Shown: one piece after another, positions 1-64,000 of the stretch
How positions within the stretch are numbered: position 1 is the first letter of the stretch
Layout of the letters: the number at the start of each line of letters is the position of its first letter
Assembly (NCBI GenBank): GCA_965204755.1
Contig: OZ242011.1
Location: 1,856,001-1,920,000, forward strand
Length of the DNA: 64,000 bases
DNA from: Candidatus Marinacidobacterium sp.
GTDB lineage: Bacteria > Acidobacteriota > Vicinamibacteria > Marinacidobacterales > Marinacidobacteraceae
Reading direction: 5' to 3'
Notes under the pieces: model-generated
What the model was told of the DNA's origin: nothing
Database searches by the model: none
Seen by the model: only the letters and a program-made list of their open reading frames with translations
Made by a program: the position numbers and the translations under genes

Positions 1-72
1 CCGTCCCCGCCGAACGGTCCACGACCGAGACGAGAATTCGAAGAAAACGCCACAAGAGGAGGCCAAAACACG

Positions 73-402
73 ATGTGGAAGACCATCACCAAGACCATCC
101 GCAATCTCCTGCTCAACGCCCTCGCCATACCGAGTATTCTGCTTGGTGTGATCTGCTTGATTACTTGGCTGACAGTGATTGTCGTAGTAACCGGCACTTG
201 GATAATTTCGGTTGTCGCATTGACCGGCGCGATCCTCATCGTTGCGTCGCCGCCCGGTTTCCTGCTCGCCATGGCCGTGGCGTACGAAAAGGGACGCAAG
301 GAACGCAAGAAGCGCAAGCGCAAGGCCGAGAAGAAGCGTCGCACCGCTCGGGCTCTGCCCATCAGTCCGGACTACGCCGCGGCGGACGGCGAACACCAAT
401 GA
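73..402 (+). CDS. small membrane protein, hypothetical
   Basis: GAGGAGG RBS upstream; long hydrophobic stretch followed by a Lys/Arg-rich tail. Confidence 0.65.
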   Translation: MWKTITKTIRNLLLNALAIPSILLGVICLITWLTVIVVVTGTWIISVVALTGAILIVASPPGFLLAMAVAYEKGRKERKKRKRKAEKKRRTARALPISPDYAAADGEHQ

Positions 403-475
403 GCGGGCAGGCCGGACATCCGCGACTGTCCCTCGACCAGCGAGTCGCAGCACGACCATCGAAACGAGGTGCATC

Positions 476-745
476 TTGGACCTGATCGGCCTCATACTGG
501 GATGGTTCTTCTTGGGTTTCCTCGACGAGAACTATCCCAGATTCTTCAAATGGGTCTTTCTTCCTCTGGCTCTCTGGGTCTCTATTGCCCTTGTTGTCAG
601 TTGTGTTGATGACTTGCTACACCACGATGCCGTAGAGAGTGTTGATTGCGGCAACCCGGATGTCCGATGTATCAACGGGCCCCACTCGGTTGACTGCAGC
701 GCCCCGGCGATCCGGTGCATCAACACTGACGGCGACCTACCGTGA
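476..745 (+). CDS. small membrane protein with duplicated SVDC-x5-RCIN motif
   Basis: GAGGT RBS then TTG at 476, in the frame of ORF 242..745; two hydrophobic segments, then SVDCGNPDVRCIN / SVDCSAPAIRCIN. Confidence 0.55.
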   Translation: MDLIGLILGWFFLGFLDENYPRFFKWVFLPLALWVSIALVVSCVDDLLHHDAVESVDCGNPDVRCINGPHSVDCSAPAIRCINTDGDLP

Positions 746-799
746 CCTCGACCACGGAGAGTCGCGTCCGAACGGAGTCTCGATGGCGGATTGGAAGAC

Positions 800-834
800 A
801 TACGACGGAATCTGTCGCCCTGTCGATCTATCGT
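800..834 (+). promoter_or_regulatory. putative WYL-regulator box + -10 (copy 1)
   Basis: ATACGAC-GGAATCT-GTCG, 11 nt, TATCGT. Confidence 0.65.
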
Positions 835-916
835 TCCCTTGCCGCCGGACGATGTGTGTCGAAATCGGCCGGTCGAGGGCCGGTCGGACGCTCCGACGGG
901 CGGTGAGGAAACGAAC

Positions 917-1063
917 ATGCGGTATCGCTCTACGAAGAACATCGTGCGACTCGCCACCGAAGTCGGGTGTGTCCGGCACGGGATGACCAACGAGGATATC
1001 TGGAGTGAAGCCGCCGGCTTTCGGCGGCCGAGCGGACGGAGAAGGGAGACGCCTTCGACATGA
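917..1063 (+). pseudogene. truncated duplicate of the 5' end of the WYL regulator gene
   Basis: MRYRSTKNIVRLATEVGCVRHGMTNEDI aligns with (L)RYGPTKNVVRLAVKLQGAPRGLTMEEI at 2330; the upstream ~115 bp is also homologous to 2213-2330; stop overlaps ATG at 1060. Confidence 0.8.
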
Positions 1064-2043
1064 GTACGCCGGATTCTCTGCCGCCGGAGAAGGCCCGGCC
1101 TTCCGCGGCCTCCGCTCCGGAAAAAGGTTTTCCGAGCGACGAGGCTCGAGCACTCGCGATGTCGCGGAGATGGTGGGTCTGCTTCGCGCTGTCCTTCGAG
1201 ATCTGGTGGGTCGGATTCGTCGCGCTCCACCCCTTCTACCCTTTCGTGGACACCGCCTTGACGCGGGCGGCGTGGGCCGCGGTTCCGGTTGCCTTGGTCG
1301 CGGCCCGTGCGGTCTTGGTGTGGGTGAGCCTTTACGAGACCATGCGTACTCTCGTGCGTGCTCTCGCTGAGAGCAAGCTGGCCGAGTCCGGTGCAGTGCA
1401 CCATTTTTGGCTTCTCATCCCGGGATTCCTCCTTGGCGGAGCGTTCTCGAAGCGCAAGATCGTGCGGCTGCGCCGCGCGGTCAAGCGAGTTCCCCGCTCA
1501 GCGCGAAAGCACCAGTTCCGTACATGGAGGGCTCCGACGCGAAACGCACTGTGGGCCTGGGGACTGATCTTCTATCCGGCTTGGTTCGTGATCGGTGCGG
1601 TGCAGGCTGTAATCGGCCGAGATCATGTGACAGGAGTCCTCGAGATATTCGGTGCGTCGGTCGGTGTGGCGGTCATGGTCGTGGCCGCGCGGACGATCGT
1701 TCTCGTGCGGCGTGCGCGGAGGAAGTTCCGCGGCTCTCTGAACGACGCATCCACCGTAGGCGTGGCGGGCCTCGTGGTCGCGGAAGTCGTCGGCAACGCG
1801 CCGAGAAGGGTCGGCCGACGGCTGACCCGCCGCTATGTGCGGTATCTGACCTCGTTCTGGCGCACGAGGCTGCTGAATTTCTTGGCCCTTCTCTTTCTCG
1901 CAGCGATCATCCTCGCTTGGTTCGACTTCACGACACTGCTGAACCACCTCTCCCGGTTGTCTCCCGGTCTCGCGGTCCTCCTCATCTGGAGGCATCGAAA
2001 GGCCCGGAAGAAGGGCGCGGGGCGCACGAGAAAAAAGGATTGA
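1060..2043 (+). CDS. polytopic membrane protein, hypothetical
   Basis: 327-aa ORF with several hydrophobic segments separated by Arg-rich loops. Confidence 0.7.
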   Translation: MSTPDSLPPEKARPSAASAPEKGFPSDEARALAMSRRWWVCFALSFEIWWVGFVALHPFYPFVDTALTRAAWAAVPVALVAARAVLVWVSLYETMRTLVRALAESKLAESGAVHHFWLLIPGFLLGGAFSKRKIVRLRRAVKRVPRSARKHQFRTWRAPTRNALWAWGLIFYPAWFVIGAVQAVIGRDHVTGVLEIFGASVGVAVMVVAARTIVLVRRARRKFRGSLNDASTVGVAGLVVAEVVGNAPRRVGRRLTRRYVRYLTSFWRTRLLNFLALLFLAAIILAWFDFTTLLNHLSRLSPGLAVLLIWRHRKARKKGAGRTRKKD

Positions 2044-2212
2044 GGGTCGCTTCCTCGCGCGCGGAGGACGGCAGCCGTCGTCCGGCTTTCGGGCGGGGGC
2101 TCTCCGCCCCTCGTACCGAGCCGACCGCCCGACAGCGCTGCCCCTCCCCGGCCGCGGTCCGTAGCGCCCCGCTCGGCGGCGCTCCGGTTCGCCCCGTCGG
2201 CCCCTCCAAAAT

Positions 2213-2247
2213 CTACGACACATTTTGTCGCATACCCCGTCTAAGGT
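2213..2247 (+). promoter_or_regulatory. putative WYL-regulator box + -10 (copy 2, autoregulatory)
   Basis: CTACGAC-ACATTTT-GTCG, 11 nt, TAAGGT, directly upstream of the WYL gene. Confidence 0.7.
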
Positions 2248-2329
2248 TCCCCCTGCCGCCGGAAGAGGGCGTCGAGGCCGGCCCGTCGGGGGTCGGTCGG
2301 GCGTTCCGACGGGCGGCGAGGAGACGCAA

Positions 2330-3319
2330 TTGCGATACGGCCCCACGAAGAATGTCGTTCGGCTCGCCGTCAAACTGCAGGGCGCGCCGCGCGGGCTGAC
2401 CATGGAAGAGATCCAGCGCGAAGTCGGCGGCTCCCGGCGGACGGCGGAGCGGATGAAGAACGCCGTCGAGGAGTGCTTCGACACCCTCCACGCGGTGGAG
2501 AGCGACGACCGGAAGACGCACTGGCGCCTGGAGTCGCGGGCGCTCCGCGGATTAATCCGGATCACCCCGGAAGAATTGGCCGAGATGTCGCCGATGACCG
2601 AAGCCCTGGAACGGGCCGGGCACACCGAGCGCGCCGCCGCCGCGCGGGCGCTCGCCGACAAACTGCGGGCGCTCCTGCCCTGCCGCCCCGAGCCCGGCGA
2701 GCCGGACGAAGACCTCGAAGCGCTGCTCCGCTCCGAGGGGCTGGCCATGCGGGCCGGCCCCCGCCCGCGGCTGGAGCCGGGCCTGCTCCCCCTCCTCCGC
2801 GAGGCGATCCTCACGCGGCGGGTCGTCGAGTTCGACTACCGGGCGCCGAACCGAAGCGAGCCGAAGACCTTCTCGGCGCACCCGCACGGCATCCTCTACG
2901 GCGCGCGGCCGCACCTCGTGGCCCGCGCCGACTGGGCGGACGACCTGCGCCTGTGGCGGCTCGACCGCATCCGCCGCGCCCGCGTCACCGACCGGCCGTT
3001 CACCCCGGCCCCGGACTTCGACCTCGAGGACTACGCCCGCCGATCGTTCGGCACCTACCGGGAGCCGCCGGTCCCGGTTGTCCTACGCTTCGCCGCCGCC
3101 GTGGCCGACGACGCGGAAGGGTTCCTCTTCCACCCCGGCCAGACCGTCGAGCGCAACCCCGACGGAACGGTCACGGTCCGCTTCGAGGCCGGCGGCCAAC
3201 AGGAAATGGCCTGGCACCTTTTCACCTGGGGCTCGAGCGTAACCATCGAAGAGCCCCGTTCCCTCCGCGACCGCCTCGCGGGCCTGTGCGCCGAACTCGC
3301 CGCGCACCACGCACCATGA
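2330..3319 (+). CDS. HTH-WYL-WCX transcriptional regulator (DriD/PafC-like)
   Basis: N-terminal wHTH (LTMEEIQREVGGSRRTAERM), WYL core (FDY..HPHGILYG..HLVA..WRLDRI), WCX tail (EMAWHLFTWG..IEEP..LR); GAGGAG RBS and TTG start. Confidence 0.9.
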   Translation: MRYGPTKNVVRLAVKLQGAPRGLTMEEIQREVGGSRRTAERMKNAVEECFDTLHAVESDDRKTHWRLESRALRGLIRITPEELAEMSPMTEALERAGHTERAAAARALADKLRALLPCRPEPGEPDEDLEALLRSEGLAMRAGPRPRLEPGLLPLLREAILTRRVVEFDYRAPNRSEPKTFSAHPHGILYGARPHLVARADWADDLRLWRLDRIRRARVTDRPFTPAPDFDLEDYARRSFGTYREPPVPVVLRFAAAVADDAEGFLFHPGQTVERNPDGTVTVRFEAGGQQEMAWHLFTWGSSVTIEEPRSLRDRLAGLCAELAAHHAP

Positions 3320-3903
3320 CTCGACCCCTCGACCCCACCACCGCCCCGCCGCCGGCGCCCGGCGCCCCGACGAAATTCGTCGCGCTCGACTTCGAGACCG
3401 CCAATATCTGGCGCGACAGCGCCTGCGCCGTCGGCGTGGTCGTCGTTGAAGACGGCCGCATCACGCACTCCGTCCACCGCCTCATCCGCCCCCCGAAGAG
3501 TTGGTTCTCGTTCACCTGGCTCCACGGGTTGGACTGGAAGAAGGTCCGCGACGCGCCGGCGTTCGACGCCGTGTGGCGCGACCTGGCGCCGCTGTTCGAC
3601 GGAGCGGACTTCGTGGCGGCGCACAACGCCTCGTTCGACCGATCGGTGCTCGCCGCCTGCTGCAGCCGCCACGGGTTGGCCACCCCGCCGCAGCCCTTCG
3701 TCTGCTCGGTGAAGGTCGCCCGCGAAGTCTGGAACTTCTACCCGACGAAACTCTCCGATGTCTGCGCCCGGCTGGACATCCCGCTGAACCACCACGAGGC
3801 CCTTTCCGACGCGAAGGCCTGCGCCCGCATCGTCATCGCGGCCACCGCCACCGGCTGGCGCCCCCGCCTCCCCGGGTCCGCGCCGCCCCCGCCGGAGGCC
3901 TGA
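3316..3903 (+). CDS. DEDDh 3'-5' exonuclease (DnaQ-like)
   Basis: ALDFETAN, AHNASFD, HHEALSDA motifs; ATGA overlap with the WYL gene. Confidence 0.9.
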   Translation: MTRPLDPTTAPPPAPGAPTKFVALDFETANIWRDSACAVGVVVVEDGRITHSVHRLIRPPKSWFSFTWLHGLDWKKVRDAPAFDAVWRDLAPLFDGADFVAAHNASFDRSVLAACCSRHGLATPPQPFVCSVKVAREVWNFYPTKLSDVCARLDIPLNHHEALSDAKACARIVIAATATGWRPRLPGSAPPPPEA

Positions 3904-4116
3904 ACCCCCCGCGCCGCCGGCGGGCCGCAAACGCGCCCACCGGCCGGCGCGTGCGGTCGTCGGCGCTCCCCACTCGCGAGAACGGCGCTCTTGCGGAAGG
4001 CGGGGCCGAGAACCGTCGCTTCCGACCCCCCACCGTCGCGCCGGTTCGCCTCCCGAGCGCTCGGGATTCATGGCCACCGGCGCTCGCCCGACTGCGAGCC
4101 GTCCCTCGCCGGCGTC

Positions 4117-4145
4117 TTGCGCCCCCTCCCGCAGTTTTCTATAGT
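4117..4145 (+). promoter_or_regulatory. sigma70-like promoter for the vsr/R-M genes
   Basis: TTGCGC-N17-TATAGT. Confidence 0.45.
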
Positions 4146-4248
4146 CGCGCTCAACGGGATTCCCGCGTCCGTCCGGGCGCGTGGGCGGCGATTCGCGCCG
4201 CCGATTCGTCTCCCCACCTTTCCATCGCAGGAGTTCACCCTCCGGTTC

Positions 4249-4740
4249 ATGACGACCTCTCCGGCGGCGGCGGCACTGCGCAGCCGCACGATGCGGGCGG
4301 TTCGGTCCAAGGACACGGCCCCGGAGATGCGCGTCCGCCGCCTGGCCCACCGCCTCGGGTACCGCTACCGCCTTCACCGGAAAGACCTGCCGGGAAAGCC
4401 CGATCTCGCATTCCCGTCCCGTCGGAAAGTCATCTTCGTCCACGGCTGCTGGTGGCATCAGCATGACTGCGCTCACGGACGCCGCCTCCCGGCTACCCGA
4501 CGGGAGTACTGGCTTCCCAAATTGAGCGGGAACCGGCGCCGCGACCGGGAGAACCGGCGGCGCCTCGAGGCCTCGGGCTGGGAAGTCCTGACCGTCTGGG
4601 AATGCGAGGTGACCGACGACTCCGCGCTGCGCGCGCGGCTTCGGAATTTCCTCGGCGAGACGCTCGCCCCACCCGGAGACCCCGCGCTCCCCCTGACCGC
4701 CGAGACCCGCGACAGTTTTCGTCCGGCCCCCGGGCGATGA
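4249..4740 (+). CDS. vsr: very short patch repair endonuclease
   Basis: RSRTMRAVRSKDTAPE, LPGKPD, FVHGCWWHQH, VWECE motifs. Confidence 0.92.
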   Translation: MTTSPAAAALRSRTMRAVRSKDTAPEMRVRRLAHRLGYRYRLHRKDLPGKPDLAFPSRRKVIFVHGCWWHQHDCAHGRRLPATRREYWLPKLSGNRRRDRENRRRLEASGWEVLTVWECEVTDDSALRARLRNFLGETLAPPGDPALPLTAETRDSFRPAPGR

Positions 4741-4839
4741 TCCCCGCATGAGATCGAGTCGACCTCCCCGCGCCGGGCGCGGCAGCGTCGCAGGCGAGTC
4801 CTCCCGCTCCGCTCCCCGATCCCCGAGCCCGGAGTTCCG

Positions 4840-5886
4840 GTGATGCCGCGGCCCTCTGCGATCAGCCTCTTCGCCGGCGCCGGCGGTCTCGACATCGGCG
4901 TCGACCGGGCGCGGATCAAGACGATCTGCGCCATCGAACTGGACCGACACTGCGCCGCGACGCTGCGCCGCAACGCCCGTCGCAAGACGGTGTGGCAGGT
5001 GGACACCCGCGCCTTGGATCCGCAACGGGTTCTCGAAGTGTTCGGCATCGAGCCCGGCGAACTCACGCTGCTCCACGGGGGGCCGCCCTGCCAACCATTC
5101 AGCCAGATCGGGCACCGACGCGGGCTCGACGACCCGCGCGGCGCCCTCGTCTTCGAGATGGCGCGATTCGCGGCCGTCCTCCGGCCTTCGGCGGTCCTGA
5201 TGGAGCAGGTTCCCACCTTTCTCCAGGCCAAGAGCGCCACGGGCGAGCCGCTCGTCGAGTCTCTGCGCGAGGCGTTCTCCCGCATCGGCTACGACCTGCA
5301 CTCGCACACCCTGGATGCCCTGCACTTCGGAGTCCCGCAGAAGCGCCGTCGCGCGTTCGTCGTGTGCGTGCCCGAAGGGCAGTCGTTCTCGTTTCCCGGC
5401 ATCGCTCCCGCGGCGGTGTCCACGGTCGGCGAAGCGATCCGGGATCTCCCGAAGCCGGCGGCCAAGGGCGTGGAGCCGGCTCTGCCCAACCACACGGACA
5501 TCACTCCCGCCCGTGATCGCCAACGCATCCGCTATGTCCCGGAGGGTCTCTGGCTCTCCAAGTCACCCGGCGTGCCCCCGGACATCATGCGCAATCTCAC
5601 GAGAAAGGACACGACGAAGTTTCGCCGCCTCCATCGTGGTCTGCCTTCCCCGACGGTTCGCTGCGGCGAACCCTTCTACCACCCGACAGAACCTCGCTAC
5701 ATCACGCCGCGCGAAGCCGCTCGACTGCAAGGCTTCCCTGACGGGCATGTTCTCGTCGGGCCGATCCGCGGACGAACGGGCCAGGTTCCCGATCTGGATC
5801 AACACCGACAGGTGGCAAACGCCGTTCCTCCGCCGCTGGCGGCGGCTGTCGCTCGAAGCATCGGAGCATCGTTGTGTCTTTCGTAG
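4840..5886 (+). CDS. DNA (cytosine-5) methyltransferase of a type II R-M system
   Basis: LFAGAGG (I), GGPPCQPFS (IV), MEQV (VI), PQKRRR (VIII), REAARLQGFP (IX), QVANAVPP (X). Confidence 0.93.
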   Translation: MMPRPSAISLFAGAGGLDIGVDRARIKTICAIELDRHCAATLRRNARRKTVWQVDTRALDPQRVLEVFGIEPGELTLLHGGPPCQPFSQIGHRRGLDDPRGALVFEMARFAAVLRPSAVLMEQVPTFLQAKSATGEPLVESLREAFSRIGYDLHSHTLDALHFGVPQKRRRAFVVCVPEGQSFSFPGIAPAAVSTVGEAIRDLPKPAAKGVEPALPNHTDITPARDRQRIRYVPEGLWLSKSPGVPPDIMRNLTRKDTTKFRRLHRGLPSPTVRCGEPFYHPTEPRYITPREAARLQGFPDGHVLVGPIRGRTGQVPDLDQHRQVANAVPPPLAAAVARSIGASLCLS

Positions 5887-6866
5887 TATCCGAACTCTTC
5901 GGTCAAGCGATCGGGGCTCGGAAGGCGGCGAAGGACGCTCGAGAGGACAGCGAGACAGAGACCTCCATTCGACAGGCGTGGTGCCCGTACATGGACGCCC
6001 GGTGTGATGGCGGCGGCAACCGGGACATGATGCGAGTCGCCGCGAACGACCCGGCGATCGGGCCCCTGTTCGACAAGGCGGTCGGCGATTCGACCGGCGG
6101 CCACATTCCGTGCGGCGTTTGCAGCGTCGAGCGCCATAGCAACGGAGAGCAGTGGGCCATCTGTCCGAGACGCCTGTTGGCCTTTGGCCCCTCCGGCGTC
6201 TCCGGGTATCACGAAGCACTGGCGCAGCGGATTCTCAAGATCGGCGGCTTCGAGGCGGGACAGCGTGTCGAAGTGTGGTCCGAGATCCACCTGAAGGAGA
6301 CGGGCCCCGATCATCGGAAGTTCGATTACCGACTGGACTATGTGATGCGAGGCGTTGAGAAGAAGTCCGCACCGCTCATCATCGAGGTCATGACCTGTTC
6401 GACTTCGGGCGGCAACAAGGCGAAAGGAACGGACATGAACATGGCCTTCCGTTCCGCCGTGCTGTTCGCTCGAGGAATCCGACCGGAACCGGCGCGATCG
6501 CCCGGCGTGAATGTGCGGCAGGTGTGGGCGCGCATGGCGTCGCAACTGATCGTCAAGTCGGAGGCCGCCCTCCATTGGGGAGGCCGAGCGGTATGGGTCA
6601 TACAGGATGTGTTGGCCCAGTACATCCAAAGCCAGACGGCACTTCCTCTCGAACGCCTCCGCTCCGACGACTGGATCCCCGGCGAAGTCAATCTGATCGT
6701 CTGCAGCCTCGATGGAGGAATGAAGTTGTACTCGGGCCCGATCCGCTCGTCCAAGTCGGCTCGTCCATGTTGGCTGGAGATTCTGGGCGCCCCCCATATT
6801 CCGGCGCTGGAATCGTTGGCGCGAAAACTGGACGAGAGCGCGCCTATCGGGCAATTCGCGATCTAG
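5874..6866 (+). CDS. NotI-like type II restriction endonuclease
   Basis: four-Cys pattern CPY..RC..GVCSV..ICPRR plus D..IEVM catalytic region; overlaps the methylase stop. Confidence 0.7.
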   Translation: MSFVVSELFGQAIGARKAAKDAREDSETETSIRQAWCPYMDARCDGGGNRDMMRVAANDPAIGPLFDKAVGDSTGGHIPCGVCSVERHSNGEQWAICPRRLLAFGPSGVSGYHEALAQRILKIGGFEAGQRVEVWSEIHLKETGPDHRKFDYRLDYVMRGVEKKSAPLIIEVMTCSTSGGNKAKGTDMNMAFRSAVLFARGIRPEPARSPGVNVRQVWARMASQLIVKSEAALHWGGRAVWVIQDVLAQYIQSQTALPLERLRSDDWIPGEVNLIVCSLDGGMKLYSGPIRSSKSARPCWLEILGAPHIPALESLARKLDESAPIGQFAI

Positions 6867-6893
6867 GCCGACGGTTCCCACGGCCGGCCCAAG

Positions 6894-7007
6894 TTGCGAC
6901 CATGAGATTGCGCAGTGGCGAAAGTGTTGCCCAAGATATTGCAAATGCGACATCACGGTTGTTGCGAAAATGATGCCAATACGATTGCGAACGCGCTGCT
7001 CCCGCTC
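6894..7007 (+). repeat. degenerate ~23-bp tandem repeat upstream of AAA ATPase gene
   Basis: T(T/G)GC(G/A)A units at 6894, 6916, 6939, 6962, 6985. Confidence 0.55.
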
Positions 7008-7045
7008 TACGCTTCGCCCTCGGCGCCGTCCGGCCGCTCACTGCA

Positions 7046-8308
7046 TTGCTCCAGAACACCGCTTACCGCCCCCGCATCGCCGACCGGGAACTGGCGCAGC
7101 GCCTTCGCGCCGCCGGAGCGGTCCTGATCGAAGGTCCGCGCGGCTGCGGGAAGACGGAGATCGCGAGGTGCGCCGCCGCGAGCGAAGTCCTGCTGGACAC
7201 CGACCGGAACGCGCGCGAAGCGCTGGCGGTCGACCCGAGCGTCGTGCTCGCCGGCGACACGCCCCGCCTCTTCGACGAGTGGCAGTCCACCCCGGAGGTT
7301 TGGAACCACCTGCGACAAGCCGTGGACGACCGCCGCGAACGGGGCCAGTTCATCCTGACCGCCTCCGCCATCCCTCCGGACGACCGGACGCGCCACACCG
7401 GCGCGGGACGCGTCGGCCGCTTCCGTCTGCGCCCGATGTCGCTCGCCGAACTCGGCCGTTCGACGGGCGGAGTCTCCCTCCGCGAGCTGCTCGACGGGGA
7501 TCGCCCGTCCGCCGGAAAGGCGGAACTATCGGCAGCGGAACTCGCCGAGATCCTCTGCGTCGGCGGCTGGCCCGGACACCTCGACTCGCCGCCGAAAGCG
7601 GCCGCGCGCGCCAACCGTGACTACCTCGAAGACACCTGCCGAAAGGACCTGGAGCGGGCGGACGGCGTCCGCCGCGACCCGCGCCGCGTGAGCCGCTTCC
7701 TCAAGTCGCTCGCCCGCCACACCGCGACCTGCGCTTCGCTTGCGACCATCGCCCGCGATGTGGGCGGTTCGGAGGAAACCGTCGCCGCGCCCACCGCCCG
7801 CGCCTACCTCGCGGCCCTCGAACGAATCATGGTGGTGGAAGACCAGCCGCCCTGGTCGCCGCGGCTCCGTTCCCGCTCCCGCCTCCGCGCCGCGCCGAAG
7901 CGCCACTTCGCGGACCCGTCCCTGGCCGTGGCCGCCGTGGCCGCCGGCCCCGCCCACCTGCTCCGGGACTTCCGGTGGTTCGGCTTCCTCTTCGAGTCGC
8001 TGGTCGTCCGCGACCTCCGGGTGTACGCCCAGGCCACCGGCGGCCTCGTCCACCACTACCGCGACAACACCGGCCTCGAAGTGGACGCCGTCGTGGACGC
8101 CGGCCCCGGCCGCTGGGGAGCGTTCGAGGTGAAGATGGCCGCGGCCCGCGCCGACGAAGCCGCCGCGAACCTCCTCCGCTTCGCCGAACGGGTGGACACC
8201 GACCCCATCGGGAAACCGAGCGTCCTCGGCGTGATCGTCGCCAACGGCTACGCCTACCGCCGCCCCGACGGCGTCGCCGTCATCCCGATCACCGCACTCG
8301 GCCCGTAG
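7046..8308 (+). CDS. AAA+ ATPase with DUF4143 / PD-(D/E)XK-like C-terminus
   Basis: GPRGCGKT, FDEWQ, LRPMSLAE, KRHFADP, GFLFE, EVDAVV..FEVK. Confidence 0.9.
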   Translation: MLQNTAYRPRIADRELAQRLRAAGAVLIEGPRGCGKTEIARCAAASEVLLDTDRNAREALAVDPSVVLAGDTPRLFDEWQSTPEVWNHLRQAVDDRRERGQFILTASAIPPDDRTRHTGAGRVGRFRLRPMSLAELGRSTGGVSLRELLDGDRPSAGKAELSAAELAEILCVGGWPGHLDSPPKAAARANRDYLEDTCRKDLERADGVRRDPRRVSRFLKSLARHTATCASLATIARDVGGSEETVAAPTARAYLAALERIMVVEDQPPWSPRLRSRSRLRAAPKRHFADPSLAVAAVAAGPAHLLRDFRWFGFLFESLVVRDLRVYAQATGGLVHHYRDNTGLEVDAVVDAGPGRWGAFEVKMAAARADEAAANLLRFAERVDTDPIGKPSVLGVIVANGYAYRRPDGVAVIPITALGP

Positions 8309-8422
8309 CCGGGAAACCCGACCGCCCGCGTCCCCGGGCCGGTCGCCCCCGCCACCGGCGCAACGGATCTCGCTCCGCCGCGGCGCCGCCGGGGCGCGAG
8401 CCGCGCTCACGCCGGTGCGAAC

Positions 8423-8456
8423 TGCGACCGGAACTGACGCACGGACTCGCAACACT
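8423..8456 (+). promoter_or_regulatory. putative WYL-regulator box + weak -10 (copy 3)
   Basis: TGCGAC-CGGAACT-GACG, 11 nt, AACACT. Confidence 0.5.
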
Positions 8457-8585
8457 GGCGCAGTCCCGCCTTCGCTGCGGTCGGCGACCGGGCGGCAGCA
8501 GCGCCCGGCGCCGGCAGCGATCCGTGGCGCCGAGGCAGCCCGCGCCGCTCTGCCCGCCGAAGTCCGCCAACCATCAGGAGAACCG

Positions 8586-9671
8586 ATGACGCGAACACGA
8601 TCCTGTCTTCTTTCCGCACTCGCGCTCGCCCTCGCGCCGAGTCTCACCGCCGCGCAACCGAGAATCGAACGCGTAAACCTCAACGCCCGTCCGCAGTCCG
8701 ATTGCGCCGAATGGGGGGCCGCCGGCTTCCTCGAGGAGCAGCCGGTCGAGCGCATCGTCGCCTGCATCGCCGCCGGCTCCGACCCGAATGAGACTTTCGA
8801 CAGCGGCCGCACGGTTCTTCGCCATTCCGTCTCGATCGCGACAGAGAAGCGTCCGGAGTTGATCGATGTCGTAGAAGCATTGATCGCCGCCGGCGCCGAT
8901 GTCCACCACCGGGACCCGACCGCGAACGGGTCCGAGCCACTTGTCGCCGTGGCGGTGTCGGCAGCACTCGACTCGCGACACCGGGCGATCGCCGAGCGGG
9001 TCGTCGACGCGCTCCTCGAAGCCGGGGCCGACGCTGACGCTTCGGTGGAAGACAACGACTCCAGCGCCGACGGGATCACTCCCCTGATGATGGCGGCATT
9101 CAAGGACGCGCACCGCCTCGTCGAGGCTCTGATCCGCGCCGGCGCCGATCCCGAGGCCACCTTCAGCGGATTCACGCCACTCCATGCCGCCCTCGCCTCT
9201 CGCCAGAGGCCGCATGCGGTGGTCGAAGCGTTGCTCGATGCCGGCGCGGACACCGGTTTCCGATCGCCGGACGGACAACTCCCCATACATCGCGCCGCCA
9301 GACGGGCCGACGGCGGCGAGTTGATCTCCCTGCTCGCCGCTGCCGGCGCCGATGTCAACGCCCGGGCCACCGAAATGCGCGAGACGGCGCTCCATATCGC
9401 GGCCGGGCACAACTCGAATCGCGAAGTGATAGATGCGCTCCTGGCCGCCGGGGCGAATACGGAAGTACGGAGCAACGCCGGCCAGACTCCGCTGCACTGG
9501 TCGGTGATCTTCGCCCGGAGCACGACCGGCTTGGAGGCGCTGCTCGCCGCCGGCGCGGATCCGAATGTCGTCGATGTGCTGGGTCTTCTGCCCATCGAGT
9601 ATGCCGAGGACAACAAGTTGATTCGCGGAACGGGGGCCTATGTCAACCTGATTCGAGCGCGCTTGCGGTGA
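8586..9671 (+). CDS. secreted ankyrin-repeat protein
   Basis: signal peptide LLSALALALAPSLTA; repeated G.TPLH..A / LLAAGAD.N; AGGAG RBS. Confidence 0.9.
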   Translation: MTRTRSCLLSALALALAPSLTAAQPRIERVNLNARPQSDCAEWGAAGFLEEQPVERIVACIAAGSDPNETFDSGRTVLRHSVSIATEKRPELIDVVEALIAAGADVHHRDPTANGSEPLVAVAVSAALDSRHRAIAERVVDALLEAGADADASVEDNDSSADGITPLMMAAFKDAHRLVEALIRAGADPEATFSGFTPLHAALASRQRPHAVVEALLDAGADTGFRSPDGQLPIHRAARRADGGELISLLAAAGADVNARATEMRETALHIAAGHNSNREVIDALLAAGANTEVRSNAGQTPLHWSVIFARSTTGLEALLAAGADPNVVDVLGLLPIEYAEDNKLIRGTGAYVNLIRARLR

Positions 9672-9687
9672 CGCCGAGAAAGTAGCG

Positions 9688-10266
9688 ATGGACTCCGAAG
9701 CCGGCCGCGCGCGCTCCACGAACGCGCTCGCCACCAACCCGGTCCCGCCCGGCGCGGAACGCCCGCGCTCGTCGGCGCCGGCCGCCGAAACGGAAACGCC
9801 CGGGACGGAAACGGAGGAAAACGAAAGGGCCGAATCGGAGGACCGGCTCGTGAGGGAAGCCGTCACCGGGGGCATGGTGGTCGTGTTCCTCATCGTCGGC
9901 GGACTGGGGGCCTACTGGTTCTGGAGCGATCCGTCTTCGCCCAACCTGATCTGGACGGCCATATGGGAGGTGCTTTGGCCTTGGGGTCTGCTGGCGGCCC
10001 TCGCGGGCGGTCTCCTGCAGGGGACGCGCTGTGCTCTCCGTATCCGTCGGGAGTCCGAAGACGGCCCCGTAGAAACCGGGGAGGCGTTCGCCCTGGCCGC
10101 CTTCGCCATGTGGGGCGTCGTGCGCGGCTTCCTCAAGGAAACGAAGGAAGACGGCCAATCTCTCGCCAAGGTCCTGGTGGTCCTCGCCGCCATCGTGTTG
10201 CTGCTCCTCGTCTTCGCGCCCTCGGCGCTCGAAGACATCAAACGCTGGCTCGAAAGCCATCTCTGA
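9688..10266 (+). CDS. membrane protein, hypothetical
   Basis: about four hydrophobic segments; follows the ankyrin gene by 16 bp. Confidence 0.65.
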   Translation: MDSEAGRARSTNALATNPVPPGAERPRSSAPAAETETPGTETEENERAESEDRLVREAVTGGMVVVFLIVGGLGAYWFWSDPSSPNLIWTAIWEVLWPWGLLAALAGGLLQGTRCALRIRRESEDGPVETGEAFALAAFAMWGVVRGFLKETKEDGQSLAKVLVVLAAIVLLLLVFAPSALEDIKRWLESHL

Positions 10267-10420
10267 AACATCCCGCCCCGGACCGAATGACCCGGCCTCC
10301 ACGCCTCCCCGACTTCGACTTCGGCGGCCACCCTGGGAACCCGCGCGGCGCGCTGCCGGTCCGCCACCCGCGGCGAACGAACGCCGCCCACCCACCTCGC
10401 TTCGGCGAAGGAGAGATTCG

Positions 10421-11158
10421 ATGCTCGATTCCATAAAGGCCGACATAGAGTCCGAGAAGTCCAACCGCGCCGGGCTGCTGTCCGCGCTGGGACTCCTGCT
10501 CGTCGCCGGGCTCGTGATCTACGGGTGGCAACAGCGCGAGGAGAACAACCTCGCCCGAATCACCCGGGAGAACGAGGAGTGGGAACGGCGCGTCCGCGCC
10601 GAAGAGACTCGGCAGATCCAAGCGCGCGCGAATGCCTGGAGAGGTGTCCGGGCGGCCAATGCCCGGTGGAACGAGTTGTTCCCGTGGATGGAACGGACGA
10701 CCGAACTCCGCCAGCGAGTCCTGGCCGGGGCGGCGGGCGTGGATTGGCTGCTCAGCGACAGCAACCCGCTCGATCCGTTCGGCCTCGCTCTCGGCGCGGG
10801 CGCCATCGAGATGACCAGCCGCGTGTTCGCCCAGGCGCAGGCGCAGATCCAGTTGAAGTGGCCCGAAGTCGTCGAGGTCCTGGTCGAGATGGACGAGGCC
10901 GCGGGAGCCATGTTGCGGGCCGATGCCGCGTTACCCGGTGATGAAGCAGCCGTGGCCGCCTTCGAACGCGCCAAGGAGGTGGCCTCCCGATGGGCGGATG
11001 ACGCCAACTTGATGCAGCAGGTAGCGGCCCAGGACTTCTTCAGCGCCGGCGCGTCGGCCGCCCGTCTCAACGAGACCACTGCCGAACTCATGGCGGCGCT
11101 CGGAGAGTTGATGCCCACCCCGACGCCGTCGAACACCGGCCCCCTCACTCAGCCATGA
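10421..11158 (+). CDS. membrane-anchored helical/coiled-coil protein, hypothetical
   Basis: AAGGAG RBS; one N-terminal TM followed by E/R/A-rich helices. Confidence 0.65.
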   Translation: MLDSIKADIESEKSNRAGLLSALGLLLVAGLVIYGWQQREENNLARITRENEEWERRVRAEETRQIQARANAWRGVRAANARWNELFPWMERTTELRQRVLAGAAGVDWLLSDSNPLDPFGLALGAGAIEMTSRVFAQAQAQIQLKWPEVVEVLVEMDEAAGAMLRADAALPGDEAAVAAFERAKEVASRWADDANLMQQVAAQDFFSAGASAARLNETTAELMAALGELMPTPTPSNTGPLTQP

Positions 11159-11511
11159 CCGCCCTCCCACCCGGTCGGCGAAACGGCGCCGCCGCCTCGA
11201 CGCTCCTCTACCCGGCGACGGCGATGGCGCTCGGCGCCGCCGCCTGCATGGACGCCAGCGGCGGCGACGATCCGCTCCGGATACTCATCGGGCTCGGAGG
11301 CCCCCTCGCCACCTTGGGACTCGTGTTCCAACGCAACGCGACGATGGTGGGGATCCTCCTGGCGCTGTTCATCTGGCCGCTCGGCCTCCTCCATGCGCTG
11401 ACGAAGAGGGACCGGAGGGAAGGGGAAGACCGGGGCATCGCGAGCCGGAAGTCCGGCCGTCCCGCCGCCGCGAACCGGAAACCGCCCGCAACGACCCGGG
11501 CAACGACCTGA
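11155..11511 (+). CDS. small membrane protein (paralog of 11693..11995)
   Basis: ATGA coupling to the previous gene; LGAAAC..LIGLGG..FIWPLGLLHALTK. Confidence 0.7.
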   Translation: MTALPPGRRNGAAASTLLYPATAMALGAAACMDASGGDDPLRILIGLGGPLATLGLVFQRNATMVGILLALFIWPLGLLHALTKRDRREGEDRGIASRKSGRPAAANRKPPATTRATT

Positions 11512-11595
11512 CCCTCCATCCCCGAGCCGAAGCGCCGACCGATACCGGACGGACACCTCGCGGATCGGTTCAGCGGAGCGATCCGTCGCCCCTTC

Positions 11596-11629
11596 TGCGA
11601 CCGGATTCGGCGCAGGTCCGCCCTACCGT
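11596..11629 (+). promoter_or_regulatory. putative WYL-regulator box + -10 (copy 4)
   Basis: TGCGAC-CGGATTC-GGCG, 11 nt, TACCGT. Confidence 0.6.
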
Positions 11630-11692
11630 CGCGGTTCCCGAAGGCGGGACGATTCGTCCCGACCCGACGACTCGACAGAAAGGAAATCCGCC

Positions 11693-11995
11693 ATGACCAC
11701 CGCGCCCACCCGAAGGCGCCGCCGCCGGCCCGCTTCGTTCTTCGTCGGCGCCGCGCTCGCGCTGTCTCTCGGCGCCGCCTGCGCGGGATCCGGCAACCCC
11801 GGCACGGACCTCCTCTTCATGCTCATCGGCGTCGGCGGCGCCATCGGAACCATCATGCTCGCGTCGCGCCGCGGCGTGATGACCACGGGAGTCGTCGTGC
11901 TGACCTTCGTCTTCTGGCCGGCCGCCCTCATCCATGTCCTGACGAAAGAGCGCGATCCAGAGAAGTTGGACATCGGGCCTTCGAGCAGCGACTGA
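11693..11995 (+). CDS. small membrane protein (paralog of 11155..11511)
   Basis: AAAGGA RBS; LGAAC..LIGVGG..FVFWPAALIHVLTK. Confidence 0.7.
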   Translation: MTTAPTRRRRRRPASFFVGAALALSLGAACAGSGNPGTDLLFMLIGVGGAIGTIMLASRRGVMTTGVVVLTFVFWPAALIHVLTKERDPEKLDIGPSSSD

Positions 11996-12084
11996 CCCTC
12001 CGCCTCGCGTGCGAAGCCGGGCGGATACGACGATAGCGCGGGGAGGCCGCCGCCCGAATCATCGAATCGATCCGTCGCTCCAAA

Positions 12085-12118
12085 TGCGACCGGATCTGGC
12101 GCAACGGCGCCCTAGTCT
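12085..12118 (+). promoter_or_regulatory. putative WYL-regulator box + -10 (copy 5)
   Basis: TGCGAC-CGGATCT-GGCG, 11 nt, TAGTCT; shares upstream GATCCGTCGC with copy 4. Confidence 0.6.
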
Positions 12119-12184
12119 CCCTCGCCTACCGGATACCTGACCGGACCGAAATACGGATCTGGACATAGAAGAAAGGATACGAAC

Positions 12185-13135
12185 ATGGATCGTCGCAACT
12201 TCCTGAAACTCGGCGGCGCCGCCGGCGCGGTCGCCGCCGCGCCCGACGCCGCGGCCCGAACGACCGACCCCCCAAGCCTCGGATTCCACGCCGACCGCCG
12301 CGCCCTGCTCGCGGAACTGGCGCTCGTCGAGTTGCTGCTCGCGCAGGAGCGCCGGCCCTCCCCCGACGAACCGCCCCACCCGGAAGTCACGCTCTCCCCC
12401 GGCGCGTTCGGCTGCCGGATCTTCGCCGCCGCCGCGGACACCCGCTTCCACACCACGGTCGAGGCCGAGTGCGCCGGCGCCGGCGCCGTGACCGTCCCGC
12501 TGCCCGACCTCCGGCGCCGGCTCTCCGCCGGCAGCGGCGAAACCGTCACCGTTCGCGCGTTCGAGTCGGCGGACCGGATCGAAGCCGAATGCGGCGGCCC
12601 CGCCACCCGCATCCCCGCCCGACCCGCCGACTTCCCCGAACCCGACGCCCCGCCGCCCTCGGCGTTCACCGTCCCGGCCGACCCCCTGGCCCAATACCTC
12701 CGCTTCGTCTCGCGCGAGCGCTACGGCGTCCACCGCCCCGGCCCGCCCCGAATCCCCGACCCGGAAGCGCGGGAGCACTTCGCCCGCGAAGCGAGCCGCT
12801 CCCGCCCGACGGTGTATCCGTTCCCGGCCAACGCCGCGGTCGTCCCGCTGTGGGGAAACCCAGCCGGAAGGCGCGCCGCGCGGGGCGTCCGCAAGGACGA
12901 AATCGTCACGCTCCGCCTCGAAACCCTGATCCAGGCGTTGGCGCTCGAAGGAACCCTCGAGCGCCGCGCCCGCCTCCGCCAGGACGGGATCCGCATCTTC
13001 GTCGAGTGCGGAAAGCGCCTGCTCGCGTCCTCCACCTGCGCGCCGGGCGCCTCGGCCTCGACCACCATCGAACACCTGGCCTTCATCCGCTCCGGCCCCG
13101 ACCGGCTCGTCATCGGCGCGGAGTCCCCCGCCTGA
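12185..13135 (+). CDS. protein with twin-arginine motif and degenerate beta-clamp (DnaN domain I)-like region
   Basis: MDRRNFLKLGG; AADTRFHTTVEAECAGAGAVTVPLPDL..RIPARPADFPE..FTVPADPL resembles the DnaN N-terminal pattern; AAAGGA RBS. Confidence 0.55.
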   Translation: MDRRNFLKLGGAAGAVAAAPDAAARTTDPPSLGFHADRRALLAELALVELLLAQERRPSPDEPPHPEVTLSPGAFGCRIFAAAADTRFHTTVEAECAGAGAVTVPLPDLRRRLSAGSGETVTVRAFESADRIEAECGGPATRIPARPADFPEPDAPPPSAFTVPADPLAQYLRFVSRERYGVHRPGPPRIPDPEAREHFAREASRSRPTVYPFPANAAVVPLWGNPAGRRAARGVRKDEIVTLRLETLIQALALEGTLERRARLRQDGIRIFVECGKRLLASSTCAPGASASTTIEHLAFIRSGPDRLVIGAESPA

Positions 13136-13161
13136 CCGTCGCCCCTCACGCCTCCCCGGAC

Positions 13162-14625
13162 ATGCCCGACGAAACCGCCCCGCTCCCCCACGACCGCGCC
13201 GCCGAACTCGCGGTCCTCGGAGCGGTCCTGCTCGACCGCCGCCAGTTGGACGCCGTCCGCCAGGTCCTCGCCCCGGCCGACTTCCACGACGCCCGCCACC
13301 GCTGGATCTTCGACGCCGTCTGCTCGCTGGACACGGAGAACGAACCCATAGATGTCGTCACCCTCCGCTCCCGCCTGGCTCGGGACGGCCGGCTCGAAAC
13401 CGTCGGCGGCCCCGCCTTCCTCTCCGAACTCTTCGACGGCCTGGCGCTCTCCACGAACGCCGGCGACTACGCCCGCATCGTGCGCGGCCATTCCCTCTCC
13501 CGCCGCCTCCACCGCTACGGCAGCCGCATCGCCGCCGACGCCCCCCGCCGCGATCCCGCCGCCCTCCTCGAAGACGCCGAACGGACGCTCTTCTCCATCG
13601 CCGAAGGCCTCCAGACCAACGCCCCCGTCCCCGTCGGCGAAACCACCGACGCCCTCGCGGAGGAAGCGCAGGAATACCGGAAAGCGCTCCCCGGCATCGA
13701 AACCGGCCTGCCCGAACTCGACCGCCTCATGGGCGGACTGCGCCCGTCCGACCTCGTCCTGCTCGGCGCCCGCCCGGGAGAGGGCAAGACCAGCCTCGCC
13801 CTCAATGTCACGCTCGACGCCGCGCTCCGCGGCGCCCGCGTGCTCGTGTTCAGTCTGGAGATGTCGCTGCGGCAGATCGGCATCCGCCTGCTCTTCTCCC
13901 ACGCCCGGGTGGACGCCCGCCCGCTCTCCGAGCGCGGCGCCTATTCCGCGGACGACCGCCGCAAGATCCGAAACGCGGCCGACTCGCTCCGTCCCCTCCC
14001 GATCCGCGTGGACGACTCCCCGGTGACCCCGGTCGAACTCCGCTCGAAGGCCCGCCAACTCCGCCGCGACCCGGGCCTCGACCTGATCGTGGTGGACTAC
14101 CTCCAACTCATGCGCGCGAGCGACGACGGCCGCCGGCGCTTCGAGAACCGCAACCTGGAGATCGCCGACATCAGCCGCTCGCTGAAACTCCTGGCGAAGG
14201 AACTCGATGTCCCGGTCCTCGCGCTGTCCCAGTTGAGCCGCGCCCCCGAACAACGCGACGCCGCCGCCCCCCGCCTCTCCGACCTCCGCGAGTCCGGCTC
14301 CCTCGAACAGGACGCCGACATCGTCCTGTTCCTCCACCGCGAACGCCGCCCCGCCCCCCGCGCCCCCGAAAACGGCGCGTCCGCCGACCCCGGCCCGCCC
14401 ACCCGCCGCGTAACCGTCGCCAAGAACCGCAACGGCCCCACCGGCTCCGTCCAACTCGCCTGGCTCGACCGCTTCACCCGCTTCGCCTCCATCGCCGAAC
14501 TCGACGCCGACGCGGTGCCCGACGGTAAGGACGAATGGGAAGCCGAAGAGCCTCGGGAGCCCGCCGCCCCGGCCCAGTCCCGGACGGAAGCACCCCACGA
14601 TTCGGCCGCGGATGTGGGCTTCTGA
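13162..14625 (+). CDS. dnaB: replicative DNA helicase DnaB (probably an accessory copy)
   Basis: AELAVLGAVL, GARPGEGKT, FSLEMS, IVVDYLQLM, LSQLSR, DLRESGSLEQDAD, KNRNGPTG. Confidence 0.93.
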   Translation: MPDETAPLPHDRAAELAVLGAVLLDRRQLDAVRQVLAPADFHDARHRWIFDAVCSLDTENEPIDVVTLRSRLARDGRLETVGGPAFLSELFDGLALSTNAGDYARIVRGHSLSRRLHRYGSRIAADAPRRDPAALLEDAERTLFSIAEGLQTNAPVPVGETTDALAEEAQEYRKALPGIETGLPELDRLMGGLRPSDLVLLGARPGEGKTSLALNVTLDAALRGARVLVFSLEMSLRQIGIRLLFSHARVDARPLSERGAYSADDRRKIRNAADSLRPLPIRVDDSPVTPVELRSKARQLRRDPGLDLIVVDYLQLMRASDDGRRRFENRNLEIADISRSLKLLAKELDVPVLALSQLSRAPEQRDAAAPRLSDLRESGSLEQDADIVLFLHRERRPAPRAPENGASADPGPPTRRVTVAKNRNGPTGSVQLAWLDRFTRFASIAELDADAVPDGKDEWEAEEPREPAAPAQSRTEAPHDSAADVGF

Positions 14626-14824
14626 TGCGCCGTCGCTCACGGGCCGGTTTTAGCGCGACTACCACGGATTCCCTGAACCTCGATCCAAGTCTCGCCCGCA
14701 GCACTTCGCTCGCCCATGTGTCGCTTGAGGGCGAGCCCCAGCATTCTCCCATGGCCCACAGGAGCCTCTCGAACGGAGAAAGCGGGAACGGACTCACACG
14801 ATCCCGCGCCCCAACTCGAATCCA

Positions 14825-15148
14825 ATGAAACATCTATCCAACTACCTCGAAATGGTTGACGACTTGGTCAGTCAAGCCAAAGAGTTGTGCGTTACTCGAT
14901 GGCTGCTGCTCCTCTTCGTCCTCATTAACCTCGACCTACCCTTCAGCACACTCCCTTTCAGCAAACCCATCGTGGATCTTGAGTGGACGGACCTCCCGAT
15001 AGTTCTCGGTGGGTGGATCGCGTGGGGAGCAGTAGTCCTTTGGAGGAGAAAGGTCGCAGAACGGAAAGTTCGCGCGAAGCACTGGGTCGTAATTGCCGAC
15101 TTGGATAGACGGCTCGACCAGCGCCTCAACGGTTCCGATTCGAAATGA
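14825..15148 (+). CDS. small two-TM membrane protein, hypothetical
   Basis: lower-GC ORF with two hydrophobic segments; ATGA overlap with the next gene. Confidence 0.55.
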   Translation: MKHLSNYLEMVDDLVSQAKELCVTRWLLLLFVLINLDLPFSTLPFSKPIVDLEWTDLPIVLGGWIAWGAVVLWRRKVAERKVRAKHWVVIADLDRRLDQRLNGSDSK

Positions 15149-16113
15149 CGGCATCGCCAACCCACCCTGACGCTGCGACAGAGGCCACTCATCGCCTCCT
15201 CCGCGATGCCCTGACCGCCTCCGACCTTGATCCGGACATGCCGTCGCCGGAGGGCTCGTCCGAACTCCACCTCCTTCCCCAAGTCCTACCCCATCTCCAA
15301 CTGCTACCCGGCCTGATTCCCAAAATGATCGCCAACGGCGAGGACATCGAGGCTACTGATCGAGCGGGACGCACTCCGCTTCACTACGCGGTCCAGTACG
15401 GTAGGAACGCGGATTTGGTCAAGGCCCTGCTGGCCGCCGGCGCAGACCCCGGGGCTCGCGACGAGAACCGCCAGACACCGCTCCATCGCGCAGCCGCTTT
15501 CAGCGACAGCGCGGATGTCTTGGAGGCACTCCTGGAGGCCGGCGCGGCTTGCCACGCCCGTGACGCACGGAAGCGAACACCCCTCCACCTCGCCGCCCGC
15601 GAGGGTCGCTCCGCGGCCGTTACCGCCCTGCTCGCCGCTGGTGCAGACATCGAAGCCCGTGACGAGGACGGCGCCACGCCGTTCCATCTGGCCGTCGCCC
15701 GGAACGACGACGCCGAAGTCGTAGCCGCGTTGGAGTCTGCCGGAGAGATCAAGAACGATCGTGATGAATGGGGTCGTGCACCGATGGATTACTGTCGGAG
15801 CGAGCAAACCTATGCGGCAGGAGCACTGGGTGTGCGTCCGGGTGAAGAAGAAGGCGTCGACTTCGTTGCATTCCGTCTCGCACGATGGATGACGAGGACA
15901 TGGGGCAAGGTTCGAGATCTTCCCTTGTTGGTGGTCGTGGTAACTGCGGTCACCCTGTCGATCTTCCTGTTGATCTATTGGCCTGTTTCTTGGTTGACCT
16001 ACTGGCTGATCGAGGATCGTCTCTGGCGGCACAATGTGAACGGCATCGTCCCCGGGCTCGTCATGTTGTGGATCTGCTGGCGTGGGCGCCGTTGGTTCGT
16101 GAAAGAAGGATGA
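15145..16113 (+). CDS. ankyrin-repeat protein with C-terminal TM segments
   Basis: four TPLH/TPFH ankyrin repeats, two hydrophobic C-terminal segments. Confidence 0.88.
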   Translation: MTASPTHPDAATEATHRLLRDALTASDLDPDMPSPEGSSELHLLPQVLPHLQLLPGLIPKMIANGEDIEATDRAGRTPLHYAVQYGRNADLVKALLAAGADPGARDENRQTPLHRAAAFSDSADVLEALLEAGAACHARDARKRTPLHLAAREGRSAAVTALLAAGADIEARDEDGATPFHLAVARNDDAEVVAALESAGEIKNDRDEWGRAPMDYCRSEQTYAAGALGVRPGEEEGVDFVAFRLARWMTRTWGKVRDLPLLVVVVTAVTLSIFLLIYWPVSWLTYWLIEDRLWRHNVNGIVPGLVMLWICWRGRRWFVKEG

Positions 16114-16283
16114 CCAAGACTACGAGATCCACCCGGCCCTCTGGCGATCCAGAGGGCGAAGTCGCCGCCCGGTGTCTTTCGGACGCGCCAGCCTCAGCAC
16201 GACTGGGCCTGACCACTCGAGACGAGGACGGGAACACTTGTCTCCATCTGGTGCCGGTCGGACCTGCTCGCCTTGTGGAGTAG
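16110..16283 (+). pseudogene. truncated ankyrin gene interrupted by an IS remnant
   Basis: ATGA-coupled ORF containing RDEDGNTCLHL, ending at the IS481 fragment. Confidence 0.45.
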
Positions 16284-16284
16284 G

Positions 16285-16497
16285 CCCGGGTCGGCCGCTG
16301 CGACGGAATACGCCGGGGTCTCGATCCGGACGCTCTACCGGTGGCGGGCGGCGTACCGGCAGCGGGGTGCGGCGAGGCTGTCACCGGTCTCGCCATGCCA
16401 CATCAGACCGGGCGGCGGACGATGCCCGGCGCCTCCGGGCGGAGCGCCCCGCTTTGGGGAAGCGGAAGGTCCATCCGCTCCTTCTCTGGTTCGGTTA
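16285..16497 (+). mobile_element. IS481-family transposase remnant (5' fragment)
   Basis: AGVSIRTLYRWRAAYR HTH and frameshifted LRAERPALGKRKVHPLLL, homologous to the 17427 region. Confidence 0.65.
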
Positions 16498-16556
16498 GAG
16501 TAGGCATACGGACGACAGAGAGATCGATTCGTGCCAACTGACGAAGGAGTTCTCAA

Positions 16557-17276
16557 ATGATCTGGAGGGAAGACTTTACGCGGCTCCACATCGCGGCCGC
16601 GGTCAACGAAGAGGGCGTAGCCGCGCTCGTCGCAGCGGGTGAAGATGTCAATGCCCGCACCAAAGACGGCATTACGCCGCTCCATCTCGCCGCGATAGGG
16701 GGCGAGAACGAGGCCCTGACGACTCTGATATCCGCCGGCGCGAAAGTGAATGTCCGTGGCGGCGCCGAAGGCTGGACGCCGCTCCATGTCGCGGCCAACG
16801 GCAAGTCCGAAGGGATACTGGCGTTGGTCGCGGCGGGTGCGGATGTCGACGCCCGCGACAAGACGAAGCGAACGCCGCTCCATGTCGCGGCCGCGTTCAA
16901 CCGCGCGAAATCTGTAGCCGCGCTGATCGGATCCGGTAGCGACCCCGGTGCCAGAGCCAGATTCGGACTTACACCGCTGCATTTCGCTGCCCGTCACAAC
17001 TCGCGCGCCAAAGTCGTGACCGCGCTCATCGCCGCGGGCGCAGACATCAACGCCGTAGCCAACAGCGGCGAGACTCCTCTCCAGTGCGCGGAGATCAAGG
17101 GGAATTCGAAGATGGTGTCTGCTCTGCTGGCGGCAGGCGCGGATACCGAAGCCGGCGTCAAGCACCGATCGTCCTTCCACAGCGCGTGGAGAGTTGCTGC
17201 GACGGCCATCGTGTCTCGATTGCCCGTCTGGATGATCGTAATCGGTCTATTGGCGGTATGGATCTTCGCCTGCTGA
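16557..17276 (+). CDS. ankyrin-repeat protein with C-terminal TM anchor
   Basis: AAGGAG RBS; about six ankyrin repeats; hydrophobic C-terminus. Confidence 0.9.
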   Translation: MIWREDFTRLHIAAAVNEEGVAALVAAGEDVNARTKDGITPLHLAAIGGENEALTTLISAGAKVNVRGGAEGWTPLHVAANGKSEGILALVAAGADVDARDKTKRTPLHVAAAFNRAKSVAALIGSGSDPGARARFGLTPLHFAARHNSRAKVVTALIAAGADINAVANSGETPLQCAEIKGNSKMVSALLAAGADTEAGVKHRSSFHSAWRVAATAIVSRLPVWMIVIGLLAVWIFAC

Positions 17277-17344
17277 GTTGCCGCCTGCTCCCTGAGTCCG
17301 GAGGGACGATTCGGCGGCGCGAACTCCTCCTCCGCCTTCCGCAC

Positions 17345-18285
17345 TACTTGGCGTAGACGGGGCTCGGAGCTTCGGCCGGTCTCGCGGCGTCCGCACCGGA
17401 CGCGGAAGCGGGAGTGGCCGAAGGCGGTGACGGAGGAGATCCGTCGCCTTCGGACGGAGCGCCCGAACCTGGGGAAGCGGAAGATCCATCCGCTCCTGCT
17501 CCGGTTCTGCGAGCGGCGGGGGCTGCGCTGCTCGGCGGTGATCACCATCGGCCGGCTGATCGCTGACGCCGGGGGGCTGCGCGCAGTTCCGCCACGCCCG
17601 GTCAACCGGGGCCGGCGCAAGCGCCCGCGACCCCCGAAGCCGCGCAAGCCCAAGGGCTTCCGGGCGCGGCGCGCCGGGGAGGTGCCGGCGGTGGACACCG
17701 TGATCGCGGTGTGCGACGGGGTGCGGCGTACCGGTTCGCCTGCCTCGACCTGCGCAGCCGGTTCGGCTTGGCGGTGGCCACGCCGGGGATGTCCTCCCGC
17801 TGGGCCCGGGACTTCGCCGACTTCGCCTTTGACCGGTTCCCCGCCCCGGTGGACCGGGTGCTCTCCGACAACGGCTCGGAGTACGAAGGGCGTTTTGCGG
17901 ACCTGTTGAAGGCGCGCGGGATCGCACGCTACTACACCTACCCGAAGACGCCGAAGATGAACGCCCACGCGGAGCGGTTCAACCGCACCGTCTAGGAGGA
18001 GTTCCTCCACTACCGCGAGGACCTGCTCTGGGGGAGGAGGCGAACCTCACCCTGCTGAACCGGAAGCTGGGGAAGTGGCTGCTCTGGTACAATGGGGAGC
18101 GCCCGCACGAGGCTCTGGGCCAGCGGACCCCGATCGCCGTCCTCGCGCGGGAGCGCTCGATGCTTGACCACCTCTCCCGACCGTCGCCGCCCCGAGTCGC
18201 AGAACCGGTGAAACCCCCTCCCCACCGCCCGACCAGTCGAGTTCTGTCGTCAATGAAGAAATGCCAACCCACTAGGGCCCACACA
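17345..18285 (+). mobile_element. IS481-family transposase pseudogene
   Basis: VDT..., LSDNGSEY, PKTPKMNAHAERFNRTV, YNGERPH motifs across frameshifts and an internal stop; ends ...ACA. Confidence 0.8.
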
Positions 18286-18402
18286 TGTGCTTGACCGGTG
18301 CCATCTCTCGCCCATAGAGTCCTGCTCCGTGGTCCCTCGGTCGAATGCCACCGTCGCACTTCGGCGCCCGCAAGCCGCCATCGTGCGCTCCGGGGACGCT
18401 TG

Positions 18403-19800
18403 ATGCACCGAGCCGACTTGCAGCGTTTCTTCGACGCACTAGGGCCGCGTCTCGAGATGGCGCGGACGGTGGACGAGCGACTGAACTCAGAACTGGCGTC
18501 TCGGTTCAATGTCCTCGATTACATTCGGACATCGGAGCTGGGTCTCTCCCGAGTCATTGCCGACCTTCTCGACCCGAGTGCGACCCACGGTCAACAGACG
18601 CTGTTCCTGAACACTTTTCTCCGCGGTCTGCAGTCCGCGTCGAAGAGCGCGGACCGGCCGTTGGACCTCACCCACGACTACAACGACAAGTGGAAGGTGG
18701 CGAAGGGCACCGTGCGTGTCACGGTCGAACGCACCATCCCGCCCGGCCGTCGCCGACTCGATATCTCGGTGGAGTTCAAGGGAAATGATGGTCGCATCCG
18801 GTGCCTCGCCATCGAGAACAAGCCGTACGCGGGCGACCAGAAGCGCCAGATCCAGGACTACCTCGACTTCATGGAGAGTGAGTACGGCAGCAGAGACGGA
18901 GACGAACGGACCAACCATCTCTTGATCTACCTGTCCCCAGTGGGTGAGTTGCCCTCCGAGTGGAGTGTCGAGAAGAAGCGTCTCGCGCGCGAATCTGAGG
19001 AGTACGACTTTGCCGTGATGGGTTATTCGAGGGAAGGCGTCGTCGACTCAAGCCAAGAACAGGACGGCGCGAGCGAGTCGCGTCTTCGGTTGGATTGGTC
19101 CCTCGCGGAATGGTTCGACGCATGCCGACGGGAATGCGATGTGGAGCGCCTTCGCACCTTCCTGCGGGATGCGAGAGACTTTTGCCGGCAGCACTTCGGA
19201 GGTGTCGCCATGCCCGACACGACACAGGAACAGATCCGTCAGTTTCTCGAGGATCCCGAGAATCTGAAGATCGCCATGGCAGTCCACCGCCATTGGCCCG
19301 AGGTGCGCGCGGACATCGTGAAGCGATTTGCGGACCGCCTTACAGCGCGGATATCGGCGCACCTCACGGAACACCTGCCGCAACTCGGCACCATGCGAGT
19401 TGAACACTCGGTGACTGGGCACAACACGCCATGGCAGGCCTTCAAGGTGTACCGCGACGAGTGGCAAGGGAAGGGCGTGACGATCCAGATGGAGGCCCAG
19501 AAGCGGGGGAGCACGGACTGGATCGTCGGCGTCCGCAGCCCCAAGTTGAGGGACGCCCTGAAAGCACCCTTGGCTTCGGCTCTTGGAAAGCGCAGATCGA
19601 GCACAGGATGGCCGTGGTTCCGCTGGGTCGACGATCGCTGGCGATGGTGGGGCTCCGTGAGCGTCGTGCCGGATTTGAAGCGGGACCTGGAGAACGACGG
19701 AGACGCCACGCGCTACTTCGTTGACCAGGTTGCAGAACTCTGCGAGGTCGCAGTCCCGATCATCGACGAGGCTGTTCGCAGGCCCGGGGCCGGCCGCTGA
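18403..19800 (+). CDS. PD-(D/E)XK nuclease (PDDEXK_4-like) with variable C-terminal domain
   Basis: FNVL..SELGLSRVIADLLDP..HGQ..FL, RRLDI..AIENK..DQ..QIQDY, LIYLSP; internal GGAGGT + ATG at 19210. Confidence 0.85.
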   Translation: MHRADLQRFFDALGPRLEMARTVDERLNSELASRFNVLDYIRTSELGLSRVIADLLDPSATHGQQTLFLNTFLRGLQSASKSADRPLDLTHDYNDKWKVAKGTVRVTVERTIPPGRRRLDISVEFKGNDGRIRCLAIENKPYAGDQKRQIQDYLDFMESEYGSRDGDERTNHLLIYLSPVGELPSEWSVEKKRLARESEEYDFAVMGYSREGVVDSSQEQDGASESRLRLDWSLAEWFDACRRECDVERLRTFLRDARDFCRQHFGGVAMPDTTQEQIRQFLEDPENLKIAMAVHRHWPEVRADIVKRFADRLTARISAHLTEHLPQLGTMRVEHSVTGHNTPWQAFKVYRDEWQGKGVTIQMEAQKRGSTDWIVGVRSPKLRDALKAPLASALGKRRSSTGWPWFRWVDDRWRWWGSVSVVPDLKRDLENDGDATRYFVDQVAELCEVAVPIIDEAVRRPGAGR

Positions 19801-20035
19801 CCGACGCCTGCCTCGACCGCTGCAGCGGGTTCGCCTCTGGCGACGGGCGCGCCAGAGGCGTCTGCTGCCGTCGCCCGAAGCCTTGAACCGGCCACACCTC
19901 CGCTGCTGGGCCTGAGCAGCCGGCGCCGCCCCGTTGATATGATTCGGTTCCATGCTCTCCGGGCCAACCCGATTTCGGTCGAACGGGGCGCACCGTATTC
20001 GCGGCCGCTCACGGTCAGCGCGACTTGGTTGACTG

Positions 20036-20872
20036 ATGGACGCCGGTCAAGAAGTAATCGCGCCTGTAGAGACTCAGATGGACACAGAGCGACAGGTGCT
20101 TCGCGACCGGCTTTCTGTGTTCTTCTCCGGACTCGCGCCAGCTATCGACGTGGCTCGGGCGGCACAGGAGCGACTTGACCGTCGTCTCGCTACGCGGTTC
20201 TCCGTCTTTGATGATTTCTTCTACTTCATCCACAAGAAAGAGAACACCCTTTCCCGGATCTTCCGGAGTCTGCTGGACCCTCAGGGTCGCCACGGACAGG
20301 GCAGTCGGTTCCTTGATGCCCTTCTGGAAGAAGTCAGCAGCTCCATACCGGAAAACGAACTGCCACGAACGAATCTCGAGGAGTGCCGGGTCCGTACGGA
20401 GTACGGCATCAAGAAGACCACTAGAGACGGTCGTGGCAGCATCGACATCGTTGTCGAATGGCCGAAGTCTGAGTATCGGATCGGCATCGAAAACAAGCCG
20501 TGGGCAGGCGAGCAAGGCGGTCAGGTCACGGACTATGTCAAGGCACTGCTCCGTCAGACCGAGCGGTCAACGGGCGCGAAGAGAGTGTTGTTCCTGTACT
20601 TCAGTGGTAGCGGTGAAGACCCAAAAACACTTACCGGCGAGACTGCGAGAGCAGCACACTGCCTCACAGTGCCCTATCGCTCAGATTTGAGGCAGTGCTC
20701 CGTCCAAGGGTGGCTCCGTCGTTGTCGCACAAGGTGCGAGGCAGACCGTATCCGATGGTTCCTGATGGAGATCGACGACTACATCGAGCGGTCATTCCGT
20801 CATGCCGCTGTTCCAACTGACTCCCAGGAGGGAAAAGATGAAGAACGACATCCAGCTCGAGACGGCGATTGA
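20036..20872 (+). CDS. PDDEXK_4-like nuclease domain (C-terminal domain encoded separately)
   Basis: FSVF..ENTLSRIFRSLLDP..HGQG..FL, SIDI..GIENK..EQ..QVTDY, LFLYFS. Confidence 0.8.
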   Translation: MDAGQEVIAPVETQMDTERQVLRDRLSVFFSGLAPAIDVARAAQERLDRRLATRFSVFDDFFYFIHKKENTLSRIFRSLLDPQGRHGQGSRFLDALLEEVSSSIPENELPRTNLEECRVRTEYGIKKTTRDGRGSIDIVVEWPKSEYRIGIENKPWAGEQGGQVTDYVKALLRQTERSTGAKRVLFLYFSGSGEDPKTLTGETARAAHCLTVPYRSDLRQCSVQGWLRRCRTRCEADRIRWFLMEIDDYIERSFRHAAVPTDSQEGKDEERHPARDGD

Positions 20873-21428
20873 CTTCATTCGCCGAGACAGAAAGAACGCA
20901 GAACTTGCGCTACTCGTTGCGGCAGCCGTGCCCGCGTTGCAACAGCACGTTCGGGGACGCATCTCGGCGGCTGTAACGGAGGAACTGCGGAAGTTCCGCC
21001 GCCCGAACTGGAGTCTCGATGAGCACTGGGGTCGGGGGAAGCGCCTTTGGCGGCTTCGCCTTCACAAGAAGGACGGACACTGGTCCGAGAAACGGTTCAG
21101 CGGAGTATGGTTCCAGTGGGACGGTGACGACGGTATGGGCTTCCGGGTCGGCATCGAATGGCCGCAGGATCACGGAACTAGTCTGGACGAAAGTATTCGA
21201 GAGTGCTTCCGTACGGCCGATGTCGAACTCAGCGCACGACAAGAGGGTGGGGGTGATTCGGGGCGGCCGACAACTTGGTGGTTCTTCGGCTACCCCGCAG
21301 GAGATGACTGGGTCGGATGGGACTGTCTGCTCGTCAAGACGGACGAGGAGATTCCACAGTTCGTGACGGCCACGGTCGGCTTCATGAAGCGGCTGGTGGA
21401 GGTAATCGAGCGAGCCGACTTGCCTTAG
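20838..21428 (+). CDS. stand-alone C-terminal module of the PDDEXK_4-like nuclease
   Basis: AGGAGG + ATG at 20838 in the +1 frame; similar to the C-terminus of 22437..23981 (HWSE..FSGVWF.WD..FRVGIEWP..RECF). Confidence 0.75.
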   Translation: MKNDIQLETAIDFIRRDRKNAELALLVAAAVPALQQHVRGRISAAVTEELRKFRRPNWSLDEHWGRGKRLWRLRLHKKDGHWSEKRFSGVWFQWDGDDGMGFRVGIEWPQDHGTSLDESIRECFRTADVELSARQEGGGDSGRPTTWWFFGYPAGDDWVGWDCLLVKTDEEIPQFVTATVGFMKRLVEVIERADLP

Positions 21429-21977
21429 CACCACTTCGATACCTACACGAAGAGTTTCCGCCACACGCCGCCATCCGAGTGGGACTGGCCCCGGTTCGAG
21501 GGCTACTACCTCGAACTCGAGAAGAAACTCGCGGAACGGGGCGTCCATGCCTGGTGGCACACGGACACGATCCGGGGCTCCACGACCTACCCGCACCTGT
21601 TCTGCAAGGCGGTGCCGCGAAAGGACGGGAACGAAGTGCGGATCCAGATTCGGAGCGGCCACCGCGACCTGAACCAGTTGACGGTGCAGGCGACCCGCCC
21701 GAAGGGGAGAGTGGACAGCGCCACGCTGCGCCGCCTCTTCGAGGAACACCAGGCGGCCAAGTCGTCGTTGGCCGGCGGGCGCATACACCGGTCGGCCCAG
21801 CGGTTCCGCGGGGGCGGGTTTCCCCAGTTCATGAAGATCACCTTCGACGAGGACCGCGGGAGTTATGTCGCGCTCGACGCGGACGGGAACGTGGACCTCG
21901 ACGAGACCGCGAACCGCATCGTGCGCGTGCGGGAGTTCCTGGAGACCGTCTCCGGCCGCGCCGACGACAGCGGCTGA
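21429..21977 (+). pseudogene. headless nuclease-associated module (orphan middle domain)
   Basis: open frame HHFDTYTKSFR..EWDWPRFEGYYLELE..ALDADGNVDLDETANRIVRVREFL matches AFDDQTEEWR..GWGWRQIEGCYLDLE..ALNEDDTIDVAETAKRIRRVGDFI in 22437..23981; no start codon at its homologous 5' end. Confidence 0.7.
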
Positions 21978-21995
21978 AAGCGGAGTCCGCCTCAC

Positions 21996-22175
21996 CGGGG
22001 CCGCCCGCCCCCTTGACAGCGGGGGTCGCCACTGCATCCACGAGCCCGAGCGCGGCTCGGTGCACGAGCCGGTGGGCGTCGACATCCGCTCGGCGGTCGG
22101 CCGGATTGAGGCCGACTCGGTCCCTTTTGGGGCGAACGCCTATGCCGAGGACCGCCGGATCGGCTCCCCGACGAG
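21996..22175 (+). pseudogene. degenerate internal fragment of the TonB-dependent receptor gene
   Basis: ERGSVHEPVGVDIRSAVGRIEA vs ERGSVDEPAGVDFRSAVGRVEA. Confidence 0.8.
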
Positions 22176-22436
22176 GCCGGCTGGCGCGCTCACTTCGGGA
22201 CGGCGACTCGCAGAGCCACTTACCCGGTTTTTGCCTTGATATTCAATGACTTGCGTCTCATTCCGCTGAAGTTGACAGAGCGACTTGCTTCCCTCCGCCG
22301 CTTATGGCCAGATACGGGTCAACGCTCGTCGACTCGCCTCCGCGCCTTTTTCGGCCCGATGCGGGTGCTTCTTCTGTCAATCGCCCTAATCCGGCATGCC
22401 CCGCCGGCGCTGTCGCCGTACGGAGTCACCCAAGCG

Positions 22437-23981
22437 ATGACCAACTATCTCCCTCCGAACTTCTACTCGTTCGCTACCAAGGAACTGGACCAAGATGCGG
22501 CCATCGCCTACATCTTGGCATGGGCCGACCCGCAGTATCGGGACGCGCCCGCTCCGGACTCCAAGATGCATGGCCTCGCCCAAGCACTGCTCGGGGCGCT
22601 CGTCTCGACGCACCCGAGCCATGAGGACTGGACCCCCGAGAAGGTGACGAAGGTCGAAGTCACGACCCAAGAAAAGCAGGTGGATGTCCGCGCCCTGATC
22701 GAGACCGAAGACGGGACGCTCCTCCTCATCGTCGAGGACAAGATCGGCGCCACCGAACACGGCAACCAGATCCGCCGGTATGTCGAGGAATCTCGACGCC
22801 GTTTCCCGGGAGCCGAGATCGTCCCGGTCTATGTCAAGACCGGTAACGAGTCGGCGGACTATCTGCGGCGCAGGCTCTCGGTGGTATGCGGTGTCTTTCC
22901 GAGAAAGGCTCTCCTCGCCGTCCTCAACGACCACCGGGAAACCGGAAACCGGATCGTGGATGACTTCCGCGACCACTGGCAGGCCTTCGACGACCAGACC
23001 GAGGAATGGCGTTCCCGGAAGGTTGACGGTTGGGGATGGAGGCAAATCGAGGGGTGCTACTTGGACCTCGAGCGTCACGAGACAGAATGGCACTGGGGAG
23101 TGGATACGAGAGGCTTCAAACAAGTCCTCAACTTTTGGGCAGACTCCTTGATGATGAACATCGAGACGATTCCCGAGATCCAGTTGCGCGTCGAGATAGA
23201 GAACGCGAGAACGATGTGGATCTCGGCGCATCAGAAGAACCAACCAGTGTCTCGCACGACATTGGAGTATCTGAAGACGGTGCTTGCCTCGAGAAAGGGC
23301 CTTTCTGTCGGGATGGGCCTCACGCTTCGCAGAGCGCACACCAAGGCGGGTTCCAGGTGGCCGAGACCTGTACAGGTGATTGCTGACGAGAAAACGCTCG
23401 ACTACCGCGCTCTCAACGAGGACGACACGATCGATGTCGCCGAGACCGCGAAGCGGATCCGTCGGGTAGGCGACTTCATCCGGAGGACTCCTGAGCGAGT
23501 GGCACGGCGTGATGCTCTGAGCGGTCTTGTGCGGGAACGCTTGGAGAAGTCGCAGTCCGAGTCGCCGTGGAAGGTCCGCCCGCCTTCCGAGAGACTGCGC
23601 ATCTACAAGGAGAATCACTGGTCGGAGACTGCGTTCAGCGGAGTGTGGTTCCTGTGGGATGCTGACGATCAGACCTTTCGAGTCGGTATCGAGTGGCCGA
23701 AGGAGGGCGTGCCGAATCTGGCCGAGGGAGTTCGGGAATGCTTCGGTGCGGCCGGTATCGAAGCCAGTCGCGAGCAGGAAGGCGGAAGGGAACGGAAGCG
23801 GCCGAAGACCCGTTGGTTCTACGGTTCCCCGAAAGCCGAGGACTGGAGTTGGAAACGACTCTGTGACAAGAGCGACGAGGAACTGAGCGACTACGCGGAA
23901 GCCGTTGTGGCGCTGATGCGGGCCTTGGCCGGCGTCATAGACGACGCCGAGGAAACACCGGCCAGCCAGCCACCGTCCTGA
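22437..23981 (+). CDS. PD-(D/E)XK nuclease (second PDDEXK_4-like subtype) with two C-terminal modules
   Basis: FATKELDQDAAIAYILAWA, VDV..IVEDK..NQIRRY, VYVKTG. Confidence 0.8.
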   Translation: MTNYLPPNFYSFATKELDQDAAIAYILAWADPQYRDAPAPDSKMHGLAQALLGALVSTHPSHEDWTPEKVTKVEVTTQEKQVDVRALIETEDGTLLLIVEDKIGATEHGNQIRRYVEESRRRFPGAEIVPVYVKTGNESADYLRRRLSVVCGVFPRKALLAVLNDHRETGNRIVDDFRDHWQAFDDQTEEWRSRKVDGWGWRQIEGCYLDLERHETEWHWGVDTRGFKQVLNFWADSLMMNIETIPEIQLRVEIENARTMWISAHQKNQPVSRTTLEYLKTVLASRKGLSVGMGLTLRRAHTKAGSRWPRPVQVIADEKTLDYRALNEDDTIDVAETAKRIRRVGDFIRRTPERVARRDALSGLVRERLEKSQSESPWKVRPPSERLRIYKENHWSETAFSGVWFLWDADDQTFRVGIEWPKEGVPNLAEGVRECFGAAGIEASREQEGGRERKRPKTRWFYGSPKAEDWSWKRLCDKSDEELSDYAEAVVALMRALAGVIDDAEETPASQPPS

Positions 23982-24147
23982 CTTCCGTTCCGCGAGGGCT
24001 ACGCGCTCGTCGCGGAGTTTCGTAGCGTCGCGTGAGGACCGCCCCGGAACGCGGCGCTCGCGTATGGCCGGCGGCTTGCGCGCTGAAGAGCGACGCCGGA
24101 GCGACCAGAGCCGTCGCTTCAAGGCCGTGAATCGGCGCGGCGAGTTG

Positions 24148-25264
24148 GTACCATCCGCCGTTCTCTTGCTGCGGAATCTCGCCCGCTCGGGCCTCCCCCT
24201 CGTCGTCACCGCCGGCCTCGCCGCCGCCGCGCCGCCCGAGGATGACCGCCCCGATGCGCCAACGACCACGGACCCCACAACCCCCACCGAACCCCCCGCC
24301 GCCCAACCCGACGACCCCGACGCCCAACCCCCCGCCTACTCCGAAACCGTAGTCGTCACCGCCTCCCGCGCCGAGGAGTCCGTCGTGGACTCCGTCGCCC
24401 TCGTCACCTCCCTCGACGCCGACGCCCTCGCCCAATCCCCCGGCGCCCTGGTGGACGAGGCCCTCGCCCGCGTCCCCGGGTTCGGACTCTTCCGCCGCAA
24501 CACCAGCCTCATCTCGCACCCCACCACCACCGGGGTCTCCCTCCGCGGGCTCGGCCCCAGCGGGGCCAGTCGCAGCCTCGTCCTCTGGGACGGGATCCCG
24601 CTGAACGACCCCTTCGGCAACTGGGTGTACTGGAACCGCCTCCCCACCCTCCTCCTCGACCGGGTCGAAGTCGCGCGCGGCGGGGCCAGCCCGCTCTACG
24701 GCAGTTCCGCGCTCGGCGGAACCATCCAACTCTTCTCCCGCGACCCGGCGCCGGCCTTCCACGCCCGCGCCCGCGCCGGGGAACTCGGCGTGCGCGACGG
24801 CGAAGTCATGGCCTCCCACCGCTTCGGCGACTTCGGTTTCGTCGGCGCCGCCCGCCTCTTCGACAGCGAGGGCTACCACCGCATCCGCGAGTCCGAGCGC
24901 GGCTCGGTGGACGAGCCGGCGGGCGTGGACTTCCGCTCGGCGGTCGGCCGGGTCGAGGCCGGCCCGGTCCACTTCGGCGTCAACTACTACTCCGAAGACC
25001 GCAGGAACGGCACTCCGACCCAGGTCAACGACTCCCGCCTCCTGCTCCTCAGCGGCGGCATCACGCAGGACGACTGGAGTCTCAGCCTCTTCGGCCAGAG
25101 CGCCGAACTGAACAGCGACTTCTCCCGCATCCTCGCCGGCCGCGACCGGGAAATCCCCACCTCCCAGCAGCACTACGAGTACTCCGGGCTCGGCGGCCTC
25201 TTCACCGCGCGCCTCGGCGACACCGTGATGGTCGGGGCCGACTGGGTGCGCTCTTCTTGGGACG
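24148..25264 (+). pseudogene. 3'-truncated near-identical duplicate of the TonB-dependent receptor gene
   Basis: direct repeat of 28854-29979; diverges abruptly after ...RSSWD. Confidence 0.9.
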
Positions 25265-25769
25265 GCTACCATCGTTCGGTCCCCTTTTGCCTTTATAATC
25301 AACGACTTACAATCTCTTCCATTGAAACGGAAACCGCGACTTGCTGCACGGGCAGCTGGTACCGCCCTGTGTCCGAGGTCGTCCGTGGCAACAACTTGCG
25401 AAGGTCTCAGCGTCGGCGGTCGGGTGTGTAGAATGTGGCTCGGTTCTGACAGCAGCGCCGGGCACTCACCCCCCCAGAATTCTACAGACCGACAAGCAGC
25501 CGGGAGGGCCGCAATGGCTTCTAAACGTTTGACTAGATTGGATTTCCGCGGCGAGTTACGGGCTCGGATGCTACGAATTCTTTCGAAAATTCGATTAGTT
25601 CCGCCAGAGGTCGTCGTGGTCGTGCTGGACTGGCTAATGCGAGCGCTGGGCGGATGACGCGTAGACGGGGGAAAGGGAAGAGAGGGAGACTTGAGGTTGC
25701 CCCCTTTCGTGTACATGCCGGCGGCGGTGCCCTCGCGGGCTCCGCCGAAGCGGGAACAGACGCCGCCCT

Positions 25770-25990
25770 AGAGGACGGGTTCAGGGCCTCGAAGCGGGTG
25801 GCGCGGCGGGAAGCATGGATCCCGACCAGTACGCTGGTGCAGTGGTCCACCGCGACGAAGACCGTCACCTGGCTCTCCCGGAGGGTGGCGGTGGAGGTGG
25901 CGTTGGAGCCCCACATCACATCCAGCGCCTCGGTGCGGATGGTCCCCGGTGTGGTGGCGGGGCCGCAGGGGCCGCCGCCGCGGACGGGCG
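25770..25990 (-). mobile_element. integrase-core (IS3/IS481-like) transposase fragment
   Basis: MWGSNATST..VTVFVAVDHCT..VGIHA..RFEAL. Confidence 0.6.
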
Positions 25991-25994
25991 GGTG

Positions 25995-26330
25995 GGGAAG
26001 CCGACGGCGCTGGACGGCTACGAGGGCGCGGTGGAGTCGGTGCAGCGGGTGCTGGGCGACGCGTTCGCCTCGGCCTGCGGGTTCGAGGTGGACGCCTGCC
26101 GGCCGGGTCGGGGCTCGGACAGGGGGAAGGTGGAGCGGGGGGTTCGGGGGTTCCGGGAGTCGAAGTCCGGGGTGTTCCGGGAGGGAGCGGGGAGTCTTGG
26201 GGAGTTGGAGGAGCGACTGGCGGCGCGCGGGGAGGAGTTGATGGCTCGCTGGATCTGTCCGGCGACCGGAGAGTCGGTGGCCGGGTGTGCTGGCGGAGGA
26301 ACGGCGGTCGCTGCGTTCGTTGCCGACGAT
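25995..26330 (+). mobile_element. IS21-family transposase (IstA) fragment
   Basis: FASACGFEVDACRPGRGSDRGKVERGV. Confidence 0.65.
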
Positions 26331-26765
26331 GGTGGAGTCGAGCGTCCGCCCCGGGCTCGCCGGCGCGACTTGGTTCCTAGAGGCTCAGCGTCGGACGGTC
26401 GAAGAAGGTAGGCGGATGCAATTCAGGCCGAGAGAGTTCGGGACGCCTTCCGTGCGGGCCGCGTGTACCGACCTGCCTCCGGTGTCTGGCTGCTCGACTT
26501 GAACCATCTGAGCATTTCCGCGGGTGCCCGCCTGCTCGGCACTTGATCCGCGAGCCACTGTCAGTGCCAACACTCAACGACTCGGCTCTCGGCTCATAGG
26601 TCATCTTAGAACAAGGGGCAGAGCGTTCGTGATAATGGGTGGCTCCGCGCCGCCGATGCGACCTCCGTCACGAACGCATCCTAAGGCTCCGCTACATCCT
26701 CGGGTGTCGCTGCCCGACAGAGCAAGTCTTTCCGTTGCGCCACTAGCCTGAGCGGCACGACGCGT

Positions 26766-28725
26766 CTACCTCCTTCGCGGGAAGATGCATTTGAGGACTT
26801 CAATGTCCTTCTCCGCGAAGAAATGGACGCTTGAGCCACTGAGCCACGGGGCCGACAGACTGCCCCAAGCCATCCTCACGCCCGGTGTTCCGAAGGGTAC
26901 ATCCGGATGTTCGAACCCTAGGAGGTGAGCTACTTCGTGAAGTAGTCCGGCCCCGTGACGGCCGTTGCCACTCCACCGCCCGGCGCAACAGGGGTCCTCA
27001 TCTCGCCACCACTTGCCCATCGTCCTACGGTTGTAACTCGTCGTACCCGTGTAGGTGAATGCCACATTCGGGGATCCTCCACGATGATCCCAAAACGACG
27101 AATCGTCATCCATGTAGAAGGCCAGCAACTGCCCTCTCTTTCGCGGCAACACATAGGGAGCCTCTCCATAACGATGGTAGTCGGTGTTCCACCCTCTCGG
27201 CATGCCAGGCGGAACTGGCACTATCTCCCCCATTTCCAAGATCCGGTACCCAACCTGCTCCTCGATGTCGTCAGCCAGAGAACGGAACGGCTCCAACTGT
27301 TCAAGGAGGTCCTCGTCGGTGACGAAAGAAGGGAAATTCCGTACGATATCCACTCGAAACGGCGTTCCGTCCCACTCATCCAATAGAAATCCGGCAGGAT
27401 GCCGGCCTACTTCGCGCCGTTCAATGCTGCAGTCGCGAATGTCTGCGAACGGCATGGTCTTGCGAACCTCATGTCCGCTTGCGTTCTCTATGGCGTGAGG
27501 GCCAAGATCTGTATCGACCGGAATCTTGCCGTCCCGCGACAGGATCGCTCCCTCATTTAGTTCTATCGCGTCCTCCGGGATACTGATACCGTCAGGATCG
27601 TGGTCATCATAACCGACGAAATAGCGGAATCGAACATCTGAATCCGATGTATTATGAAAGATGGCATATCGATATCCATATCCCACTTGAATTAGAAGCC
27701 TCGGCCACCCAGAAACCTCTACATCACCGCTCCATCGAACATCGATATAGACCGACTCGTTATCCTGATAGCCGAGTGGCGGATTATGAGGTCCGCCTGC
27801 CAAGTACACCCTTCTGATGCTAAGTCCGACACCTTCGCTGAAGTCGCGCACTCTATGGTCCGGAGAGTTCACTATTGCGTGTTGCCTGAGGTCTGTACTT
27901 ACTGTGGTCTCCGTACGAAAAAAGGAAGTGATCGATCCACCGCTGAGATCTATCGCTTCTGGAGGGAGGCTGATACCGTCATCGTCATGATCGTAGTTGC
28001 CTACGCGATACCTGAATTCGATACGGCCTGACGAAGACTGTTCGTAGAAGCGTGCGAATCGTTGCTCACTTCCAATTTCCAGTAGCATCTTCGGAGAACC
28101 TGTGACTTTGACGGCACCGCCGAAATAGACAGCAATTTGGATCTGCTCATCTGCCAGATAGCCGATCTCGAAATTCGACGGCTCCCGAATCAATATTCTC
28201 CGCACGCCTATTCCGACGAGCACCTTATCTCCACGGCGTTCTCGGAACAGATTCGTGTCAACCGACCGGCTACCGGTAGTGATGGACCCGCCGTTTAGCT
28301 CCAAGGCGTCCGCAGCGATGCTAATGCCGTCGGAGTCGTAATCGTCACCCCGAACGTCGTACGTGTAAAGGACACATCTGCCACCGGTCGAACTGACGGT
28401 CGCGAGTCTGGTGTGTTCACCAATCTCAATCCTCAGTCTCGGCGATCCGGAGACGTCAACCTGTGGGCCCCAACAGATATAGCCGGAAATGCGCTCGCCC
28501 ACCTGATATCCCAATGACGGATTGTCGGAGCCGTGGAGATCAAAGTCTTCGACTCGACTTCCAGTACCGGCAGACGGCGGAGTCGGCGCCGTAGGAGGCG
28601 GAGTCGGTGCCGTAGGAGCGAGAGTCGGGGAGGAATCCCCCCCCCCCCCCGCTGCAGCTGACGATCATCAACGCGGTGACGGATGCCACGAGTGGCCGCC
28701 GAAAGTTGTAGCGCGATCCGAACAC
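26766..28725 (-). CDS. lipoprotein with three Ig-like repeats and a metzincin metallopeptidase domain, frameshifted at a G14 tract
   Basis: GGGAGG + GTG at 28725, signal ending MIVSC; G14 at 28637-28650; three repeats GY..V.G.P.L.I.IG..F.Y.V..D.D.DGISI; HEVAHLLGFEH; lower GC. Confidence 0.75.
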
Positions 28726-28820
28726 GAAGTCCTCCCTTCTTTCCCGAGTCTTGGCGAAAATCCGGGTCGAGTGATGCCGCAAGTATACCGGAGCCTGTGA
28801 ACGGGCATGGCCGTTGAGGG

Positions 28821-30827
28821 ATGGGCCCGGAATCGCCCACTTCGTGCGTAGATGTACCATCCGCCGTTCTCTTGTTGCGGAATCCCGCCCGGTCGGGCCT
28901 TCTCCTCATCGTTACCGCCGGCCTCGCCACCGCCGCTCCGCCCGAAGATGAGCGGCCCGATGCGCCAACGACCACCGACCCCACAACCCCCGCCACCGCC
29001 ACCAACCCCCCCGCTCCCCAACCCGACGACCCCGACCCCCAACCCCCCGCCTACTCCGAAACCGTAGTCGTCACCGCCTCCCGCGCGGAGGAGTCCATCG
29101 TGGACTCCGTCGCCCTGGTCACCTCCCTCGACGCCGACGCCCTCGCCCAATCCCCCGGCGCCCTGGTGGACGAGGCCCTCGCCCGCGTCCCCGGGTTCGG
29201 ACTCTTCCGCCGGAACACCAGCCTCATCTCGCACCCCACCACCACCGGGGTCTCGCTCCGCGGGCTTGGCCCCAGCGGGGCCAGCCGCAGCCTCGTCCTC
29301 TGGGACGGGATCCCGCTGAACGACCCCTTCGGCAACTGGGTGTACTGGAACCGCCTCCCCACCCTCCTCCTCGACCGGATCGAAGTCGCGCGCGGCGGGG
29401 CCAGTCCGCTCTACGGCAGTTCCGCGCTCGGCGGAACCATCCAACTCTTCTCCCGCGACCCGGCGCCCGCCTTCCACGCCCGCGCCCGCGCCGGGGAACT
29501 CGGCGTGCGCGACGGCGAAGTCATGGCCTCCCACCGCTCCGGCGACTTCGGTTTCCTCGGCGCCGCCCGCCTCTTCGACAGCGAGGGCTACCACCGCATC
29601 CGCGAGTCCGAGCGTGGCTCGGTGGACGAGCCGGCGGGCGTGGACTTCCGCTCGGCGGTCGGCCGGGTCGAGGCCGGCCCGGTCCACTTCGGCCTCAACT
29701 ACTACTCCGAAGACCGCCGCAACGGCACCCCGACCCAGGTCAACGACTCCCGCCTCCTGCTCCTCAGCGGCGGCATCACGCAGGACGACTGGAGCCTCAG
29801 CCTCTTCGGCCAGAGCGCCGAACTGAACAGCGACTTCTCCCGCATCCTCGCCGGCCGCGACCGGGAAATCCCCACCTCCCAGCAGCACTACGAATACTCC
29901 GGGCTCGGCGGCCTCTTCACCGCGCGCCTCGGCGACACCGTGATGGCCGGGGCCGACTGGGTGCGCTCTTCCTGGGACGACCACGCGCAGAACCGGCTCG
30001 GCGCCTTCGTCCAGAAGCGGTTCTCCGCGAGCGACCGCGTGGAGTTCCTCGCCGACGGCCGCGCCGACTTCTGGCAGAACGCCGGGAACCGCGTCAGTTT
30101 CAACCCCCGCCTCGGCGTCCGCGTCCGCGCCGCCGACCGCGCCACCCTGCGCGCCTCCGCCTACCGCGGCTTCCGCGCGCCGTCGCTGAACGAGTTGTAC
30201 CGCCCCTTCCGCGTCGGCAATGTCCGCGTCGCCGCCAACGACGAACTCGGCGAAGAAACCCTCTACGGCGCCGAGGCCGGGGTGGACCTCTACCCGTCCG
30301 CGGACCTGCTGCTCCGCGCCAACCTCTTCTGGAACTCGCTCCGCGACGCCGTCGGGAATGTCACGCTCGAAGTGAACGACCGGGGAGTCTTCCGCCAGCG
30401 GCGGAACATCGGCCGCGCGCGGGTGCGCGGCGCCGAAGCGGAACTGCGACTCCGCGCCTCCGCCGACCTCGAACTCTTCGCCGCCTACCTCTTCTCCTCC
30501 GCCACTGTCGAGGACACCGGGCTGCGGCTGCCGCAGACGCCGCTCCACCAGGGGACGCTGGGTTTCGTCTGGGACGGGCCGGCGCAGGTGCGCGCCGACC
30601 TGCGGTTCATGAGCGAGCAGTTCGAGGACGACCGCAACGAGTTGCCGATGGCCGGCTTTGCCTCGCTCGGCGTCCGCGCCGCCTTCCCGGTAACCGAGGG
30701 CATCGGCATCTATGCGGCGGGCGAGAACCTGCTCGACGCCGAGATCGTCAGCGCCCGGACGCCCATCGAGACGCTGGGAACCCCCCGCGCCATCCACTTC
30801 GGACTCGACCTCCGCTTCGGCCGATGA
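28821..30827 (+). CDS. TonB-dependent receptor (intact copy; start uncertain)
   Basis: TonB box ETVVVTASR, plug RGLG..LVLWDGIPLND, RIEVARG..LYGSSALGGTI, C-terminal GLDLRF. Confidence 0.92.
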   Translation: MGPESPTSCVDVPSAVLLLRNPARSGLLLIVTAGLATAAPPEDERPDAPTTTDPTTPATATNPPAPQPDDPDPQPPAYSETVVVTASRAEESIVDSVALVTSLDADALAQSPGALVDEALARVPGFGLFRRNTSLISHPTTTGVSLRGLGPSGASRSLVLWDGIPLNDPFGNWVYWNRLPTLLLDRIEVARGGASPLYGSSALGGTIQLFSRDPAPAFHARARAGELGVRDGEVMASHRSGDFGFLGAARLFDSEGYHRIRESERGSVDEPAGVDFRSAVGRVEAGPVHFGLNYYSEDRRNGTPTQVNDSRLLLLSGGITQDDWSLSLFGQSAELNSDFSRILAGRDREIPTSQQHYEYSGLGGLFTARLGDTVMAGADWVRSSWDDHAQNRLGAFVQKRFSASDRVEFLADGRADFWQNAGNRVSFNPRLGVRVRAADRATLRASAYRGFRAPSLNELYRPFRVGNVRVAANDELGEETLYGAEAGVDLYPSADLLLRANLFWNSLRDAVGNVTLEVNDRGVFRQRRNIGRARVRGAEAELRLRASADLELFAAYLFSSATVEDTGLRLPQTPLHQGTLGFVWDGPAQVRADLRFMSEQFEDDRNELPMAGFASLGVRAAFPVTEGIGIYAAGENLLDAEIVSARTPIETLGTPRAIHFGLDLRFGR

Positions 30828-33025
30828 CTCGTCGGGCATCCGCCGCCGGGCGCTTCCTCGCCGCGGCGCTGACCCTCGCCGCCCTCGCCTGCGGCGGCCC
30901 CGCCCCCGCGCCGGAAACCCAGGCCCCGGCCGGCCTCCGCGACCTCTCCGACTGGCCGCGGCAAACCCTCCGCGACGAGCCCTTCGATGTCCTCCACTAC
31001 CGGGTGGAACTCGACCTCGACGAGACCCGCCGCAGCCTCGACGGCCGCGCCGAGATCCGCCTCGTCGCCGAAGAAGACCTGACGCAACTCACCCTCGACG
31101 CCGAAACCTTCACCGTCACCGCCGTCGAAGTGGACGGCGCCGCCGCCGACTTCACCCAGGTCGCCGGCGTCCTCGACATACGACCGACCGAGCCCCTCCC
31201 CGCCGGCGCCGAAGCCCTGCTCGCCGTCGAATACGGCGGCGAGGGAGTGGATGTGGACGCCACGCGCTACGGGATGCCGGCCTCCTACGACCTCGGCCTC
31301 GACTTCAAGTCGGAAACCGACGCCAACCCCGAACTCGTGAACACCCTCTCCTTCCCGGAGGGCGCCCGCCACTGGTATCCCTCGGTGGACCACCCGGCCG
31401 ACCGCGCCACCTTCGAGGTGCTGGCCACCGTGCGCGAGGACTGGCGCGTCCTGTCGAACGGCCGCCTGGTCGGCATCACCGAAGGCGGGCGCCCCGGAAC
31501 GCGCACCCACCACTGGCGCCTCGACGAGCCGCACCCGACCTACCTTTCGGTGCTGGTCGCCGGCCCCTACGAGGTGATCGAAGACGCGCACGGCGCCGTG
31601 CCGGTGAACTACTGGGTCTATCCGCAGGCGGTGGCCGACGCCGACCGCAGTTTCCACAAGACGCCGGCGATGCTCGCCTTCTTCGAGGAGGAATACGGCG
31701 GCGTCCCCTACCCGTGGAACAAGTACGACCAGGTCACCATCCCCGGCATCGGCGGCGGCGCGGAGAGCACCACCGCGACCGTGCTCGGCCAGAGCACGAT
31801 CCACGACGAACGCGCCGAGCAGGACTTCCCCAGCCACGGCCTGGTCGCCCACGAGGCCGCGCACCATTGGTTCGGCGACTTCGTCTCCTACCGCGACTGG
31901 GGCGAGACCTGGCTCAGCGAGAGTTTCGCCACCTGGTCGGAGTACCGCTGGCACGCCGAGGAACTCGGCCCCGCCGAAGCCGGCGAAAACATGCGCCGGA
32001 AGCGCGAGTCCTACTTCCGACAGGCGCGGACGGTGCTGCGCCCGGTCGTCGGCGACCGCTGGCGCCGCCCGAACGACAACTTCGACGCCCACACCTACCC
32101 GAAGGGCGCGGCGCTGATCCACCTCCTCCGCCACATCGTCGGCCCGGAGGAGTTCCGCCGCGGTCTGGGCCACTTCCTGGAAAAGCACGCCTTCCAGCCG
32201 GTGGACACCGAGGACTTCATCACCGCCTTCGCCGAAGAACCGGGTGCGGACATCCGCTGGTTCGTGGACCTGTGGCTGCGGAGGCCGGGCCATCCGGTGC
32301 TGGAGATCACTTCGTCCTGGGCCGACGGGCAGGTGGAAATGCACATCCGCCAGGTGCAGTCGCCGGAAGCCAGCATCGGCGAAGTCCCGGACGCCTACCG
32401 CGCGCCGCTCTCCGCGCGGGTGGTCGGCGAGTCCGGTTCCGAGACCCACGAGTTCTGGCTCGAAGGCCGTGAGCAGACCCTGACCTTCCCGGCGGCGGAG
32501 CGCCCGAAGTTCGTCCGCTTCGACGCCGACGATGTGCTGCTGGCGGAGTTGCGGATCGACAAGCCCGGCGAGGAATGGATCGCCCAGTTGCGCGAGGACG
32601 ACGCCGCCGGCCGCCGCCGCGCCGCCGTGGCCCTCGGCGGCTTCCGCGAACGCGAAGCCCGCTCCGCCCTCTGGGAAGCCGCCGCGAACGACCCCTTCTG
32701 GGCCGTCCGCCAAGCCGCGCTGGAGGGCCTCGACCCGTCCAACCCCGCCGATTTCGACACGCTCTCCACCGCCGCCGCCGAGGACCCCAAGTCCACCGTT
32801 CGCGCCGCCGCCCTCGACCTCCTGGGCGTCACCGGCAACGCCCCGTTCCTCATCGAACGCTTCCACGCCGACTCGTCCTACGCCGCCCAAGCCGCCGCCC
32901 TCCGCTCCCTCGGCCGCGCCGGCGGCGACTTGGCCCCTCCGGTCCTGGAGGAGGCGGCCGCGATGGCGTCTCCCCGCGATGTAATCGCCCGCGCCGCCCG
33001 GGAAGCGCTCGAGTCCCTGCGGTAA
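30824..33025 (+). CDS. M1-family aminopeptidase with HEAT repeats, lipoprotein
   Basis: GGAES (GAMEN-like), HEAAHHWFG..WLSESFA, YPKGA; C-terminal HEAT repeats. Confidence 0.9.
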   Translation: MTRRASAAGRFLAAALTLAALACGGPAPAPETQAPAGLRDLSDWPRQTLRDEPFDVLHYRVELDLDETRRSLDGRAEIRLVAEEDLTQLTLDAETFTVTAVEVDGAAADFTQVAGVLDIRPTEPLPAGAEALLAVEYGGEGVDVDATRYGMPASYDLGLDFKSETDANPELVNTLSFPEGARHWYPSVDHPADRATFEVLATVREDWRVLSNGRLVGITEGGRPGTRTHHWRLDEPHPTYLSVLVAGPYEVIEDAHGAVPVNYWVYPQAVADADRSFHKTPAMLAFFEEEYGGVPYPWNKYDQVTIPGIGGGAESTTATVLGQSTIHDERAEQDFPSHGLVAHEAAHHWFGDFVSYRDWGETWLSESFATWSEYRWHAEELGPAEAGENMRRKRESYFRQARTVLRPVVGDRWRRPNDNFDAHTYPKGAALIHLLRHIVGPEEFRRGLGHFLEKHAFQPVDTEDFITAFAEEPGADIRWFVDLWLRRPGHPVLEITSSWADGQVEMHIRQVQSPEASIGEVPDAYRAPLSARVVGESGSETHEFWLEGREQTLTFPAAERPKFVRFDADDVLLAELRIDKPGEEWIAQLREDDAAGRRRAAVALGGFREREARSALWEAAANDPFWAVRQAALEGLDPSNPADFDTLSTAAAEDPKSTVRAAALDLLGVTGNAPFLIERFHADSSYAAQAAALRSLGRAGGDLAPPVLEEAAAMASPRDVIARAAREALESLR

Positions 33026-33048
33026 CAGAGTGCGATAGCCCCGTTCCC

Positions 33049-34422
33049 ATGAATGCCTCCGGAACATCGATCGGTGGCGACAGGTCCGCGTACGAGCTCC
33101 TGCGCCAAGCGGAAGTGCTGTACGAGCGCTACGAGGCGGGCCGGAAAGAACCCTTCAACCTGTTCTCGGTGTTGCGCAAAGCGAGCGACGAGGAACACCT
33201 GCACTCGAAGTTCCTCGCGGCTCTCCTGAACTGGGAGTCACCGGAAGACGGCGCGGAAAAGGGTGCCAAGAAGAACCTCCGCGACTTCGTTGAGCAGGTC
33301 GTGGCACCCGCCGTGGACACCGCGCGCGAAGAGGCAGCCCGCAAAGAGGCGGAAGGCGGGGATGCGGAGTCACCGGAGGACCGCGGAGAGCCGCGTCTAG
33401 AGAACGCGGCCCCTCCCTCCGCACCCCAGGTCGAAAGCCATGAACGGCGCGAAGCGGATGTCGGTAATGGCGATTCCTACCGGAGCGGCTCTCTCAGTGC
33501 CGGGCAGTTCTCGTTCTTGGTTGACGAGGGTGCCAGAGTCGAACGGGAACGGCATCACATCGATCTGCTGATCACGAACGCCGACGGCCAGGCGATCGTG
33601 CTCGAGAACAAGATCTGGGCAGGCGACCAGCCACGGCAACTTGAGCGTTATTTCGACACAGTAAAGCGTCTCGGCTTGGAACCGACGCTCGTCTATCTGA
33701 CGCTTGATGGCCGCCCACCGTCCGAACAGAGCCGTAGGGAACATGTAGTCGCTTGCCTGAGTTACAGAGAGGACCTTATTCCGTGGCTGAGGGGATGCCA
33801 GGAGAGAGCCTGCGACGAGCCGGCACTGCGAGAGTCGGTGGCTCAGTATCTCGCTCTGATTCACACCCTATGCGGCGACGCCGGGAGGGAATTCATGACC
33901 GAACTCACGAAACTCTTGCGCGAGGGAAACGACCTCATCTTGGCGCGTACGCTCGGAGATGCCGCCACGGTTGCCTGGGGCGATCTCCTCTTCGACTACT
34001 GGGAAGGCGTACGCCAGGAAGTCGAAACGGAGATCGGCCTGCTGCCCGACCAAAGCGATCTTCGAGGCTGGATCAAACGGTTCGTTGACCGGCGAGCGGG
34101 TCACTTCCACTACTCTTGGCCTCTACCGAGCGAATGGGCGCCGGCTCCGCTCGCTCTCGAGGCGCGACGCGATGGCGGAATCTTCTGGGGTGTCATCTGC
34201 GGCAACCGGGAACACCGGGAACTGTACGGCCGACTGAAGGACAAACTGAGTCCTTTGGGGTATGCCCATGCTGAGCGGTGGTGGTCCGGCCGCAAGTTCG
34301 TCTGTGAGGGGAATACCAGCAGACCCTCCGAGAGGGTGCTCGCGGTCTTGAACAACGCGCAGAAGCGAAGTGAGGTTGTCCGGGATCTGATCGAGACTTG
34401 GGAGTCTCTGCGAAAGGCCTGA
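33049..34422 (+). CDS. PD-(D/E)XK nuclease (PDDEXK_4-like) with variable C-terminal domain
   Basis: FNLFSVL..DEEHLHSKFLAALL, HIDLLI..VLENKI..DQPRQLERY, VYLTLDG; internal GGAGG + ATG at 33895. Confidence 0.88.
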   Translation: MNASGTSIGGDRSAYELLRQAEVLYERYEAGRKEPFNLFSVLRKASDEEHLHSKFLAALLNWESPEDGAEKGAKKNLRDFVEQVVAPAVDTAREEAARKEAEGGDAESPEDRGEPRLENAAPPSAPQVESHERREADVGNGDSYRSGSLSAGQFSFLVDEGARVERERHHIDLLITNADGQAIVLENKIWAGDQPRQLERYFDTVKRLGLEPTLVYLTLDGRPPSEQSRREHVVACLSYREDLIPWLRGCQERACDEPALRESVAQYLALIHTLCGDAGREFMTELTKLLREGNDLILARTLGDAATVAWGDLLFDYWEGVRQEVETEIGLLPDQSDLRGWIKRFVDRRAGHFHYSWPLPSEWAPAPLALEARRDGGIFWGVICGNREHRELYGRLKDKLSPLGYAHAERWWSGRKFVCEGNTSRPSERVLAVLNNAQKRSEVVRDLIETWESLRKA

Positions 34423-34845
34423 CCACCTCCTGACACCCGTCTCTCTCGCCCGACCGCGCAATGCTCTGGCGAGAGGCGCCGGTGAGCATCCGAGTCGTCG
34501 GCGCTGCGGGGCGCGGGCGGCATCGGCCATCCGGCCGAAGCCGGCAACCCCCAGATTCCCCCTACTTCGACGGTTTGGTCTTGTAAGTTGTTGACTGTTG
34601 GGAAGTTGATTTCGTAGGCACACTACATCCGGGCTCATGGTTGGGGCCGGTGCGACCCGGCGGGGCTCCGCCACCACTGTCGCGATTCGGGTTCGGCGGC
34701 CATCCCCGGAGACCGCCCGACCTCCGAGCCGAGGTCCCCGCCCGAAGCGTGAACCACGGGCTCGTCGGCTCCCCGGATGCGCCCCACCAACAGGCGCCGA
34801 GACCTCCGGCTCGGCCCCCGAACCGAGTTATAGCGAGTTTAGGCA

Positions 34846-34868
34846 GGTTTATCGGATTTCGATAAACC
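34846..34868. promoter_or_regulatory. perfect inverted repeat, candidate operator
   Basis: GGTTTATCG-N5-CGATAAACC in a long intergenic region. Confidence 0.4.
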
Positions 34869-35128
34869 GGGGTAAACCTCCTACAACCGGAGCAACATCC
34901 CGGTCGCCCGAGAGCCCCGGCCTCGACCACCCGGCACCGGGCGAGAAGACCGGCACGGTCGGCAAACTCCGGTAGCCAAGCCGAATTCCCGAAGGTCCGG
35001 GCGTATGCACAAAGGCTTGGAGCAATCACCCGGAGCCTGCATTTCGCCCCGTTTCGACACCGAGACGCGAACACTTGCCCCGCCCCCCGGACCCGGCGGA
35101 TAGGATGGAACGCCCGAGGAACAACGAA

Positions 35129-37081
35129 GTGAAACACCACCGCCGCGCGCGGACCGCCCTCCCCACCTGCGCCGCCGCCCTCGCCACGACCCTCGCCGTC
35201 GCCCAACCCCCCGAAGACACCCACTTCCCCTGGCCCTCCTTCCGCGGCCCCTCCGCCTCCGGCATCGCCGACGGACAAGCCCCGCCGACCGAGTGGGACG
35301 CGGGCACCGGCGAGAACATCCGCTGGAGCACGGAGATCCCCGGCCTCGGTCACTCCAGCCCCATCGTCTGGGGCGACCGCGTCTTCCTCACCACCGCGGT
35401 CAGCGCCGACCCCGACCCGGTCTTCCGCTACGGCACCGACGGCCGCATAGATCGCCGCTCCGACCGCGAACCCAACACCTGGTTCGTCTATGCCTTCGAC
35501 CGCGCGGACGGCCGCGTCCTCTGGACCCGCGAAGCCGCCAGCGGCGTCCCCGCCATCGCCCGCCACCCGAAGAACACCTACGCCTCCGCGACCCCCGCGA
35601 CCGACGGCGAGCGCGTCGTCGCCCTGATGGCCAACGGCGGCCTCTTCGCCTACGACCTCGACGGCGAGCCGCTGTGGTCGGTGGACCTCGGCCCCCTCGA
35701 CTCCGGCGCCTCCTACGACGACACCTACCAGTGGGCCGCCGCCAGTTCCCCCATCCTCTGGCGCGGCCTGGTGATCGTCCAGGCCGACCAGCAGGAGGGC
35801 TCGTTCCTCGCCGCCTTCGACGCCGCCACCGGCGAGGAGGCTTGGCGCGCACCCCGCCAGTTGATCTCCGCCTTCTCGACGCCGCTCGTCCTCGAAGGCC
35901 CCGCCCGCGCCGAACTCGTCACCAACGGCGCCGGCACCATGTTCGGCTACGACCCCGCGACCGGCGAAGAACTCTGGCGAATGTCCGGCAGTTCCTTCAA
36001 CACCACGCCCACCCCGGTCGCCGCCGACGGGCTGATCTACCTCACCAGCGGCTACCGCATCCGCCCGATCTTCGCCGTCCGCGCCGGCGCCGCCGGCGAC
36101 ATCTCCCTCGCCGAAGGCGCCCGCTCGAACCCCGATGTGGCCTGGAGTTCCCCCCGCGACGGCCCCTACATGTCCTCCCCGCTGGCCTACCGCGGCCTCC
36201 TCTATGTGGTCTCCACCGGCGGCGTCCTCACCGTCTTCGACGCCGCCACCGGCGACCGCATCTACAAGCGCCGCATCGGCGACCGCGGCGGCGCCTACAC
36301 CGCCTCCCCGGTGGCGGCGGACGGGCGGATCTACCTGGCGTCCGAGGACGGCGACATCTTCGTCATCCGCGCCGGCCCCGACTACGAGTTGCTGGCCGCC
36401 AACCCGATGGGCGAAGTCTGCCTGGCCACCCCGGCGATCTCCGAAGGCCAGATCCTCATCCGCACGACCTCGCGCCTGGTCGCCGCCGCCGACGGCATCG
36501 CCGCCAGCGCCGCCCCCGCGAGACCCTCCCGCGCCCCCTTCCCGGAGGCGTTCGCGGCCGGGACGACCCTCGCGCTCGACGACTTCGAGGACGACGACCT
36601 CTACGCGAGCACCGGCGTCCGCTGGCAGACCTTCACCAACGGCGTCTCGAACGCCGAGTTGCGCCTCGTCCGCCCCGGCGCCGGTTCGACGGGGGCGGCC
36701 GTCCGCGTCGAGGGCGAACTGGCCCTCGGCGCCGAACGCGGCCCCCTCGCCCAGATGTACCAGCCCTTCGACCGCGGCGCCATGCCGGTGGACTTGCGCG
36801 GCCTCGGCGGCGTCCGCTTCCACGCCCGCGGAAACCGCCCCTTCGACCTCTCCATCCGCTGCGCCGACGGCGAATTCCGCCACGAAGTCCCGGTCTCGGA
36901 GGAATGGCGCCCGTTCGACCTCCCCGTCGAATCCCTCACGCCCCTCCGCCCCGACAACGCCGGCGCCCCGTGGACCGGCGACCGCTGCGTCGGAATCTAC
37001 TTCTCCCGCCGCGGCACCGCCGACCCCGGCCCGTTCCGCTTCGAGTTGGACGAAATCACCCTCTACGGCCGCGCCCGGTAG
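35129..37081 (+). CDS. secreted PQQ-like beta-propeller protein with C-terminal CIA30/carbohydrate-binding-like domain
   Basis: WPSFRGP, GHSSPIVWGD, ASATPATDG, YTASPVAADG; signal peptide. Confidence 0.85.
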   Translation: MKHHRRARTALPTCAAALATTLAVAQPPEDTHFPWPSFRGPSASGIADGQAPPTEWDAGTGENIRWSTEIPGLGHSSPIVWGDRVFLTTAVSADPDPVFRYGTDGRIDRRSDREPNTWFVYAFDRADGRVLWTREAASGVPAIARHPKNTYASATPATDGERVVALMANGGLFAYDLDGEPLWSVDLGPLDSGASYDDTYQWAAASSPILWRGLVIVQADQQEGSFLAAFDAATGEEAWRAPRQLISAFSTPLVLEGPARAELVTNGAGTMFGYDPATGEELWRMSGSSFNTTPTPVAADGLIYLTSGYRIRPIFAVRAGAAGDISLAEGARSNPDVAWSSPRDGPYMSSPLAYRGLLYVVSTGGVLTVFDAATGDRIYKRRIGDRGGAYTASPVAADGRIYLASEDGDIFVIRAGPDYELLAANPMGEVCLATPAISEGQILIRTTSRLVAAADGIAASAAPARPSRAPFPEAFAAGTTLALDDFEDDDLYASTGVRWQTFTNGVSNAELRLVRPGAGSTGAAVRVEGELALGAERGPLAQMYQPFDRGAMPVDLRGLGGVRFHARGNRPFDLSIRCADGEFRHEVPVSEEWRPFDLPVESLTPLRPDNAGAPWTGDRCVGIYFSRRGTADPGPFRFELDEITLYGRAR

Positions 37082-37095
37082 AGCAGGTTCGCCGC
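37028..37095 (+). repeat. 68-bp direct repeat, left copy
   Basis: identical to 38294-38361 except for one base. Confidence 0.9.
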
Positions 37096-37298
37096 CCCCG
37101 GTCCCGGGGCCACTCCGGGACAACCCGCCTCCGGAGGCGCTCGGCGGAATCGTCCGAGCCACCGGTGCGCCTTCCGGTAGGTCGGCTCCACCGGAGTCGC
37201 GCTTGCACGCGCTCCGCGTCCCTCGATAGGGTGGGAATCGGAGCGCCGAACTGACGGCTGCTCCGCTCAACCTCCGATCGACCAGACGGGAGCCGACG

Positions 37299-38255
37299 AT
37301 GCTTCAGGCACTCAAGGACTACTTCAAGGCGCGAGGAATTCTCTCGACGCACTTTCGCTGCGAGCACAGCGATTCCTGCGCAGGGTGCTTGGCGGCGGAG
37401 GATCATCCTGACTGGGAGATTGATCTCCGCTTCGCCAGGGAAGACTCCGGCGACGGAGACACTCGCCCATGCCCGAAGTGCGGGGCGCCCATGGACCGCG
37501 CCTGGAAGGGAAAGAAGGAATGCAGGGTGAAGGGATGCGGCTACTTTCCCCGGTTCACCGGCCCGAAGTCTTCGTATGTCGGTACGGGGTACGAGCGAAG
37601 CGGGGGATTCGCACGGGGAGACTTGCCTCGGCTCTTCATCCTCTCGCCGGATTCCGGAGGTGAGACTTGGGACGCGAGGAGCAAGACACCGGAGTCGGTT
37701 CGGCGCTGGGAAGAACGAGCCACCAATGATGTGGCGAACTACGGCGAGAAAGACCAAGACAAACACTGGTACCGGACCTATGAACTCGCCTCGTACATCC
37801 TCCGTGTCTTCGATCCGAGGTTCGAGACCATCGGAAATGTGACGGGTCACTTCGCGCATGTCAACGCCGCGAAGTGCTCCCTCAACAATTACGCCAACAG
37901 AGAGGCCGATGATCAACTCGCCGAAAACTGCCGCGAGTACCTTCCCGGAGAACTGGAGATTCTTCGCCCCGACATCGTGGTAACGCAGGGCAGGAAGTGC
38001 GAAAGACTCGCCGTCAGGCATCTCTACCGTGGCCGGATCAGTCAGATCGAGGGTGAACTGGCGTGGGTCCAAATGAACGATGCGCACCGGTTCTTGTGGC
38101 TGTGGATTTTCCACCCGACTTCGCGGCCGCCTAGGAAGGGAGAGCTCAGCCCGTTCGAGAAGCAGGCCGACTACGACGCTTCGGGGACCGCGCAAGGTTG
38201 GGTGCGGCGCTCAAGACGGATCCGCCAACTCTTGGAGGAGTCTCAGAGCGGGTAA
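37299..38255 (+). CDS. divergent uracil-DNA glycosylase-superfamily protein with zinc-ribbon insertion
   Basis: C..C, CPKCG..CRVKGC, YVG..Y, NAAKC, NCREYLPGELEILRPDIVVTQG, FHPT. Confidence 0.7.
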   Translation: MLQALKDYFKARGILSTHFRCEHSDSCAGCLAAEDHPDWEIDLRFAREDSGDGDTRPCPKCGAPMDRAWKGKKECRVKGCGYFPRFTGPKSSYVGTGYERSGGFARGDLPRLFILSPDSGGETWDARSKTPESVRRWEERATNDVANYGEKDQDKHWYRTYELASYILRVFDPRFETIGNVTGHFAHVNAAKCSLNNYANREADDQLAENCREYLPGELEILRPDIVVTQGRKCERLAVRHLYRGRISQIEGELAWVQMNDAHRFLWLWIFHPTSRPPRKGELSPFEKQADYDASGTAQGWVRRSRRIRQLLEESQSG

Positions 38256-38293
38256 GTCGCGACGAATCGGGTGTCCTGAGCGGCTTCGCGGGA

Positions 38294-38361
38294 GGCCCGT
38301 TCCGCTTCGAGTTGGACGAAATCACCCTCTACGGCCGCGCCAGGTAGAGCAGGTTCGCCGC
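38294..38361 (+). repeat. 68-bp direct repeat, right copy
   Basis: copy of 37028-37095. Confidence 0.9.
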
Positions 38362-39441
38362 GCCCGACCGCGCCGCCGCGATGTCCGGCGCGCCGTCGCC
38401 GTCCACATCGCCGACCGCGAGCCCGTACACCGTTCCCGCGCCGTCCCCGAAGGGAACCGGCGTGAACCGCTCGGCGGCGCCTTCGTTCCGGAGCACGACC
38501 GCGGGTGCTTCGCGGCTGCCCACGGCCAGGTCCAAGTCGCCGTCCCCGTCGAAGTCGGCCGCCGCCAGCGAATAGACATCGTCGCTCCCGCCGCTGATCT
38601 CGCGGGGCGGCGCGAACGAACCGCCGCCGCGGTTCCGGTGGAACAGCACTCCCCCGGCGATCTGATCGCTGACCGCGATGTCCGCGCGTCCGTCCCCGTC
38701 GAGATCGGCCAGCGCGACCGCCCGCGCCGCGGACTCCGCCGGGCCGACCGGGCGCGGCTCGTCGAACCCGCCGTCCCCGTCGCCGGCGAACAGGTAACTC
38801 TGCCCGCTGTCCCGGTGGGGCGTGAACAGGTCCGCGAGCCCGTCCCCGGTCAGGTCGCCGGCCGCGATGATCGTCGCCGACTCGCGTGACAGCGCCTCGC
38901 ACGCGGGGAACCTTCCGGCGCCGTCGTTCAGGCAGGTGTAGTTGACGCTGGTGTTGTCGCGCCCGCCCCGGTTGGCGACGATGAGGTCCGGCCGCCGGTC
39001 GCGGTTCAGGTCCGCCACCGTGACATACCGCGTCCGCCACGCCGGGTCGCCGAAGGTCCCGGCGGGGCGGAACCGCCCGGCGCCGTCGTTCGCGTAGAGG
39101 CGCTTCTCGTCCGGCCGGTCGTTCCCGACGACCAGGTCGAGGTCGCCGTCCTCGTCGAGGTCCGCCAGCGCCGCCGTGTAGGTGCGGTCCGCCGGGAAGC
39201 CGGTGTCCTCGGCGGCGGCGAACCCGCCCGCGCCGTCGCCGAGCAGGATCCGGTTCTCGAGCGGCCAGTGCCGCCCCTTCGCCAGCACCAGGTCGAGGTC
39301 GCCGTCCCCGTCGAGGTCGCCGAAACTCGCGCCGGCACTCGTCTCCGCCGTCTCTTCGAGCGCCCGCGCCTCGAACCGGATCTCTCGGGCGCCCGGGCCG
39401 GCCTGCGCCGGCGCCGCGAGGAGGAGCAGGAGAACCGTCAT
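38329..39441 (-). CDS. FG-GAP/VCBS repeat protein, secreted
   Basis: seven D(L/F/V)DGDG..D repeats; short signal peptide. Confidence 0.88.
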   Translation of the reverse strand: MTVLLLLLAAPAQAGPGAREIRFEARALEETAETSAGASFGDLDGDGDLDLVLAKGRHWPLENRILLGDGAGGFAAAEDTGFPADRTYTAALADLDEDGDLDLVVGNDRPDEKRLYANDGAGRFRPAGTFGDPAWRTRYVTVADLNRDRRPDLIVANRGGRDNTSVNYTCLNDGAGRFPACEALSRESATIIAAGDLTGDGLADLFTPHRDSGQSYLFAGDGDGGFDEPRPVGPAESAARAVALADLDGDGRADIAVSDQIAGGVLFHRNRGGGSFAPPREISGGSDDVYSLAAADFDGDGDLDLAVGSREAPAVVLRNEGAAERFTPVPFGDGAGTVYGLAVGDVDGDGAPDIAAARSGAANLLYLARP

Positions 39442-39567
39442 CGGGATGCGCCCTTTCGGATGGGATGCCCGCGCATTGTCGTCCCCGACCGGCGCGGCTC
39501 CGCGCCCGGGCGCCGAGCGCCGGCCGGCCGGCCCGTTCGCCAGACTTCCCGTGATCCGACCCTCCCG

Positions 39568-40785
39568 ATGACCGACTCGTGGATTCCCCGCCATCTCGCG
39601 GCGGTCCTGCGCTCGGCGGCCGCCCAATTCCCGGTCGTCTCCGTCACCGGCCCGCGCCAGTCCGGGAAGACCACCCTCCTCCGCCGCCAGTTCCCCGACC
39701 ACGCCCATGTGTCCCTGGAACACCCGCTGGATCGCGCCGAGGCGCTCGAAGACCCCCGCGGCTTTCTCGCCCGCTTCCCCGGCCCCGTGATCCTCGACGA
39801 GGCGCAGCACGCCCCGGCGCTGTTCTCCTACATCCAACTGGCGGTGGACGACGATCCTTCGCTCGGCCGCTTCGTCCTCGCCGGTTCGCAGAACTTCCTC
39901 CGGATGCCGAAGATCACCCAGTCGCTCGCCGGCCGCGTCCGGGTCACCCATCTCCTGCCGTTCTCCCGCGCCGAACTGGCGCGTTCACCGATCCGCTCCA
40001 CCGCCGACCTCCTCTCCGACGCCGCCGATCCCTCCGCCATCGAACCCCCCGGCGAGCACTGGACGGACGAAGCCGCGCGCGGCTTCTACCCGCCGATCCA
40101 CGACCGCGGCGCCACCCCCGCGACTTGGCTCGCGTCCCACTTCCAGACCTACCTTCAAGGCGATGTCCGCGACCTGACCCGCGTCGGCGACCTCGACGCC
40201 TTCGCCCGGTTCGTCCGGCTCACTGCCGGTCGCGTCGGCGGCTTCCTCGACCTCACCGCCCTCGGCAACGACTGCGGCGTCAGCCGAGACACCGCCCGCC
40301 GCTGGCTCGGCGTCCTGGAGACCGGCTTCGCGGTGTTCCGCCTGTCCCCGTACTACCGCAACTTCCGCCGGCGCCTGACGAAGCGCCCGAAGATCTACTT
40401 CACCGACACCGGCCTCCTCTGCTGGCTGCTCGGCATCCGCGACGGCGCCACCCTGCGCGACCACCCCCTCCGGGGCGCGGTCTTCCAGAACTTCATCATC
40501 GCGGAAGTCCTGAAGAACGAGCACCACACCGGCGAGGTCCCCTGGCTCCACTCCTTCCGCGACCACCGCGGCAACGAGGTGGCCCTCATCGTCGAGACCG
40601 AAGGCGTCCCCCACGCCGTGGAGATCGAGTCCGGCCAAACCGCCACCACCGACATGCTCCGCGGCCTCCGTTACTGGGCCTCCCTCACCGGCGAGGAGGG
40701 GCGGCGGACGCTGGTGTACGGCGGCGCCGACGACGCGATCCGCTCCGGGATCCCCGTCCGCAGTTGGCGCAACTGGCCCCGCTGA
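39568..40785 (+). CDS. AAA+ ATPase with DUF4143
   Basis: GPRQSGKTT, LDEAQ, QSLAGR, KRPKIYFTDTG. Confidence 0.9.
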   Translation: MTDSWIPRHLAAVLRSAAAQFPVVSVTGPRQSGKTTLLRRQFPDHAHVSLEHPLDRAEALEDPRGFLARFPGPVILDEAQHAPALFSYIQLAVDDDPSLGRFVLAGSQNFLRMPKITQSLAGRVRVTHLLPFSRAELARSPIRSTADLLSDAADPSAIEPPGEHWTDEAARGFYPPIHDRGATPATWLASHFQTYLQGDVRDLTRVGDLDAFARFVRLTAGRVGGFLDLTALGNDCGVSRDTARRWLGVLETGFAVFRLSPYYRNFRRRLTKRPKIYFTDTGLLCWLLGIRDGATLRDHPLRGAVFQNFIIAEVLKNEHHTGEVPWLHSFRDHRGNEVALIVETEGVPHAVEIESGQTATTDMLRGLRYWASLTGEEGRRTLVYGGADDAIRSGIPVRSWRNWPR

Positions 40786-40856
40786 CCCCTCCGGTGGGTC
40801 GGCCCGGCGCCTCTCTCCCATCCGATGAGGCCCGGGGAGGGGCTCAGATCGGGGCT

Positions 40857-40964
40857 CCATATGTTCGCCAGCCTTTAACAAGATCTCTCTCCTCACGCCA
40901 TATGTTCGGTGGCCTTTAACAAGGAGCCGCAAGCGAGCCTATATGTTCGTCCGGCGATAATAAG
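40857..40964 (+). repeat. three 26-bp repeats at 41-bp period upstream of the Fic gene
   Basis: CCATATGTTCGCCAGCCTTTAACAAG / CCATATGTTCGGTGGCCTTTAACAAG / CTATATGTTCGTCCGGCGATAATAAG. Confidence 0.75.
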
Positions 40965-41003
40965 GACGCTGATTTCACCCGATTTTTGCGACCCCGCCAC
41001 CCG

Positions 41004-42185
41004 ATGATGTCTCCCCGCTCGGCCTCCGCATCGAGGGCCGGCCGCTGGGTCGCGCAGCCGGAGGGCTACCGGGCGTTCGTCCCCAAGCCCCTGCCGCCGG
41101 ACCCGCCGCTTCGGCTCCATGCCCGGCTGCAGACGGCGCTGTCGCGGGCGGACCAGGCGCTTGGCAGGCTTGATGGCTCCATCGAGATCCTGCCGGACCC
41201 GGATCTCTTCCTGCTGACCTACATCCGCCAGGAAGCAGTCCTGTCCAGCCAGATCGAGGGCACCCAGAGTTCCCTCGAGGATCTGCTCGCCGCCGAGGCG
41301 CAAGTGCTCGATCCGGAGCGACCGGACGACGCCCACGAGGTCATCAACTATGTCGCCGCGATGAACGAGGGGCTCAAGGCGATCCGCGAAGAAGAGGTCT
41401 CCGTGGATCTCATCAGGGCCCTCCACCGGCGACTGCTGGAAGGTGGCCGGGGCGCCGAACTCGCGCCGGGGCACTTGCGCGAGAACCAAGTCTGGATCGG
41501 TCCGCCACAGTCAACGATCCGGGAGGCCTCCTTCGTACCACCTCCGCCGAGCGAGGTTCGGCAGGCTCTGGATGCGCTCGAGACCTACCTGCGACAGGAC
41601 CCGACCGACACGCCGGCCTTGGTCCGAATCGGCCTCGCGCACGCCCAGTTCGAAACGATCCACCCGTTTCGCGACGGCAACGGCCGGATCGGCCGCCTGC
41701 TGATCACCCTGCTGCTCTGTCGCGCGCAGATCCTCCAGAAGCCGGTGCTCTACCTGTCGTGGTTCTTCAAGCGGTACCGCTCCCAGTACTACGAACGGCT
41801 TCAGGCGGTCCGCGACGACGGCCAATGGGAAGAATGGGTCGAGTTCTTCCTTCTCGCCGTTGCGGAGATAAGCGAGAGCGCGGTCCAGACCACACGCCGT
41901 ATCCTCTCCCTCCGGGAGCGCCACCGCGCCCTCATCGCCCGCGAACTGGGCAGCACGGCATCGAACGGCCACCGCGTGCTCGAAGGCCTGTTCCGACAGC
42001 CGTTTCTCACCGTGGCTAGCGTCCGCCAGACGATCGAGACGAGTTACCCCGCCGCGAACAACTTGGTGGCGCGCCTCGTGGAGGTCGGAATCCTCACGGA
42101 GCGGACCGGCCGCCGCCGTAACCGCGTCTTCTCGTACGACGCCTACCTGAGAATCTTCGTCGAGGGACCGGGCACCAACGAATAA
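41004..42185 (+). CDS. Fic family protein
   Basis: SSQIEGT inhibitory motif, HPFRDGNGRIGR, C-terminal HTH. Confidence 0.93.
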   Translation: MMSPRSASASRAGRWVAQPEGYRAFVPKPLPPDPPLRLHARLQTALSRADQALGRLDGSIEILPDPDLFLLTYIRQEAVLSSQIEGTQSSLEDLLAAEAQVLDPERPDDAHEVINYVAAMNEGLKAIREEEVSVDLIRALHRRLLEGGRGAELAPGHLRENQVWIGPPQSTIREASFVPPPPSEVRQALDALETYLRQDPTDTPALVRIGLAHAQFETIHPFRDGNGRIGRLLITLLLCRAQILQKPVLYLSWFFKRYRSQYYERLQAVRDDGQWEEWVEFFLLAVAEISESAVQTTRRILSLRERHRALIARELGSTASNGHRVLEGLFRQPFLTVASVRQTIETSYPAANNLVARLVEVGILTERTGRRRNRVFSYDAYLRIFVEGPGTNE

Positions 42186-42232
42186 GCGCCGACACCGTCG
42201 ACGCGCACCTCGCCGGAATCAGCGACCGGCGA

Positions 42233-42823
42233 TCATGCGGATGCCGCCCCGAGCGCCCGACGGATTCGCCGAAGGCCGGTCGCCGCGCCCTGGAAACGCC
42301 TTCGGCGGACCTCGCGAATCCGATACTCCATCTCCGTTCGCGACACATGGAAGATGTCCGCCAACTCCGTCGCCGTCGCGGCGCCGACCACCGGAACGAG
42401 AAGCCGGTCCGGAACGAGGAGATGAGCGGCGAAGCAATTCGCTTCCCGTTCCGAAGGCCCCCGGTCGTCCGTGTGCCGGAACCTCGACAGGAACCGGTAC
42501 TCCTCCGGGTTCTCTTCGTAGAAGCGGCGATGAAGAACCCAGTGGCCGAGTTCGTGGGCGATGGTGAAGCACCGGCGGACGAAGGTGTCCGCCGAGTTGA
42601 CGAGGATTTTCCGCTTCTCGAAGTCGCAGAGCCCGGACACGCGGTCCCGGTTCCGCCCGAAGTCCCCGAGCACGACCTCCACCCCGTTTCGCTCCGCGAT
42701 CTCCACCACCGGAACCGGGGCGGCCCCGTAAACCTCGGAGAGCGCGTCCGCCTCCCGGATGGCGAGCCCCCGGCGCGGCTCCGCGGGCCTCTCGGCGGTC
42801 ATCATGAGCGAGTCCCTCCTCAT
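42233..42823 (-). CDS. ImmA/IrrE (peptidase M78) metallopeptidase
   Basis: FTIAHELGH..EREANCFAAHLLVP. Confidence 0.85.
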   Translation of the reverse strand: MRRDSLMMTAERPAEPRRGLAIREADALSEVYGAAPVPVVEIAERNGVEVVLGDFGRNRDRVSGLCDFEKRKILVNSADTFVRRCFTIAHELGHWVLHRRFYEENPEEYRFLSRFRHTDDRGPSEREANCFAAHLLVPDRLLVPVVGAATATELADIFHVSRTEMEYRIREVRRRRFQGAATGLRRIRRALGAASA

Positions 42824-42896
42824 CGAACCAATTCTCGACACGCGGCCGCCCGAAAACCAAACGCGCGCTGCCCCGGGCCATTCGGCGCGGGCTCGA

Positions 42897-43892
42897 TCAG
42901 GTTGACGGCGCAACGAGCGCCCGGCGGATCTGCCGGATCCCGTCCGCCCCGACCTGGCAGCAGCCCCCGATCGCCGTAGCCCCGAGAGCCCGCCACTCGG
43001 AAGCCTGCGCCGCGAGGTCGGCAGCCGGCGCCGCCTCCCACTCCTTCGCCTCCGCGTCCCAGCGGCCGCCGCCGTTCGGATAGACCACGATCGGGAGCCC
43101 CGTACCCGCCGCCGCGATGGCGCGGATCAGCGGCGCGATGTGCCCGGGCGCCGCGCAGTTCACCCCCACCGCGACCAACGGCGCCCGCGCGGCGACTTCG
43201 CGCGCGGTCGCCCCGACCGGCGCGCCGTCGCTCAAGTGCGCACCGTCCCGGCAGCAGAACGACATCCACGCCCTCGGCGCCTCCGGCCGCCGCCCGGCCA
43301 TATCACCCAGCAGGTCGGCGACCACCACCGCCTCCCGCGCCGACGGGATCGTCTCCACGGCCAGCAGTTCCGCGCCGGCCGCCCCCGCCTCGTCCGCGAG
43401 CGTCTCCAACCGCCGCCGGTGGAACCGCGCCAGTTCGCCGTCGCCCGCCGAGTAGTCCCCCCGGTACTCGGAGCCGTCGGCGAGGAACGCCCCGTACGGT
43501 CCGACGCTCACCGCCGCCAACGGCCGCCGCCGCCCGGCGGCCTGCTGCGCCGCCCCGACGCGCCCCCAGAACCGGTCCCGCGCCTCCGCCGCCAGCCGAA
43601 CCCCGCGCCGCAGCGCCCGCTCGGCCTCCGCGTCCCCCAACCCCGCCGCGGCGAACCCCTCGAAACTCGCCTGGTAGGTCCCCGCCGTGACCACATCGGC
43701 CCCGGCCTCGAGGAACCGGAGGTGCGCCCGCAACACCGCCTCCGGCCGTTCGAGCAGCACCCGCGCCGTCCACAACGGATCGTCCAGGGAGACGCCCTCC
43801 ACTTCGAGTTCCGTCGAGAGCCCCCCGTCGAGGATCACCGTCCCGTCCCCGAAGGGCCGGCCGCCGGCGGCCCCGGTCGCGCCCCGATTCAT
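42897..43892 (-). CDS. mmuM: homocysteine S-methyltransferase
   Basis: LDGGLSTELE, GPYGAFLADGSEYRG, ETIP, GVNC, IGGCC. Confidence 0.9.
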   Translation of the reverse strand: MNRGATGAAGGRPFGDGTVILDGGLSTELEVEGVSLDDPLWTARVLLERPEAVLRAHLRFLEAGADVVTAGTYQASFEGFAAAGLGDAEAERALRRGVRLAAEARDRFWGRVGAAQQAAGRRRPLAAVSVGPYGAFLADGSEYRGDYSAGDGELARFHRRRLETLADEAGAAGAELLAVETIPSAREAVVVADLLGDMAGRRPEAPRAWMSFCCRDGAHLSDGAPVGATAREVAARAPLVAVGVNCAAPGHIAPLIRAIAAAGTGLPIVVYPNGGGRWDAEAKEWEAAPAADLAAQASEWRALGATAIGGCCQVGADGIRQIRRALVAPST

Positions 43893-43968
43893 CCCGGACA
43901 GTCTCGCGCCGCCATCCGACCTCCGGAGCCTTCCTCCCGCGCCCGCCAGCCATTCGGTTCGTCGGGAT

Positions 43969-45201
43969 TCAGGGGTTCCGGTCCGGCCGCGCCCACACGG
44001 TGAGGCGCAGTTCCTCGCCGAACAGTTCGTACTCGGGGCGGCGTCCGGCGTAGGCCTCGCCCTCTTCGAGGATCTTGCGCACGCCTTCGCCGCGTGACTC
44101 CACGAAGACCTCGCCCGTGCGTCGGCTGAAGATCTTGGACAGGAAGGACACCAGGCGCTCGTTGCGCGTCGAAGACCGATACGGCATCTCCGCGACGGTG
44201 AGCGAGTTCGGCAGTTTCCCCGGGCTGTAGATTTCGAGCCGATCCGCGAAGAGGAAGAGTCGGATCTTCGATCCGTGGATGGAGTAGTCGCGGTGGGCGA
44301 CGGCGTTGACGATCGCCTCCTCGATGACATCGAGATCGTAGAGCGGTTCGACGCCCTGCGGCCAGCCGGCGGGCCGGTTTCGCCCGTTCTTCGCGAACCT
44401 GGTGACGAAAGCCGCGCCGGCATCGATCTGGTCGGAGACCGGGCCGTCGAGCCTTTCCGAGTGGATCAAGTCGTCCGACGAGAGCCGGACTCCCCCGTAA
44501 CACGCGGCCTCGATGTACGCCGACGGCAGGAACTCGGTCGCCGCCCTTCCGAAGGAAAGCAGTCCGGCGACCGTCGGACGGTCCGCGCCGTCCCGGTCGC
44601 GGCCCGTCACCCGCGTGTTGCGAAGGACATCCAACCACGGAATCGAAGGAGTGCGGCCCAGGAACGCCTCGAGGCGACTCCGATCGAGAGCGGAAACCGG
44701 GGCGGAGAACACCAGTTGTTCGTCGAACCGGTAGTTGTTCTCCCGCTCCCGGAGAAGCCGGGCGAGTTCGGCCGTCGCGAGCGGCCGTTTCGCGGAGCCG
44801 ACCCGCGTGTAGTAGCGCCGGCCGGAAGTCTGGTGCACGAAGACGCTCCGCGGGACTTCTACGACGAGGACATGCCCCTCGCCCCCGTCGGCGTCGGGAA
44901 CGATTTCCTTGCGAATCGCGGGTCGCACGGGAGGAATGCAGTTGTTGCTTGCGATGTTGACCACCCACTGCTCCGCGGTGGCGAGCGATTCCACCGGAAT
45001 GCCTTGGACCTCTCCGGAGTCGGTGACTCCCACGAACACTACGCCGCCGTCCGAGTTGGCGAACGCTACCAGTTCGGCGGCGAAGTCCTCGGCGTCGGGA
45101 TCGGTCACGCTCCGGTTCCCGAACCGCACTTGCGCGAATTCCGTCTGCCCGTCCTCCCCGGCGCGCAGGCGGTACTCGACCCAGTTCCGAAAGTCAGCCA
45201 T
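43969..45201 (-). CDS. AlbA_2/Schlafen-domain protein with HATPase_c_4 C-terminus
   Basis: VAFANSDGG..VGVTDSG, EAIVNAVAHRDY, SPG.LP, RN..L, ESRGEG. Confidence 0.85.
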   Translation of the reverse strand: MADFRNWVEYRLRAGEDGQTEFAQVRFGNRSVTDPDAEDFAAELVAFANSDGGVVFVGVTDSGEVQGIPVESLATAEQWVVNIASNNCIPPVRPAIRKEIVPDADGGEGHVLVVEVPRSVFVHQTSGRRYYTRVGSAKRPLATAELARLLRERENNYRFDEQLVFSAPVSALDRSRLEAFLGRTPSIPWLDVLRNTRVTGRDRDGADRPTVAGLLSFGRAATEFLPSAYIEAACYGGVRLSSDDLIHSERLDGPVSDQIDAGAAFVTRFAKNGRNRPAGWPQGVEPLYDLDVIEEAIVNAVAHRDYSIHGSKIRLFLFADRLEIYSPGKLPNSLTVAEMPYRSSTRNERLVSFLSKIFSRRTGEVFVESRGEGVRKILEEGEAYAGRRPEYELFGEELRLTVWARPDRNP

Positions 45202-45475
45202 CTTCGTCGCTCATGAGCCGCCGGAGTCCGGTTTCCCTTCGGCGCTCGCCCGGGCAGGAAATCCTCGCCCGGTCGAGTCCGAACGCCTGCGCAGCCATCG
45301 TCGGGAACATCGAGCCCGGTCGGAGTTGAACCCTACCGCCCGAGCCGCGCTTCCCGACGCCGACCGACTTGCCCCGACGCCCCGAAGTCGCCCGGAAGAG
45401 CGCGAAAGTTTCCATCGAGACGCTTACCGCGAACATGATAGGTTTCCTCGCCGGGGCGGTCGAGGACACGGGGCA

Positions 45476-46612
45476 GTGGCGGAGAATCGCGTCGGGGCCA
45501 ATCTCGCCCGCCTCCGGCTCGATCGCGGGCTGACCCTGGAGGCGCTGGCGGACAAGGCCGGGCTGTCCCTGTTCGCCGTGGGGCAGATCGAGCGGGGGTA
45601 TGGGCGCCCCAGGATGAAGACGCTCCTCTGCCTGGCCCGGGCGCTCGGCGCGACGCTCGGTGACCTGACGACCCCGGTCCGCCGGCTCCGGAACGCGAGG
45701 TTCCGGGCGTCCGCCCGGCCCCACGGGCGGGAACAGATCCTCGTCGAGGTCTCGAGGTGGCTGGACGCCTACCGGATGCTGGAGACCGACCTCGGGGAAG
45801 CCCGCGACTTCCGGTTCGAGGCCCTGCGCGCCCGGCGGGGCCGTCGGGATCCGGTTGCCGCAGCCCGGGCGGCGCGGAAGGCCGCCGGTCTCCATCCGGA
45901 AACCCCGATCCCCGGTATGTGCCCACTGCTCGAAGCGAACGGCGTCAAGGTCTTGGTGATGGGCAAGAAGCGGAGGTCCTTCCTCGGCCTGAGCGTCGGG
46001 AGCGAAGATGGCGGCCCGGCCGTCATCGTGAACGCTTGGCAGCGGATCTCGGTCGAACGCTGGATCTTCACGGCGGCCCGCGAACTCGGCCATCTCGTGC
46101 TCCATCCCGACGAATACGACACCGAGCGCACCGAGCACTCGGAGGCGGTGGAGAAGGAGGCTGACGCCTTCGCCGACGAATTCCTCATGCCCGAGTCCGC
46201 CTTCGCCCGCGCCTGGGACGCCACCGCGCCGCAGCCGCTCCTGGCGCGTGTCCTCCGCGTGAAGCGGATCTTCGGCGTCAGTTACCGGTCGGTGCTCCAC
46301 CGGCTGGTCGCAACCGGCCGAGAAGAGAAGACGGTCTGCCGAGACTTCCAAGTCCAGCACCGGACTCGTTTCGGAAAGACGCCGGGAAGAACCGACGAGT
46401 CGGAAGCGCTCGAGAAGAGCGCCTTCGCGTGGGACTGGCTGCGGGTCAGCGAACCGGCCCCCCTCTCGGAACACGACTTCCTGGGCGACCGCCTGCGCTA
46501 CCTCGTCCGGCGCGCCTTGGAGGATGACCACATCTCGATGGGTCGCGCCGCCGAAGTCCTGGGTATGCGTCTCGTAGCGACGCGAGAGTGGATACGGGAG
46601 TGGGCGCGGTAA
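45476..46612 (+). CDS. XRE-HTH + ImmA/IrrE fusion (HExxH altered to RELGH)
   Basis: NLARLRLDRGLTLEALA HTH; ERWIFTAARELGHLVLH; EADAFA.EFLMP. Confidence 0.85.
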   Translation: MAENRVGANLARLRLDRGLTLEALADKAGLSLFAVGQIERGYGRPRMKTLLCLARALGATLGDLTTPVRRLRNARFRASARPHGREQILVEVSRWLDAYRMLETDLGEARDFRFEALRARRGRRDPVAAARAARKAAGLHPETPIPGMCPLLEANGVKVLVMGKKRRSFLGLSVGSEDGGPAVIVNAWQRISVERWIFTAARELGHLVLHPDEYDTERTEHSEAVEKEADAFADEFLMPESAFARAWDATAPQPLLARVLRVKRIFGVSYRSVLHRLVATGREEKTVCRDFQVQHRTRFGKTPGRTDESEALEKSAFAWDWLRVSEPAPLSEHDFLGDRLRYLVRRALEDDHISMGRAAEVLGMRLVATREWIREWAR

Positions 46613-46779
46613 ATGCGCTCGGCGGCGAACGCTGCCTGTTGATGGTGGTGACCAAGTTGCCCCGGCTTCATGGACGGGTTGCAGTTTGGGGTCCGCACCG
46701 CGTCCGGCGGCCGCCGTAACATCAATACGCGAATTTCGTGACATCCTGACGATTCTCGGCAGGTCGCTACGCTCCCGGT

Positions 46780-47919
46780 ATGGAGCGGAGCGAACTCCGG
46801 CGGCGGGTCGCGGTGAACTTGGCCCGACTGCGGGAGGATCGGGCCCTGACGCAGGCCGTGTTGGCGGAGCGCCTGGGATGGTCGCGTGCGCGAGTCGGCA
46901 AGATCGAACGGGGCCTCGTTGACCTGCCCGCCGACCAATTGAATGGTTTGGCCGGCGCGCTGGACACGACCTGGAGCGATCTCTACGACCGCGTGCGGGA
47001 GTTCCGCAGCGCGCGGTTCCGCGCCCGGTCGAGGGTGCGCGGACGCGCGCAGATCCTCGTCGAAGTCTCCCGGTGGCTCGACGACTACCGCCACCTGGAA
47101 ACGGATCTCGACGACACCGTCCCTTTCGCCTTCGAGCCGGCCCGGGCGCATACCGACCCGGCCGAAGCAGCGCGGGCGGCGCGCCGGGCGATCGGGCTCC
47201 GAGAACGCGAACCCATCGCCAACATCTGCGGCCTGCTCGAGAGCGGCGGCGTCAAGGTGCTCCTCCTGGACAGGAAGCGCGACTCGTTCTTCGGCCTCAG
47301 CGTCGGCGAACCGGATGGCGGGCCCGCCATCGTGGTGAACACTCGGGACCGCGCCGCGGTCGAACGATGGATCTTCACCGCCGCCTGCGAACTCGGCCAC
47401 TTGGTGCTGCATCCGGAGGAATACGACCCGGCCGCCACCGACCTCCCCGAAGACGCCGCGCGCGAAGCGGATGACTTCGCCGGACAGTTCCTGATGCCGG
47501 AGGCGGCGTTTGCCGGCGCCTGGGAAGCCACGACCGGCACGCCTCTCTCGCTGCGTGTCCTGACGACGAAGCGCATCTTCCGGGTCGGATACCGGTCCGT
47601 GCTGCGGCGCCTCGTCACGGGAGGCTACGAAGACTCAGGTATCGGGCACCGATTCCACGACGACTACGCGGCCCGGCACGGAGAGGCTCTCTTGCGGGGC
47701 GACGACCCGCAGCGCCTCGACGGCAGCGAGTTCTCCTGGGATTGGAACCGAGCGACGGAGCCCGCTCCCCTCTCGAAACACGACTGCCGGGACGCCCGGT
47801 TCGGGCGCCTCCTTCGACAGGCGGCCGACCGAGGACTGGTCAGCATTCGCTTCGTCGCGAGCGCACTCGACCTCCACTACGAAGACGCGCTCCGCTGGGT
47901 GCGTCGGTCATCGCCGTAG
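46780..47919 (+). CDS. XRE-HTH + ImmA/IrrE fusion, tandem paralog (CELGH)
   Basis: NLARLREDRALTQAVLA; ERWIFTAACELGHLVLH. Confidence 0.85.
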   Translation: MERSELRRRVAVNLARLREDRALTQAVLAERLGWSRARVGKIERGLVDLPADQLNGLAGALDTTWSDLYDRVREFRSARFRARSRVRGRAQILVEVSRWLDDYRHLETDLDDTVPFAFEPARAHTDPAEAARAARRAIGLREREPIANICGLLESGGVKVLLLDRKRDSFFGLSVGEPDGGPAIVVNTRDRAAVERWIFTAACELGHLVLHPEEYDPAATDLPEDAAREADDFAGQFLMPEAAFAGAWEATTGTPLSLRVLTTKRIFRVGYRSVLRRLVTGGYEDSGIGHRFHDDYAARHGEALLRGDDPQRLDGSEFSWDWNRATEPAPLSKHDCRDARFGRLLRQAADRGLVSIRFVASALDLHYEDALRWVRRSSP

Positions 47920-48013
47920 CGCGACCGACCATTCGACTCGTTCGGCGGCGAGCGGCGCCTCCGACGCGCGGCCGCCGCCGGCGCGTTACGCTCCTGAGTG
48001 GGGTTACTCGATA

Positions 48014-49291
48014 GTGGAACACATGCACCGATACGAGCGAGCGCAGGTCGTCACCTTGGCGCAGCGACTTCTTCGCGAACCTCCGGAGCGGATCTCCGCG
48101 CTCTTCGGCCCCCGGCAGAGCGGGAAGACCACCATCGTGGACCAGGCGCTCGCGCGGTACCGTCGAGAGACGGCGCGCGAGACGCTCTATCGCGCCGCCG
48201 ACGCCCCCGAAGCCGTGCGGGGCGGAGGCGACACCCGGACTGCCCTCCCCGGTCGGAGGCGGCGGCAACGGCTCGGCGCGGCCTGGATCACCCGGCACTG
48301 GAACGACGCCCGCGCCCGGGCGGAGCGTGGCGGCGGCTGCGTCCTGGTCTTCGACGAGATCCAGGTGATTCCCTGCTGGTCGAGCGTCGTCAAGGGACTC
48401 TGGGACGCCGACCGCGATCTCCGCCGGCGGCCGCAGGTCGTGATCCTCGGCTCGGCGCCGCTGTCCGTCCAGCCCGACCTGGCGGAGAATCTCGCCGGAA
48501 GGTTCGAGCCGCTGTCGGTTCCTTTCTGGTCACTCCGCGAAATGGAAGAGGCCTTCGGTTTCGACCTGCAGCGTTACCTCTACTTCGGCTCGTATCCGGG
48601 CGCGGCGGGCCTCGCCGTCGAGGGACGCGAAGACCAATGGCGCGCGGTCGTCCTCGACAGCTGTCTCCGGCCGATCATCGGGCGGGAAATCGTGGCGCTT
48701 ACCCGCGTCGACGAGCCGGCGCTGATGAAGCATCTGTTCGAGATGGGCGCCCACTACTCGGGCCGGATCGTTTCGTCCAAGGAACTCCTCGGTTACTTCA
48801 ACGACGCGAAGAACGCGACGATGCTCTCCCGGTATCTGGCCCTGCTCGAGGCGGTGGGGTTCGTGGCCGGACTCTCCGGCTATGCGACCGGGTCGCCCGC
48901 GCGCCGGTCGAGCCGGAAGTTGCTCGCCCTGAACCCGGCGGTGCTGACCACGCTTTCCCGATTCGACTTCCGGGACGCTCTCGAAGATCGCGCCTTCTGG
49001 GGTCGAGTCGTCGAGTCAGCGGTCGGCGCGCACCTGTTCCAGACCCGGCGCCCCTCGGACGGGCTCTACTACTGGCGAGTGGGGAACGCCGAAGTGGACT
49101 TCGTCCTGGAACGGGGCACCCACCTGCTCGCGATCGAGGTCGAGTCCGGCGCCCGCGGCGCCCATGTCGGCTTCGCCGCCTTCCGAGCCAAGTATCCCCA
49201 CGCCCGGCGGCTGCTGGTCGGGGACAGCGGCGTCCCGGTCGCCGAGTTCCTTTCGGAGCCGGCCGAGCGTTGGCTGACCGGAAAGCGGTGA
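48014..49291 (+). CDS. AAA+ ATPase with DUF4143
   Basis: GPRQSGKTT, FDEIQ, ENLAGRF, GRVVESAVG, EVDFVL. Confidence 0.88.
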   Translation: MEHMHRYERAQVVTLAQRLLREPPERISALFGPRQSGKTTIVDQALARYRRETARETLYRAADAPEAVRGGGDTRTALPGRRRRQRLGAAWITRHWNDARARAERGGGCVLVFDEIQVIPCWSSVVKGLWDADRDLRRRPQVVILGSAPLSVQPDLAENLAGRFEPLSVPFWSLREMEEAFGFDLQRYLYFGSYPGAAGLAVEGREDQWRAVVLDSCLRPIIGREIVALTRVDEPALMKHLFEMGAHYSGRIVSSKELLGYFNDAKNATMLSRYLALLEAVGFVAGLSGYATGSPARRSSRKLLALNPAVLTTLSRFDFRDALEDRAFWGRVVESAVGAHLFQTRRPSDGLYYWRVGNAEVDFVLERGTHLLAIEVESGARGAHVGFAAFRAKYPHARRLLVGDSGVPVAEFLSEPAERWLTGKR

Positions 49292-49322
49292 CCCCGCCCG
49301 GCGCCCCCGCCGGGGAACCGGG

Positions 49323-50444
49323 TCAGGCGCCGAAGATTTCGCGGAAGTAGCGGAGCCAGTTGCCGCCGAGGATTCGGGCGATGTCCGCCTCGGTTACGCC
49401 GCGGCGGTCGAGGGCGTGGGCGACATTGAGGAAACGCTCCGGTTCGTCCAACCCCTCGATGAAGGGAGGCCAGCGGACGCGGTAACTCGGCTTGAAGATC
49501 CGCAGCCTCGGCTCGTACCAATTCTCCCGCGTCGCCCACGAGCGCAACCCCCGGATCGCGTGGTCGGTGGAGATGCCGACATGCTCGATTCCCCCGATCC
49601 GCACTGCGTGGAGGATGTGGTCCACATAGTCGTCCAGCGAAGTGTCCGGGTCGGGGCCGACGAAGTAGCCGAGGCTGGTGATCCCGGTGATGCCGCCCTT
49701 GTCGGACATCGCGCGGATCTGCTCGTCGGTCTTCGCCCTCGGGTGGTCGGGATACAGCGTTTCGCAGAAGGTGTGGGTGAACGACGGCGGCTGCTCGGAA
49801 ACCTCGATGCCGTCCATCGAGGTGCGGCGGCCGCAGTGGGAGAGGTCCACGACGATCCCCAGTTCGTTCATCCGGCCGACGACGGCGACGCCGAAGTCGG
49901 AGAGGCCGCCGTCCACGCGCTCGGTGCAGCCGCTGCCCAGCCGGTTCTGCGAGTTGTAGGTCAACTGGATGCAGCGCGTTCCGAGTTCGTAGAGCGGGTC
50001 GAGGTTCTCGAGTTCGCCTTCCAGCATCGTCGCGTTCTGGAAGCCGAACACCACCGCCATCTTCCCCTCGGCCTTCGCGCGTTCGATGTCCGCGGCGGAG
50101 ACCGCGTGGAGCAACTTGTCCGGGTTCTCCCGGATTCGTGCATGCCATTCGGCGAGTCCCCGGGCCGCAACCTGGAAAGTCGTGCTGGGGATGGTGGTCT
50201 GGATGCCGGTGTAACCGGAACGGCGCACGGCCTCGTATTCCTCGTCGTCCCAGCGGTAGCCCACCGCGAGCGCGTCCACGACCACCGAGCGGCGGTAGAG
50301 GTCGTCGATCTCCGGTTTGCGCGGAGGGCCGGCGGGGGTCTGCTGACGCGGTCGCCCCGAAGGGAACGCGAACGCGGCGGGAGCGGCGAGAACCGGAAGG
50401 GCGCCGAGGAATCGGCGGCGCGGAATCGAGGAAGATCGAAGCAT
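49323..50444 (-). CDS. membrane dipeptidase (M19), Tat-exported
   Basis: RRRFL; QLTYN..N, DLSHCG, TH, HPRAKTD, GISTD, ILGGNWLR. Confidence 0.88.
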   Translation of the reverse strand: MLRSSSIPRRRFLGALPVLAAPAAFAFPSGRPRQQTPAGPPRKPEIDDLYRRSVVVDALAVGYRWDDEEYEAVRRSGYTGIQTTIPSTTFQVAARGLAEWHARIRENPDKLLHAVSAADIERAKAEGKMAVVFGFQNATMLEGELENLDPLYELGTRCIQLTYNSQNRLGSGCTERVDGGLSDFGVAVVGRMNELGIVVDLSHCGRRTSMDGIEVSEQPPSFTHTFCETLYPDHPRAKTDEQIRAMSDKGGITGITSLGYFVGPDPDTSLDDYVDHILHAVRIGGIEHVGISTDHAIRGLRSWATRENWYEPRLRIFKPSYRVRWPPFIEGLDEPERFLNVAHALDRRGVTEADIARILGGNWLRYFREIFGA

Positions 50445-50455
50445 CGAACGAACGC

Positions 50456-52192
50456 TCAGGCCGGGGCCGGGGCCGCCGCCGGGGAATCACCGGACTCCTT
50501 GAGCACTTCGGCGGCGGCGCGGGTGGCGGCGTCCACCGCGCTTCCGGCATCCGGGAAGAAGACGATTCCGTCCTTCGGGCGGAAGTTCATCTGGTGCATC
50601 ACTTCCGCGACTTCCGGCTGGATGCCCCAGTAGTAACAAACGGTGCCGCTCGCTACCAGCCGCTCGGTCAAGTCCTGCAGTTGGAGGCACGCGGTCGGGT
50701 CCATGAAATACACATTGCGCATTCCGAAGACGCACGCCGGGCGTTGCCTCGCGCCCCGGGCCAGCAGGTCCGAGAGGCTGTTCACCGTTCCGTAGAACAG
50801 CGGCCCCCGGAAACTGATGATCTCCACCCCCGGCGGCGACTCCGCCGGCAGCGGGAACATCTCGATCGTCTCCTGCGAGTCGAACAGCGCCGTGTCGCCG
50901 CGCCGCACGATGAAGATGTTGGAGACGCGCTGGATGAAGATGATGGAGGCGAGCACCAGCCCCACCGGGATGACATAGCGGATGTCCCAGAACAGGGTGG
51001 TGCCGAGGGTCGCGGCCAGCGTGAGGCGGTCGCCGATGGGCGCCCGCATGATGGAGCGGATGCGTTTCGTTTCCACCATCCGCGCCGCCACGACCAGCAG
51101 GACCGCGGACAGCGAAGTGAGCGGGATGAACGCCATCGCCCAGGAGAAGAAGAGGACGAAGACCGCGACGATCAGCGCGTGGAAGATGCCGGCGAGCGGC
51201 GTCCGCGCCCCGGAGGCGAGGCAGGTGGCGGTGCGGGCGACGCAGCCGCCCACCGGGAACCCGCCCCAGATCGCGGCGGCGATGTTGCCGACCCCGAGCG
51301 CGGTGAACTCGCGGTTGGAGCGGTTGGGGGTGCCGCGCGCGCGGCTCGCCATCGAAGCGGCGAGCAACGATTCCGAACTCGACAGGAAGGCGATGGCGAT
51401 GGCGTACGGGGCGAACGTCGCCGCCATCTCCAGCGAGGGGAGGTACGGGCGGGGCAGTCGGTTGGGGAGGTCGCCGAAGGTGCTGCCGATGGTGGCCACC
51501 GGCAGTTCCATGAACGCCGTGGCGAGGGCGCCCACGGCGAGCCCGATCACATACGACGGCAACTTCGGGACGAACTTCTTGGTCAGGAGCATCGCGAGGA
51601 GCGATGCGATTCCCACGGTCGCGGTCACCGAGTCGAAGTTGCCCAGCCGCTCGATGACTCCCTCCATGATGAAGATGAAGGAGTGCGAGTGCTCCGCGCC
51701 GCCGTGGTCGTGCGCGTGCACGGTGCTCGCCATGCCGAAGAACGGCACGATCTGCCCGGTGAAGATGATGATCCCCATCCCGTTCACGAACCCGGTGATC
51801 ACCGCCTGCGGCAGGGACTCGATGAGGATGCCGATCTTCGAGACCGCCATCGCCACGAGGAAGATGCCGGCGAGCAGCGTCGCCGCCATCAGGCCGTCGT
51901 AGCCGAACCGCTCGATCACCACCACCGCGACCAGGATGCAGGCCTCGGTGGGGCCGCCGATCTGGAACCGGCTGGCGGTGAAGAGCGCGATGACCGCGCC
52001 GCCCACGATGATGCCGACCAGCCCCTTGTCGGGGCTCGCCCCGGCGGCGATGGCGACCACCAGCCCGAGCGGCAGCGCCACCACCGCCACCGTCAGGCCG
52101 CTGGTCATGTCCGCGCCGAGGTCGCCCAGCGAGTAGCCGGCGGGAACGATCCGGCGCGCCTCCCGCCGGACGAGGGAGAACAGTCGGGACAT
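50456..52192 (-). CDS. SulP-family anion transporter with STAS domain
   Basis: GLTVAVVALP, QIGGPT, VITGF..G, GPLFYG. Confidence 0.92.
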   Translation of the reverse strand: MSRLFSLVRREARRIVPAGYSLGDLGADMTSGLTVAVVALPLGLVVAIAAGASPDKGLVGIIVGGAVIALFTASRFQIGGPTEACILVAVVVIERFGYDGLMAATLLAGIFLVAMAVSKIGILIESLPQAVITGFVNGMGIIIFTGQIVPFFGMASTVHAHDHGGAEHSHSFIFIMEGVIERLGNFDSVTATVGIASLLAMLLTKKFVPKLPSYVIGLAVGALATAFMELPVATIGSTFGDLPNRLPRPYLPSLEMAATFAPYAIAIAFLSSSESLLAASMASRARGTPNRSNREFTALGVGNIAAAIWGGFPVGGCVARTATCLASGARTPLAGIFHALIVAVFVLFFSWAMAFIPLTSLSAVLLVVAARMVETKRIRSIMRAPIGDRLTLAATLGTTLFWDIRYVIPVGLVLASIIFIQRVSNIFIVRRGDTALFDSQETIEMFPLPAESPPGVEIISFRGPLFYGTVNSLSDLLARGARQRPACVFGMRNVYFMDPTACLQLQDLTERLVASGTVCYYWGIQPEVAEVMHQMNFRPKDGIVFFPDAGSAVDAATRAAAEVLKESGDSPAAAPAPA

Positions 52193-52345
52193 CAGCGGCG
52201 GCCGCCGGGATCGGTCTCGTCGCGGAGCGGCGACCGGCTCGCGGAACTCAAACTCGGGGACTCGTCGGTCTGCCGCAGCAGCACCGGCTGGCTATTGTAT
52301 GACCGCCGCCGCGGGCCTTCCGCGCGGCCCCATCGAGACGCAGGA

Positions 52346-53131
52346 ATGAACGACGAACGCCCCTCCCCGAGGACGCTCGCCGGCCGGACGGCGCTGGTCA
52401 CCGGCGGGACCCGCGGCATCGGGCGGGCGGTCGCCGCCGCGCTCGGCGCCGCCGGCGCCCGGGTGGTCCTGACCGGCACCCGCCCGGCGGACGCCGAAGC
52501 CGCGGCCCGCGAACTGGCGGGCGCGTCCGGCGCGGAGATCCACGGCGCCGGGTGCGAGGTCCGAAGCGAGGACAGCGTGGCCGCGCTCGCCCGCTTCGTC
52601 CGGCAAGCGCTCGGCGGGCTCGACCTCCTGGTGAACAACGCCGGCCTCGGGATCTACCGCCCGACCCCGGCCCTCCCGACCGCCGACTTCGCCCGGGTCA
52701 TCGAGACGAACCTGACCGGCGCCTACCGGGTCGTCCGCGCCGCGCTCCCGCTCCTGCTCGACTCCGGCCGGCGCCGCCTCGACGCCCCCGCAGACGCCGC
52801 CGATCCCGGCGCGCTGATCGTGAACCTCGGCAGCCTCGCCGGCCGGCACCCCTTCCGCGGCGGCGCCGCCTACAACGCGTCCAAGTTCGGCCTGATCGGC
52901 CTCACCGAGGCGCTCATGCTCGACCTGCGCGACCGGGGCGTCCGCTGCTCGGTGGTCATGCCCGGCAGCGTGGCCACCGGTTTCGCCGGCCGCTCCCCCG
53001 AAGACGGCCGCGGCTGGAAACTCCACCCGGAGGATGTCGCCGAAGCGGTGCTCCAAATCGCGCTCACCCGCCCCGAGGCCCACCAGAGCCGCATCGAACT
53101 CCGCCCGTCCCTCCCCCCGGCGAAGAAGTAG
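52346..53131 (+). CDS. SDR-family oxidoreductase
   Basis: TGGTRGIG, NNAG, YNASK. Confidence 0.92.
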   Translation: MNDERPSPRTLAGRTALVTGGTRGIGRAVAAALGAAGARVVLTGTRPADAEAAARELAGASGAEIHGAGCEVRSEDSVAALARFVRQALGGLDLLVNNAGLGIYRPTPALPTADFARVIETNLTGAYRVVRAALPLLLDSGRRRLDAPADAADPGALIVNLGSLAGRHPFRGGAAYNASKFGLIGLTEALMLDLRDRGVRCSVVMPGSVATGFAGRSPEDGRGWKLHPEDVAEAVLQIALTRPEAHQSRIELRPSLPPAKK

Positions 53132-53179
53132 CGCCGGCGCCCGTCCCGCCGACGGCGGGCGCCCGCCCGCCGCCGCGCC

Positions 53180-54001
53180 TCAGAACAGTTCCACCGCCAC
53201 CGGCGGCAGGACCCCGCCTTCCGCTTCGGCGGAATACCGCTCGCCCGCCCGGCAGTCCAGCGGCGGCGTCAGCGTCCCGGTCGTCACCACTTCCCCCGCC
53301 CGCAGCGGGTTCCCCTGCGCCGCGGTGATCTCCGCCAGCACCCCCACCGCGTCCAGCGGGTTGCCCATCACCGCGCTTCCCGCCCCGGCGACCGGCGCCC
53401 CCCCGGCCGGCGTCGTCATGGAAACCCGCAGCGCGGCCAAGGCCCGCGCGGCCCTCTCCGCATCCCTGACCACCCGGAACTTCCCGACCGCCAGCGCATG
53501 GTGGAGGGCGCCGGCGGCCACCGAATCCGCCGGGCGCATCCTCCAGCCCGGGAACGGCGAGTCCACCACCTCGAACCCGAGCCCCACCCGTTCGATCCGC
53601 CGGGCGACCGCCGCGCCCCGCTCCCCCGGCTCCGGGGCGCTCCCGAGCACGACCACCACCTCGCACTCGATCTTGGGCTCCGTCGCGCCGTCCAGCGACA
53701 ACTGCATCTTCTCCGTGCCGCCGTCCCCGTAGCGCACCACGGTCTCCTCGAACATCGAGCCCCAGACCGGCTCGGTCAGCCCGGCGTCCTCCCAGAGCGC
53801 CCGGTTCGTGAACCCGATCTTGCGGCCCACCACCGGCGACCCCGCCGCCCGCCGGCAGGCGAGGACCCCGGCCACGCGGTACGCGTCCTCGAGCCCGAAC
53901 CCCTCGATCCGGTCGGTGAACGGCGCGAGCCGGCCCCCGGCGGCGCGGGCGGCGGCGATCTCTTCGGCGACGCTCCCGGCGTCGAAGCGGGCTTCGGTCA
54001 T
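53180..54001 (-). CDS. 2-keto-4-pentenoate hydratase / FAH-family protein
   Basis: GRKIGFTN, PKIECE, EVVDS, VMGNP, GEVVTTGTLT. Confidence 0.85.
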   Translation of the reverse strand: MTEARFDAGSVAEEIAAARAAGGRLAPFTDRIEGFGLEDAYRVAGVLACRRAAGSPVVGRKIGFTNRALWEDAGLTEPVWGSMFEETVVRYGDGGTEKMQLSLDGATEPKIECEVVVVLGSAPEPGERGAAVARRIERVGLGFEVVDSPFPGWRMRPADSVAAGALHHALAVGKFRVVRDAERAARALAALRVSMTTPAGGAPVAGAGSAVMGNPLDAVGVLAEITAAQGNPLRAGEVVTTGTLTPPLDCRAGERYSAEAEGGVLPPVAVELF

Positions 54002-54093
54002 GGCGGTCTCCTCCCGGTTTCGGGGCGGCGAGTCTAGGCCCATTCCCGCCCCGCGCGACCGTTACGATTTCGCCCGCCCCCGGAGCCCGCCCG

Positions 54094-54486
54094 ATCTACA
54101 GCATCCTCGTCCGCGGCCACTTCATGTGTTCGCACACGTTGCGGGGCGCCGTGTTCGGCCCGGCGCAGAATCGCCACGGCGCCACCTACCGCGTCACCGC
54201 GGAACTCCGCGCCCCCGAACTGGACGAACACGGCATCGTCCTCGACCTCTCCCTCGCCGAACGCGCGCTCGACGAAGCGCTCGTCCCGCTCCGCCACGCC
54301 GACCTCGACGAGGTCTTCCCCGGCGAGAACACCACCACCGAGTTCCTCTGCCGCCACCTCCACACCGAGTTGAGCGCCCGCCTCCCGGACTCCTTCCGGG
54401 GGGTCCTCCGCGTGGAACTCGAAGAAAACCCCCAGATGGCGGCGGCCTACGAAGCCCCCGCCGCCGGCCGCGAACCCGCCACATGA
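54094..54486 (+). CDS. 6-pyruvoyl/6-carboxy-tetrahydropterin synthase (QueD/PTPS family)
   Basis: H..HGATY, NTTTEFL, E; homology appears to begin at ATC 54094, first ATG at 54124. Confidence 0.8.
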   Translation: MYSILVRGHFMCSHTLRGAVFGPAQNRHGATYRVTAELRAPELDEHGIVLDLSLAERALDEALVPLRHADLDEVFPGENTTTEFLCRHLHTELSARLPDSFRGVLRVELEENPQMAAAYEAPAAGREPAT

Positions 54487-55679
54487 AGACCGAAGACCCC
54501 CCGACCCCGCCCGCCGACGCCGCGGACACCCAAGCCCTCGACACCCGCGCCGTCCACGAAGGCGCGCTCTCGCCGCGCCCGCGCGGGGCCATCTCCACCC
54601 CGGCCTTCATGACCGCGAACTTCGAGTACCACGGCGAGGCCTACCACGATGTCGGCTACCTCCGCCTCTCGAACAGCCCGAACCACCAGGTCCTCCACCG
54701 CCGCCTCGCCTCCCTCGAAGGCGCCGAAGACGCGCTGGTCACCGGCAGCGGCATGGCCGCCATCTCCGCCGCCCTCCTCACCCACCTGAACGCCGGCGAC
54801 CACCTGGTCGTCCAGGATGTGGTGTACGGCGGCACCGCGAACTTCCTCCAGCACGACCTCCCCCGCCTCGGCATCACCCACACCCGCATCGATCCGCAGG
54901 ATCCCGCGTCCTGGGCGTCGGCCCTCACGCCGAACACCCGGATGATCTATGTGGAGACGCTCACCAACCCGCTCTGCCAGATGGCCGACCTCGAAGCGGT
55001 CGCCCCCTTCGCCCGCGAGCACGGCCTCGTCTCGATCGTGGACAACACCTTCGCCAGCCCGGTCCTCTGCCGCCCGGCCGAACTCGGCTTCGACCTGGTG
55101 ATGGAGAGCGCGACGAAGTACCTGAACGGCCACAACGACCTGGTGGCCGGCTCCCTCGCCGGCGCCGCCGACCGCATCCGCCGCGTCAAGTTGACGCTCG
55201 ACCACCTGGGCGGCTCCCTCGACCCCCACGCCTGCGTCCTGCTCGAGCGCGGCCTCAAGACCGTCGGCCTCCGCGTCCGCCGCCAGTCCGCGACCGCCCT
55301 GGCCCTGGCGCGTTTCCTCGAGGGCCGCCCGGAGGTGGCCCGCGTCCACTACCCCGGCCTCGAGAGCCACCCCCAGCACGCCCGCGCCGCCCGCCTCCTC
55401 TCCGGCGGCTTCGGCGGAATGCTCGGCTTCGAGTTCCGCGACGGCGGCGAGGCCGCCGACCGCTTCGCCCGGAACCTCCGCCTCCCCGCCCACGCCGCCA
55501 GCCTCGGCGGCGTCGAGTCCCTGATCGTCCGCCCGGCCGCCGCCATCCACAGCGGCCTGAGCGCGGAGGAACGCGCCGCGATGGCCATCTCCGAGGGCCT
55601 CGTCCGCTTCTCCACGGGCGTCGAAGCCCCCGAAGACCTGATCACCGACTTCACCCGGGCCTTCGCCGCCGCGGGCTAG
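54483..55679 (+). CDS. Cys/Met metabolism PLP enzyme (cystathionine gamma-synthase / methionine gamma-lyase family)
   Basis: SGMAAI, YGGT, ETLTNP, DNTFASP, SATKYLNGH, SLGGVES. Confidence 0.92.
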   Translation: MKTEDPPTPPADAADTQALDTRAVHEGALSPRPRGAISTPAFMTANFEYHGEAYHDVGYLRLSNSPNHQVLHRRLASLEGAEDALVTGSGMAAISAALLTHLNAGDHLVVQDVVYGGTANFLQHDLPRLGITHTRIDPQDPASWASALTPNTRMIYVETLTNPLCQMADLEAVAPFAREHGLVSIVDNTFASPVLCRPAELGFDLVMESATKYLNGHNDLVAGSLAGAADRIRRVKLTLDHLGGSLDPHACVLLERGLKTVGLRVRRQSATALALARFLEGRPEVARVHYPGLESHPQHARAARLLSGGFGGMLGFEFRDGGEAADRFARNLRLPAHAASLGGVESLIVRPAAAIHSGLSAEERAAMAISEGLVRFSTGVEAPEDLITDFTRAFAAAG

Positions 55680-55717
55680 CCGGGGTTCGGGCCCGGAGGG
55701 CGGGCGGCGTCGCCGAA

Positions 55718-56353
55718 ATGCCCCGAACTCCGGTCGCCGGCCCGTCTTTCCCCCCGCTCCCGCCGGGGCCGTTCGGCGTCATCTACGCCGACCCGCCGTG
55801 GGACTACCGCGGCCAGTTGCAGCACGCCGGCCCGGGCAGCGGCGACACCGGCGGCGCCGTCCGCCACTACCCGACGGTGACCTCCGACCAACTCGCCGCC
55901 CTGCCGGTCGCGGATGTCGCCGCCGACGACTGCCTGCTCTTCCTCTGGGCCACGAACCCGCACCTCGACCAGGCCATCACCCTCGGCCGCGCCTGGGGGT
56001 TCCGCTGGGCGACCGTCGCCTTCGTCTGGGACAAGGAGCGCGTGAACCCCGGCTTCTACACGCTCAGCCAGTGCGAGTTGTGCCTGGTCTTCAAGCGCGG
56101 CCGCATCCCCCTCCCGCGCGGCTCCCGCCGGGAACGCCAACTCGTCCGCGCCGAACGCGGCCCCCACTCCACGAAACCCGAGGAAGTCCGCCGCCGCATC
56201 GAGCGCATGTTCCCGGAACAACCCCGAATCGAACTCTTCGCCCGCCGCCGCTCCCCGGGCTGGACGGCGTGGGGCCTGGAGATGCTGGAGCCTGCGGCGC
56301 CCGGGGGCCCCTCGCCGGCGCTCGCCGCCGCCGGAAACGCTACGAGCGGCTGA
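55718..56353 (+). CDS. MT-A70 family adenine methyltransferase
   Basis: VIYADPPW, LFLW, WGF..FVWDK, HSTKP, IELFAR..GW..WG. Confidence 0.9.
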   Translation: MPRTPVAGPSFPPLPPGPFGVIYADPPWDYRGQLQHAGPGSGDTGGAVRHYPTVTSDQLAALPVADVAADDCLLFLWATNPHLDQAITLGRAWGFRWATVAFVWDKERVNPGFYTLSQCELCLVFKRGRIPLPRGSRRERQLVRAERGPHSTKPEEVRRRIERMFPEQPRIELFARRRSPGWTAWGLEMLEPAAPGGPSPALAAAGNATSG

Positions 56354-56506
56354 ACTCCAATATGGCCTCGATGGTCCTGCGCGCCTCCCGCGGGGAGGTC
56401 GAGACGGCCGAAATCGCGGAGAAAGCCTTTCGATAAGCCGAGTGGTCTGACGGGGATACCGGGAGTTCGTTTCCTCGACCGAGTTGGATTGCCGCTGCGG
56501 CGGCCT

Positions 56507-58075
56507 CTACGCGTAGAGACCGGCGTCCTCGACGGCTTGGTCCGGCGCCGGCATCGACGCGATGGGAACCGGCAGTCGCGGAGGGGCACACTTGGCGGGG
56601 CGGCGGTGTTCCTCCTCGCCCACATGATGGGCCAACAGATCGCGAATTCGCGGGTCGGCAGCCGAAGCGGCGCTGCTCGCCAAGTCCTCCTGCCGCGCTT
56701 GACGCCCCCCGCGGACGGCGGCGAGAAGCGCCAGCAATTCGGCTTCCTGACTCGGACCGAGTGAGTCGCGCCGCCTTTCGTAGTCTTCGCGCTCCGCCGC
56801 GCCATCGCCGATCTCGTAGTGGTCGCGATGGAAGATGAAACGATGCGGAAGGCTCAGCAGCCGGAGGAAGGCATCGGGACTCCCACCGTAGGCGCGCAGA
56901 AAGAACTCCGGGCTGCCGCTCACGACTCCCCGCGTCGCCTGCAACATGATCTGGAAACTCCTGAGGTAGTAGGCATTCCAATTCCTGCCTACATGGGAGC
57001 GGTCCTTGAGGGTCACCGGCTGGTAGCGCATGGGGAACGACCAGACCGTCACTCCCAGTTCTTCGCGCAGCGAGATGTTGAGTCTCATGCGCGCATAGAG
57101 GTCCGCCGGCGTGTCCATGAAGTTGTACAGCATGTAGTTCGACAGCGAGGTGATTCCGCTGTCGGCCGCCATCCGGACCGAGGTTTCGTACACCCGACGA
57201 ACCCCCATGTGGTCGAAGGCGATCCGCAGGGGATCGATGCAGACGGTCGCCATCTCCCGAAGGTAAACCGGAGACTGCGCCAGGATGCGGGCGTCCACGC
57301 CCTGGTTGAAGTCCACGCGGCGGCGCATCGTCCTGCCGTCGCGCTCGATACTCGCGCCTTTCTGGAACCCGAGGTCGCGAATCTCGGCGATGACCTCCCG
57401 GTAGCGAGCCGACGCCGTGATGTTGTTGTCCATCAGGATCAGGTCCTTCTTGACCCCGAAGCGCCGAGCAACACCTTCTACGAAGTCGGCGAGCGGCGGC
57501 ATCTCCTTCTGGCCGCCCTCCAGTTTCGGCACGCCGCAGAAGCGGCACTTGCGGACGCACCCCCGCGAGGCGTACCCGAAGTAGGCGTCTCGCACCGGAT
57601 ACCGATAGTCGATGTGCTCCAGGATTCCATAGTCCGGAACTCGGCTTTCGATCGGCGTACCGTGTACATCGTCCGCGCCGAACTCACCGTCCTCGCTGCT
57701 CAGTTGGAGGGCGTGGGCCGGTGGGCCGTCCAGGAGCCCGGCGATGAAGCGCGCGCCCGCCCATCGGGGCTCGCTGACGAAGGCCTCGCGCATCAGGGAA
57801 GCGGCGATTCCGCCGACGAAGACCCGCTCGGTCTGTCCCGACGCGGCCGACACGGCGAAGTCGATGGCGTCCGCAGTCCGCGGCCACTCGAAACTGAACA
57901 GGGTGGTCACATAGACCCGGTCCCACACGCGATCCAGTACGCGGTCGTCCGTCCCCTTGACGAACCGGACCCGATCTCCCCGCGACCCGTGGTACGCGGC
58001 GATCTTCATCAACCCGAGTGGCGGGTACTTGTTTCGGTAACCCGGCTCCACCAGCAGGATGTTCTTTCCGGTCAC
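56507..58075 (-). CDS. radical SAM protein with N-terminal B12-binding-like domain
   Basis: ILLVEP..PPLGLMKI, SRGCVRKCRFC, DNN, DFNQGVDAR, RIAFD. Confidence 0.85.
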   Translation of the reverse strand: MTGKNILLVEPGYRNKYPPLGLMKIAAYHGSRGDRVRFVKGTDDRVLDRVWDRVYVTTLFSFEWPRTADAIDFAVSAASGQTERVFVGGIAASLMREAFVSEPRWAGARFIAGLLDGPPAHALQLSSEDGEFGADDVHGTPIESRVPDYGILEHIDYRYPVRDAYFGYASRGCVRKCRFCGVPKLEGGQKEMPPLADFVEGVARRFGVKKDLILMDNNITASARYREVIAEIRDLGFQKGASIERDGRTMRRRVDFNQGVDARILAQSPVYLREMATVCIDPLRIAFDHMGVRRVYETSVRMAADSGITSLSNYMLYNFMDTPADLYARMRLNISLREELGVTVWSFPMRYQPVTLKDRSHVGRNWNAYYLRSFQIMLQATRGVVSGSPEFFLRAYGGSPDAFLRLLSLPHRFIFHRDHYEIGDGAAEREDYERRRDSLGPSQEAELLALLAAVRGGRQARQEDLASSAASAADPRIRDLLAHHVGEEEHRRPAKCAPPRLPVPIASMPAPDQAVEDAGLYA

Positions 58076-58200
58076 CGGCTCCGTTCGATCTCCTTCGCGA
58101 TCTTGTAACTGCGCTCGACTGCCCGCGTCGCCTTTCGAGCATCCTGCTCGAACGCGCCGAGCAGCGCCCGCTCGATGGCTCCGCTGTTGACCCTCGCCAT
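58072..58200 (-). CDS. 42-aa small protein coupled to the radical SAM gene
   Basis: MARVNSGAIERALLGAFEQDARK..; its TGA overlaps the GTG start (GTGA). Confidence 0.4.
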   Translation of the reverse strand: MARVNSGAIERALLGAFEQDARKATRAVERSYKIAKEIERSR

Positions 58201-58295
58201 TTCGGAAGCATAGCGATGGCCTTCCTCGGAAGCGCATACCGGCGCTCGCCGCCGAAAGCGCCGCCGGAGTGGCGGTCGCTGCGGGCCGCGCGGGG

Positions 58296-59411
58296 TCAGC
58301 CCAAGGTCGTCGCGAACTCGCCGGGAAGGGTGACCTCCAAGATCTCCAGGTCGTCGGACGGCGCTTCGATCCCCGTGTGAAGGCTCGGCGGGAGGACGAA
58401 GGCATCCCCCGCCGCGAGCGGCTCGGGCGGGCGCCCCTCGACGCGCAGGGTGAGCGCGCCGCTCCGCAGGAAGGCGAAGTGGATGTCGGCATCGTGCCGC
58501 GATCGGGGGATGTCGCCCCCGCCGTGGGCGCGCCGCGCAACCCGCACTCCGGCGAGCCCATTCGTGGCAGCGGCGATCCCGGTGTCCCGCGCCCGGAATC
58601 CCGGCAGCCGCCAGTCGCCCCACTCCGCCTCGGCCTCGCGGGCGCGGCGGAACCGCGTGCCGGCGAACTCCCGGTCGGGACGCCGGTGCGCCGTCGGCAA
58701 CTCCATCTCGTGATCCATGCTGGTCAGGTGGTCGGCGGGAACGCCGATCTCGACCACCTCGAACCCGGGTGACGCTTCGAGCACCCGGTGCCGGATCTCC
58801 GGCGGCTGGATGAGGCAGTCCCCGGCCCCCAGCACGAACGGCGGCCCCTGGTCCTCGTACACCAGCCGCACCCACCCCCGGTGGCAGAAGATGAGTTGGA
58901 AGCGGACGGTGTGGAAGTGCACCTGGTCGGGCACCGGCCCCCCGTCCGGGATGCGGATGTGCGACGCGATGACCTCACCGCCGAGCCGCCCCGGAATCAA
59001 GTCCCGGTACTCCATCCCCGCCCGCCCGACGCCCCACCCGCTCTCTTCCTTCGGAAGGCGGGTGACCACGAACCGATGCTCGGTCGCCGGCGCCGGGAGC
59101 GGCGGCTCGGCGGCGACGACCACGATCCGGTGCCCTCCGGGAGTCGTGATCTCGCTCCGCCCTCCCGCGACGGCTTCCGGACGCTCCGCGTAGAGCCGCA
59201 CTTCCGCGGGCGCCGCCTCCCCGGCCCGCTCCAGCGCCAGCGCCGTCCCGTGCCCGGACACCTCCGCCACCGCCGGCGCATCCGCCGGCCATATCCGATC
59301 CAACCGAAACCCGAACTCCTCCACCAGGCACCGCAGATCCCCGTCCAAGTCCGCCGTCCGCACCCGAACGACCGCCCGCCGAATCGAAACTCGGGGCGCG
59401 TCCTCAGCCAT
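58296..59411 (-). CDS. VOC-like + double cupin protein
   Basis: GRAGMEYRDLIP, HFHTVRFQ, LIQPPEIRHRV, second cupin HDAD..F..LPP. Confidence 0.8.
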   Translation of the reverse strand: MAEDAPRVSIRRAVVRVRTADLDGDLRCLVEEFGFRLDRIWPADAPAVAEVSGHGTALALERAGEAAPAEVRLYAERPEAVAGGRSEITTPGGHRIVVVAAEPPLPAPATEHRFVVTRLPKEESGWGVGRAGMEYRDLIPGRLGGEVIASHIRIPDGGPVPDQVHFHTVRFQLIFCHRGWVRLVYEDQGPPFVLGAGDCLIQPPEIRHRVLEASPGFEVVEIGVPADHLTSMDHEMELPTAHRRPDREFAGTRFRRAREAEAEWGDWRLPGFRARDTGIAAATNGLAGVRVARRAHGGGDIPRSRHDADIHFAFLRSGALTLRVEGRPPEPLAAGDAFVLPPSLHTGIEAPSDDLEILEVTLPGEFATTLG

Positions 59412-59667
59412 TCACCGCCGCCCTCGCCGGTCGGAGCGAGGTCGGGACTTGCGAACCGACCCCGAACGCCACGGTCCGGCGCCGGGCCCCGGCTCGCCGA
59501 CCGCGCGGCCGGCGCATTCATGAACTCCCCGCTCCGGGAACGGTTTCATGGGCGCTTTCGTACCGTGGACGCACACATACCAACGGATCTTGGCTCCGCA
59601 GTCCCTGCATTTGCCCCACCCCGCGAGCCGCCCGTCGCACGACGGGCCGTGGGAAGGCGTTCCCACT

Positions 59668-61995
59668 TCAGCCGCCGCCCCCCTGCATCGCGCGCCAGAC
59701 CTTCTCCGGGGTCAGCGGCGTGTCCAAGTGCTCCACCCCGAAAGGCCGCAGCGCGTCCAGCACCGCGTTCGCCACCGCCGGGGTGGAGCCGATGGTCGCC
59801 GCCTCCCCGATCCCCTTCACCCCCAGCGGGTTCAGCGGGGAAGGGGTGACCGTCCGGCGCAACTCGTATTCCGGCAGCATGTCCGCCCGCGGCGCGGCGT
59901 ATTCCAACAGCGACCCCGTGACCAGGTTCCCCTCCGCGTCGTACGCCGCCTCCTCGTAGAGCGCCTGCGAGATCCCCTGCGCCAAACCCCCATGCACCTG
60001 GCCTTCCGCCAGCAGCGGGTTGATGACGCGGCCGCAGTCGTCCACCGAGAGATACCGGAGGATCGAAACCTGCCCGGTCGCCGGTTCGACTTCCACCGCG
60101 GCGAGGTGCGTCCCGAACGGGAAGGTCTCCCCCGGCGGACGGAAATCCGTGTCCGCCCGCAGCGCCTCCGCCGCGCCCTCCGGCGCGTCCGGCCCGTAGG
60201 CGAACGCCGCGACCTCTCCCCATCCGACCCCCCTCGCCGGCGAGCCCGCCACGAAGAACCGCCCGTCCTCGAACCGCAGGTCCTCCGCCGCGCACTCCAG
60301 CAACTGCGCCGCCAGTGACAGCGCCTGCCGCCGCACCGTCTCCGCGTTCGAGAACACCGCCGACCCCCCCACCGGCGCGCTCCGGCTCCCGAAAGTCCCG
60401 ATCCCCCGCGGGCACTCGTCGGTGTCCCCGTGGAGCACCCGCACCGACTCGTACGGCACTCCCAGCCGGTCGGCGGCGACCTGCGCCCACGCCGTCTCGT
60501 GCCCCTGCCCGTGCGGGGAAGTCCCGCTGCGGACGGTCACCGACGCGTCTTCCTCCACGGTGACCCCGCCGGCCTCCCACGGGCCGAACCCGCAGATCTC
60601 CACATAGCAGGCGAGCCCCACGCCCAGCGGGCGGCCCCCGTCCGCCCGGCGCCGCGCCTGCTCCGACCGCAGCGCCGCGTAATCCCCGGCCTCGAGCGCC
60701 AGGTCGAGCGCCTTCTCGTACTCCCCGCTGTCGTAGGTGAGCCCCGTCGGCGTGCGGTACGGGAACCGGTCCGCCGGAACCAGGTTGCGCCGGCGGATCT
60801 CCGCCGGATCGATCCCCAGCCGCCCGGCGAGCACATCCATCGCCCGCTCGATCAGGTAGGTCGCCTCCGGCCGCCCGGAACCCCGGTAGGGCTCGTTCGG
60901 CGCCGTGTTGGTGAACGCCCCCTCCGCCCGCGCCCCCGCCGCCGGGAAGGCGTACGGCCCCACGATCATCGAGCCGGTGAGCGACGGCGTCGTCGGCCCC
61001 GGCCGGCTGTAGTAGGCGCCGCAGTCGTAGAGCGCGTCCAGGTCGGCGCGCGACACCCGCCCGTCCTCCCCGGCGTCCAGCGTCAGCCGCGCGAACAGGT
61101 TGCGCCCGTGGGTCGTCGTGAGGAAGTCCTCGCTGCGCGTGGCGACCCAGCGCACCGGCCGGCCCAGCCGCCGCGCCAGCCAGCAGACCAGCACCTCCTC
61201 CGGGTAGAGGTTCGCCTTCGCCCCGAACCCGCCGCCGACTTCCGGAGCGATCGCCCGCACCTGCTCCGGCGCGACGCCGAGGATCTTCGCCACGCTGTCC
61301 CGCACCCGGTGCGGCGACTGGGTGGAGGTCCAGATCGTGAACCGCCCCTCGTCGTACCGCGCCGCCGCCGCGCGCGGCTCCATCGCGCAGGGGATCAGCC
61401 GCTGGATGCGGAAGTCGAGCGCCACCCGCGCCGCCGCCTCGGCGCCGCCGCCGTCCGCGCCGGCCCCCTCGTCGTCGTCCAGCGACCAGACGAACGCCCG
61501 GTTCCCCTCGGCCTCCTCGTAGAGCGGCTCCGCCCCCGGCGCCCGCGCCGTCCGCGAGTCCCCGGCCCCGGGCAGGTCCCGGTAGTCCACCACCACCGCC
61601 TCGGCGGCGTCGGCGGCCTGTTCCGGCGTCTCCGCGACCACCGCCGCCACCGGGTCGCCCACGCAGCGCGCCCGGTCCTCCGCCAGCGGCCAGCGGTCGG
61701 GGATCTTCAGGTCGCGGAACGCCCCGGCGTCCGGCGACTTCGCCACCGGGAACGGGCGCTCCAGGTCGGAGAGCACCTCCCGCCCCCAGAAGACGCCGCG
61801 CACCCCGGGGGCCTTCCGGGCCTCGGAGGCGTCCACCCGCAGGATCTCGGCGTGGGCGTACGGGCTCCGCGCCAGCGCCAGGAACAGCGCGTTCGGGAGC
61901 GCGATGTCCGCGGTGTAGGCGGCCTTCCCGGTGACCAGCGCCGGGTCTTCGCGCCGGCGAACCCGCTCACCGATGCTCCGGGTGTTGACCGCCAC
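59668..61995 (-). CDS. xanthine dehydrogenase-family molybdopterin-binding large subunit (CoxL-like, not form I)
   Basis: RREDP.LVTG, VGGGFGAK, PYRGSGRPE, GQGHET, GTFGSRS, GQVHGG, KGIGE. Confidence 0.92.
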   Translation of the reverse strand: MAVNTRSIGERVRRREDPALVTGKAAYTADIALPNALFLALARSPYAHAEILRVDASEARKAPGVRGVFWGREVLSDLERPFPVAKSPDAGAFRDLKIPDRWPLAEDRARCVGDPVAAVVAETPEQAADAAEAVVVDYRDLPGAGDSRTARAPGAEPLYEEAEGNRAFVWSLDDDEGAGADGGGAEAAARVALDFRIQRLIPCAMEPRAAAARYDEGRFTIWTSTQSPHRVRDSVAKILGVAPEQVRAIAPEVGGGFGAKANLYPEEVLVCWLARRLGRPVRWVATRSEDFLTTTHGRNLFARLTLDAGEDGRVSRADLDALYDCGAYYSRPGPTTPSLTGSMIVGPYAFPAAGARAEGAFTNTAPNEPYRGSGRPEATYLIERAMDVLAGRLGIDPAEIRRRNLVPADRFPYRTPTGLTYDSGEYEKALDLALEAGDYAALRSEQARRRADGGRPLGVGLACYVEICGFGPWEAGGVTVEEDASVTVRSGTSPHGQGHETAWAQVAADRLGVPYESVRVLHGDTDECPRGIGTFGSRSAPVGGSAVFSNAETVRRQALSLAAQLLECAAEDLRFEDGRFFVAGSPARGVGWGEVAAFAYGPDAPEGAAEALRADTDFRPPGETFPFGTHLAAVEVEPATGQVSILRYLSVDDCGRVINPLLAEGQVHGGLAQGISQALYEEAAYDAEGNLVTGSLLEYAAPRADMLPEYELRRTVTPSPLNPLGVKGIGEAATIGSTPAVANAVLDALRPFGVEHLDTPLTPEKVWRAMQGGGG

Positions 61996-62128
61996 GAGTG
62001 TTCGTTCTTGCTCGGGGGTCTTCGGTCGTTTCGCGCTTCGTCGTAAGGGGCGGGCGATTCTACCGATGCCCGCCGGCGCCGCGCCCCTCCGTTCGTGATA
62101 CAACGAAGGCTCGCTCCCGGAGGCGTCC

Positions 62129-63295
62129 ATGTCCAAGAACCTGCCCGAGAAGGGTCCCCGCCCGGCGTCGAGGCGCCGCTTCCTCGCCGGCGCCGGCGCC
62201 GGTCTCGCCGGCGCGGCCGCCGCGCCGCTGGCCGGCGCCGCCCCGGCGGTCCACACCCAGTCCCGATCCCGCATCCGCTGGCGGCTGCAGACCTACGCCG
62301 GCGCCTCGCTCGCCGAGGAAGTCATCGTCCCGGCCGTCCGCTCGTTCAACCGGATCGCCAACGGCGAGATGGAGATCTCCCTCCACACCGCCGACGAACT
62401 CGTCCCCCAGTCGGACCTGTTCAGCGCCGTCAAGTCCGGGCTCGTGGACGCCGCGCAGTCCGACGACGACTCGATGGGCTCGCCCGCCGATGTCTCCGTC
62501 TTCGGGGGCTACTTCCCCTTCGCCACCCGCTACAGCCTCGACCTGCCGGCGCTGTTCCACGACTACGGCCTCGCCGAGATCTGGCGCGAGGCCTACGCGG
62601 AGCAGGGCGTGGTCTGGATCAGCGCCGGCGCGTGGGACCCCTGCCACTTCCTCACCGTGGAGCCGATCCACCGGGTCGCCGACCTCCGCGGCAAGCGCAT
62701 CTTCACCTTCCCCACCGCCGGCCGCTTCCTCTCCCGGTTCGGCGTGCTCCCGGTAACGCTGCCCTGGGAGCAGGTCGCCGGCGCCATCTCCGGCGGCGAC
62801 CTCGACGGGATGGCCTGGTGCGGCATCACCGAGGCCTACACCGTCGGCTGGGCGGAAGTCACGAACTACTTCCTCACGAACAACATCTCCGGCGCCTGGT
62901 GCGGGTCGTTCTTCGCGAACGCCGCCTCCTGGCAGTCGCTGCCGTCGCACCTCCGCCAGTTGTTCCGCTCCGTCACCGACGCGTCCCACTACCGCCGGCA
63001 GCACTGGTATTGGGCCGGCGAGGCGCGGCTGCGCACCGAGGGGACCGAACTCGAACTCACCACGATTCCCGACGCGGAATGGCGCGAAGTCGAAGACGAA
63101 GCGCACCGCTTCTGGGACGAGATCGCCTGCACCACCTGGCGCCGGTTGCAGGTGGTGTATCTGCTCAAGCAGTACGAGCAGACGATGGCCCGCGCCGGCC
63201 GCCCGTACCGCTACGGGGACGCCGCCGCTTCCGGCGATTCCTCCGTCACCGATCCCTTCGCCGCCTGCCGCGCCCCCGCCGGGGGAGTCGGCTGA
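62129..63295 (+). CDS. TRAP transporter substrate-binding protein (DctP/TakP-like), Tat-exported
   Basis: SRRRFL; WRLQTY; DLRGKRI; GGAGG RBS. Confidence 0.85.
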   Translation: MSKNLPEKGPRPASRRRFLAGAGAGLAGAAAAPLAGAAPAVHTQSRSRIRWRLQTYAGASLAEEVIVPAVRSFNRIANGEMEISLHTADELVPQSDLFSAVKSGLVDAAQSDDDSMGSPADVSVFGGYFPFATRYSLDLPALFHDYGLAEIWREAYAEQGVVWISAGAWDPCHFLTVEPIHRVADLRGKRIFTFPTAGRFLSRFGVLPVTLPWEQVAGAISGGDLDGMAWCGITEAYTVGWAEVTNYFLTNNISGAWCGSFFANAASWQSLPSHLRQLFRSVTDASHYRRQHWYWAGEARLRTEGTELELTTIPDAEWREVEDEAHRFWDEIACTTWRRLQVVYLLKQYEQTMARAGRPYRYGDAAASGDSSVTDPFAACRAPAGGVG

Positions 63296-63322
63296 GCGCC
63301 CGTCACGCAAGCGAGACCCGCC

Positions 63323-64000
63323 ATGACCCGACCCTCTCCCTCCCGCCCCTCCCGCCGCCGGTTCCTGCAGGGCGCCGCCGGCGCGGTCGCCGCGACCGCC
63401 GCCGCGCCGCTCGCCCGCCCGGGTTCCGCCGAGGCCGCCCCCGACGCCGCCGAACGGAAGCGGCTGGTGGCGCAAGCCCACTTCGGGCGCAAGCCGCCGG
63501 CGTCCGGCCCCGGCGGCATGGCGATCACCTCGCACCCCCTCGCCACCCGCGAAGCGGTGGAAGTGCTGCAGCGCGGCGGGAACGCCTGCGACGCGGCGCT
63601 CGCCGCCTCGATCACCCAGACCGTGGTCGAACCCCACATGACCACGATCACCGGCTGCCTCTCGCAGTTGTACTTCGACGCCGCCAGCGGCGAGACCACC
63701 TATGTGAACGGCAATGTGGACACGCCGCTCGCGCCGCTGCCCGGTTTCGGCGTCCACGACCTCGCCGGCGGCCGCGGCGTCGCCGTCCCCGGCTGGTGGG
63801 GCGGGTTCGAAGCGGCGCACGACCGCCACGGCTCGCTCCCGCGCCAGGACCTGATGAAGACCGCCGTCGCCTACGCGCGGGAGGGTTTCGAGATGCACCC
63901 CTTCCTCTGGGGCGAAATCTTCGTCCAGGCGGAGAAGGTCGGCCGCACTGCGGAAGGCCGCGAGATCTTCTTCGAAGACGGCGCCATACCCCGGCCCGAC
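63323..64000 (+). CDS. gamma-glutamyltransferase family protein, Tat signal (runs off the window end)
   Basis: translated from sequence: SRRRFLQ..GMAITSHPLAT..LQRGGNACDAA..VVEPHM..VAVPG. Confidence 0.85.
   Translation, partial: MTRPSPSRPSRRRFLQGAAGAVAATAAAPLARPGSAEAAPDAAERKRLVAQAHFGRKPPASGPGGMAITSHPLATREAVEVLQRGGNACDAALAASITQTVVEPHMTTITGCLSQLYFDAASGETTYVNGNVDTPLAPLPGFGVHDLAGGRGVAVPGWWGGFEAAHDRHGSLPRQDLMKTAVAYAREGFEMHPFLWGEIFVQAEKVGRTAEGREIFFEDGAIPRPD

Follow-up and report, generated by a model that had tools for sequence, protein, structure and literature searches.

In a variable island of Candidatus Marinacidobacterium sp., a similar box recurs upstream of a WYL-domain regulator gene and several of its neighbors, which raises the question of whether these boxes form one regulon and which protein reads them. 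The window analyzed here is a stretch of 64,000 nucleotides; positions refer to its first letter, and negative positions lie upstream of it. A first-pass annotation had proposed a DriD/PafBC-type regulon of five quasi-palindromic boxes, each set at an invariant distance from a −10-like hexamer. Re-reading of the sequence bore out all five core positions (803, 2216, 8425, 11598, and 12087, on the plus strand), and on the gene map each box is intergenic and lies 5′ of a plus-strand gene, as had been claimed. At 5/5 sites the gap between core and hexamer is exactly 11 nt (Table 1). The absence of a convincing −35 was likewise borne out, as a σ70 scan of positions 1 to 17500 returned two promoter-like sites (179-206 and 6355-6382) and none at the boxes; by our reading, a −35 placed 17 nt 5′ of the −10 would lie within the box. 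The figure of five sites proved too low. At least two more are located just upstream of the window, at −7471 (~7.5 kb upstream) and at −1277. The −10 is poor at two sites, AACACT at 8425 and CAGGAT at −1277.

Box 1 is followed by the remnant of a driD gene and then by the membrane gene memB, box 2 by the WYL gene, whose start codon lies 83 nt downstream, box 3 by the ankyrin gene, box 4 by the gene for the 100-aa membrane protein, and box 5 by the clamp-like gene. A third half-site, GTCGC, is present 12 bp upstream of box 4 and likewise of box 5.

Table 1. Boxes and genes of the island within the window. Box coordinates span the 19-mer to the end of the hexamer; scores are those of the matrix built from sites in other phyla.
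Feature	Coordinates	Strand	Details
Box 1	801..834	+	19-mer 801-819, core 803-817, gap 11 nt, TATCGT 829-834; score 23.8
driD remnant (5′ end)	917..1063	+	48 aa, frameshifted inside recognition helix; ATGA overlap with next gene
memB	1060..2043	+	Polytopic membrane protein, tiny lineage-specific family, no Pfam match
Box 2	2214..2247	+	19-mer 2214-2232, core 2216-2230, gap 11 nt, TAAGGT 2242-2247; score 23.1
WYL regulator	2330..3319	+	DriD-family HTH-WYL-WCX regulator, 329 aa (Pfam, phmmer vs DriD chains, family alignment)
DEDDh (RNase_T) 3′-5′ exonuclease	3316..3903	+	Start overlaps driD stop by 4 nt; PDC-S48 and DEDDh models
Vsr-Dcm-putative restriction enzyme cassette	3907..7070	+	Between exonuclease and DUF4143 ATPase
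AAA_14/DUF4143 ATPase	7046..8308	+	PADLOC candidate PDC-S01; without own box
Box 3	8423..8456	+	19-mer 8423-8441, core 8425-8439, gap 11 nt, AACACT 8451-8456; score 26.9
Gene run behind box 3	8586..11511	+	Ankyrin gene to 118-aa membrane gene
Ankyrin protein	8586-9671	+	N-terminal signal-like segment
orf192	9688-10266	+	Homologue in G001 island
orf245	10421-11158	+	Homologue in G001 island
118-aa membrane protein	11155-11511	+	
Box 4	11596..11629	+	19-mer 11596-11614, core 11598-11612, gap 11 nt, TACCGT 11624-11629; score 19.0
100-aa small membrane protein	11693-11995	+	Lipoprotein-like; paralogue of 118-aa protein
Box 5	12085..12118	+	19-mer 12085-12103, core 12087-12101, gap 11 nt, TAGTCT 12113-12118; score 29.4, genome's best
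β-Clamp (DnaN) paralogue	12185..13135	+	Two-domain, twin-arginine signal, domain III absent
Second DnaB helicase	13162..14625	+	Full-length, 73% identical to housekeeping copy

The signal of the element sits in the flanks of the box and in the −10, and the bare 15-mer is unenriched. CGAC-N7-GNCG was found 68 times in the window versus 66.6 expected, and by our count 7 of its ~12 distinct positions within 800-12118 lie inside coding sequence. The complete element, CGAC-N7-GNCG-N11-TAnnnT, has 10 matches genome-wide, of which 10/10 are intergenic, with an intergenic share of the genome of 10.5% (according to a crude gene mask of 2841 genes, 89.5% coding). At the 13 other offsets between 5 and 18 there were 0 to 6 matches each, compared to 10 at offset 11. 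The 19-mer TRCGAC-N7-GNCGCM, which was defined post hoc, matches the window at exactly the five sites versus 0.57 expected; across the 3.98-Mb genome it has 16 matches, 5 of them within the 11.3 kb of the box stretch. When the consensus given for Caulobacter DriD in the available part of the literature, ATACGAC(X)7GTCGTAT, was scanned over the genome, the single best match was the 2216 box (12 of 14 positions), and at 11 of 14 there were 28 matches, 4 of them intergenic, including the 803 and −7471 sites. We found no box at recA.

The same element is present in other phyla. In 80 loci of 48 to 57% identical relatives of the regulator, distributed over many phyla, the box followed after 11 nt by TAnnnT occurred 33 times, most often in the promoter of an AAA+ ATPase gene that precedes the WYL gene; other offsets gave 1 to 8 occurrences. 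A matrix scan of the genome and its relatives had been suggested in the first-pass annotation, and a matrix made only from these 33 foreign sites gave its six highest scores in the genome to the five boxes and the −7471 site, in the order 12087, 8425, −7471 (24.3), 803, 2216, and 11598. In total, 14 matches scored above 8 bits, all of them intergenic; in the reversed genome the maximum was 19.9, and one match exceeded 15. In the reciprocal test, a matrix of the six sites of this genome found, in 42 of the 80 foreign loci, a box 1900 to 2600 nt 5′ of the WYL gene, and TAnnnT stood at +11 in 66 of its 90 box matches there. A homologue of the AAA+ ATPase is present in 68 of the 80 loci, with a box at the ATPase promoter in 42. 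Regulator clade and box type are therefore linked across phyla. In our genome the ATPase homologue (39% identity over ~500 residues) is separated from the WYL gene downstream of it by ~3.6 kb of inserted genes, and no recognizable box was found at this gene. In the literature searched, we found no printed description of an operon of an AAA+ ATPase and a DriD-like protein.

Dense clusters of boxes are an attribute of the island. A second genome of the genus (G001) has 14 matrix matches, all on the plus strand and within ~20 kb directly 3′ of the same GATase gene, that is, in a syntenic island, and three more before its intact DriD homologue; another genome, G013, has one before its homologue. 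With a box-only matrix applied to the regions of the three genomes, TAnnnT was found at exactly +11 in 19 of 24 box matches, at +10 in one, and at none of the other offsets from 5 to 18. Counts of a strict pattern were 1 in our genome, 10 in G001, and 1 in total in the other 26 family genomes, and the backwards-read controls gave 1 in all.

The protein encoded by the WYL gene belongs to the DriD family. It contains the Pfam domains WYL (4.1e-15) and WCX (1.6e-14), and residues 2-323 align to the full-length DriD chains 9pfq and 8tp8 (phmmer, E values of 8e-52 to 1e-51), compared with 6.8e-9 for PafC, in agreement with the wHTH-helical linker-WYL-WCX architecture of the DriD type; its PADLOC matches were generic WYL models. 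The recognition helix RRTAERM is the same as in DriD, including Arg37 and Arg41, which are the base-contacting residues according to the available part of PMC10853764, and R36 to R41 are invariant across 26 aligned family members. The earlier assignment of the local HTH-WYL protein to the DriD type is thus confirmed. By our reading of the alignment, three of the seven residues listed for the single-stranded DNA (ssDNA) pocket in the portions of the DriD literature at hand (Y168, S172, R178, Y192, K202, R204, and W206) are kept, as Y170, R207, and W209, the others being N, F, H, and D. Of the residues mutated in an α-CTD binding assay of DriD (R121, R122, P125, and E128; PMC13004042, available part), only E128 is kept (E130), the others being G, E, and E; this comparison is one of sequence, and the contact surface may differ. 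With so few of these residues retained, the island protein may have another ligand than DriD and other activation contacts.

The best explanation of these observations, which we consider likely, is a DriD-type operator-promoter regulon in which the island WYL protein acts on the five boxes and on at least two more upstream of the window. Via one common box, the regulator very probably turns on seven or more neighboring promoters. We infer that the island protein and not its paralogue binds the boxes, that it activates rather than represses, and that the targets have the roles outlined below.

This paralogue is the basis of the strongest competing explanation, in our view an improbable one, according to which the boxes are real but are read mainly by a family-wide core WYL protein (G000:C1:2091374-2092438) or are common to both proteins. 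The second WYL protein is 35% identical to the first, keeps both base-contacting arginines in its helix HRTAQRY, and occurs in 26 of 27 family genomes. Its own sites seem to be boxes of a similar kind and identical spacing: genomes with the core paralogue alone have one or two conserved sites CGAC(A/G)GGATTTGTCGC followed by 11 nt and TA(T/G)AGT, and a site of this kind is located in our genome before an AddB-like nuclease gene. Having both arginines and similar boxes, it could bind some of the sites, foremost 803 and 2216 with their AT spacers, which together with −7471 resemble its own sites more than the CGACCG...TGACGCA type. However, the 33 foreign sites link the CGACCGnATnTGACGCA type to the island-type clade across phyla, dense box clusters occur solely in those two members of the genus whose genomes encode the island-type protein, and it is the helix of the island protein that equals that of DriD, whose published consensus selects 2216.

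Somewhat less probable still is that the island protein represses its promoters in the manner of BrxR/CapW and leaves them upon a signal. WYL repressors of defense systems are common, as stated in the part of PMC13622015 that was available, the island carries defense-type genes (Vsr-Dcm-restriction enzyme, PDC-S01-like, and PDC-S48-like), and the 1/4 conservation of the α-CTD assay residues would also fit. On the other hand, the −35 position lies inside the box and no −35-like hexamer is present at any of them, so that these promoters, unaided by an activator, would be weak; moreover, DriD and PafBC, both of them activators, have the same architecture, and the closest solved relatives are the DriD chains. 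The layout of BrxR/CapW systems, with the regulator directly 5′ of one defense operon and the operator over a full σ70 promoter, was rejected, as there are seven dispersed sites without a −35.

That the boxes are now functionless leftovers of duplicated DNA, either a promoter cassette or a small repeat, is very unlikely: the sites 803, 2216, and −7471 are indeed paralogous over ~300 nt (mean column identity, 80%) and thus not independent occurrences, and 11598 and 12087 share 10 nt 5′ of the box, but beyond the trio similarity is confined to box and −10 with unrelated flanks, the same elements recur with the same spacing in other phyla, every site lies between genes and has the orientation of a gene, and the identity of memA and memB has fallen to 32%, against ~80% for their promoter-leader. 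The 803 and −7471 sites are paralogous copies of the regulator's own promoter at 2216, the two of them with truncated gene remnants.

In the regulon of the island WYL protein that we favor, the box is a 19- to 21-bp pseudo-palindrome, T(A/G)CGAC-N7-G(T/G/A)CGCA, placed where a −35 would lie, with its core ending 11 nt before a TAnnnT −10. A homodimer-type HTH-WYL-WCX protein would bind it through the recognition helix shared with Caulobacter DriD and, upon binding of a nucleic-acid ligand to its WYL domain, would most likely recruit RNA polymerase to these −35-less promoters. The ligand is probably ssDNA from damage or phage replication; both this signal and activation are proposed from the homology to DriD. 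The predicted output comprises the regulator itself and the DEDDh exonuclease that is translationally coupled to it, a pair of paralogous polytopic membrane proteins, each encoded downstream of a truncated regulator 5′ end, the ankyrin and membrane gene run, small lipoprotein-like membrane proteins, and the Tat-signal β-clamp paralogue with the second DnaB. One of the polytopic proteins, MemB, belongs to a family with 5 representatives among 1.84 billion proteins, and memA sits behind a box upstream of the window. Genes similar to that of the 100-aa membrane protein are also found behind boxes in G001. The reading of the last two genes as a clamp-like/DnaB pair held up (Table 1), the dnaB copy beginning 26 nt after the clamp-like gene. 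The Vsr-Dcm-restriction cassette has no box of its own and is variable in natural populations; population reads showed a joint across the cassette in run X3 and lower depth in runs X3 and X10. None of the RNA runs contained the stretch.

How the island relates to described WYL systems was assessed with the available portions of the respective papers. As had been noted in the first-pass annotation, the boxes resemble those of DriD of Caulobacter crescentus (PMC9186387, PMC10853764, PMC13004042), matching both its consensus and the experimentally defined 20-bp didA site. Besides the full-length homology and the unchanged helix, both systems use a CGAC-N7-GTCG pseudo-palindrome whose spacer is mostly AT-rich, both have one box in the promoter of the regulator itself, and in both the box covers the −35 position of promoters lacking a −35 and keeps a constant spacing to the −10; by our own counting, this spacing equals that of the three DriD promoter fragments for cryo-EM whose sequences are given in the methods section of PMC13004042. 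The targets correspond in part, with small membrane proteins (DidA in Caulobacter, several on the island) and replication or repair functions (dnaG and recJ in Caulobacter, DnaB and DnaN paralogues and the exonuclease on the island). In contrast to DriD, the island protein, which is about one third identical in sequence and comes from a different phylum, keeps only 3/7 pocket residues, its sites are packed into one ~20-kb stretch of a variable island instead of being scattered at core repair genes, its targets are mostly lineage-specific membrane proteins, and a partner AAA+ ATPase is encoded on the island. Among at least 120 near matches of a housekeeping gene, the two that carried a name belonged to Gemmatimonadota and Longimicrobiales.

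DdaA of Moraxellaceae (PMC12392091, available part), likened here by description only, is also a WYL activator, adjacent to DriD in the tree of that study; the motif CGWCA-N5-TGWCG has the same CGNC-N7-GNCG frame, and DdaA controls DNA damage genes and antiphage systems (restriction-modification, CRISPR-Cas, and Zorya). However, DdaA is described as a global regulator that replaces SOS, whereas our genome contains a lexA gene and the regulon is island-local. The proposed PafBC geometry was also confirmed, as GTCG followed by 11 nt and TAnnnT equals the tGTCgg(N10)tA(N3)T of mycobacterial promoters without a −35 (PMC8635444, available part). Membership in the PafBC group was nevertheless rejected: PafBC is a heterodimer of the products of two adjacent genes that recognizes a nonpalindromic −26 element and binds only with RNA polymerase, whereas the island has one WYL gene with an exonuclease gene behind it, palindromic sites, and a regulator that matches DriD better than PafC. 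In the literature searched, no description of the island architecture and its target set was found; the mechanism itself is of a known kind, that of DriD, DdaA, and PafBC.

The first-pass annotation had proposed that an HTH-WYL protein encoded in the island acts on five boxes of the type CGAC-N7-GNCG, each followed after exactly 11 nt by a -10-like hexamer and none with a convincing -35 element. Direct reading of the sequence confirmed the five cores, the gap and the hexamers, and a sigma-70 scan gave no -35/-10 pair at any box. Whether the motif favors intergenic DNA, as was further expected, depended on the form of it that was searched. The bare 15-mer CGAC-N7-GNCG occurred at chance level (68 matches in the window versus 66.6 expected) and also inside genes, with about seven further intragenic matches within 800-12118, and its enrichment was rejected. 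The composite CGAC-N7-GNCG-N11-TAnnnT, in contrast, had 10 matches in the studied genome, a single contig of 3.98 Mb with 71.7% G+C, and all 10 were intergenic, the intergenic share of the genome being 10.5% according to the gene mask. This mask came from a codon-usage gene caller; an earlier GC3-based mask was dropped as too strict (73% coding). The other 13 offsets between 5 and 18 gave 0 to 6 matches each. Four of the five boxes and site -7471 were among the 10 matches, box 8425 with its hexamer AACACT being left out; for the others the downstream gene was rpsO, hflK, one for an AddB-like nuclease or a Dcm fragment accompanied by a DUF4928 gene, and one had no downstream gene. What sets the five boxes apart from the bare pattern is the longer motif T(A/G)CGAC-N7-GNCGC(A/C), which is common to all of them and was found 5 times in the window with 0.57 expected; 5 of the 16 genome-wide occurrences of this 19-mer lie inside these 11.3 kb.

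The two precedents on which the proposal had drawn, the DriD core and the PafBC half-site to -10 geometry, agree with the published consensuses. For DriD this is ATACGAC(X)7GTCGTAT (PMC9186387, PMC10853764, PMC13004042). When it was compared with the ~4 million positions of the genome, box 2216 was the top match (12/14); matches at 11/14 numbered 28, and two of the four intergenic ones were box 803 and the site 7.5 kb upstream of the window. The 20-bp didA site of DriD ends in GGCGCA, as boxes 11598 and 12087 do. According to PMC13004042, the distance to the -10 is the same for every DriD site and no -35 is present; in the three promoter fragments given in its methods we counted 11 nt from the 15-bp core to CAAGGT, CAATCT or CAAGCC. 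The PafBC consensus tGTCgg(N10)tA(N3)T (PMC8635444) has the same half-site to -10 geometry as the boxes described here. Boxes 11598 and 12087 each carry a third half-site, GTCGC, 12 bp upstream; the resulting three half-sites recur every 12 bp and lie in a shared GATCCGTCGC stretch. The exonuclease gene, which follows directly on the regulator gene, contains 52 nt from its start a perfect CGAC-N7-GTCG palindrome whose spacer is AT-rich; it may be due to chance, because the 6 genome-wide palindromes with 5 A/T in the spacer are all in coding sequence.

Over its full length the regulator aligned with the DriD chains of known structure (E about 1e-51). The recognition helix RRTAERM is identical in both proteins, including Arg37 and Arg41, which in DriD make base contacts (PMC10853764). 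At E 1e-30 the regulator has more than 1000 relatives, and R36-R41 was invariant in the 26 that were aligned. Of seven DriD residues reported to hold single-stranded DNA, three are kept, and of four residues mutated in the published DriD alpha-CTD binding assay, one. As only 3/7 pocket residues are kept, we rate single-stranded DNA as the ligand, which homology would suggest, little better than even.

To follow the box outside the family, we used 80 loci (0.99 Mb in total) with 48 to 57% identical relatives of the regulator, whose records assign them to metagenome-assembled genomes of Gammaproteobacteria, Alphaproteobacteria, Acidobacteriota, Nitrospirales, Spirochaetia, Binatia and others. 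Placement of the box immediately before the foreign WYL gene was considered and rejected: a core was present within 250 nt in 4 of 80 loci, in none with a -10. The foreign sites turned out to stand upstream of the preceding gene, a tandem AAA+ ATPase gene with homologues in 68 of the 80 loci. The composite with an 11-nt gap occurred 33 times in these loci versus 1 to 8 times at offsets 7 to 15, and by our count 25 of the 33 sites coincide with the ATPase promoter, ~2.2 kb ahead of the WYL gene. The foreign sites have the consensus T(A/G)CGACCGnATnTGACGCA-N9-TAGnnT. A genome-wide matrix scan had been proposed in the first-pass annotation; with a matrix built from the 33 foreign sites only, the five boxes and site -7471 were the top six matches in the studied genome. 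All 14 matches above 8 bits were intergenic, and the reversed genome gave one match above 15 bits, with a maximum of 19.9. In the reciprocal scan with a box-only matrix from the six sites of the studied genome, 42 of the 80 foreign loci had a box at the promoter of the ATPase gene, and among 90 box matches TAnnnT followed at +11 in 66, at other offsets in three and not at all in 22. The island's own AAA+ ATPase gene, 3.6 kb upstream of the regulator, encodes a protein 39% identical to the foreign ATPases; no recognizable box was found at this gene. Across phyla this clade shares the box, its spacing and the AAA+ ATPase partner, so that in uncultured organisms the sequence by itself suffices to predict its sites.

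Within the family, the island-type DriD was present in the studied genome, in the same-genus genome G001 (51% identity) and on a second contig of G013 (50%), whereas the other 24 genomes with a match held only a core paralogue, 32 to 38% identical. A search of 28 family genomes recovered the GATase gene that flanks the island on the left in 27, among them the studied one. A homologue of gene 28872-30827 occurred in the 1.5-kb flank behind the GATase gene in 5 of 26 loci compared and in three of these started ~90 nt after it; therefore ~36 kb have been inserted in the studied genome at a variable spot. In relatives the 651-aa gene 28872-30827 marks the island's right edge, and its 455-aa partial duplicate may be a trace of island growth. 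A gap of 11 nt separates the GATase gene of G001 from the first box behind it, and 14 matrix matches, all on the + strand, fall within ~20 kb, most of them ahead of genes for small membrane or lipoprotein-like proteins and of orf192 and orf245 homologues. Homologues of the clamp-like and DEDDh genes are located in the same region without a match of their own above 9 bits. One G001 box precedes a truncated driD copy; the intact regulator is preceded by three more in G001 and by one in G013. The three in G001 are tandem units ~200 to 240 bp apart with similar flanks, the third with a 10-nt gap. Flanks of non-paralogous sites are unrelated. In the island regions of the three genomes, TAnnnT stood at +11 in 19 of 24 box-only matches, at +10 in one and at no other offset. 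A strict form of the pattern was counted once in the studied genome, 10 times in G001, once in the other 26 genomes together and once in controls; the loose composite gave 10 and 15 matches in the first two and 0 to 6 elsewhere.

Features of the island and related sites (plain numbers, window coordinates, negative values lying upstream of the window start; G000, the studied genome; window, G000:C1:1856001-1920000)
Feature	Coordinates	Foreign-matrix score (bits)	Description
Site -7471	-7471	24.3	Regulator-promoter copy; 48-aa driD stub G000:C1:1848643-1848789, 7.4 kb upstream of the window; then memA
Site -1277	-1277	13.4	Seventh site
Box 803	803 (+)	23.8	TATCGT; 48-aa remnant of regulator 5' end, 917-1063; via ATGA overlap memB, 1060-2043, polytopic membrane protein
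Box 2216	2216 (+)	23.1	TAAGGT; WYL+WCX regulator, 2330-3319 (+); via 4-nt overlap DEDDh exonuclease, 3316-3903
Palindrome	3368-3382		CGAC-N7-GTCG
No box	3907-7070		Vsr-Dcm-putative restriction enzyme cassette; also DUF4143 ATPase
Box 8425	8425 (+)	26.9	AACACT; ankyrin protein and three small or membrane proteins
orf192	9688-10266		
orf245	10421-11158		
Third half-sites	11585-11589; 12074-12078		GTCGC
Box 11598	11598 (+)	19.0	TACCGT; 100-aa lipoprotein-like membrane protein
Box 12087	12087 (+)	29.4	TAGTCT; predicted 316-aa beta-clamp paralogue, 12185-13135; DnaB, 13162-14625
Partial duplicate	24064-25431		455 aa
Island right edge in relatives	28872-30827		651 aa
AddB-like nuclease site	G000:C1:809311-809342		Box, 11 nt, TATAGT; PDDEXK_1 gene
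Housekeeping DnaB	G000:C1:1370056-1371528		rpsF-rplI-dnaB-radA context
Dcm-fragment site	G000:C1:1777044-1777075		AT-rich-spacer box, 11 nt, TACCTT; before 63-aa Dcm fragment and DUF4928 gene; 79 kb ahead of the window; matrix score 12.6
Core paralogue	G000:C1:2091374-2092438		Second WYL protein of the family
Tandem units	L131 (G001:C1:3972001-3992000) 11691-12150 (-)		Three box-promoter units upstream of intact regulator

Most genes behind the boxes lack a library name: memA, memB, orf332, orf192, orf245 and the small membrane proteins had no match in Pfam, PHROGs or PADLOC, Protein Atlas gave nothing usable for memB, and among 1.84 billion proteins the memA/memB family counts 5 representatives. 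Ankyrin genes are numerous in the island, and the neighborhood is defense-like, with restriction-modification, PDC-S01-like and PDC-S48-like genes. The window stretch occurs in sponge and marine metagenome runs, and no RNA run was listed as containing 700-10600. Part of the natural population lacks the Vsr-Dcm cassette: among the four DNA runs compared, a contig of run X3 joins 3907 to 7070, and depth over 3921-6860 was much lower in X3 and X10. A terminator scan found 6 candidates versus 10.2 expected and did not mark the operon ends. For the driD-type leader RNA a GC-rich hairpin was predicted, but with a covariation term of 0.06 (4 sequences) the structure is without support.

The reading of the gene pair behind box 12087 as a clamp-like protein and a DnaB was upheld by homology to DnaN, by sliding-clamp matches of a structural model and by identification of the DnaB copy. 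Judged from sequence and model, the 316-aa protein is a beta sliding-clamp paralogue reduced to domains I-II. It shows 37% identity to the family DnaN over domain I (E 4e-20), the alignment covers domains I-II only, and the DnaN proteins of the family have 374 aa with DNA_pol3_beta domains. Its model, of middling confidence overall (mean pLDDT 60.6) and high confidence in domain I (about 90), matched sliding clamps only (best E 2.9e-10); PHROGs returned a processivity factor (1e-4), and Protein Atlas gave weak leads only (0.76 to 0.78) to viral DNA_pol3_beta clusters. A twin-arginine signal is predicted (Pfam 7.2e-6, over the cut-off) and is kept in the G001 homologue; export of a clamp-like protein, as this signal suggests, would be unusual. 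The gene has a good ribosome-binding site (AAAGGA) at its start codon. The DnaB gene starts 26 nt behind and encodes a second full-length copy, 73% identical to the housekeeping DnaB.

One segment, made up of promoter, leader and 5' end of the gene, is present in three copies, at boxes 803 and 2216 and at site -7471, with 80% mean column identity. Both 48-aa stubs carry the same frameshift within the recognition helix and an ATGA overlap to memA or memB. Conservation of promoter, leader and stub (~80% at the nucleotide level) is far better than that between memA and memB, which are only 32% identical. Such promoter-plus-gene-stub duplication is a visible route of regulon expansion. The core paralogue keeps both arginines and, as far as its sequence and neighboring sites indicate, seems to own one or two similar sites per genome with the same spacing; it could thus cross-talk at the island boxes. 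Similar conserved sites are present in most genomes of the sister genus, and the core paralogue and the AddB-like nuclease site probably form a separate core DNA-repair regulon. A putative dGTPase-like gene, assigned by eye alone, precedes that of the core paralogue.

The box over the -35 position, the fixed 11-nt gap to TAnnnT and the missing -35 constitute the DriD/PafBC architecture, and we therefore take the regulator to be a ligand-dependent activator. In its ligand-bound form it would bring RNA polymerase to seven promoters that are weak by themselves. The exonuclease and the DnaB and DnaN paralogues, assigned by homology, point to DNA transactions. It is possible, if somewhat doubtful, that the island represents a new output of a WYL nucleic-acid sensor, in which damage or phage switches on lineage-specific envelope proteins rather than repair genes. 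This battery would comprise two polytopic membrane proteins, several small lipoprotein-like membrane proteins and a signal-bearing ankyrin protein, together with the Tat-signal two-domain beta-clamp paralogue and the extra DnaB. It might serve membrane-based abortive infection or growth arrest, with the replisome parts as decoys, or, in a sponge-associated bacterium, a programme of interaction with the host that damage sets off. Growth of the regulon would proceed by copying of the regulator's own promoter, together with a gene stub, ahead of new genes. The promoter cluster is unusually dense, with 7 promoters in the studied genome and 14 in G001 within ~20 kb of a hot-spot island, before genes without a library name, and the locus offers testable targets for what the clade controls.

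The WYL proteins DriD, DdaA and PafBC turn single-stranded DNA into transcription, and known WYL regulons, from few model groups, consist of repair, cell-division or defense genes; DdaA is an activator linked to both damage and defense genes (PMC12392091). The literature searched on DriD-like WYL proteins and DdaA yielded no paper about an AAA+-DriD operon or a comparable island regulon; members of the clade may already figure in the supplementary homologue and motif lists of the DriD and DdaA papers. As far as this literature goes, the phylum-spanning clade with its AAA+ partner, the 7 to 14 promoters in one hot-spot island, the promoter-plus-stub duplications and the Tat-signal clamp paralogue have not been described in print. 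Regulator, box and promoter logic are already known from DriD, DdaA and PafBC, and the mechanism is not new; the many small membrane proteins of the island recall DidA-type division inhibitors or abortive-infection effectors.

Follow-up and report, generated by a model that had tools for sequence, protein, structure and literature searches.

The window, i.e., the whole stretch of DNA analyzed here, is 64,000 nt of contig OZ242011.1 from Candidatus Marinacidobacterium sp. (Acidobacteriota), whose genome, denoted G000, is 3.98 Mb long. Within it lie two adjacent genes whose products resemble replisome proteins. The first, ORF X, encodes a protein with the N-terminus MDRRNFLKLGGAAGAVAAAP, and the second encodes DnaB2, an additional replicative helicase. 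A good match to a ribosome-binding site, AAGGA, lies 5′ of the ORF X ATG, and the stop codon, at 13133–13135, is separated by 26 nt from the DnaB2 ATG on the same strand. The junction is stable, as contigs span both genes in each of the four sequencing runs examined, which come from four studies. Coordinates of the genes and their subfeatures are collected in Table 1.

Table 1. Features of the X–DnaB2 locus; positions are those of the window.
Feature	Position	Strand	Description	Evidence
245-aa protein	10421–11158	+	apparent N-terminal hydrophobic segment; the one X neighbor kept in both species of the genus	
Two small proteins, paralogous by eye	11155–11995	+	118 aa (11155–11511) and 100 aa (11693–11995)	
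Second inverted-repeat copy	11580–11606	.	5′ of the gene for the 100-aa membrane protein	
Imperfect inverted repeat, 27 nt	12069–12095	.	GATCCGTCGC-N7-GCGACCGGAT; candidate operator	
ORF X	12185–13135	+	316 aa, Tat-signal-bearing, truncated paralogue of the β sliding clamp DnaN	ORF, homologues, hhalign
Twin-arginine signal peptide, X residues 1–25	12185–12259	+	MDRRNFLK, Ala/Gly-rich h-region, AAA before R25	
Clamp domain I, X ~32–150	12278–12634	+	38% identity to own DnaN 1–140	pLDDT ~90; phrog_947
Remodeled clamp domain II, X ~160–296	12662–13072	+		hhalign and VIA-align; pLDDT 55–84
DnaB2	13162–14625	+	487 aa, extra replicative helicase	Pfam, TIGR00665, tree, dN/dS
DnaB2 N-terminal domain	~13183–13485	+		Pfam DnaB (PF00772)
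DnaB2 RecA-like C-terminal domain	~13693–14487	+		Pfam DnaB_C (PF03796)

The initial annotation reported a Tat-like start for the 316-residue X protein, and both signal models tried bear this out: X scores 26.1 bits against Pfam TAT_signal (PF10518; cut-off 22.7) and 18.2 bits against NCBIfam TIGR01409 (cut-off 16.7). In a six-frame scan of the genome, X is the top TAT_signal match, at 32.7 bits. Like Tat substrates, it starts with a motif, here D-R-R-N-F-L-K, that corresponds to the twin-arginine consensus (S/T-R-R-x-F-L-K); an h-region rich in Ala and Gly follows, and Ala-x-Ala stands ahead of the mature part, the cleavage site being placed by sequence reading only. The sequence M-D-R-R-x-F-L is invariant in all eight members of the X family, and RRxFL is retained in the two divergent members, G001 and P0007. 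Neither of these two proteins matches an NCBIfam signal model at E ≤ 0.01, and the G001 protein matches no Pfam family at that threshold. The genome encodes TatC (PF00902; G000 3877318–3877959, E 1.2e-67). Known Tat cargo consists mostly of cofactor-binding redox enzymes and envelope enzymes, and in this respect X differs from other substrates. Among the full-text matches listed, and in titles and abstracts, no sliding clamp with a Tat signal was found; at the level of titles and abstracts, no literature on the genus by name was found either. A Tat-like N-terminus can be vestigial. We infer Tat export of X, and a motif so well conserved points to a function beyond the cytoplasm.

The mature part of X is clamp-like. 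The resemblance to DnaN domain I noted in the initial annotation is borne out. In a pairwise alignment of 144 aa, residues 32–173 are 38% identical to residues 1–140 of the organism's own DnaN (E 2e-21), and hhalign against a DnaN alignment extends the match, at 99.7% and E 2.5e-25, to X 34–308 on DnaN 3–270 of 379. The X chain stops roughly one strand past the point where domain III would begin. Searched as a single sequence, X also matches phrog_947 (E 9.9e-5), which is annotated as "DNA polymerase processivity factor". In Pfam and NCBIfam, X matches no DnaN family (TIGR00663, PF00712, PF02767, PF02768) at E ≤ 0.01; the genome's real DnaN is itself below the TIGR00663 cut-off, at 90 bits vs. 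137.65. Sequence-profile searches of the PDB with X gave only weak DnaN matches (E 0.34 and 0.08). The top matches in those searches, to CagY, are spurious: they are summed over repeats and contain no significant single stretch.

Structure prediction agrees with the profile alignment. The AlphaFold2 model of X has a pLDDT of 72 and a pTM of 0.74, its clamp fold being partly inherited from the DnaN rows in the alignment used; an X-only alignment of seven sequences gave a mean pLDDT of 32. Domain I of the model is well predicted, whereas domain II is only partly so (see Table 1), and the first half of domain II is proline-rich and degenerate. All of the Foldseek matches listed for the model are β clamps (E ~3e-9). 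By VIA-align, the model superposes on solved clamps with Z of 15–19; residues 30–296 fall on clamp residues 0–246 only (Z 19.4, rmsd 3.7 Å over 215 residues). A clamp fold is therefore predicted by the AlphaFold, Foldseek, and profile comparisons with DnaN that had been proposed as a check. X descends from a duplication of the resident β sliding clamp; domains I and II were kept and domain III was lost.

The loss has structural consequences. In known clamps, the dimer interface is made by domain I of one subunit and domain III of the other, and the pocket between domains II and III binds clamp-binding motifs. Without domain III there can be no head-to-tail β dimer and no such pocket. What domain III contributes to the pocket, including the conserved C-terminus ...CVGMPL(V) of the DnaN proteins of this lineage, is absent from X; the role of these residues is taken from work on the E. 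coli clamp. X thus lacks the usual partner-binding pocket and the ring-closing interface and, by established clamp structure, does not qualify as a conventional sliding clamp. Compared with DnaN (TIGR00663; PF00712, PF02767, PF02768), then, X is homologous over domains I and II and superposes on its fold, whereas DnaN has three domains in ~370 aa, is without a Tat signal, and has a pI of 4.6. The pI of X is 7.7–8.7, i.e., the protein has shifted from acidic to near-neutral or basic. X also lies outside the dnaA-dnaN-gyrB context.

Two clamp domains per chain are also found in PCNA, T4 gp45, E. coli β*, and short phage DnaN-like proteins. These assemble in the cytoplasm as DNA-bound trimeric rings, and we know of none with an export signal. 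A ring of X is without support. A complex prediction with three copies of residues 30–316 scored 0.00 against a mark of 0.42, in a run without controls, and weighs neither for nor against a ring.

X is not a peculiarity of one assembly. Six close homologues have 79–93% identity, five of them full length at 313–322 aa; two members, P0007 and G001, are divergent. All eight members of the family have intact ORFs of 313–365 aa, with identity down to 37%. Their range is narrow. Among genomes, X occurs in G000 and its sister species G001 only; each of the other 23 genomes of the bacterial family gave one match, its own DnaN. A scan of genome contigs found the G001 locus alone, and none of 599 pattern matches in metagenome contigs was a relative. 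In a search of 1.84 billion representatives, the matches other than X were the unusual DnaN proteins of this lineage and one repeat protein, P0008 (2258 aa, 19 matched stretches). The latter is spurious, its tandem repeats matching X 10–51 by composition. ORF X is a real gene, confined to one genus.

Within that genus, X changes at roughly three times the rate of DnaN: the two X types are separated by ~2 changes per site vs. ~0.6 for DnaN, and DnaN is ~65% identical over the span where X members reach 37%. In the DnaN tree, long branches keep X from a firm placement. Few proteins are as conserved or as functionally constrained as sliding clamps, and their paralogues are rare and usually still clamps. 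Could X simply be what is left of a partly duplicated dnaN, in decay and functionless, with DnaB2 a redundant duplicate beside it? The speed of divergence and the degenerate start of domain II are what one would see in such a remnant, the frame may have stayed open by default in DNA of 70% G+C, where stops seldom occur, and the strain differences in X (six non-synonymous and five synonymous among the 40 of 233 differences listed) fit weak constraint. Nevertheless, we give decay a slim chance only. All eight members keep the full frame, the same start, the Tat motif, and 80 invariant alignment columns; no frameshift or stop is found in any of them; a ribosome-binding site is in place; and the dN/dS of DnaB2, 0.275, speaks against redundancy.

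The initial annotation placed a DnaB with all of its helicase motifs 26 bp beyond X, and the Pfam domains, the TIGR00665 equivalog model (408.2 bits, cut-off 385.25), and the alignment of motifs uphold that description. DnaB2 is 75% identical to the housekeeping DnaB. The stretches GARPGEGKTS, DLIVVDYLQLM, SQLSR, and LRESGSLEQDAD, which we take to be Walker A, Walker B, and later helicase motifs, are the same in the two copies, bar one residue in LRESGSLEQDAD. DnaB2 departs from its parent in the N-terminal domain, in the loop at residues 401–412, and in the C-terminal tail. Its dN/dS and unbroken frame indicate an intact gene under purifying selection. In the tree, DnaB2 is sister to the organism's own housekeeping DnaB, inside the clade of the genus (support 96/92), with a branch of 0.33 vs. 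0.12 for the housekeeping protein, i.e., a stem 2.7 times longer.

Both housekeeping genes are found elsewhere in the genome, so the dnaB of the window is not the only one. The dnaA-dnaN-gyrB cluster, including the gene for a 379-aa DnaN, is at G000 1.824–1.827 Mb, 43 kb upstream of X. The housekeeping dnaB is at G000 1370056–1371642 on the minus strand, in the order S6-S18-L9-dnaB-radA (rpsF-rpsR-rplI-dnaB with radA downstream); these ribosomal-protein and RadA names are our assignments, from reading the translations by eye. X and DnaB2 do lack any dnaA, gyrB, or rplI context, as first described, and have small membrane proteins and ankyrin-repeat proteins as neighbors. G001 has X and only one DnaB, from which it follows that the X–DnaB2 pair is secondary and not an ancestral module. 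X and DnaB2 are both duplicates from within the lineage, of different age: DnaB2 came later, when the housekeeping dnaB was duplicated in its own right, and only in the lineage of this species.

This history bears on a suggestion in the initial annotation, that the locus is a phage or ICE replication module domesticated after horizontal transfer. Such a module would suit the setting, as the region is a variable island and integrase fragments lie at 17427–17995, and the nearest ESM Atlas neighbors of X are clusters of short, two-domain viral DnaN-like proteins of 210–264 aa, whose scores of 0.76–0.78, all below 0.8, make them leads only. Extra full-length DnaB proteins encoded in variable parts of a genome are also known from phage_DnaB (TIGR03600) and the SPI-7-type island DnaB (NF040583). 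DnaB2, however, is under both cut-offs, at 349.8 bits vs. 498.65 for TIGR03600 and 327 bits vs. 655 for NF040583, while exceeding the cellular one, and it is a recent duplicate of a host gene, not borne by an element. The detectable sequence relatives of X are the DnaN proteins of this lineage only, and the genes flanking the pair are without PHROG matches. The module is thus already contradicted, and we regard it as most improbable.

The region upstream of X has an organization of its own. The inverted repeat is located 90–116 nt 5′ of the X start codon. Its second copy is part of a duplicated intergenic block, in which 11512–11692 matches 11996–12184 at 76% identity. Two exact copies are present in the 3.98-Mb genome, with none further at 0–1 mismatches. 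The initial annotation had X and DnaB2 under a WYL box. This is not borne out: the WYL-WCX gene, the only WYL gene among the window ORFs scanned, is at 2225–3319, 9 kb upstream of X, and no copy of the repeat is found near it. A 9-nt direct repeat lies upstream of X at 12091 and 12154; the 9-nt repeat CGGATCTGG, which occurs three times in the window, is not significant by itself, as 6 of 100 shuffles equal that count. A scan of 11400–15300 for σ70 promoters found nothing, and the same segment has zero terminator-like sites. Given the shared strand, the 26-nt gap, and the lack of terminator-like sites in that segment, co-transcription of X and DnaB2 is plausible.

Small proteins with hydrophobic segments precede X in both species. 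The 118- and 100-aa proteins are encoded directly 5′ of X on the same strand. Read by eye, each begins with an Arg-rich segment and contains hydrophobic stretches and an LGAA(A)C motif, and neither has a confident Pfam family. The 245-aa protein matches no family in Pfam, PHROG, or PADLOC; by shared stretches seen by eye, its G001 counterpart (L019 4946–5671) is also upstream of X.

What might these proteins do? X is most likely a neofunctionalized clamp-fold protein that would be exported by Tat. We lean, somewhat beyond an even chance, towards the fuller proposal in which such a protein works in the envelope and DnaB2 is a separate, cytoplasmic duplicate. X would fold in the cytoplasm before Tat export and would then act in the envelope together with the conserved small membrane-protein neighbors. 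There, the clamp fold would serve as a binding scaffold and not as a clamp on DNA. DnaB2, probably on the X transcript in this species, would be a spare or variant helicase. To our knowledge, no periplasmic role exists for any clamp fold, and a helicase gene 26 bp downstream better fits a cytoplasmic, replication-linked role for X. In a more specific form, which we hold only tentatively and at rather less than even chances, X would be an exported two-domain clamp derivative serving, together with the small membrane proteins, as a fast-evolving envelope or extracellular binding module that faces phage or host. Its bearer would be an Acidobacteriota bacterium associated with sponges or the marine environment, and in one species a diverging spare DnaB would have been added to it. 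We know of no earlier extracytoplasmic clamp-fold protein; X would be the first.

Taken from the side of replication, the two proteins could instead be, along the lines of the initial annotation, a cytoplasmic decoy or dominant-negative pair, with X capping full-length DnaN via domain I or soaking up phage anti-clamp proteins, and with DnaB2 acting as a decoy or standing in for a phage-targeted helicase. The 26-bp spacing of the two co-oriented genes, the lack of terminator-like sites, and the recurrence of the pair in the four runs examined are in keeping with joint action. The window is rich in defense-type genes (WYL-WCX, Vsr/Dcm/REase, PDC-S01, PDC-S26, Schlafen-like, and Fic), both proteins outpace their housekeeping parents, as arms-race genes do, and the best-conserved part of X is domain I, which in known clamps meets domain III of the neighboring subunit. 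We nonetheless reckon such a pair to be unlikely. Neither X nor DnaB2 matches a PADLOC model; G001 retains X without DnaB2; X has lost domain III and the canonical binding pocket; and the most conserved feature of X across members as little as 37% identical is its Tat motif, which is odd for a cytoplasmic protein.

DnaB2 may also have a role independent of X, and compatible with the envelope proposal for the latter. By analogy, it could be a target-duplication immunity gene, i.e., a variant that resists an inhibitor directed at the helicase, from phage, from neighbors, or from the cell itself. In griselimycin producers, extra dnaN copies are self-resistance genes. An intact, selected paralogue on a long stem, with its presumed catalytic stretches unchanged and with differences in the N-terminal domain, the 401–412 loop, and the C-terminal tail, in a defense-island setting, is what immunity would predict. 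We assign this a small probability; no biosynthetic or known inhibitor genes are present among the window ORFs scanned.

In X, then, a clamp paralogue has lost a third of the ring, changed its charge, evolved fast, and gained an invariant export signal. If export is true, a clamp fold can be put to new use as a scaffold outside the cytoplasm, and X would be a clear case of neofunctionalization of a core replisome protein. DnaB2 shows that a second replicative helicase can arise by duplication and be maintained by selection in a symbiont-type genome as small as 4 Mb, and it raises ideas of phage or toxin pressure directed at the helicase. The reach of these proposals is that of one narrowly distributed genus of uncultured bacteria, with roles read from sequence and models.

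A minor point concerns the site 3′ of X. We considered whether it repeatedly collects duplicates of replication genes, as an RNase_T exonuclease gene is found downstream of X in G001. This was rejected, as that gene is single-copy; its G000 orthologue adjoins the WYL gene, at about 3300–3903 of the window.

The extra dnaB gene DnaB2 and the gene preceding it, ORF X, whose product carries a Tat signal and clamp homology, form a feature that is real and unusual. X is a fast-evolving, conserved DnaN paralogue of two domains, and its Tat signal is canonical. DnaB2 is a recent, selected duplicate of dnaB, younger than X and separate from it. Both are of in-lineage origin, at different times. An AAGGA ribosome-binding site lies ~8 nt 5′ of the X ATG, and the 26-bp interval first noted between the genes is confirmed by measurement: the X stop (13133–13135) is followed by a 26-nt gap and the DnaB2 ATG at 13162. 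Window G+C is 61–76%.

Features of the X-DnaB2 locus and its surroundings (window positions)
Feature	Coordinates	Strand	Description
ORF X	12185–13135	+	316 aa, N-terminus MDRRNFLKLGGAAGAVAAAP
DnaB2	13162–14625	+	487-aa DnaB
Ankyrin-repeat proteins (three)	8415–9671, 15145–16113, 16557–17276	+	at least two with hydrophobic C-terminal segments
Small proteins, 118 and 100 aa	11155–11511, 11693–11995	+	look paralogous by eye
WYL-WCX gene	2225–3319		defence-type stretch with Vsr, Dcm, putative restriction enzyme, PDC-S01

The likeness of X to DnaN domain I is borne out by pairwise alignment, in which X 32–173 matches residues 1–140 of the DnaN of the source genome, G000 (38% identity, E 2e-21). Comparison of an 8-member X alignment with a 20-member DnaN alignment by hhalign gives a probability of 99.7% and E 2.5e-25, with X 34–308 corresponding to DnaN 3–270 of 379; the protein stops after roughly one strand of domain III. 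In clamps, the partner-binding pocket lies between domains II and III, and the dimer is closed via domains I and III. As pocket and closure both need domain III, X is ruled out as a conventional clamp. The pI of X is 7.7–8.7, versus 4.6 for DnaN. The single X sequence matches PHROG family phrog_947, 'DNA polymerase processivity factor' (E 9.9e-5), and X-only profiles give weak matches to clamps of solved structure (E 0.34 and 0.08). With a shallow X-only alignment, AF2 gave a pLDDT of 32; a 28-row alignment including DnaN gave pLDDT 72 and pTM 0.74 (domain I ~90, domain II 55–84), a fold result partly shaped by the DnaN rows, of which the homology statistics are independent. Foldseek with this model, built with DnaN rows, returned beta clamps throughout the matches listed (E ~3e-9), in keeping with the clamp fold first proposed. 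VIA-align equated model residues 30–296 with clamp residues 0–246 (Z up to 19.4, rmsd 3.7 Å over 215 residues).

The Tat-like N-terminus of the initial annotation also held up. TAT_signal is the sole Pfam family on X (residues 1–20, 26.1 bits, cut-off 22.7), and TIGR01409 likewise exceeds its cut-off (18.2 bits, cut-off 16.7). In a six-frame translation of the whole of G000, which encodes TatC, the X N-terminus is the top PF10518 match (32.7 bits, E 4.7e-7). The twin arginines precede a 16–21-residue Ala/Gly-rich stretch, with small residues before the mature part. M-D-R-R-x-F-L, G10, A13, G14 and P20 are invariant in the 8-member family, at identities down to 37%. The divergent N-termini of X from the sister species G001 and of the homologue P0007 matched no NCBIfam signal model at E ≤ 0.01, and a Pfam scan of the G001 protein only placed no family there. 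Judged by sequence, the predicted Tat signal is more than chance. Taken alone, the proposal that X is exported via Tat and works with membrane-protein neighbours is tentative, with somewhat less than an even chance. A pseudogene reading of X is unlikely, because the frames are intact and the motifs invariant. In the portion of the literature available to us, nothing was found on Tat-signal clamps or on Candidatus Marinacidobacterium.

G000 is a single 3.98-Mb contig, 89% complete, on which the window occupies C1:1856001–1920000. A DnaB_C search of it finds two helicases, the window copy and one at 1370056–1371642 (−), which is preceded by genes for ribosomal proteins S6, S18 and L9 and followed by a RadA-like gene (translations read by eye). 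DnaB2, suspected from its setting to be an extra copy, is thus one. The two proteins share 75% identity over 445 aa, and the stretches recognised as NTPase motifs are the same save one residue in the last. A PF00712 search of G000 gave no match; TIGR00663 and PF02768 pick out a divergent 379-aa DnaN at G000:C1:1825242–1826381, with a DnaA-type Walker A motif upstream and a GyrB motif downstream, an order (dnaA-dnaN-gyrB) also seen in G001. Its 90 bits against TIGR00663 are under the cut-off of 137.65, and automatic annotation may leave it unnamed. Housekeeping DnaN is very divergent in the whole family and, in G000, lies 30 kb upstream of the window. The cumulative GC-skew minimum (~2.52 Mb) and maximum (~3.91 Mb) of G000 do not coincide with dnaA-dnaN-gyrB at 1.82 Mb. 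Housekeeping dnaB and dnaN are thus both present elsewhere in G000: DnaB2 is not the genome's only dnaB in its conserved context, and a clamp fold is predicted for X, so neither observation that would have spoken against the first reading was made.

DnaB2 carries the DnaB N-terminal domain (E 5.7e-26) and DnaB_C (E 8.5e-83) and scores 408.2 bits against TIGR00665, 'replicative DNA helicase' (cut-off 385.25), and far under the cut-offs of the NCBIfam exception models for phage and island DnaBs. A tree of 25 rows places DnaB2 with its orthologue P0043 (90% identical) as the sister group of the G000 housekeeping DnaB and the homologue P0044 (support 96/92) inside the genus clade, and the G001-type DnaBs branch outside this group. 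The DnaB2 stem is 0.33 long versus 0.12 for the housekeeping copy. DNA similarity between the two genes is confined to 13183–14494 (77.6%), and their dN/dS, 0.275, is similar to that of orthologue pairs (0.31–0.35). Four related genomes (G001, G008, G014 and G004) have one DnaB and one RadA-type match each; G022 has two dnaB-radA pairs of equal open-frame lengths on two contigs (C1:1327295–1328582 and C2:508896–510183), which may reflect either an artefact of assembly or a true duplication of the segment. In G001, a single-copy RNase_T exonuclease gene stands 3′ of X in place of DnaB2, so the X-DnaB2 adjacency arose only in the G000 lineage; the G000 orthologue of this exonuclease adjoins the WYL gene (~3300–3903).

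A word-indexed search found six close X homologues at 79–93% identity, five full length (313–322 aa) and one a 214-aa fragment. An exhaustive search of 1.84 billion representatives gave seven matches: P0003 and P0007, both of X type; four DnaN sequences of the same lineage, whole or fragmentary; and a repeat protein, rejected as spurious. One DnaN relative from this lineage is recorded as an Acidobacteriota protein. Among 41 related genomes, 25 have matches (G000 and all 24 members of its family), and none of the 16 genomes of two sister families does. A second, X-type match is found only in G000 and G001; the other 23 have a single match each, their own DnaN, in open frames of 379–431 aa. A contig scan of the genome collection found only the G001 locus. 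In a tree, all X sequences form one clade (100/100), with very long branches and no firm placement within DnaN. G000-type and G001-type X differ by ~2 changes per site, versus ~0.6 for the DnaNs of those genomes. A phage or ICE origin, raised initially, is contradicted, both genes having arisen within the lineage.

X is joined to DnaB2 on contigs in all four metagenomic runs examined (four studies, sponge and marine labels), with 0–1.7% differences from the window; one run is identical to it and may not be independent. Partial data, 40 of 233 strain differences, place 11 in X (5 synonymous, 6 non-synonymous) and 16 in DnaB2 (8 and 8). Five of the six non-synonymous changes in X are grouped at codons 163–170, in the linker, and seven of the eight in DnaB2 fall in the codon 401–402 loop or the C-terminal tail. 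On these partial data, constraint seems moderate for X and strong for the core of DnaB2. In the G000 species the two genes would be co-transcribed, and DnaB2 would act as a variant cytoplasmic helicase. That they form a decoy or dominant-negative pair is doubtful; PADLOC models match neither.

From 8415 to 17276, coding ORFs scanned or chosen by codon bias are all on the + strand, save one opposite-strand frame over the first ankyrin gene. They encode ankyrin-repeat proteins, of a eukaryote-like kind often reported from sponge symbionts, 192-aa and 245-aa proteins without families, the 118-aa and 100-aa pair, X, DnaB2, a 107-aa protein and further ankyrin proteins. The 118-aa and 100-aa proteins have Arg-rich N-termini followed by a lipobox-like LGAA(A)C motif and are possibly lipoproteins. 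By eye, G001 likewise has a protein corresponding to the 245-aa one, and others with hydrophobic stretches, upstream of X; these are the only neighbours of X conserved between the two genomes. Intergenic blocks 11512–11692 and 11996–12184 are duplicates (76% identical), the first preceding a small membrane-protein gene and the second preceding X. Each contains an imperfect inverted repeat of 27 nt, GATCCGTCGC-N7-GCGACCGGAT (11580–11606 and 12069–12095). This repeat, a candidate operator, was found nowhere else in G000 at 0–1 mismatches, nor seen at the G001 locus. A scan of 11400–15300 detected neither terminator-like nor sigma-70-like sites.

The pair had been placed under a WYL box; no tie between the WYL-WCX gene and X was found. 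The exonuclease gene, whose G001 orthologue directly follows X, comes immediately after that gene, and the two overlap at their ends (2225–3903). Defence-type genes are dense at 3991–8308, 18298–23981 and 40986–49291. They include Vsr, a Dcm methylase, a putative type II restriction enzyme, two AAA_14/DUF4143 (PADLOC PDC-S01) ATPases, two PD-(D/E)XK (PDC-S26) proteins, Fic, a Schlafen AlbA_2/HATPase_c_4 protein and an HTH-M78 (IrrE-like) protein. At 17427–17995, rve-type integrase pieces on two overlapping ORFs in different frames look like a frameshifted transposase remnant.

Follow-up and report, generated by a model that had tools for sequence, protein, structure and literature searches.

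PDDEXK_4 genes in the window

The window, a 64,000-nucleotide stretch of contig OZ242011.1 from Candidatus Marinacidobacterium sp., carries four paralogous genes on the forward strand, designated A, B, C and D, together with a smaller ORF, B', that overlaps the end of B. Pfam profiles match all four paralogs to PF14281 (PDDEXK_4), with 83.9 bits for A, 61.5 for B, 29.4 for C and 82.3 for D, each above the gathering score of 22.3 bits; B' gave no PF14281 match in the Pfam scan, as expected of a C-terminal domain (C-domain). The PADLOC profiles of PDC-S26 match A (2.8e-28), B (1.5e-22), C (5.7e-09) and D (1.3e-66, profile positions 89-401 of 413, covering both domains), with a marginal match to B' (0.048). 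By these profile matches the four paralogs are candidate nucleases of the PDDEXK_4 (PF14281) / PDC-S26 family, which bears out the initial annotation of them as PDDEXK_4-like, and the pattern IDxxV...ENK or EDK is legible in all four translations. The genome holds these four copies plus a weak fifth match elsewhere, and several other genomes also contribute more than one locus.

PF14281 was the sole Pfam match of the five products at E <= 0.1, with no match to DUF4351 (PF14261) or to the Rpn-type nuclease domain (PDDEXK_2/Transposase_31); membership in the Rpn family was rejected on this ground. PADLOC gives PDC-S26 the status of a candidate defence family only. No recognised defence genes were found near the paralogs within the window, and the neighbourhoods of 26 A-type loci are mixed.

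Paralog A (18403-19800) encodes a 465-aa protein laid out as a PDDEXK_4 nuclease domain (N-domain), a disordered linker and a C-domain of about 196 aa; most of its 297 homologues are full-length. Inside the gene, GGAGGT (19198-19203) is separated by the spacer gtcgcc from ATG 19210 (Met270), the whole element occupying 19198-19212 in frame with the ORF that opens at ATG 18403. Initiation there would yield a free C-domain of 196 aa (19210-19800), which folds alone in the structural model. Paralog D (33049-34422; 457 aa, full-length) begins 23 nt past the stop codon of a peptidase M1 gene and without a Shine-Dalgarno (SD) sequence; its Met1 lines up with the start of its homologues. Its internal GGAGG (33884-33888, within GGGAGGG) is followed by the spacer gaattc and ATG 33895 (Met283), an element spanning 33884-33897 in frame with ATG 33049. 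The predicted short product of 175 aa (33895-34422) would again be a free C-domain, judging from the in-frame ORF and its homology with the A-type C-domain.

Paralog B (20036-20872, 278 aa) consists of the nuclease domain alone, aligned with positions 5-262 of the A1 HMM. Near its end AGGAGG (20826-20831), the spacer gaaaag and ATG 20838 lead into B', this signal and the gene together spanning 20826-21428. B' itself (20838-21428, 196 aa) is a divergent C-domain in the +1 frame relative to B, whose stop codon lies 35 nt past the B' start, giving an overlap of 35 nt. B' is similar to P0278, a stand-alone C-domain protein, over its first 50 residues and to the last module of paralog C over residues 84-206. 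The frameshift between B and B' is not specific to one assembly: contigs from runs X3 and X5, which belong to a study different from that of X1, run over 20440-20884 with no other letters and no gaps. For B/B' only, the AGGAGG upstream of GGA-AAA-G might promote an occasional +1 frameshift, yielding some fused B-B' protein besides the two products. Reading AAA-G as AAG would join the frames exactly at ...QEGK-MKND, and SD-stimulated +1 shifting does occur in prfB. However, the SD-to-codon spacing is unlike that of prfB, the A site holds neither a stop nor a rare codon, and the other two-gene forms described below have no common slippery site; we regard such shifting as highly improbable.

Paralog C (22437-23981) has a weakly matching PDDEXK_4 domain, followed by a middle region and a B'-like last module. 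Its ORF is open from 22236, and ATG 22437, which has the best SD among the start candidates (-6.1), is the likeliest start. Residues 411-569 show 56% identity to P0281, and residues 453-572 show 50% identity to B'. A candidate internal start is formed by GGAGG (23482-23486) and the in-frame GTG 23499 (element 23482-23501), with an energy of -9.3 but a long spacer of 12 nt; two further in-frame candidates are TTG 23061 and GTG 23709. We consider the internal start site of C weak.

Strength of the internal sites

The 3' end of the host 16S rRNA is canonical (...GGATCACCTCCTTTCT). The predicted anti-SD duplex energy is -10.8 kcal/mol at each of the three internal sites in A, B/B' and D, compared with -5.7, -2.2 and +0.3 kcal/mol at the full-length starts of A (18403), B (20036) and D (33049). 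In A, as in D, the linker start is the sole in-frame ATG, GTG or TTG of the gene with an energy of -6.5 or lower. Among 1896 high-GC3 ORFs of the genome, a GGAGG-type motif with a spacer of 4-10 precedes 97 of 7764 internal in-frame ATGs (1.25%), and an energy of -10.8 kcal/mol is reached by 33 of 7209 internal in-frame ATGs of the genome (0.46%), equivalent to 5.5e-5 per codon. The three strong internal sites are real and far beyond chance.

The sequence and these energies confirm what the initial annotation had reported of the sites, namely three strong SD and ATG pairs at these positions, weak or absent SD sequences at the full-length starts, a C-domain carried by the separate, overlapping, +1-frame gene B', and a weaker candidate in the fourth paralog. 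Its placement of SD and start exactly at the domain boundary also agrees with the AlphaFold (AF2) model of full-length A (pLDDT 84.3, pTM 0.54), in which linker residues 268-275 fall below 50 and are predicted to be disordered.

Conservation of the linker site

The A-type set comprised 53 distinct full-length genes (L001-L080 plus the window) from several phyla, at 30-45% amino-acid identity. All 44 A-type sequences compared share the catalytic residues of the PD-(D/E)XK signature, D120 and E138-N139-K140, and are predicted to be nucleases. A motif of the kind described here could arise by chance or from amino-acid constraint, with F-G-G-x-x-M a structural peptide and GGAGG a by-product of Gly-Gly. 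Indeed F265, G266 and G267 are nearly invariant as residues, so the motif is in part conserved at the protein level. Gly-Gly can, however, be written in 16 ways, and GGA, which makes up 26% of Gly codons in A-type genes, makes up 96% here: 48 of 50 genes use it for Gly266, against 11.6 expected from their own Gly usage (binomial 3e-28). Four Gly columns that serve as a control for shared ancestry carry GGA in 10/43, 3/50, 6/52 and 10/45 genes. Genes with Asp or Glu at residue 267 read GGA GAN there and so preserve GGAG. Moreover, B and D write the SD over other residues (Q-E-G and G-R-E), the peptide lies within a segment modelled as disordered, and sites of this strength are as rare per codon as stated above. 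The reading by chance or amino-acid constraint, already contradicted by the synonymous-codon test, is hardly credible.

The start codon is conserved along with the SD. Column 270 is ATG in 35 and GTG in 7 of the 53 A-type genes, and 3 further genes have GTG one codon upstream. Val at this column is always encoded by GTG (7/7), as against 28% GTG among the Val codons of the same genes, and SD and start keep a distance of 6-7 nt. No other position has a mean anti-SD energy as low as the -8.2 kcal/mol upstream of columns 269-271 (gene mean -2.35, sd 1.32); the best N-terminal start candidates of the same genes average -4.9 kcal/mol. An ATG or GTG with an energy of -4.5 kcal/mol or lower is present in 46/53 genes, and in 35 the energy is -7 or lower. 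The 7 genes (of 53) in which the site is absent are five from Arenicellales MAGs and two distant members. Codon choice, start codon and spacing together show that selection acts on the nucleotides of the putative linker initiation site. The C-domain itself is the more divergent part of the protein, with 30% mean identity versus 48% for the N-domain, and is the lower of the two in all 1326 pairs.

The initial annotation had named enrichment of SD sequences at the linker across the family as a test of its proposal. The enrichment is very strong in the A-type branch, but among D-type genes a strong SD (-7 or lower) stands at the linker in only 14/71. The linker Met is kept in 54/76 D-type representatives, and many of the genes that lack a strong SD are low-GC genes without any SD. 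Among cultured Vibrio, Massilia and Photobacterium plasmid genes, Met is kept in 3/3, with a strong SD in 0/3 and a moderate one in 1/3. The D-type branch supports a conserved internal start only in part.

Split and stand-alone forms

Eight two-gene forms are broken exactly at the linker site (L043, L051, L062, L080, L071, L168, L171 and B/B' of the window), and in these the linker ATG or GTG, behind the same GGAG(G), starts the downstream gene. The separate C-domain gene noticed initially in B/B' thus recurs at the same site elsewhere. Locus L094 has a second, stand-alone copy of the C-domain that starts at the same linker motif, and the stand-alone C-domain proteins P0278-P0282 start at the linker Met. 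Comparison of these sequences shows that the linker site serves as a predicted gene start in the split forms.

Two readings would dispense with a separate product from the fused genes: the motif might be a pause signal at the domain boundary, where pausing could help folding, or a slowly decaying relic of a fused two-gene operon. The existence of two-gene forms means that fusion and fission have happened, and D-type genes often have the Met without an SD. A pause signal, however, needs no start codon, yet the change from Met to Val always gives GTG and the spacing stays at 6-7 nt; in a relic, synonymous GGA would not persist in 48/50 genes at such low identity and over several phyla while the control Gly codons were scrambled. 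Both readings appear very unlikely.

Predicted structure and a model of the complex

Modelled alone, the C-domain of A has a confident predicted fold (pLDDT 93.2, pTM 0.87). Its best fold neighbour, the McrB DNA-binding domain (3sse), is non-significant (E 0.13, TM 0.29-0.35), and the best PDB match of the N-domain, 2vld, is weak (E 0.014, TM 0.14-0.26). In the complex model the free C-domain pairs with the C-domain of full-length A, scoring 0.75 versus 0.00 for the best of 3 controls, on a scale whose mark was reached by 58/80 solved complexes and 2/110 mismatched pairs. The runs had at least 83% of contacts in common and a partner pLDDT of at least 86, and we found no solved relative that the model could have memorised. 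In the modelled, symmetric interface, residues 275-305 and 419-427 of the full-length protein contact the same residues of the free C-domain, and the N-terminal helix (residues 1-17) of the full-length protein also touches the free C-domain. The free C-domain is accordingly predicted to bind the full-length protein. What the complex model shows is the pairing of C-domains alone, and a structural subunit would fit it equally well.

Proposed function of the putative internal start

The sequence comparisons make it probable that the tail domain is produced as a separate protein as well, and this protein may restrain the nuclease. In the mechanism that we propose, the SD and ATG or GTG in the flexible linker between the two domains would act as an internal translation initiation site. 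Given a selected linker start, every fused gene is expected to yield both a full-length nuclease (L), whose initiation is poor, and a free C-domain (S), whose initiation is better; in B/B' and the other two-gene forms, translation of the downstream gene would simply begin at that site. The C-domain would be an autonomous dimerisation module, and S would pair, as modelled, with its counterpart in L by way of the first long helices. We infer that excess S would titrate L into L:S assemblies unable to unite two nuclease domains, and that S, like RpnS, would serve as an antitoxin encoded within the gene of its target; toxicity, inhibition, phage defence and the ratio of S to L all belong to this inferred part. 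To the explanation as a whole, a selected internal start giving two proteins per fused gene with S as a dominant-negative brake on L, we assign about an even chance.

Alternatively, the internal start could be real and the free C-domain a required stoichiometric subunit, or a DNA- or target-recognition partner, in an L2S2 or N2C2 assembly, resembling Cas11 and acting as no inhibitor. Two-gene forms that lack a covalent link between N- and C-domain persist in several lineages, which fits a hetero-oligomer in which the two cooperate. The modelled contact of the L N-terminal helix with S and the McrB DNA-binding domain as nearest, if non-significant, fold neighbour point the same way, and Cas10d/Cas11d, mentioned by Zhong et al., offers a precedent for a small subunit internally started from a large subunit gene. 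Every L chain already has a C-domain, however, so that assembly has no obvious need of more. The SD at the internal start is predicted to pair more strongly than that at the primary start (-8.2 vs -4.9), which suggests an excess of S, more typical of a brake, and a fast-evolving C-domain fits specificity between paralogs, as in Rpn. We consider a subunit or recognition role less likely than a brake, but a serious alternative to it.

Relation to known systems

In Cas10d/Cas11d and Cas8/Cas11, a C-terminal part translated from an internal site binds the full-length protein, a feature shared with the predictions made here. The short Cas11 product is a required structural subunit and no inhibitor, and the proteins are unrelated to those of the PDDEXK_4 genes. 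The Tn5 Tnp/Inh pair resembles the proposed brake in that an in-frame product lacking the N-terminus joins the full-length enzyme in mixed oligomers that are inactive; Tnp is, however, a DDE transposase of another protein family, and separate promoters and starts determine the proportions of the two products. NucS/EndoMS and type II restriction endonucleases resemble the N-domain in their PD-(D/E)XK fold (through the weak match to 2vld) but have no C-domain in common with it, and we know of no internal start in them.

A close parallel is RpnL/RpnS, as described by Zhong et al. (2023, PNAS; bioRxiv 10.1101/2023.05.02.539157) and in the commentary by Koonin (PMC10400984). In both, a PD-(D/E)XK nuclease gene has an internal start, putative in the PDDEXK_4 genes, where its C-terminal domain begins, the short protein can also be encoded by a gene of its own or by a second downstream copy, the C-domain is variable and fast-evolving, and there are several copies per genome; the short form dimerises via a long first helix, in the PDDEXK_4 genes according to the model. 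The PDDEXK_4 genes nevertheless belong to another Pfam family (PF14281), and RpnS is a three-helix bundle of about 60-90 aa, whereas the PDDEXK_4 short form is an alpha/beta domain of about 196 aa. For Rpn, toxicity, inhibition and phage defence have been demonstrated, whereas the PDDEXK_4 case is known from sequence and models. McrB-L/McrB-S of McrBC (review PMC12707154) likewise involves a restriction-type gene in which a second, in-frame start yields an N-terminally truncated form that modulates the activity of the complex; McrB is, however, an AAA+ GTPase whose short form, McrB-S, has no DNA-binding domain and titrates McrC, and the sequence is unrelated to the PDDEXK_4 genes. The Rpn and McrB precedents, as cited in the initial annotation, agree with these sources (the commentary PMC10400984, Zhong et al., and the review PMC12707154).

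We found no literature on an internal start in PDDEXK_4, PF14281 or PDC-S26, names that turned up in no title or abstract, and a search for internal initiation with anti-phage nucleases led to Rpn-related work only; the supplementary tables of Zhong et al. may name other families. After the discovery of the Rpn system, the commentary (PMC10400984) raised the question of whether intragenic regulators from internal starts are 'the tip of an iceberg'. With the PDDEXK_4 genes, a nuclease family other than Rpn shows an internal-start signal from sequence alone, in codon choice and a start held across phyla and in split genes. We hold tentatively, at somewhat less than even chance, that PDDEXK_4 / PDC-S26 is, independently of Rpn, a second family of defence nucleases built as gene-within-gene toxin-antitoxin systems, with an internally initiated C-terminal dimerisation domain as dominant-negative antitoxin. 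If true, the Rpn principle would be general for PD-(D/E)XK defence nucleases, and repeated fission at the internal start would show two-gene toxin-antitoxin pairs arising from, or collapsing into, a single gene. The PDDEXK_4 genes are a clean and cheap test case, because the SD sits in Gly-Gly codons and can be removed synonymously. Synonymous-site conservation of SD sequences at domain linkers also offers a general method for detecting hidden gene-within-gene products. At E <= 0.001 the widespread PDDEXK_4 / PDC-S26 family comprises 4131 clusters (50% identity).

PDDEXK_4 paralogs

Four genes on the forward strand match the PDDEXK_4 nuclease profile PF14281 (cut-off 22.3 bits). These are paralog A at 18403-19800 (83.9 bits), paralog B at 20036-20872 (61.5 bits), paralog C, which ends at 23981 and is open from 22236 with ATG 22437 as its likeliest start (29.4 bits), and paralog D at 33049-34422 (82.3 bits). 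A separate gene for the C-terminal domain (C-domain), B', occupies 20838-21428 (+) in the +1 frame relative to B. In a Pfam scan of the paralog products PF14281 was the sole family matched, with no match to the Rpn family; the paralogs are therefore not Rpn-family proteins. The catalytic D...E-x-K is invariant among 44 sequences of the A-type branch, gathered around paralog A, and is readable in the translations of A, B, C and D. All four also match the PADLOC candidate family PDC-S26, the match of D (1.3e-66) spanning both domains. A PF14281 search of the source genome returned the same four genes and one weak extra match (G000:C1:3355852-3356148, minus strand, 26.4 bits) inside a 360-aa open frame.

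Internal start sites

The initial annotation had placed a strong SD and an ATG at the end of the nuclease domain in three of the paralogs, and its positions and frames proved exact: GGAGGT-gtcgcc-ATG at 19198-19212 (+), in frame in A; AGGAGG-gaaaag-ATG at 20826-20840 (+), in the +1 frame of B; and GGAGG-gaattc-ATG at 33884-33897 (+), in frame in D. The predicted anti-SD duplex energy is -10.8 kcal/mol at each of these internal sites, compared with -5.7, -2.2 and +0.3 kcal/mol at the full-length starts of A, B and D, which agrees with the weak or absent SDs reported for those starts. The 16S rRNA of the source organism, located with RF00177, has the canonical CCUCC tail. The sites are strongly non-random: in the same genome, a GGAGG-type motif at a spacer of 4-10 precedes 97 of 7764 internal in-frame ATGs, and an energy of -10.8 kcal/mol is reached by only 33 of 7209 (5.5e-5 per codon). 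Besides the linker start, no in-frame start codon of A or D reaches even -6.5.

Because the start of B' is in the +1 frame, B' overlaps B by 35 nt. The frameshift between them is reproduced in contigs from another study's sequencing runs, which cover 20440-20884 with zero differences. A programmed +1 frameshift that would carry ribosomes from B into B' is unlikely.

Conservation of the site in A-type genes

Homologues of paralog A numbered 297 at E <= 0.001, and the 120 matches listed were 408-508 aa long. The linker peptide F-G-G-x-x-M is kept in 44 homologues with identities down to 35%, its last position being Met in 39, Val in 4 and Lys in 1. We took the DNA of 80 A-type relatives from genome contigs, of which 69 were mappable at the site; these are metagenome-assembled genomes (MAGs) labelled Acidobacteriota, Gamma- and Alphaproteobacteria, Gemmatimonadota, Latescibacterota and others. 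They gave 54 full-length ORFs including that of the window, 53 of them distinct. Left out of the 53-gene counts were loci split elsewhere (L021, L032, L033, L035, L044, L049, L061 and L066) and loci cut short or partial (L052, L055, L056, L064, L065, L067, L068, L070, L072, L073, L074, L076, L077 and L079).

The codon of the first linker glycine is GGA in 48 of 50 A-type genes, compared with 11.6 expected (26% GGA; binomial 3e-28). Four control glycine columns of the same genes, which carry the same phylogeny, have GGA in 10/43, 3/50, 6/52 and 10/45 cases. Genes with Asp or Glu as the second linker residue still read GGA GAN. The start column (residue 270 of A) is ATG in 35 of the 53 genes and GTG in 7; valine at this column is encoded by GTG in every case, against a baseline of 28%, and three further genes have a GTG one codon upstream. 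No other position in the 53 genes has as strong a mean SD energy as the -8.2 kcal/mol found upstream of positions 269-271; the gene-wide mean is -2.35 (sd 1.32), and the best available N-terminal start candidate averages only -4.9. The site is strong in 35 genes, moderate in 11 and weak or absent in 7. These observations point to an internal initiation site in the linker that is under selection. That the motif is instead a translational pause signal or a relic of gene fusion is hard to square with the preservation of both a synonymous codon and a start codon.

Five of the seven genes with a weak site or none come from Arenicellales MAGs (L045, L048, L054, L057 and L063). This full-length clade, whose linker reads TTC GGA AAT AGC AAA TCA, has lost both the linker SD and the start codon, and the 4 kb around these five genes showed no separate C-domain ORF. 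The clade is a natural "internal-start-minus" control group that is worth comparing.

Conservation of the site in D-type genes

Paralog D retrieved 4131 cluster representatives at E <= 0.001. The linker Met is kept in 54 of 76 aligned representatives of this D-type branch, and 12 more have a Met five residues earlier. Among the 71 distinct genes of the D-type DNA set, mostly from metagenomes, only 14 have a strong SD (<= -7) before the linker start; in 16 of 70, no other in-frame internal start has a better SD than this one, and many of the remaining genes are low in GC, lack an SD and have AT-rich sequence upstream. Plasmid genes from three cultured strains (Vibrio gigantis, Massilia sp. H6 and Photobacterium sp. 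TY1-4) all retain the Met with SDs that are moderate at best (Massilia, -6.5). Thus the enrichment of SDs at the linker, postulated for the family as a whole, is strong in the A-type branch, by both its GGA codon and its mean SD energy, and only partial in the D-type branch.

Only three D-type loci were found on viral contigs. On the small plasmids of V. gigantis (L178) and Photobacterium (L180) the D-type gene adjoins parA/parB partition genes, and AbiEi and HipA toxin-antitoxin genes lie nearby.

Split genes and stand-alone C-domains

Five A-type loci that are not full-length break exactly at the site, with the C-terminal part beginning at the conserved ATG or GTG behind GGAG(G). In L062 and L080 the nuclease part ends in FGD-stop and FGE-stop, respectively, followed by 2 nt and ATG; in L043 the stop is followed by 3 nt and GTG, and in L071 by 21 nt containing GGAGG and then ATG; L051 has a 10-nt duplication, and its stop overlaps ATGA. 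Another eight A-type genes, the loci split elsewhere that are listed above (L021 to L066), are interrupted at various points and resemble pseudogenes. Of 400 further genomes scanned from the same phylum, 8 contained the family, and these yielded two more two-gene forms split at the site (L168 and L171). In L097 an in-frame stop is near the linker, not at it, and in L174 the C part lacks a clear start. Since splits recur at the same site, B/B' in the window is not an anomaly but one case of an arrangement that arises repeatedly in nature.

A search with a C-domain profile found seven stand-alone proteins, and in all five that were retrieved the linker Met is the first residue. In L094 a full-length D-type gene is followed immediately by a second, stand-alone copy of the C-domain (L094:1847-2476), which is 60% identical to the C-domain of the gene itself and whose ATG is preceded by a copied linker motif. 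This arrangement mirrors rpnE-ypaA as presented by Zhong et al. (bioRxiv 10.1101/2023.05.02.539157). With the kept GGA codon and the split forms, the proposal that a conserved internal start makes a separate C-domain product is well supported.

Predicted structure and pairing

AlphaFold2 predicted two confident domains for paralog A (mean pLDDT 84.3, pTM 0.54), with residues 268-275 of the linker, including Met270, disordered; the low pTM suggests that the relative position of the two modelled domains is not fixed. Modelled alone, the C-domain gave pLDDT 93.2 and pTM 0.87. The N-terminal domain weakly resembles NucS/EndoMS and restriction enzymes. The fold of the C-domain had no significant match in the PDB (best E 0.13) or BFVD (best E 0.016, TM 0.26), and a search of the PDB gave no sequence relative; in the ESM Atlas it matched only unnamed clusters of 184-211 aa at 0.95-0.96, which we take as a lead rather than as evidence.

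When full-length A was modelled together with a free C-domain, the complex scored 0.75, compared with 0.00 for the best of three controls; 58 of 80 solved complexes reach the mark used, as do 2 of 110 mismatched pairs. The runs had at least 83% of their contacts in common, with partner pLDDT of at least 86. The modelled interface has two-fold symmetry: residues 275-305 and 419-427 of the full-length protein contact their counterparts in the free domain, and an N-terminal helix (residues 1-17) contributes extra contacts. From this model the C-domains are expected to pair; on what pairing does, the model is silent.

Possible functions of the two products

Each intact gene would thus encode a full-length protein, L, comprising nuclease and C-domain, and a free C-domain, S, perhaps in excess, which may bind L through the C-domain as in the predicted complex. 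By likeness to the action of RpnS on RpnL, S could be a dominant-negative brake on an L dimer. We favor a brake because the internal start has a stronger SD than the primary one, because sequence divergence is faster in the C-domain than in the nuclease domain (mean pairwise identity 30% compared with 48%, and lower in all 1326 pairs), and because the genes occur in several divergent copies. A toxin/antitoxin function of the putative L/S pair, with the toxicity, inhibition and defence that it would entail, is plausible. In the main competing reading S is a required subunit, like the Cas11 produced from an internal start in cas10d; that two-gene forms persist is compatible with a required subunit and a brake alike.

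The parallels with Rpn are several. The Rpn reports (PMC10400984; Zhong et al.) describe an internal start and separate-gene and second-copy variants, both shared with this family, as is a variable C-terminus; dimerisation through the first helix, also described there, is only predicted here. McrB-S, as outlined in PMC12707154, is a looser parallel. In the literature on PDDEXK_4, PF14281 or PDC-S26 and on anti-phage internal initiation we found no internal start described for this family, although supplementary tables may list candidates.

Paralog C and module rearrangement

The weaker site annotated in paralog C is present as GGAGG 23482 and GTG 23499, and its use is unconfirmed: the spacer is 12 nt, two more in-frame start candidates score similarly, and comparative support for GTG 23499 was sought and not found. 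Paralog C (22236-23981) has an extra terminal module that is 50% identical to B'. P0281, a stand-alone protein of 357 aa that begins at the linker Met, consists of an A-type C-domain followed by the extra module of paralog C. From these two layouts it follows that C-domain modules have been shuffled and stacked in the family.

Genomic surroundings

The window has a GC content of about 68%, falling to 60-65% between 14 and 28 kb, compared with 71.7% for the whole genome. No tRNA gene that might mark an island border was found in the window, and PADLOC and Pfam searches of its other ORFs identified no recognised defence system among the neighbours of the paralogs. These ORFs include two ankyrin-repeat proteins, a plug-only TonB fragment, a TonB-dependent receptor, a peptidase M1 and a PQQ/BamB-like protein. 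The ankyrin-repeat proteins (15145-16113 and 16557-17276, both +; Pfam Ank 6e-39) are directly upstream of the nuclease cluster; their PADLOC matches to PDC-M72A/Ankyrin stem from the repeats, and ankyrin ORFs adjoin 2 of 26 A-type loci scanned. A relative of paralog A with about 95% identity is present in a sequencing run labelled sponge metagenome.

The TonB-dependent receptor fragment, with a plug domain only (24064-25431, +), is separated from a complete receptor (28821-30827, +) by a low-GC stretch (about 60%) containing a 582-aa ORF (26766-28514, -) that has no Pfam or PADLOC match; the region 24064-30827 may be a disrupted or duplicated TonB receptor gene with an insertion. The peptidase M1 gene (30824-33025) stops 23 nt before the start of paralog D, which has no SD (33023-33051); this suggests that D is co-transcribed with this housekeeping-looking gene of much higher GC3.
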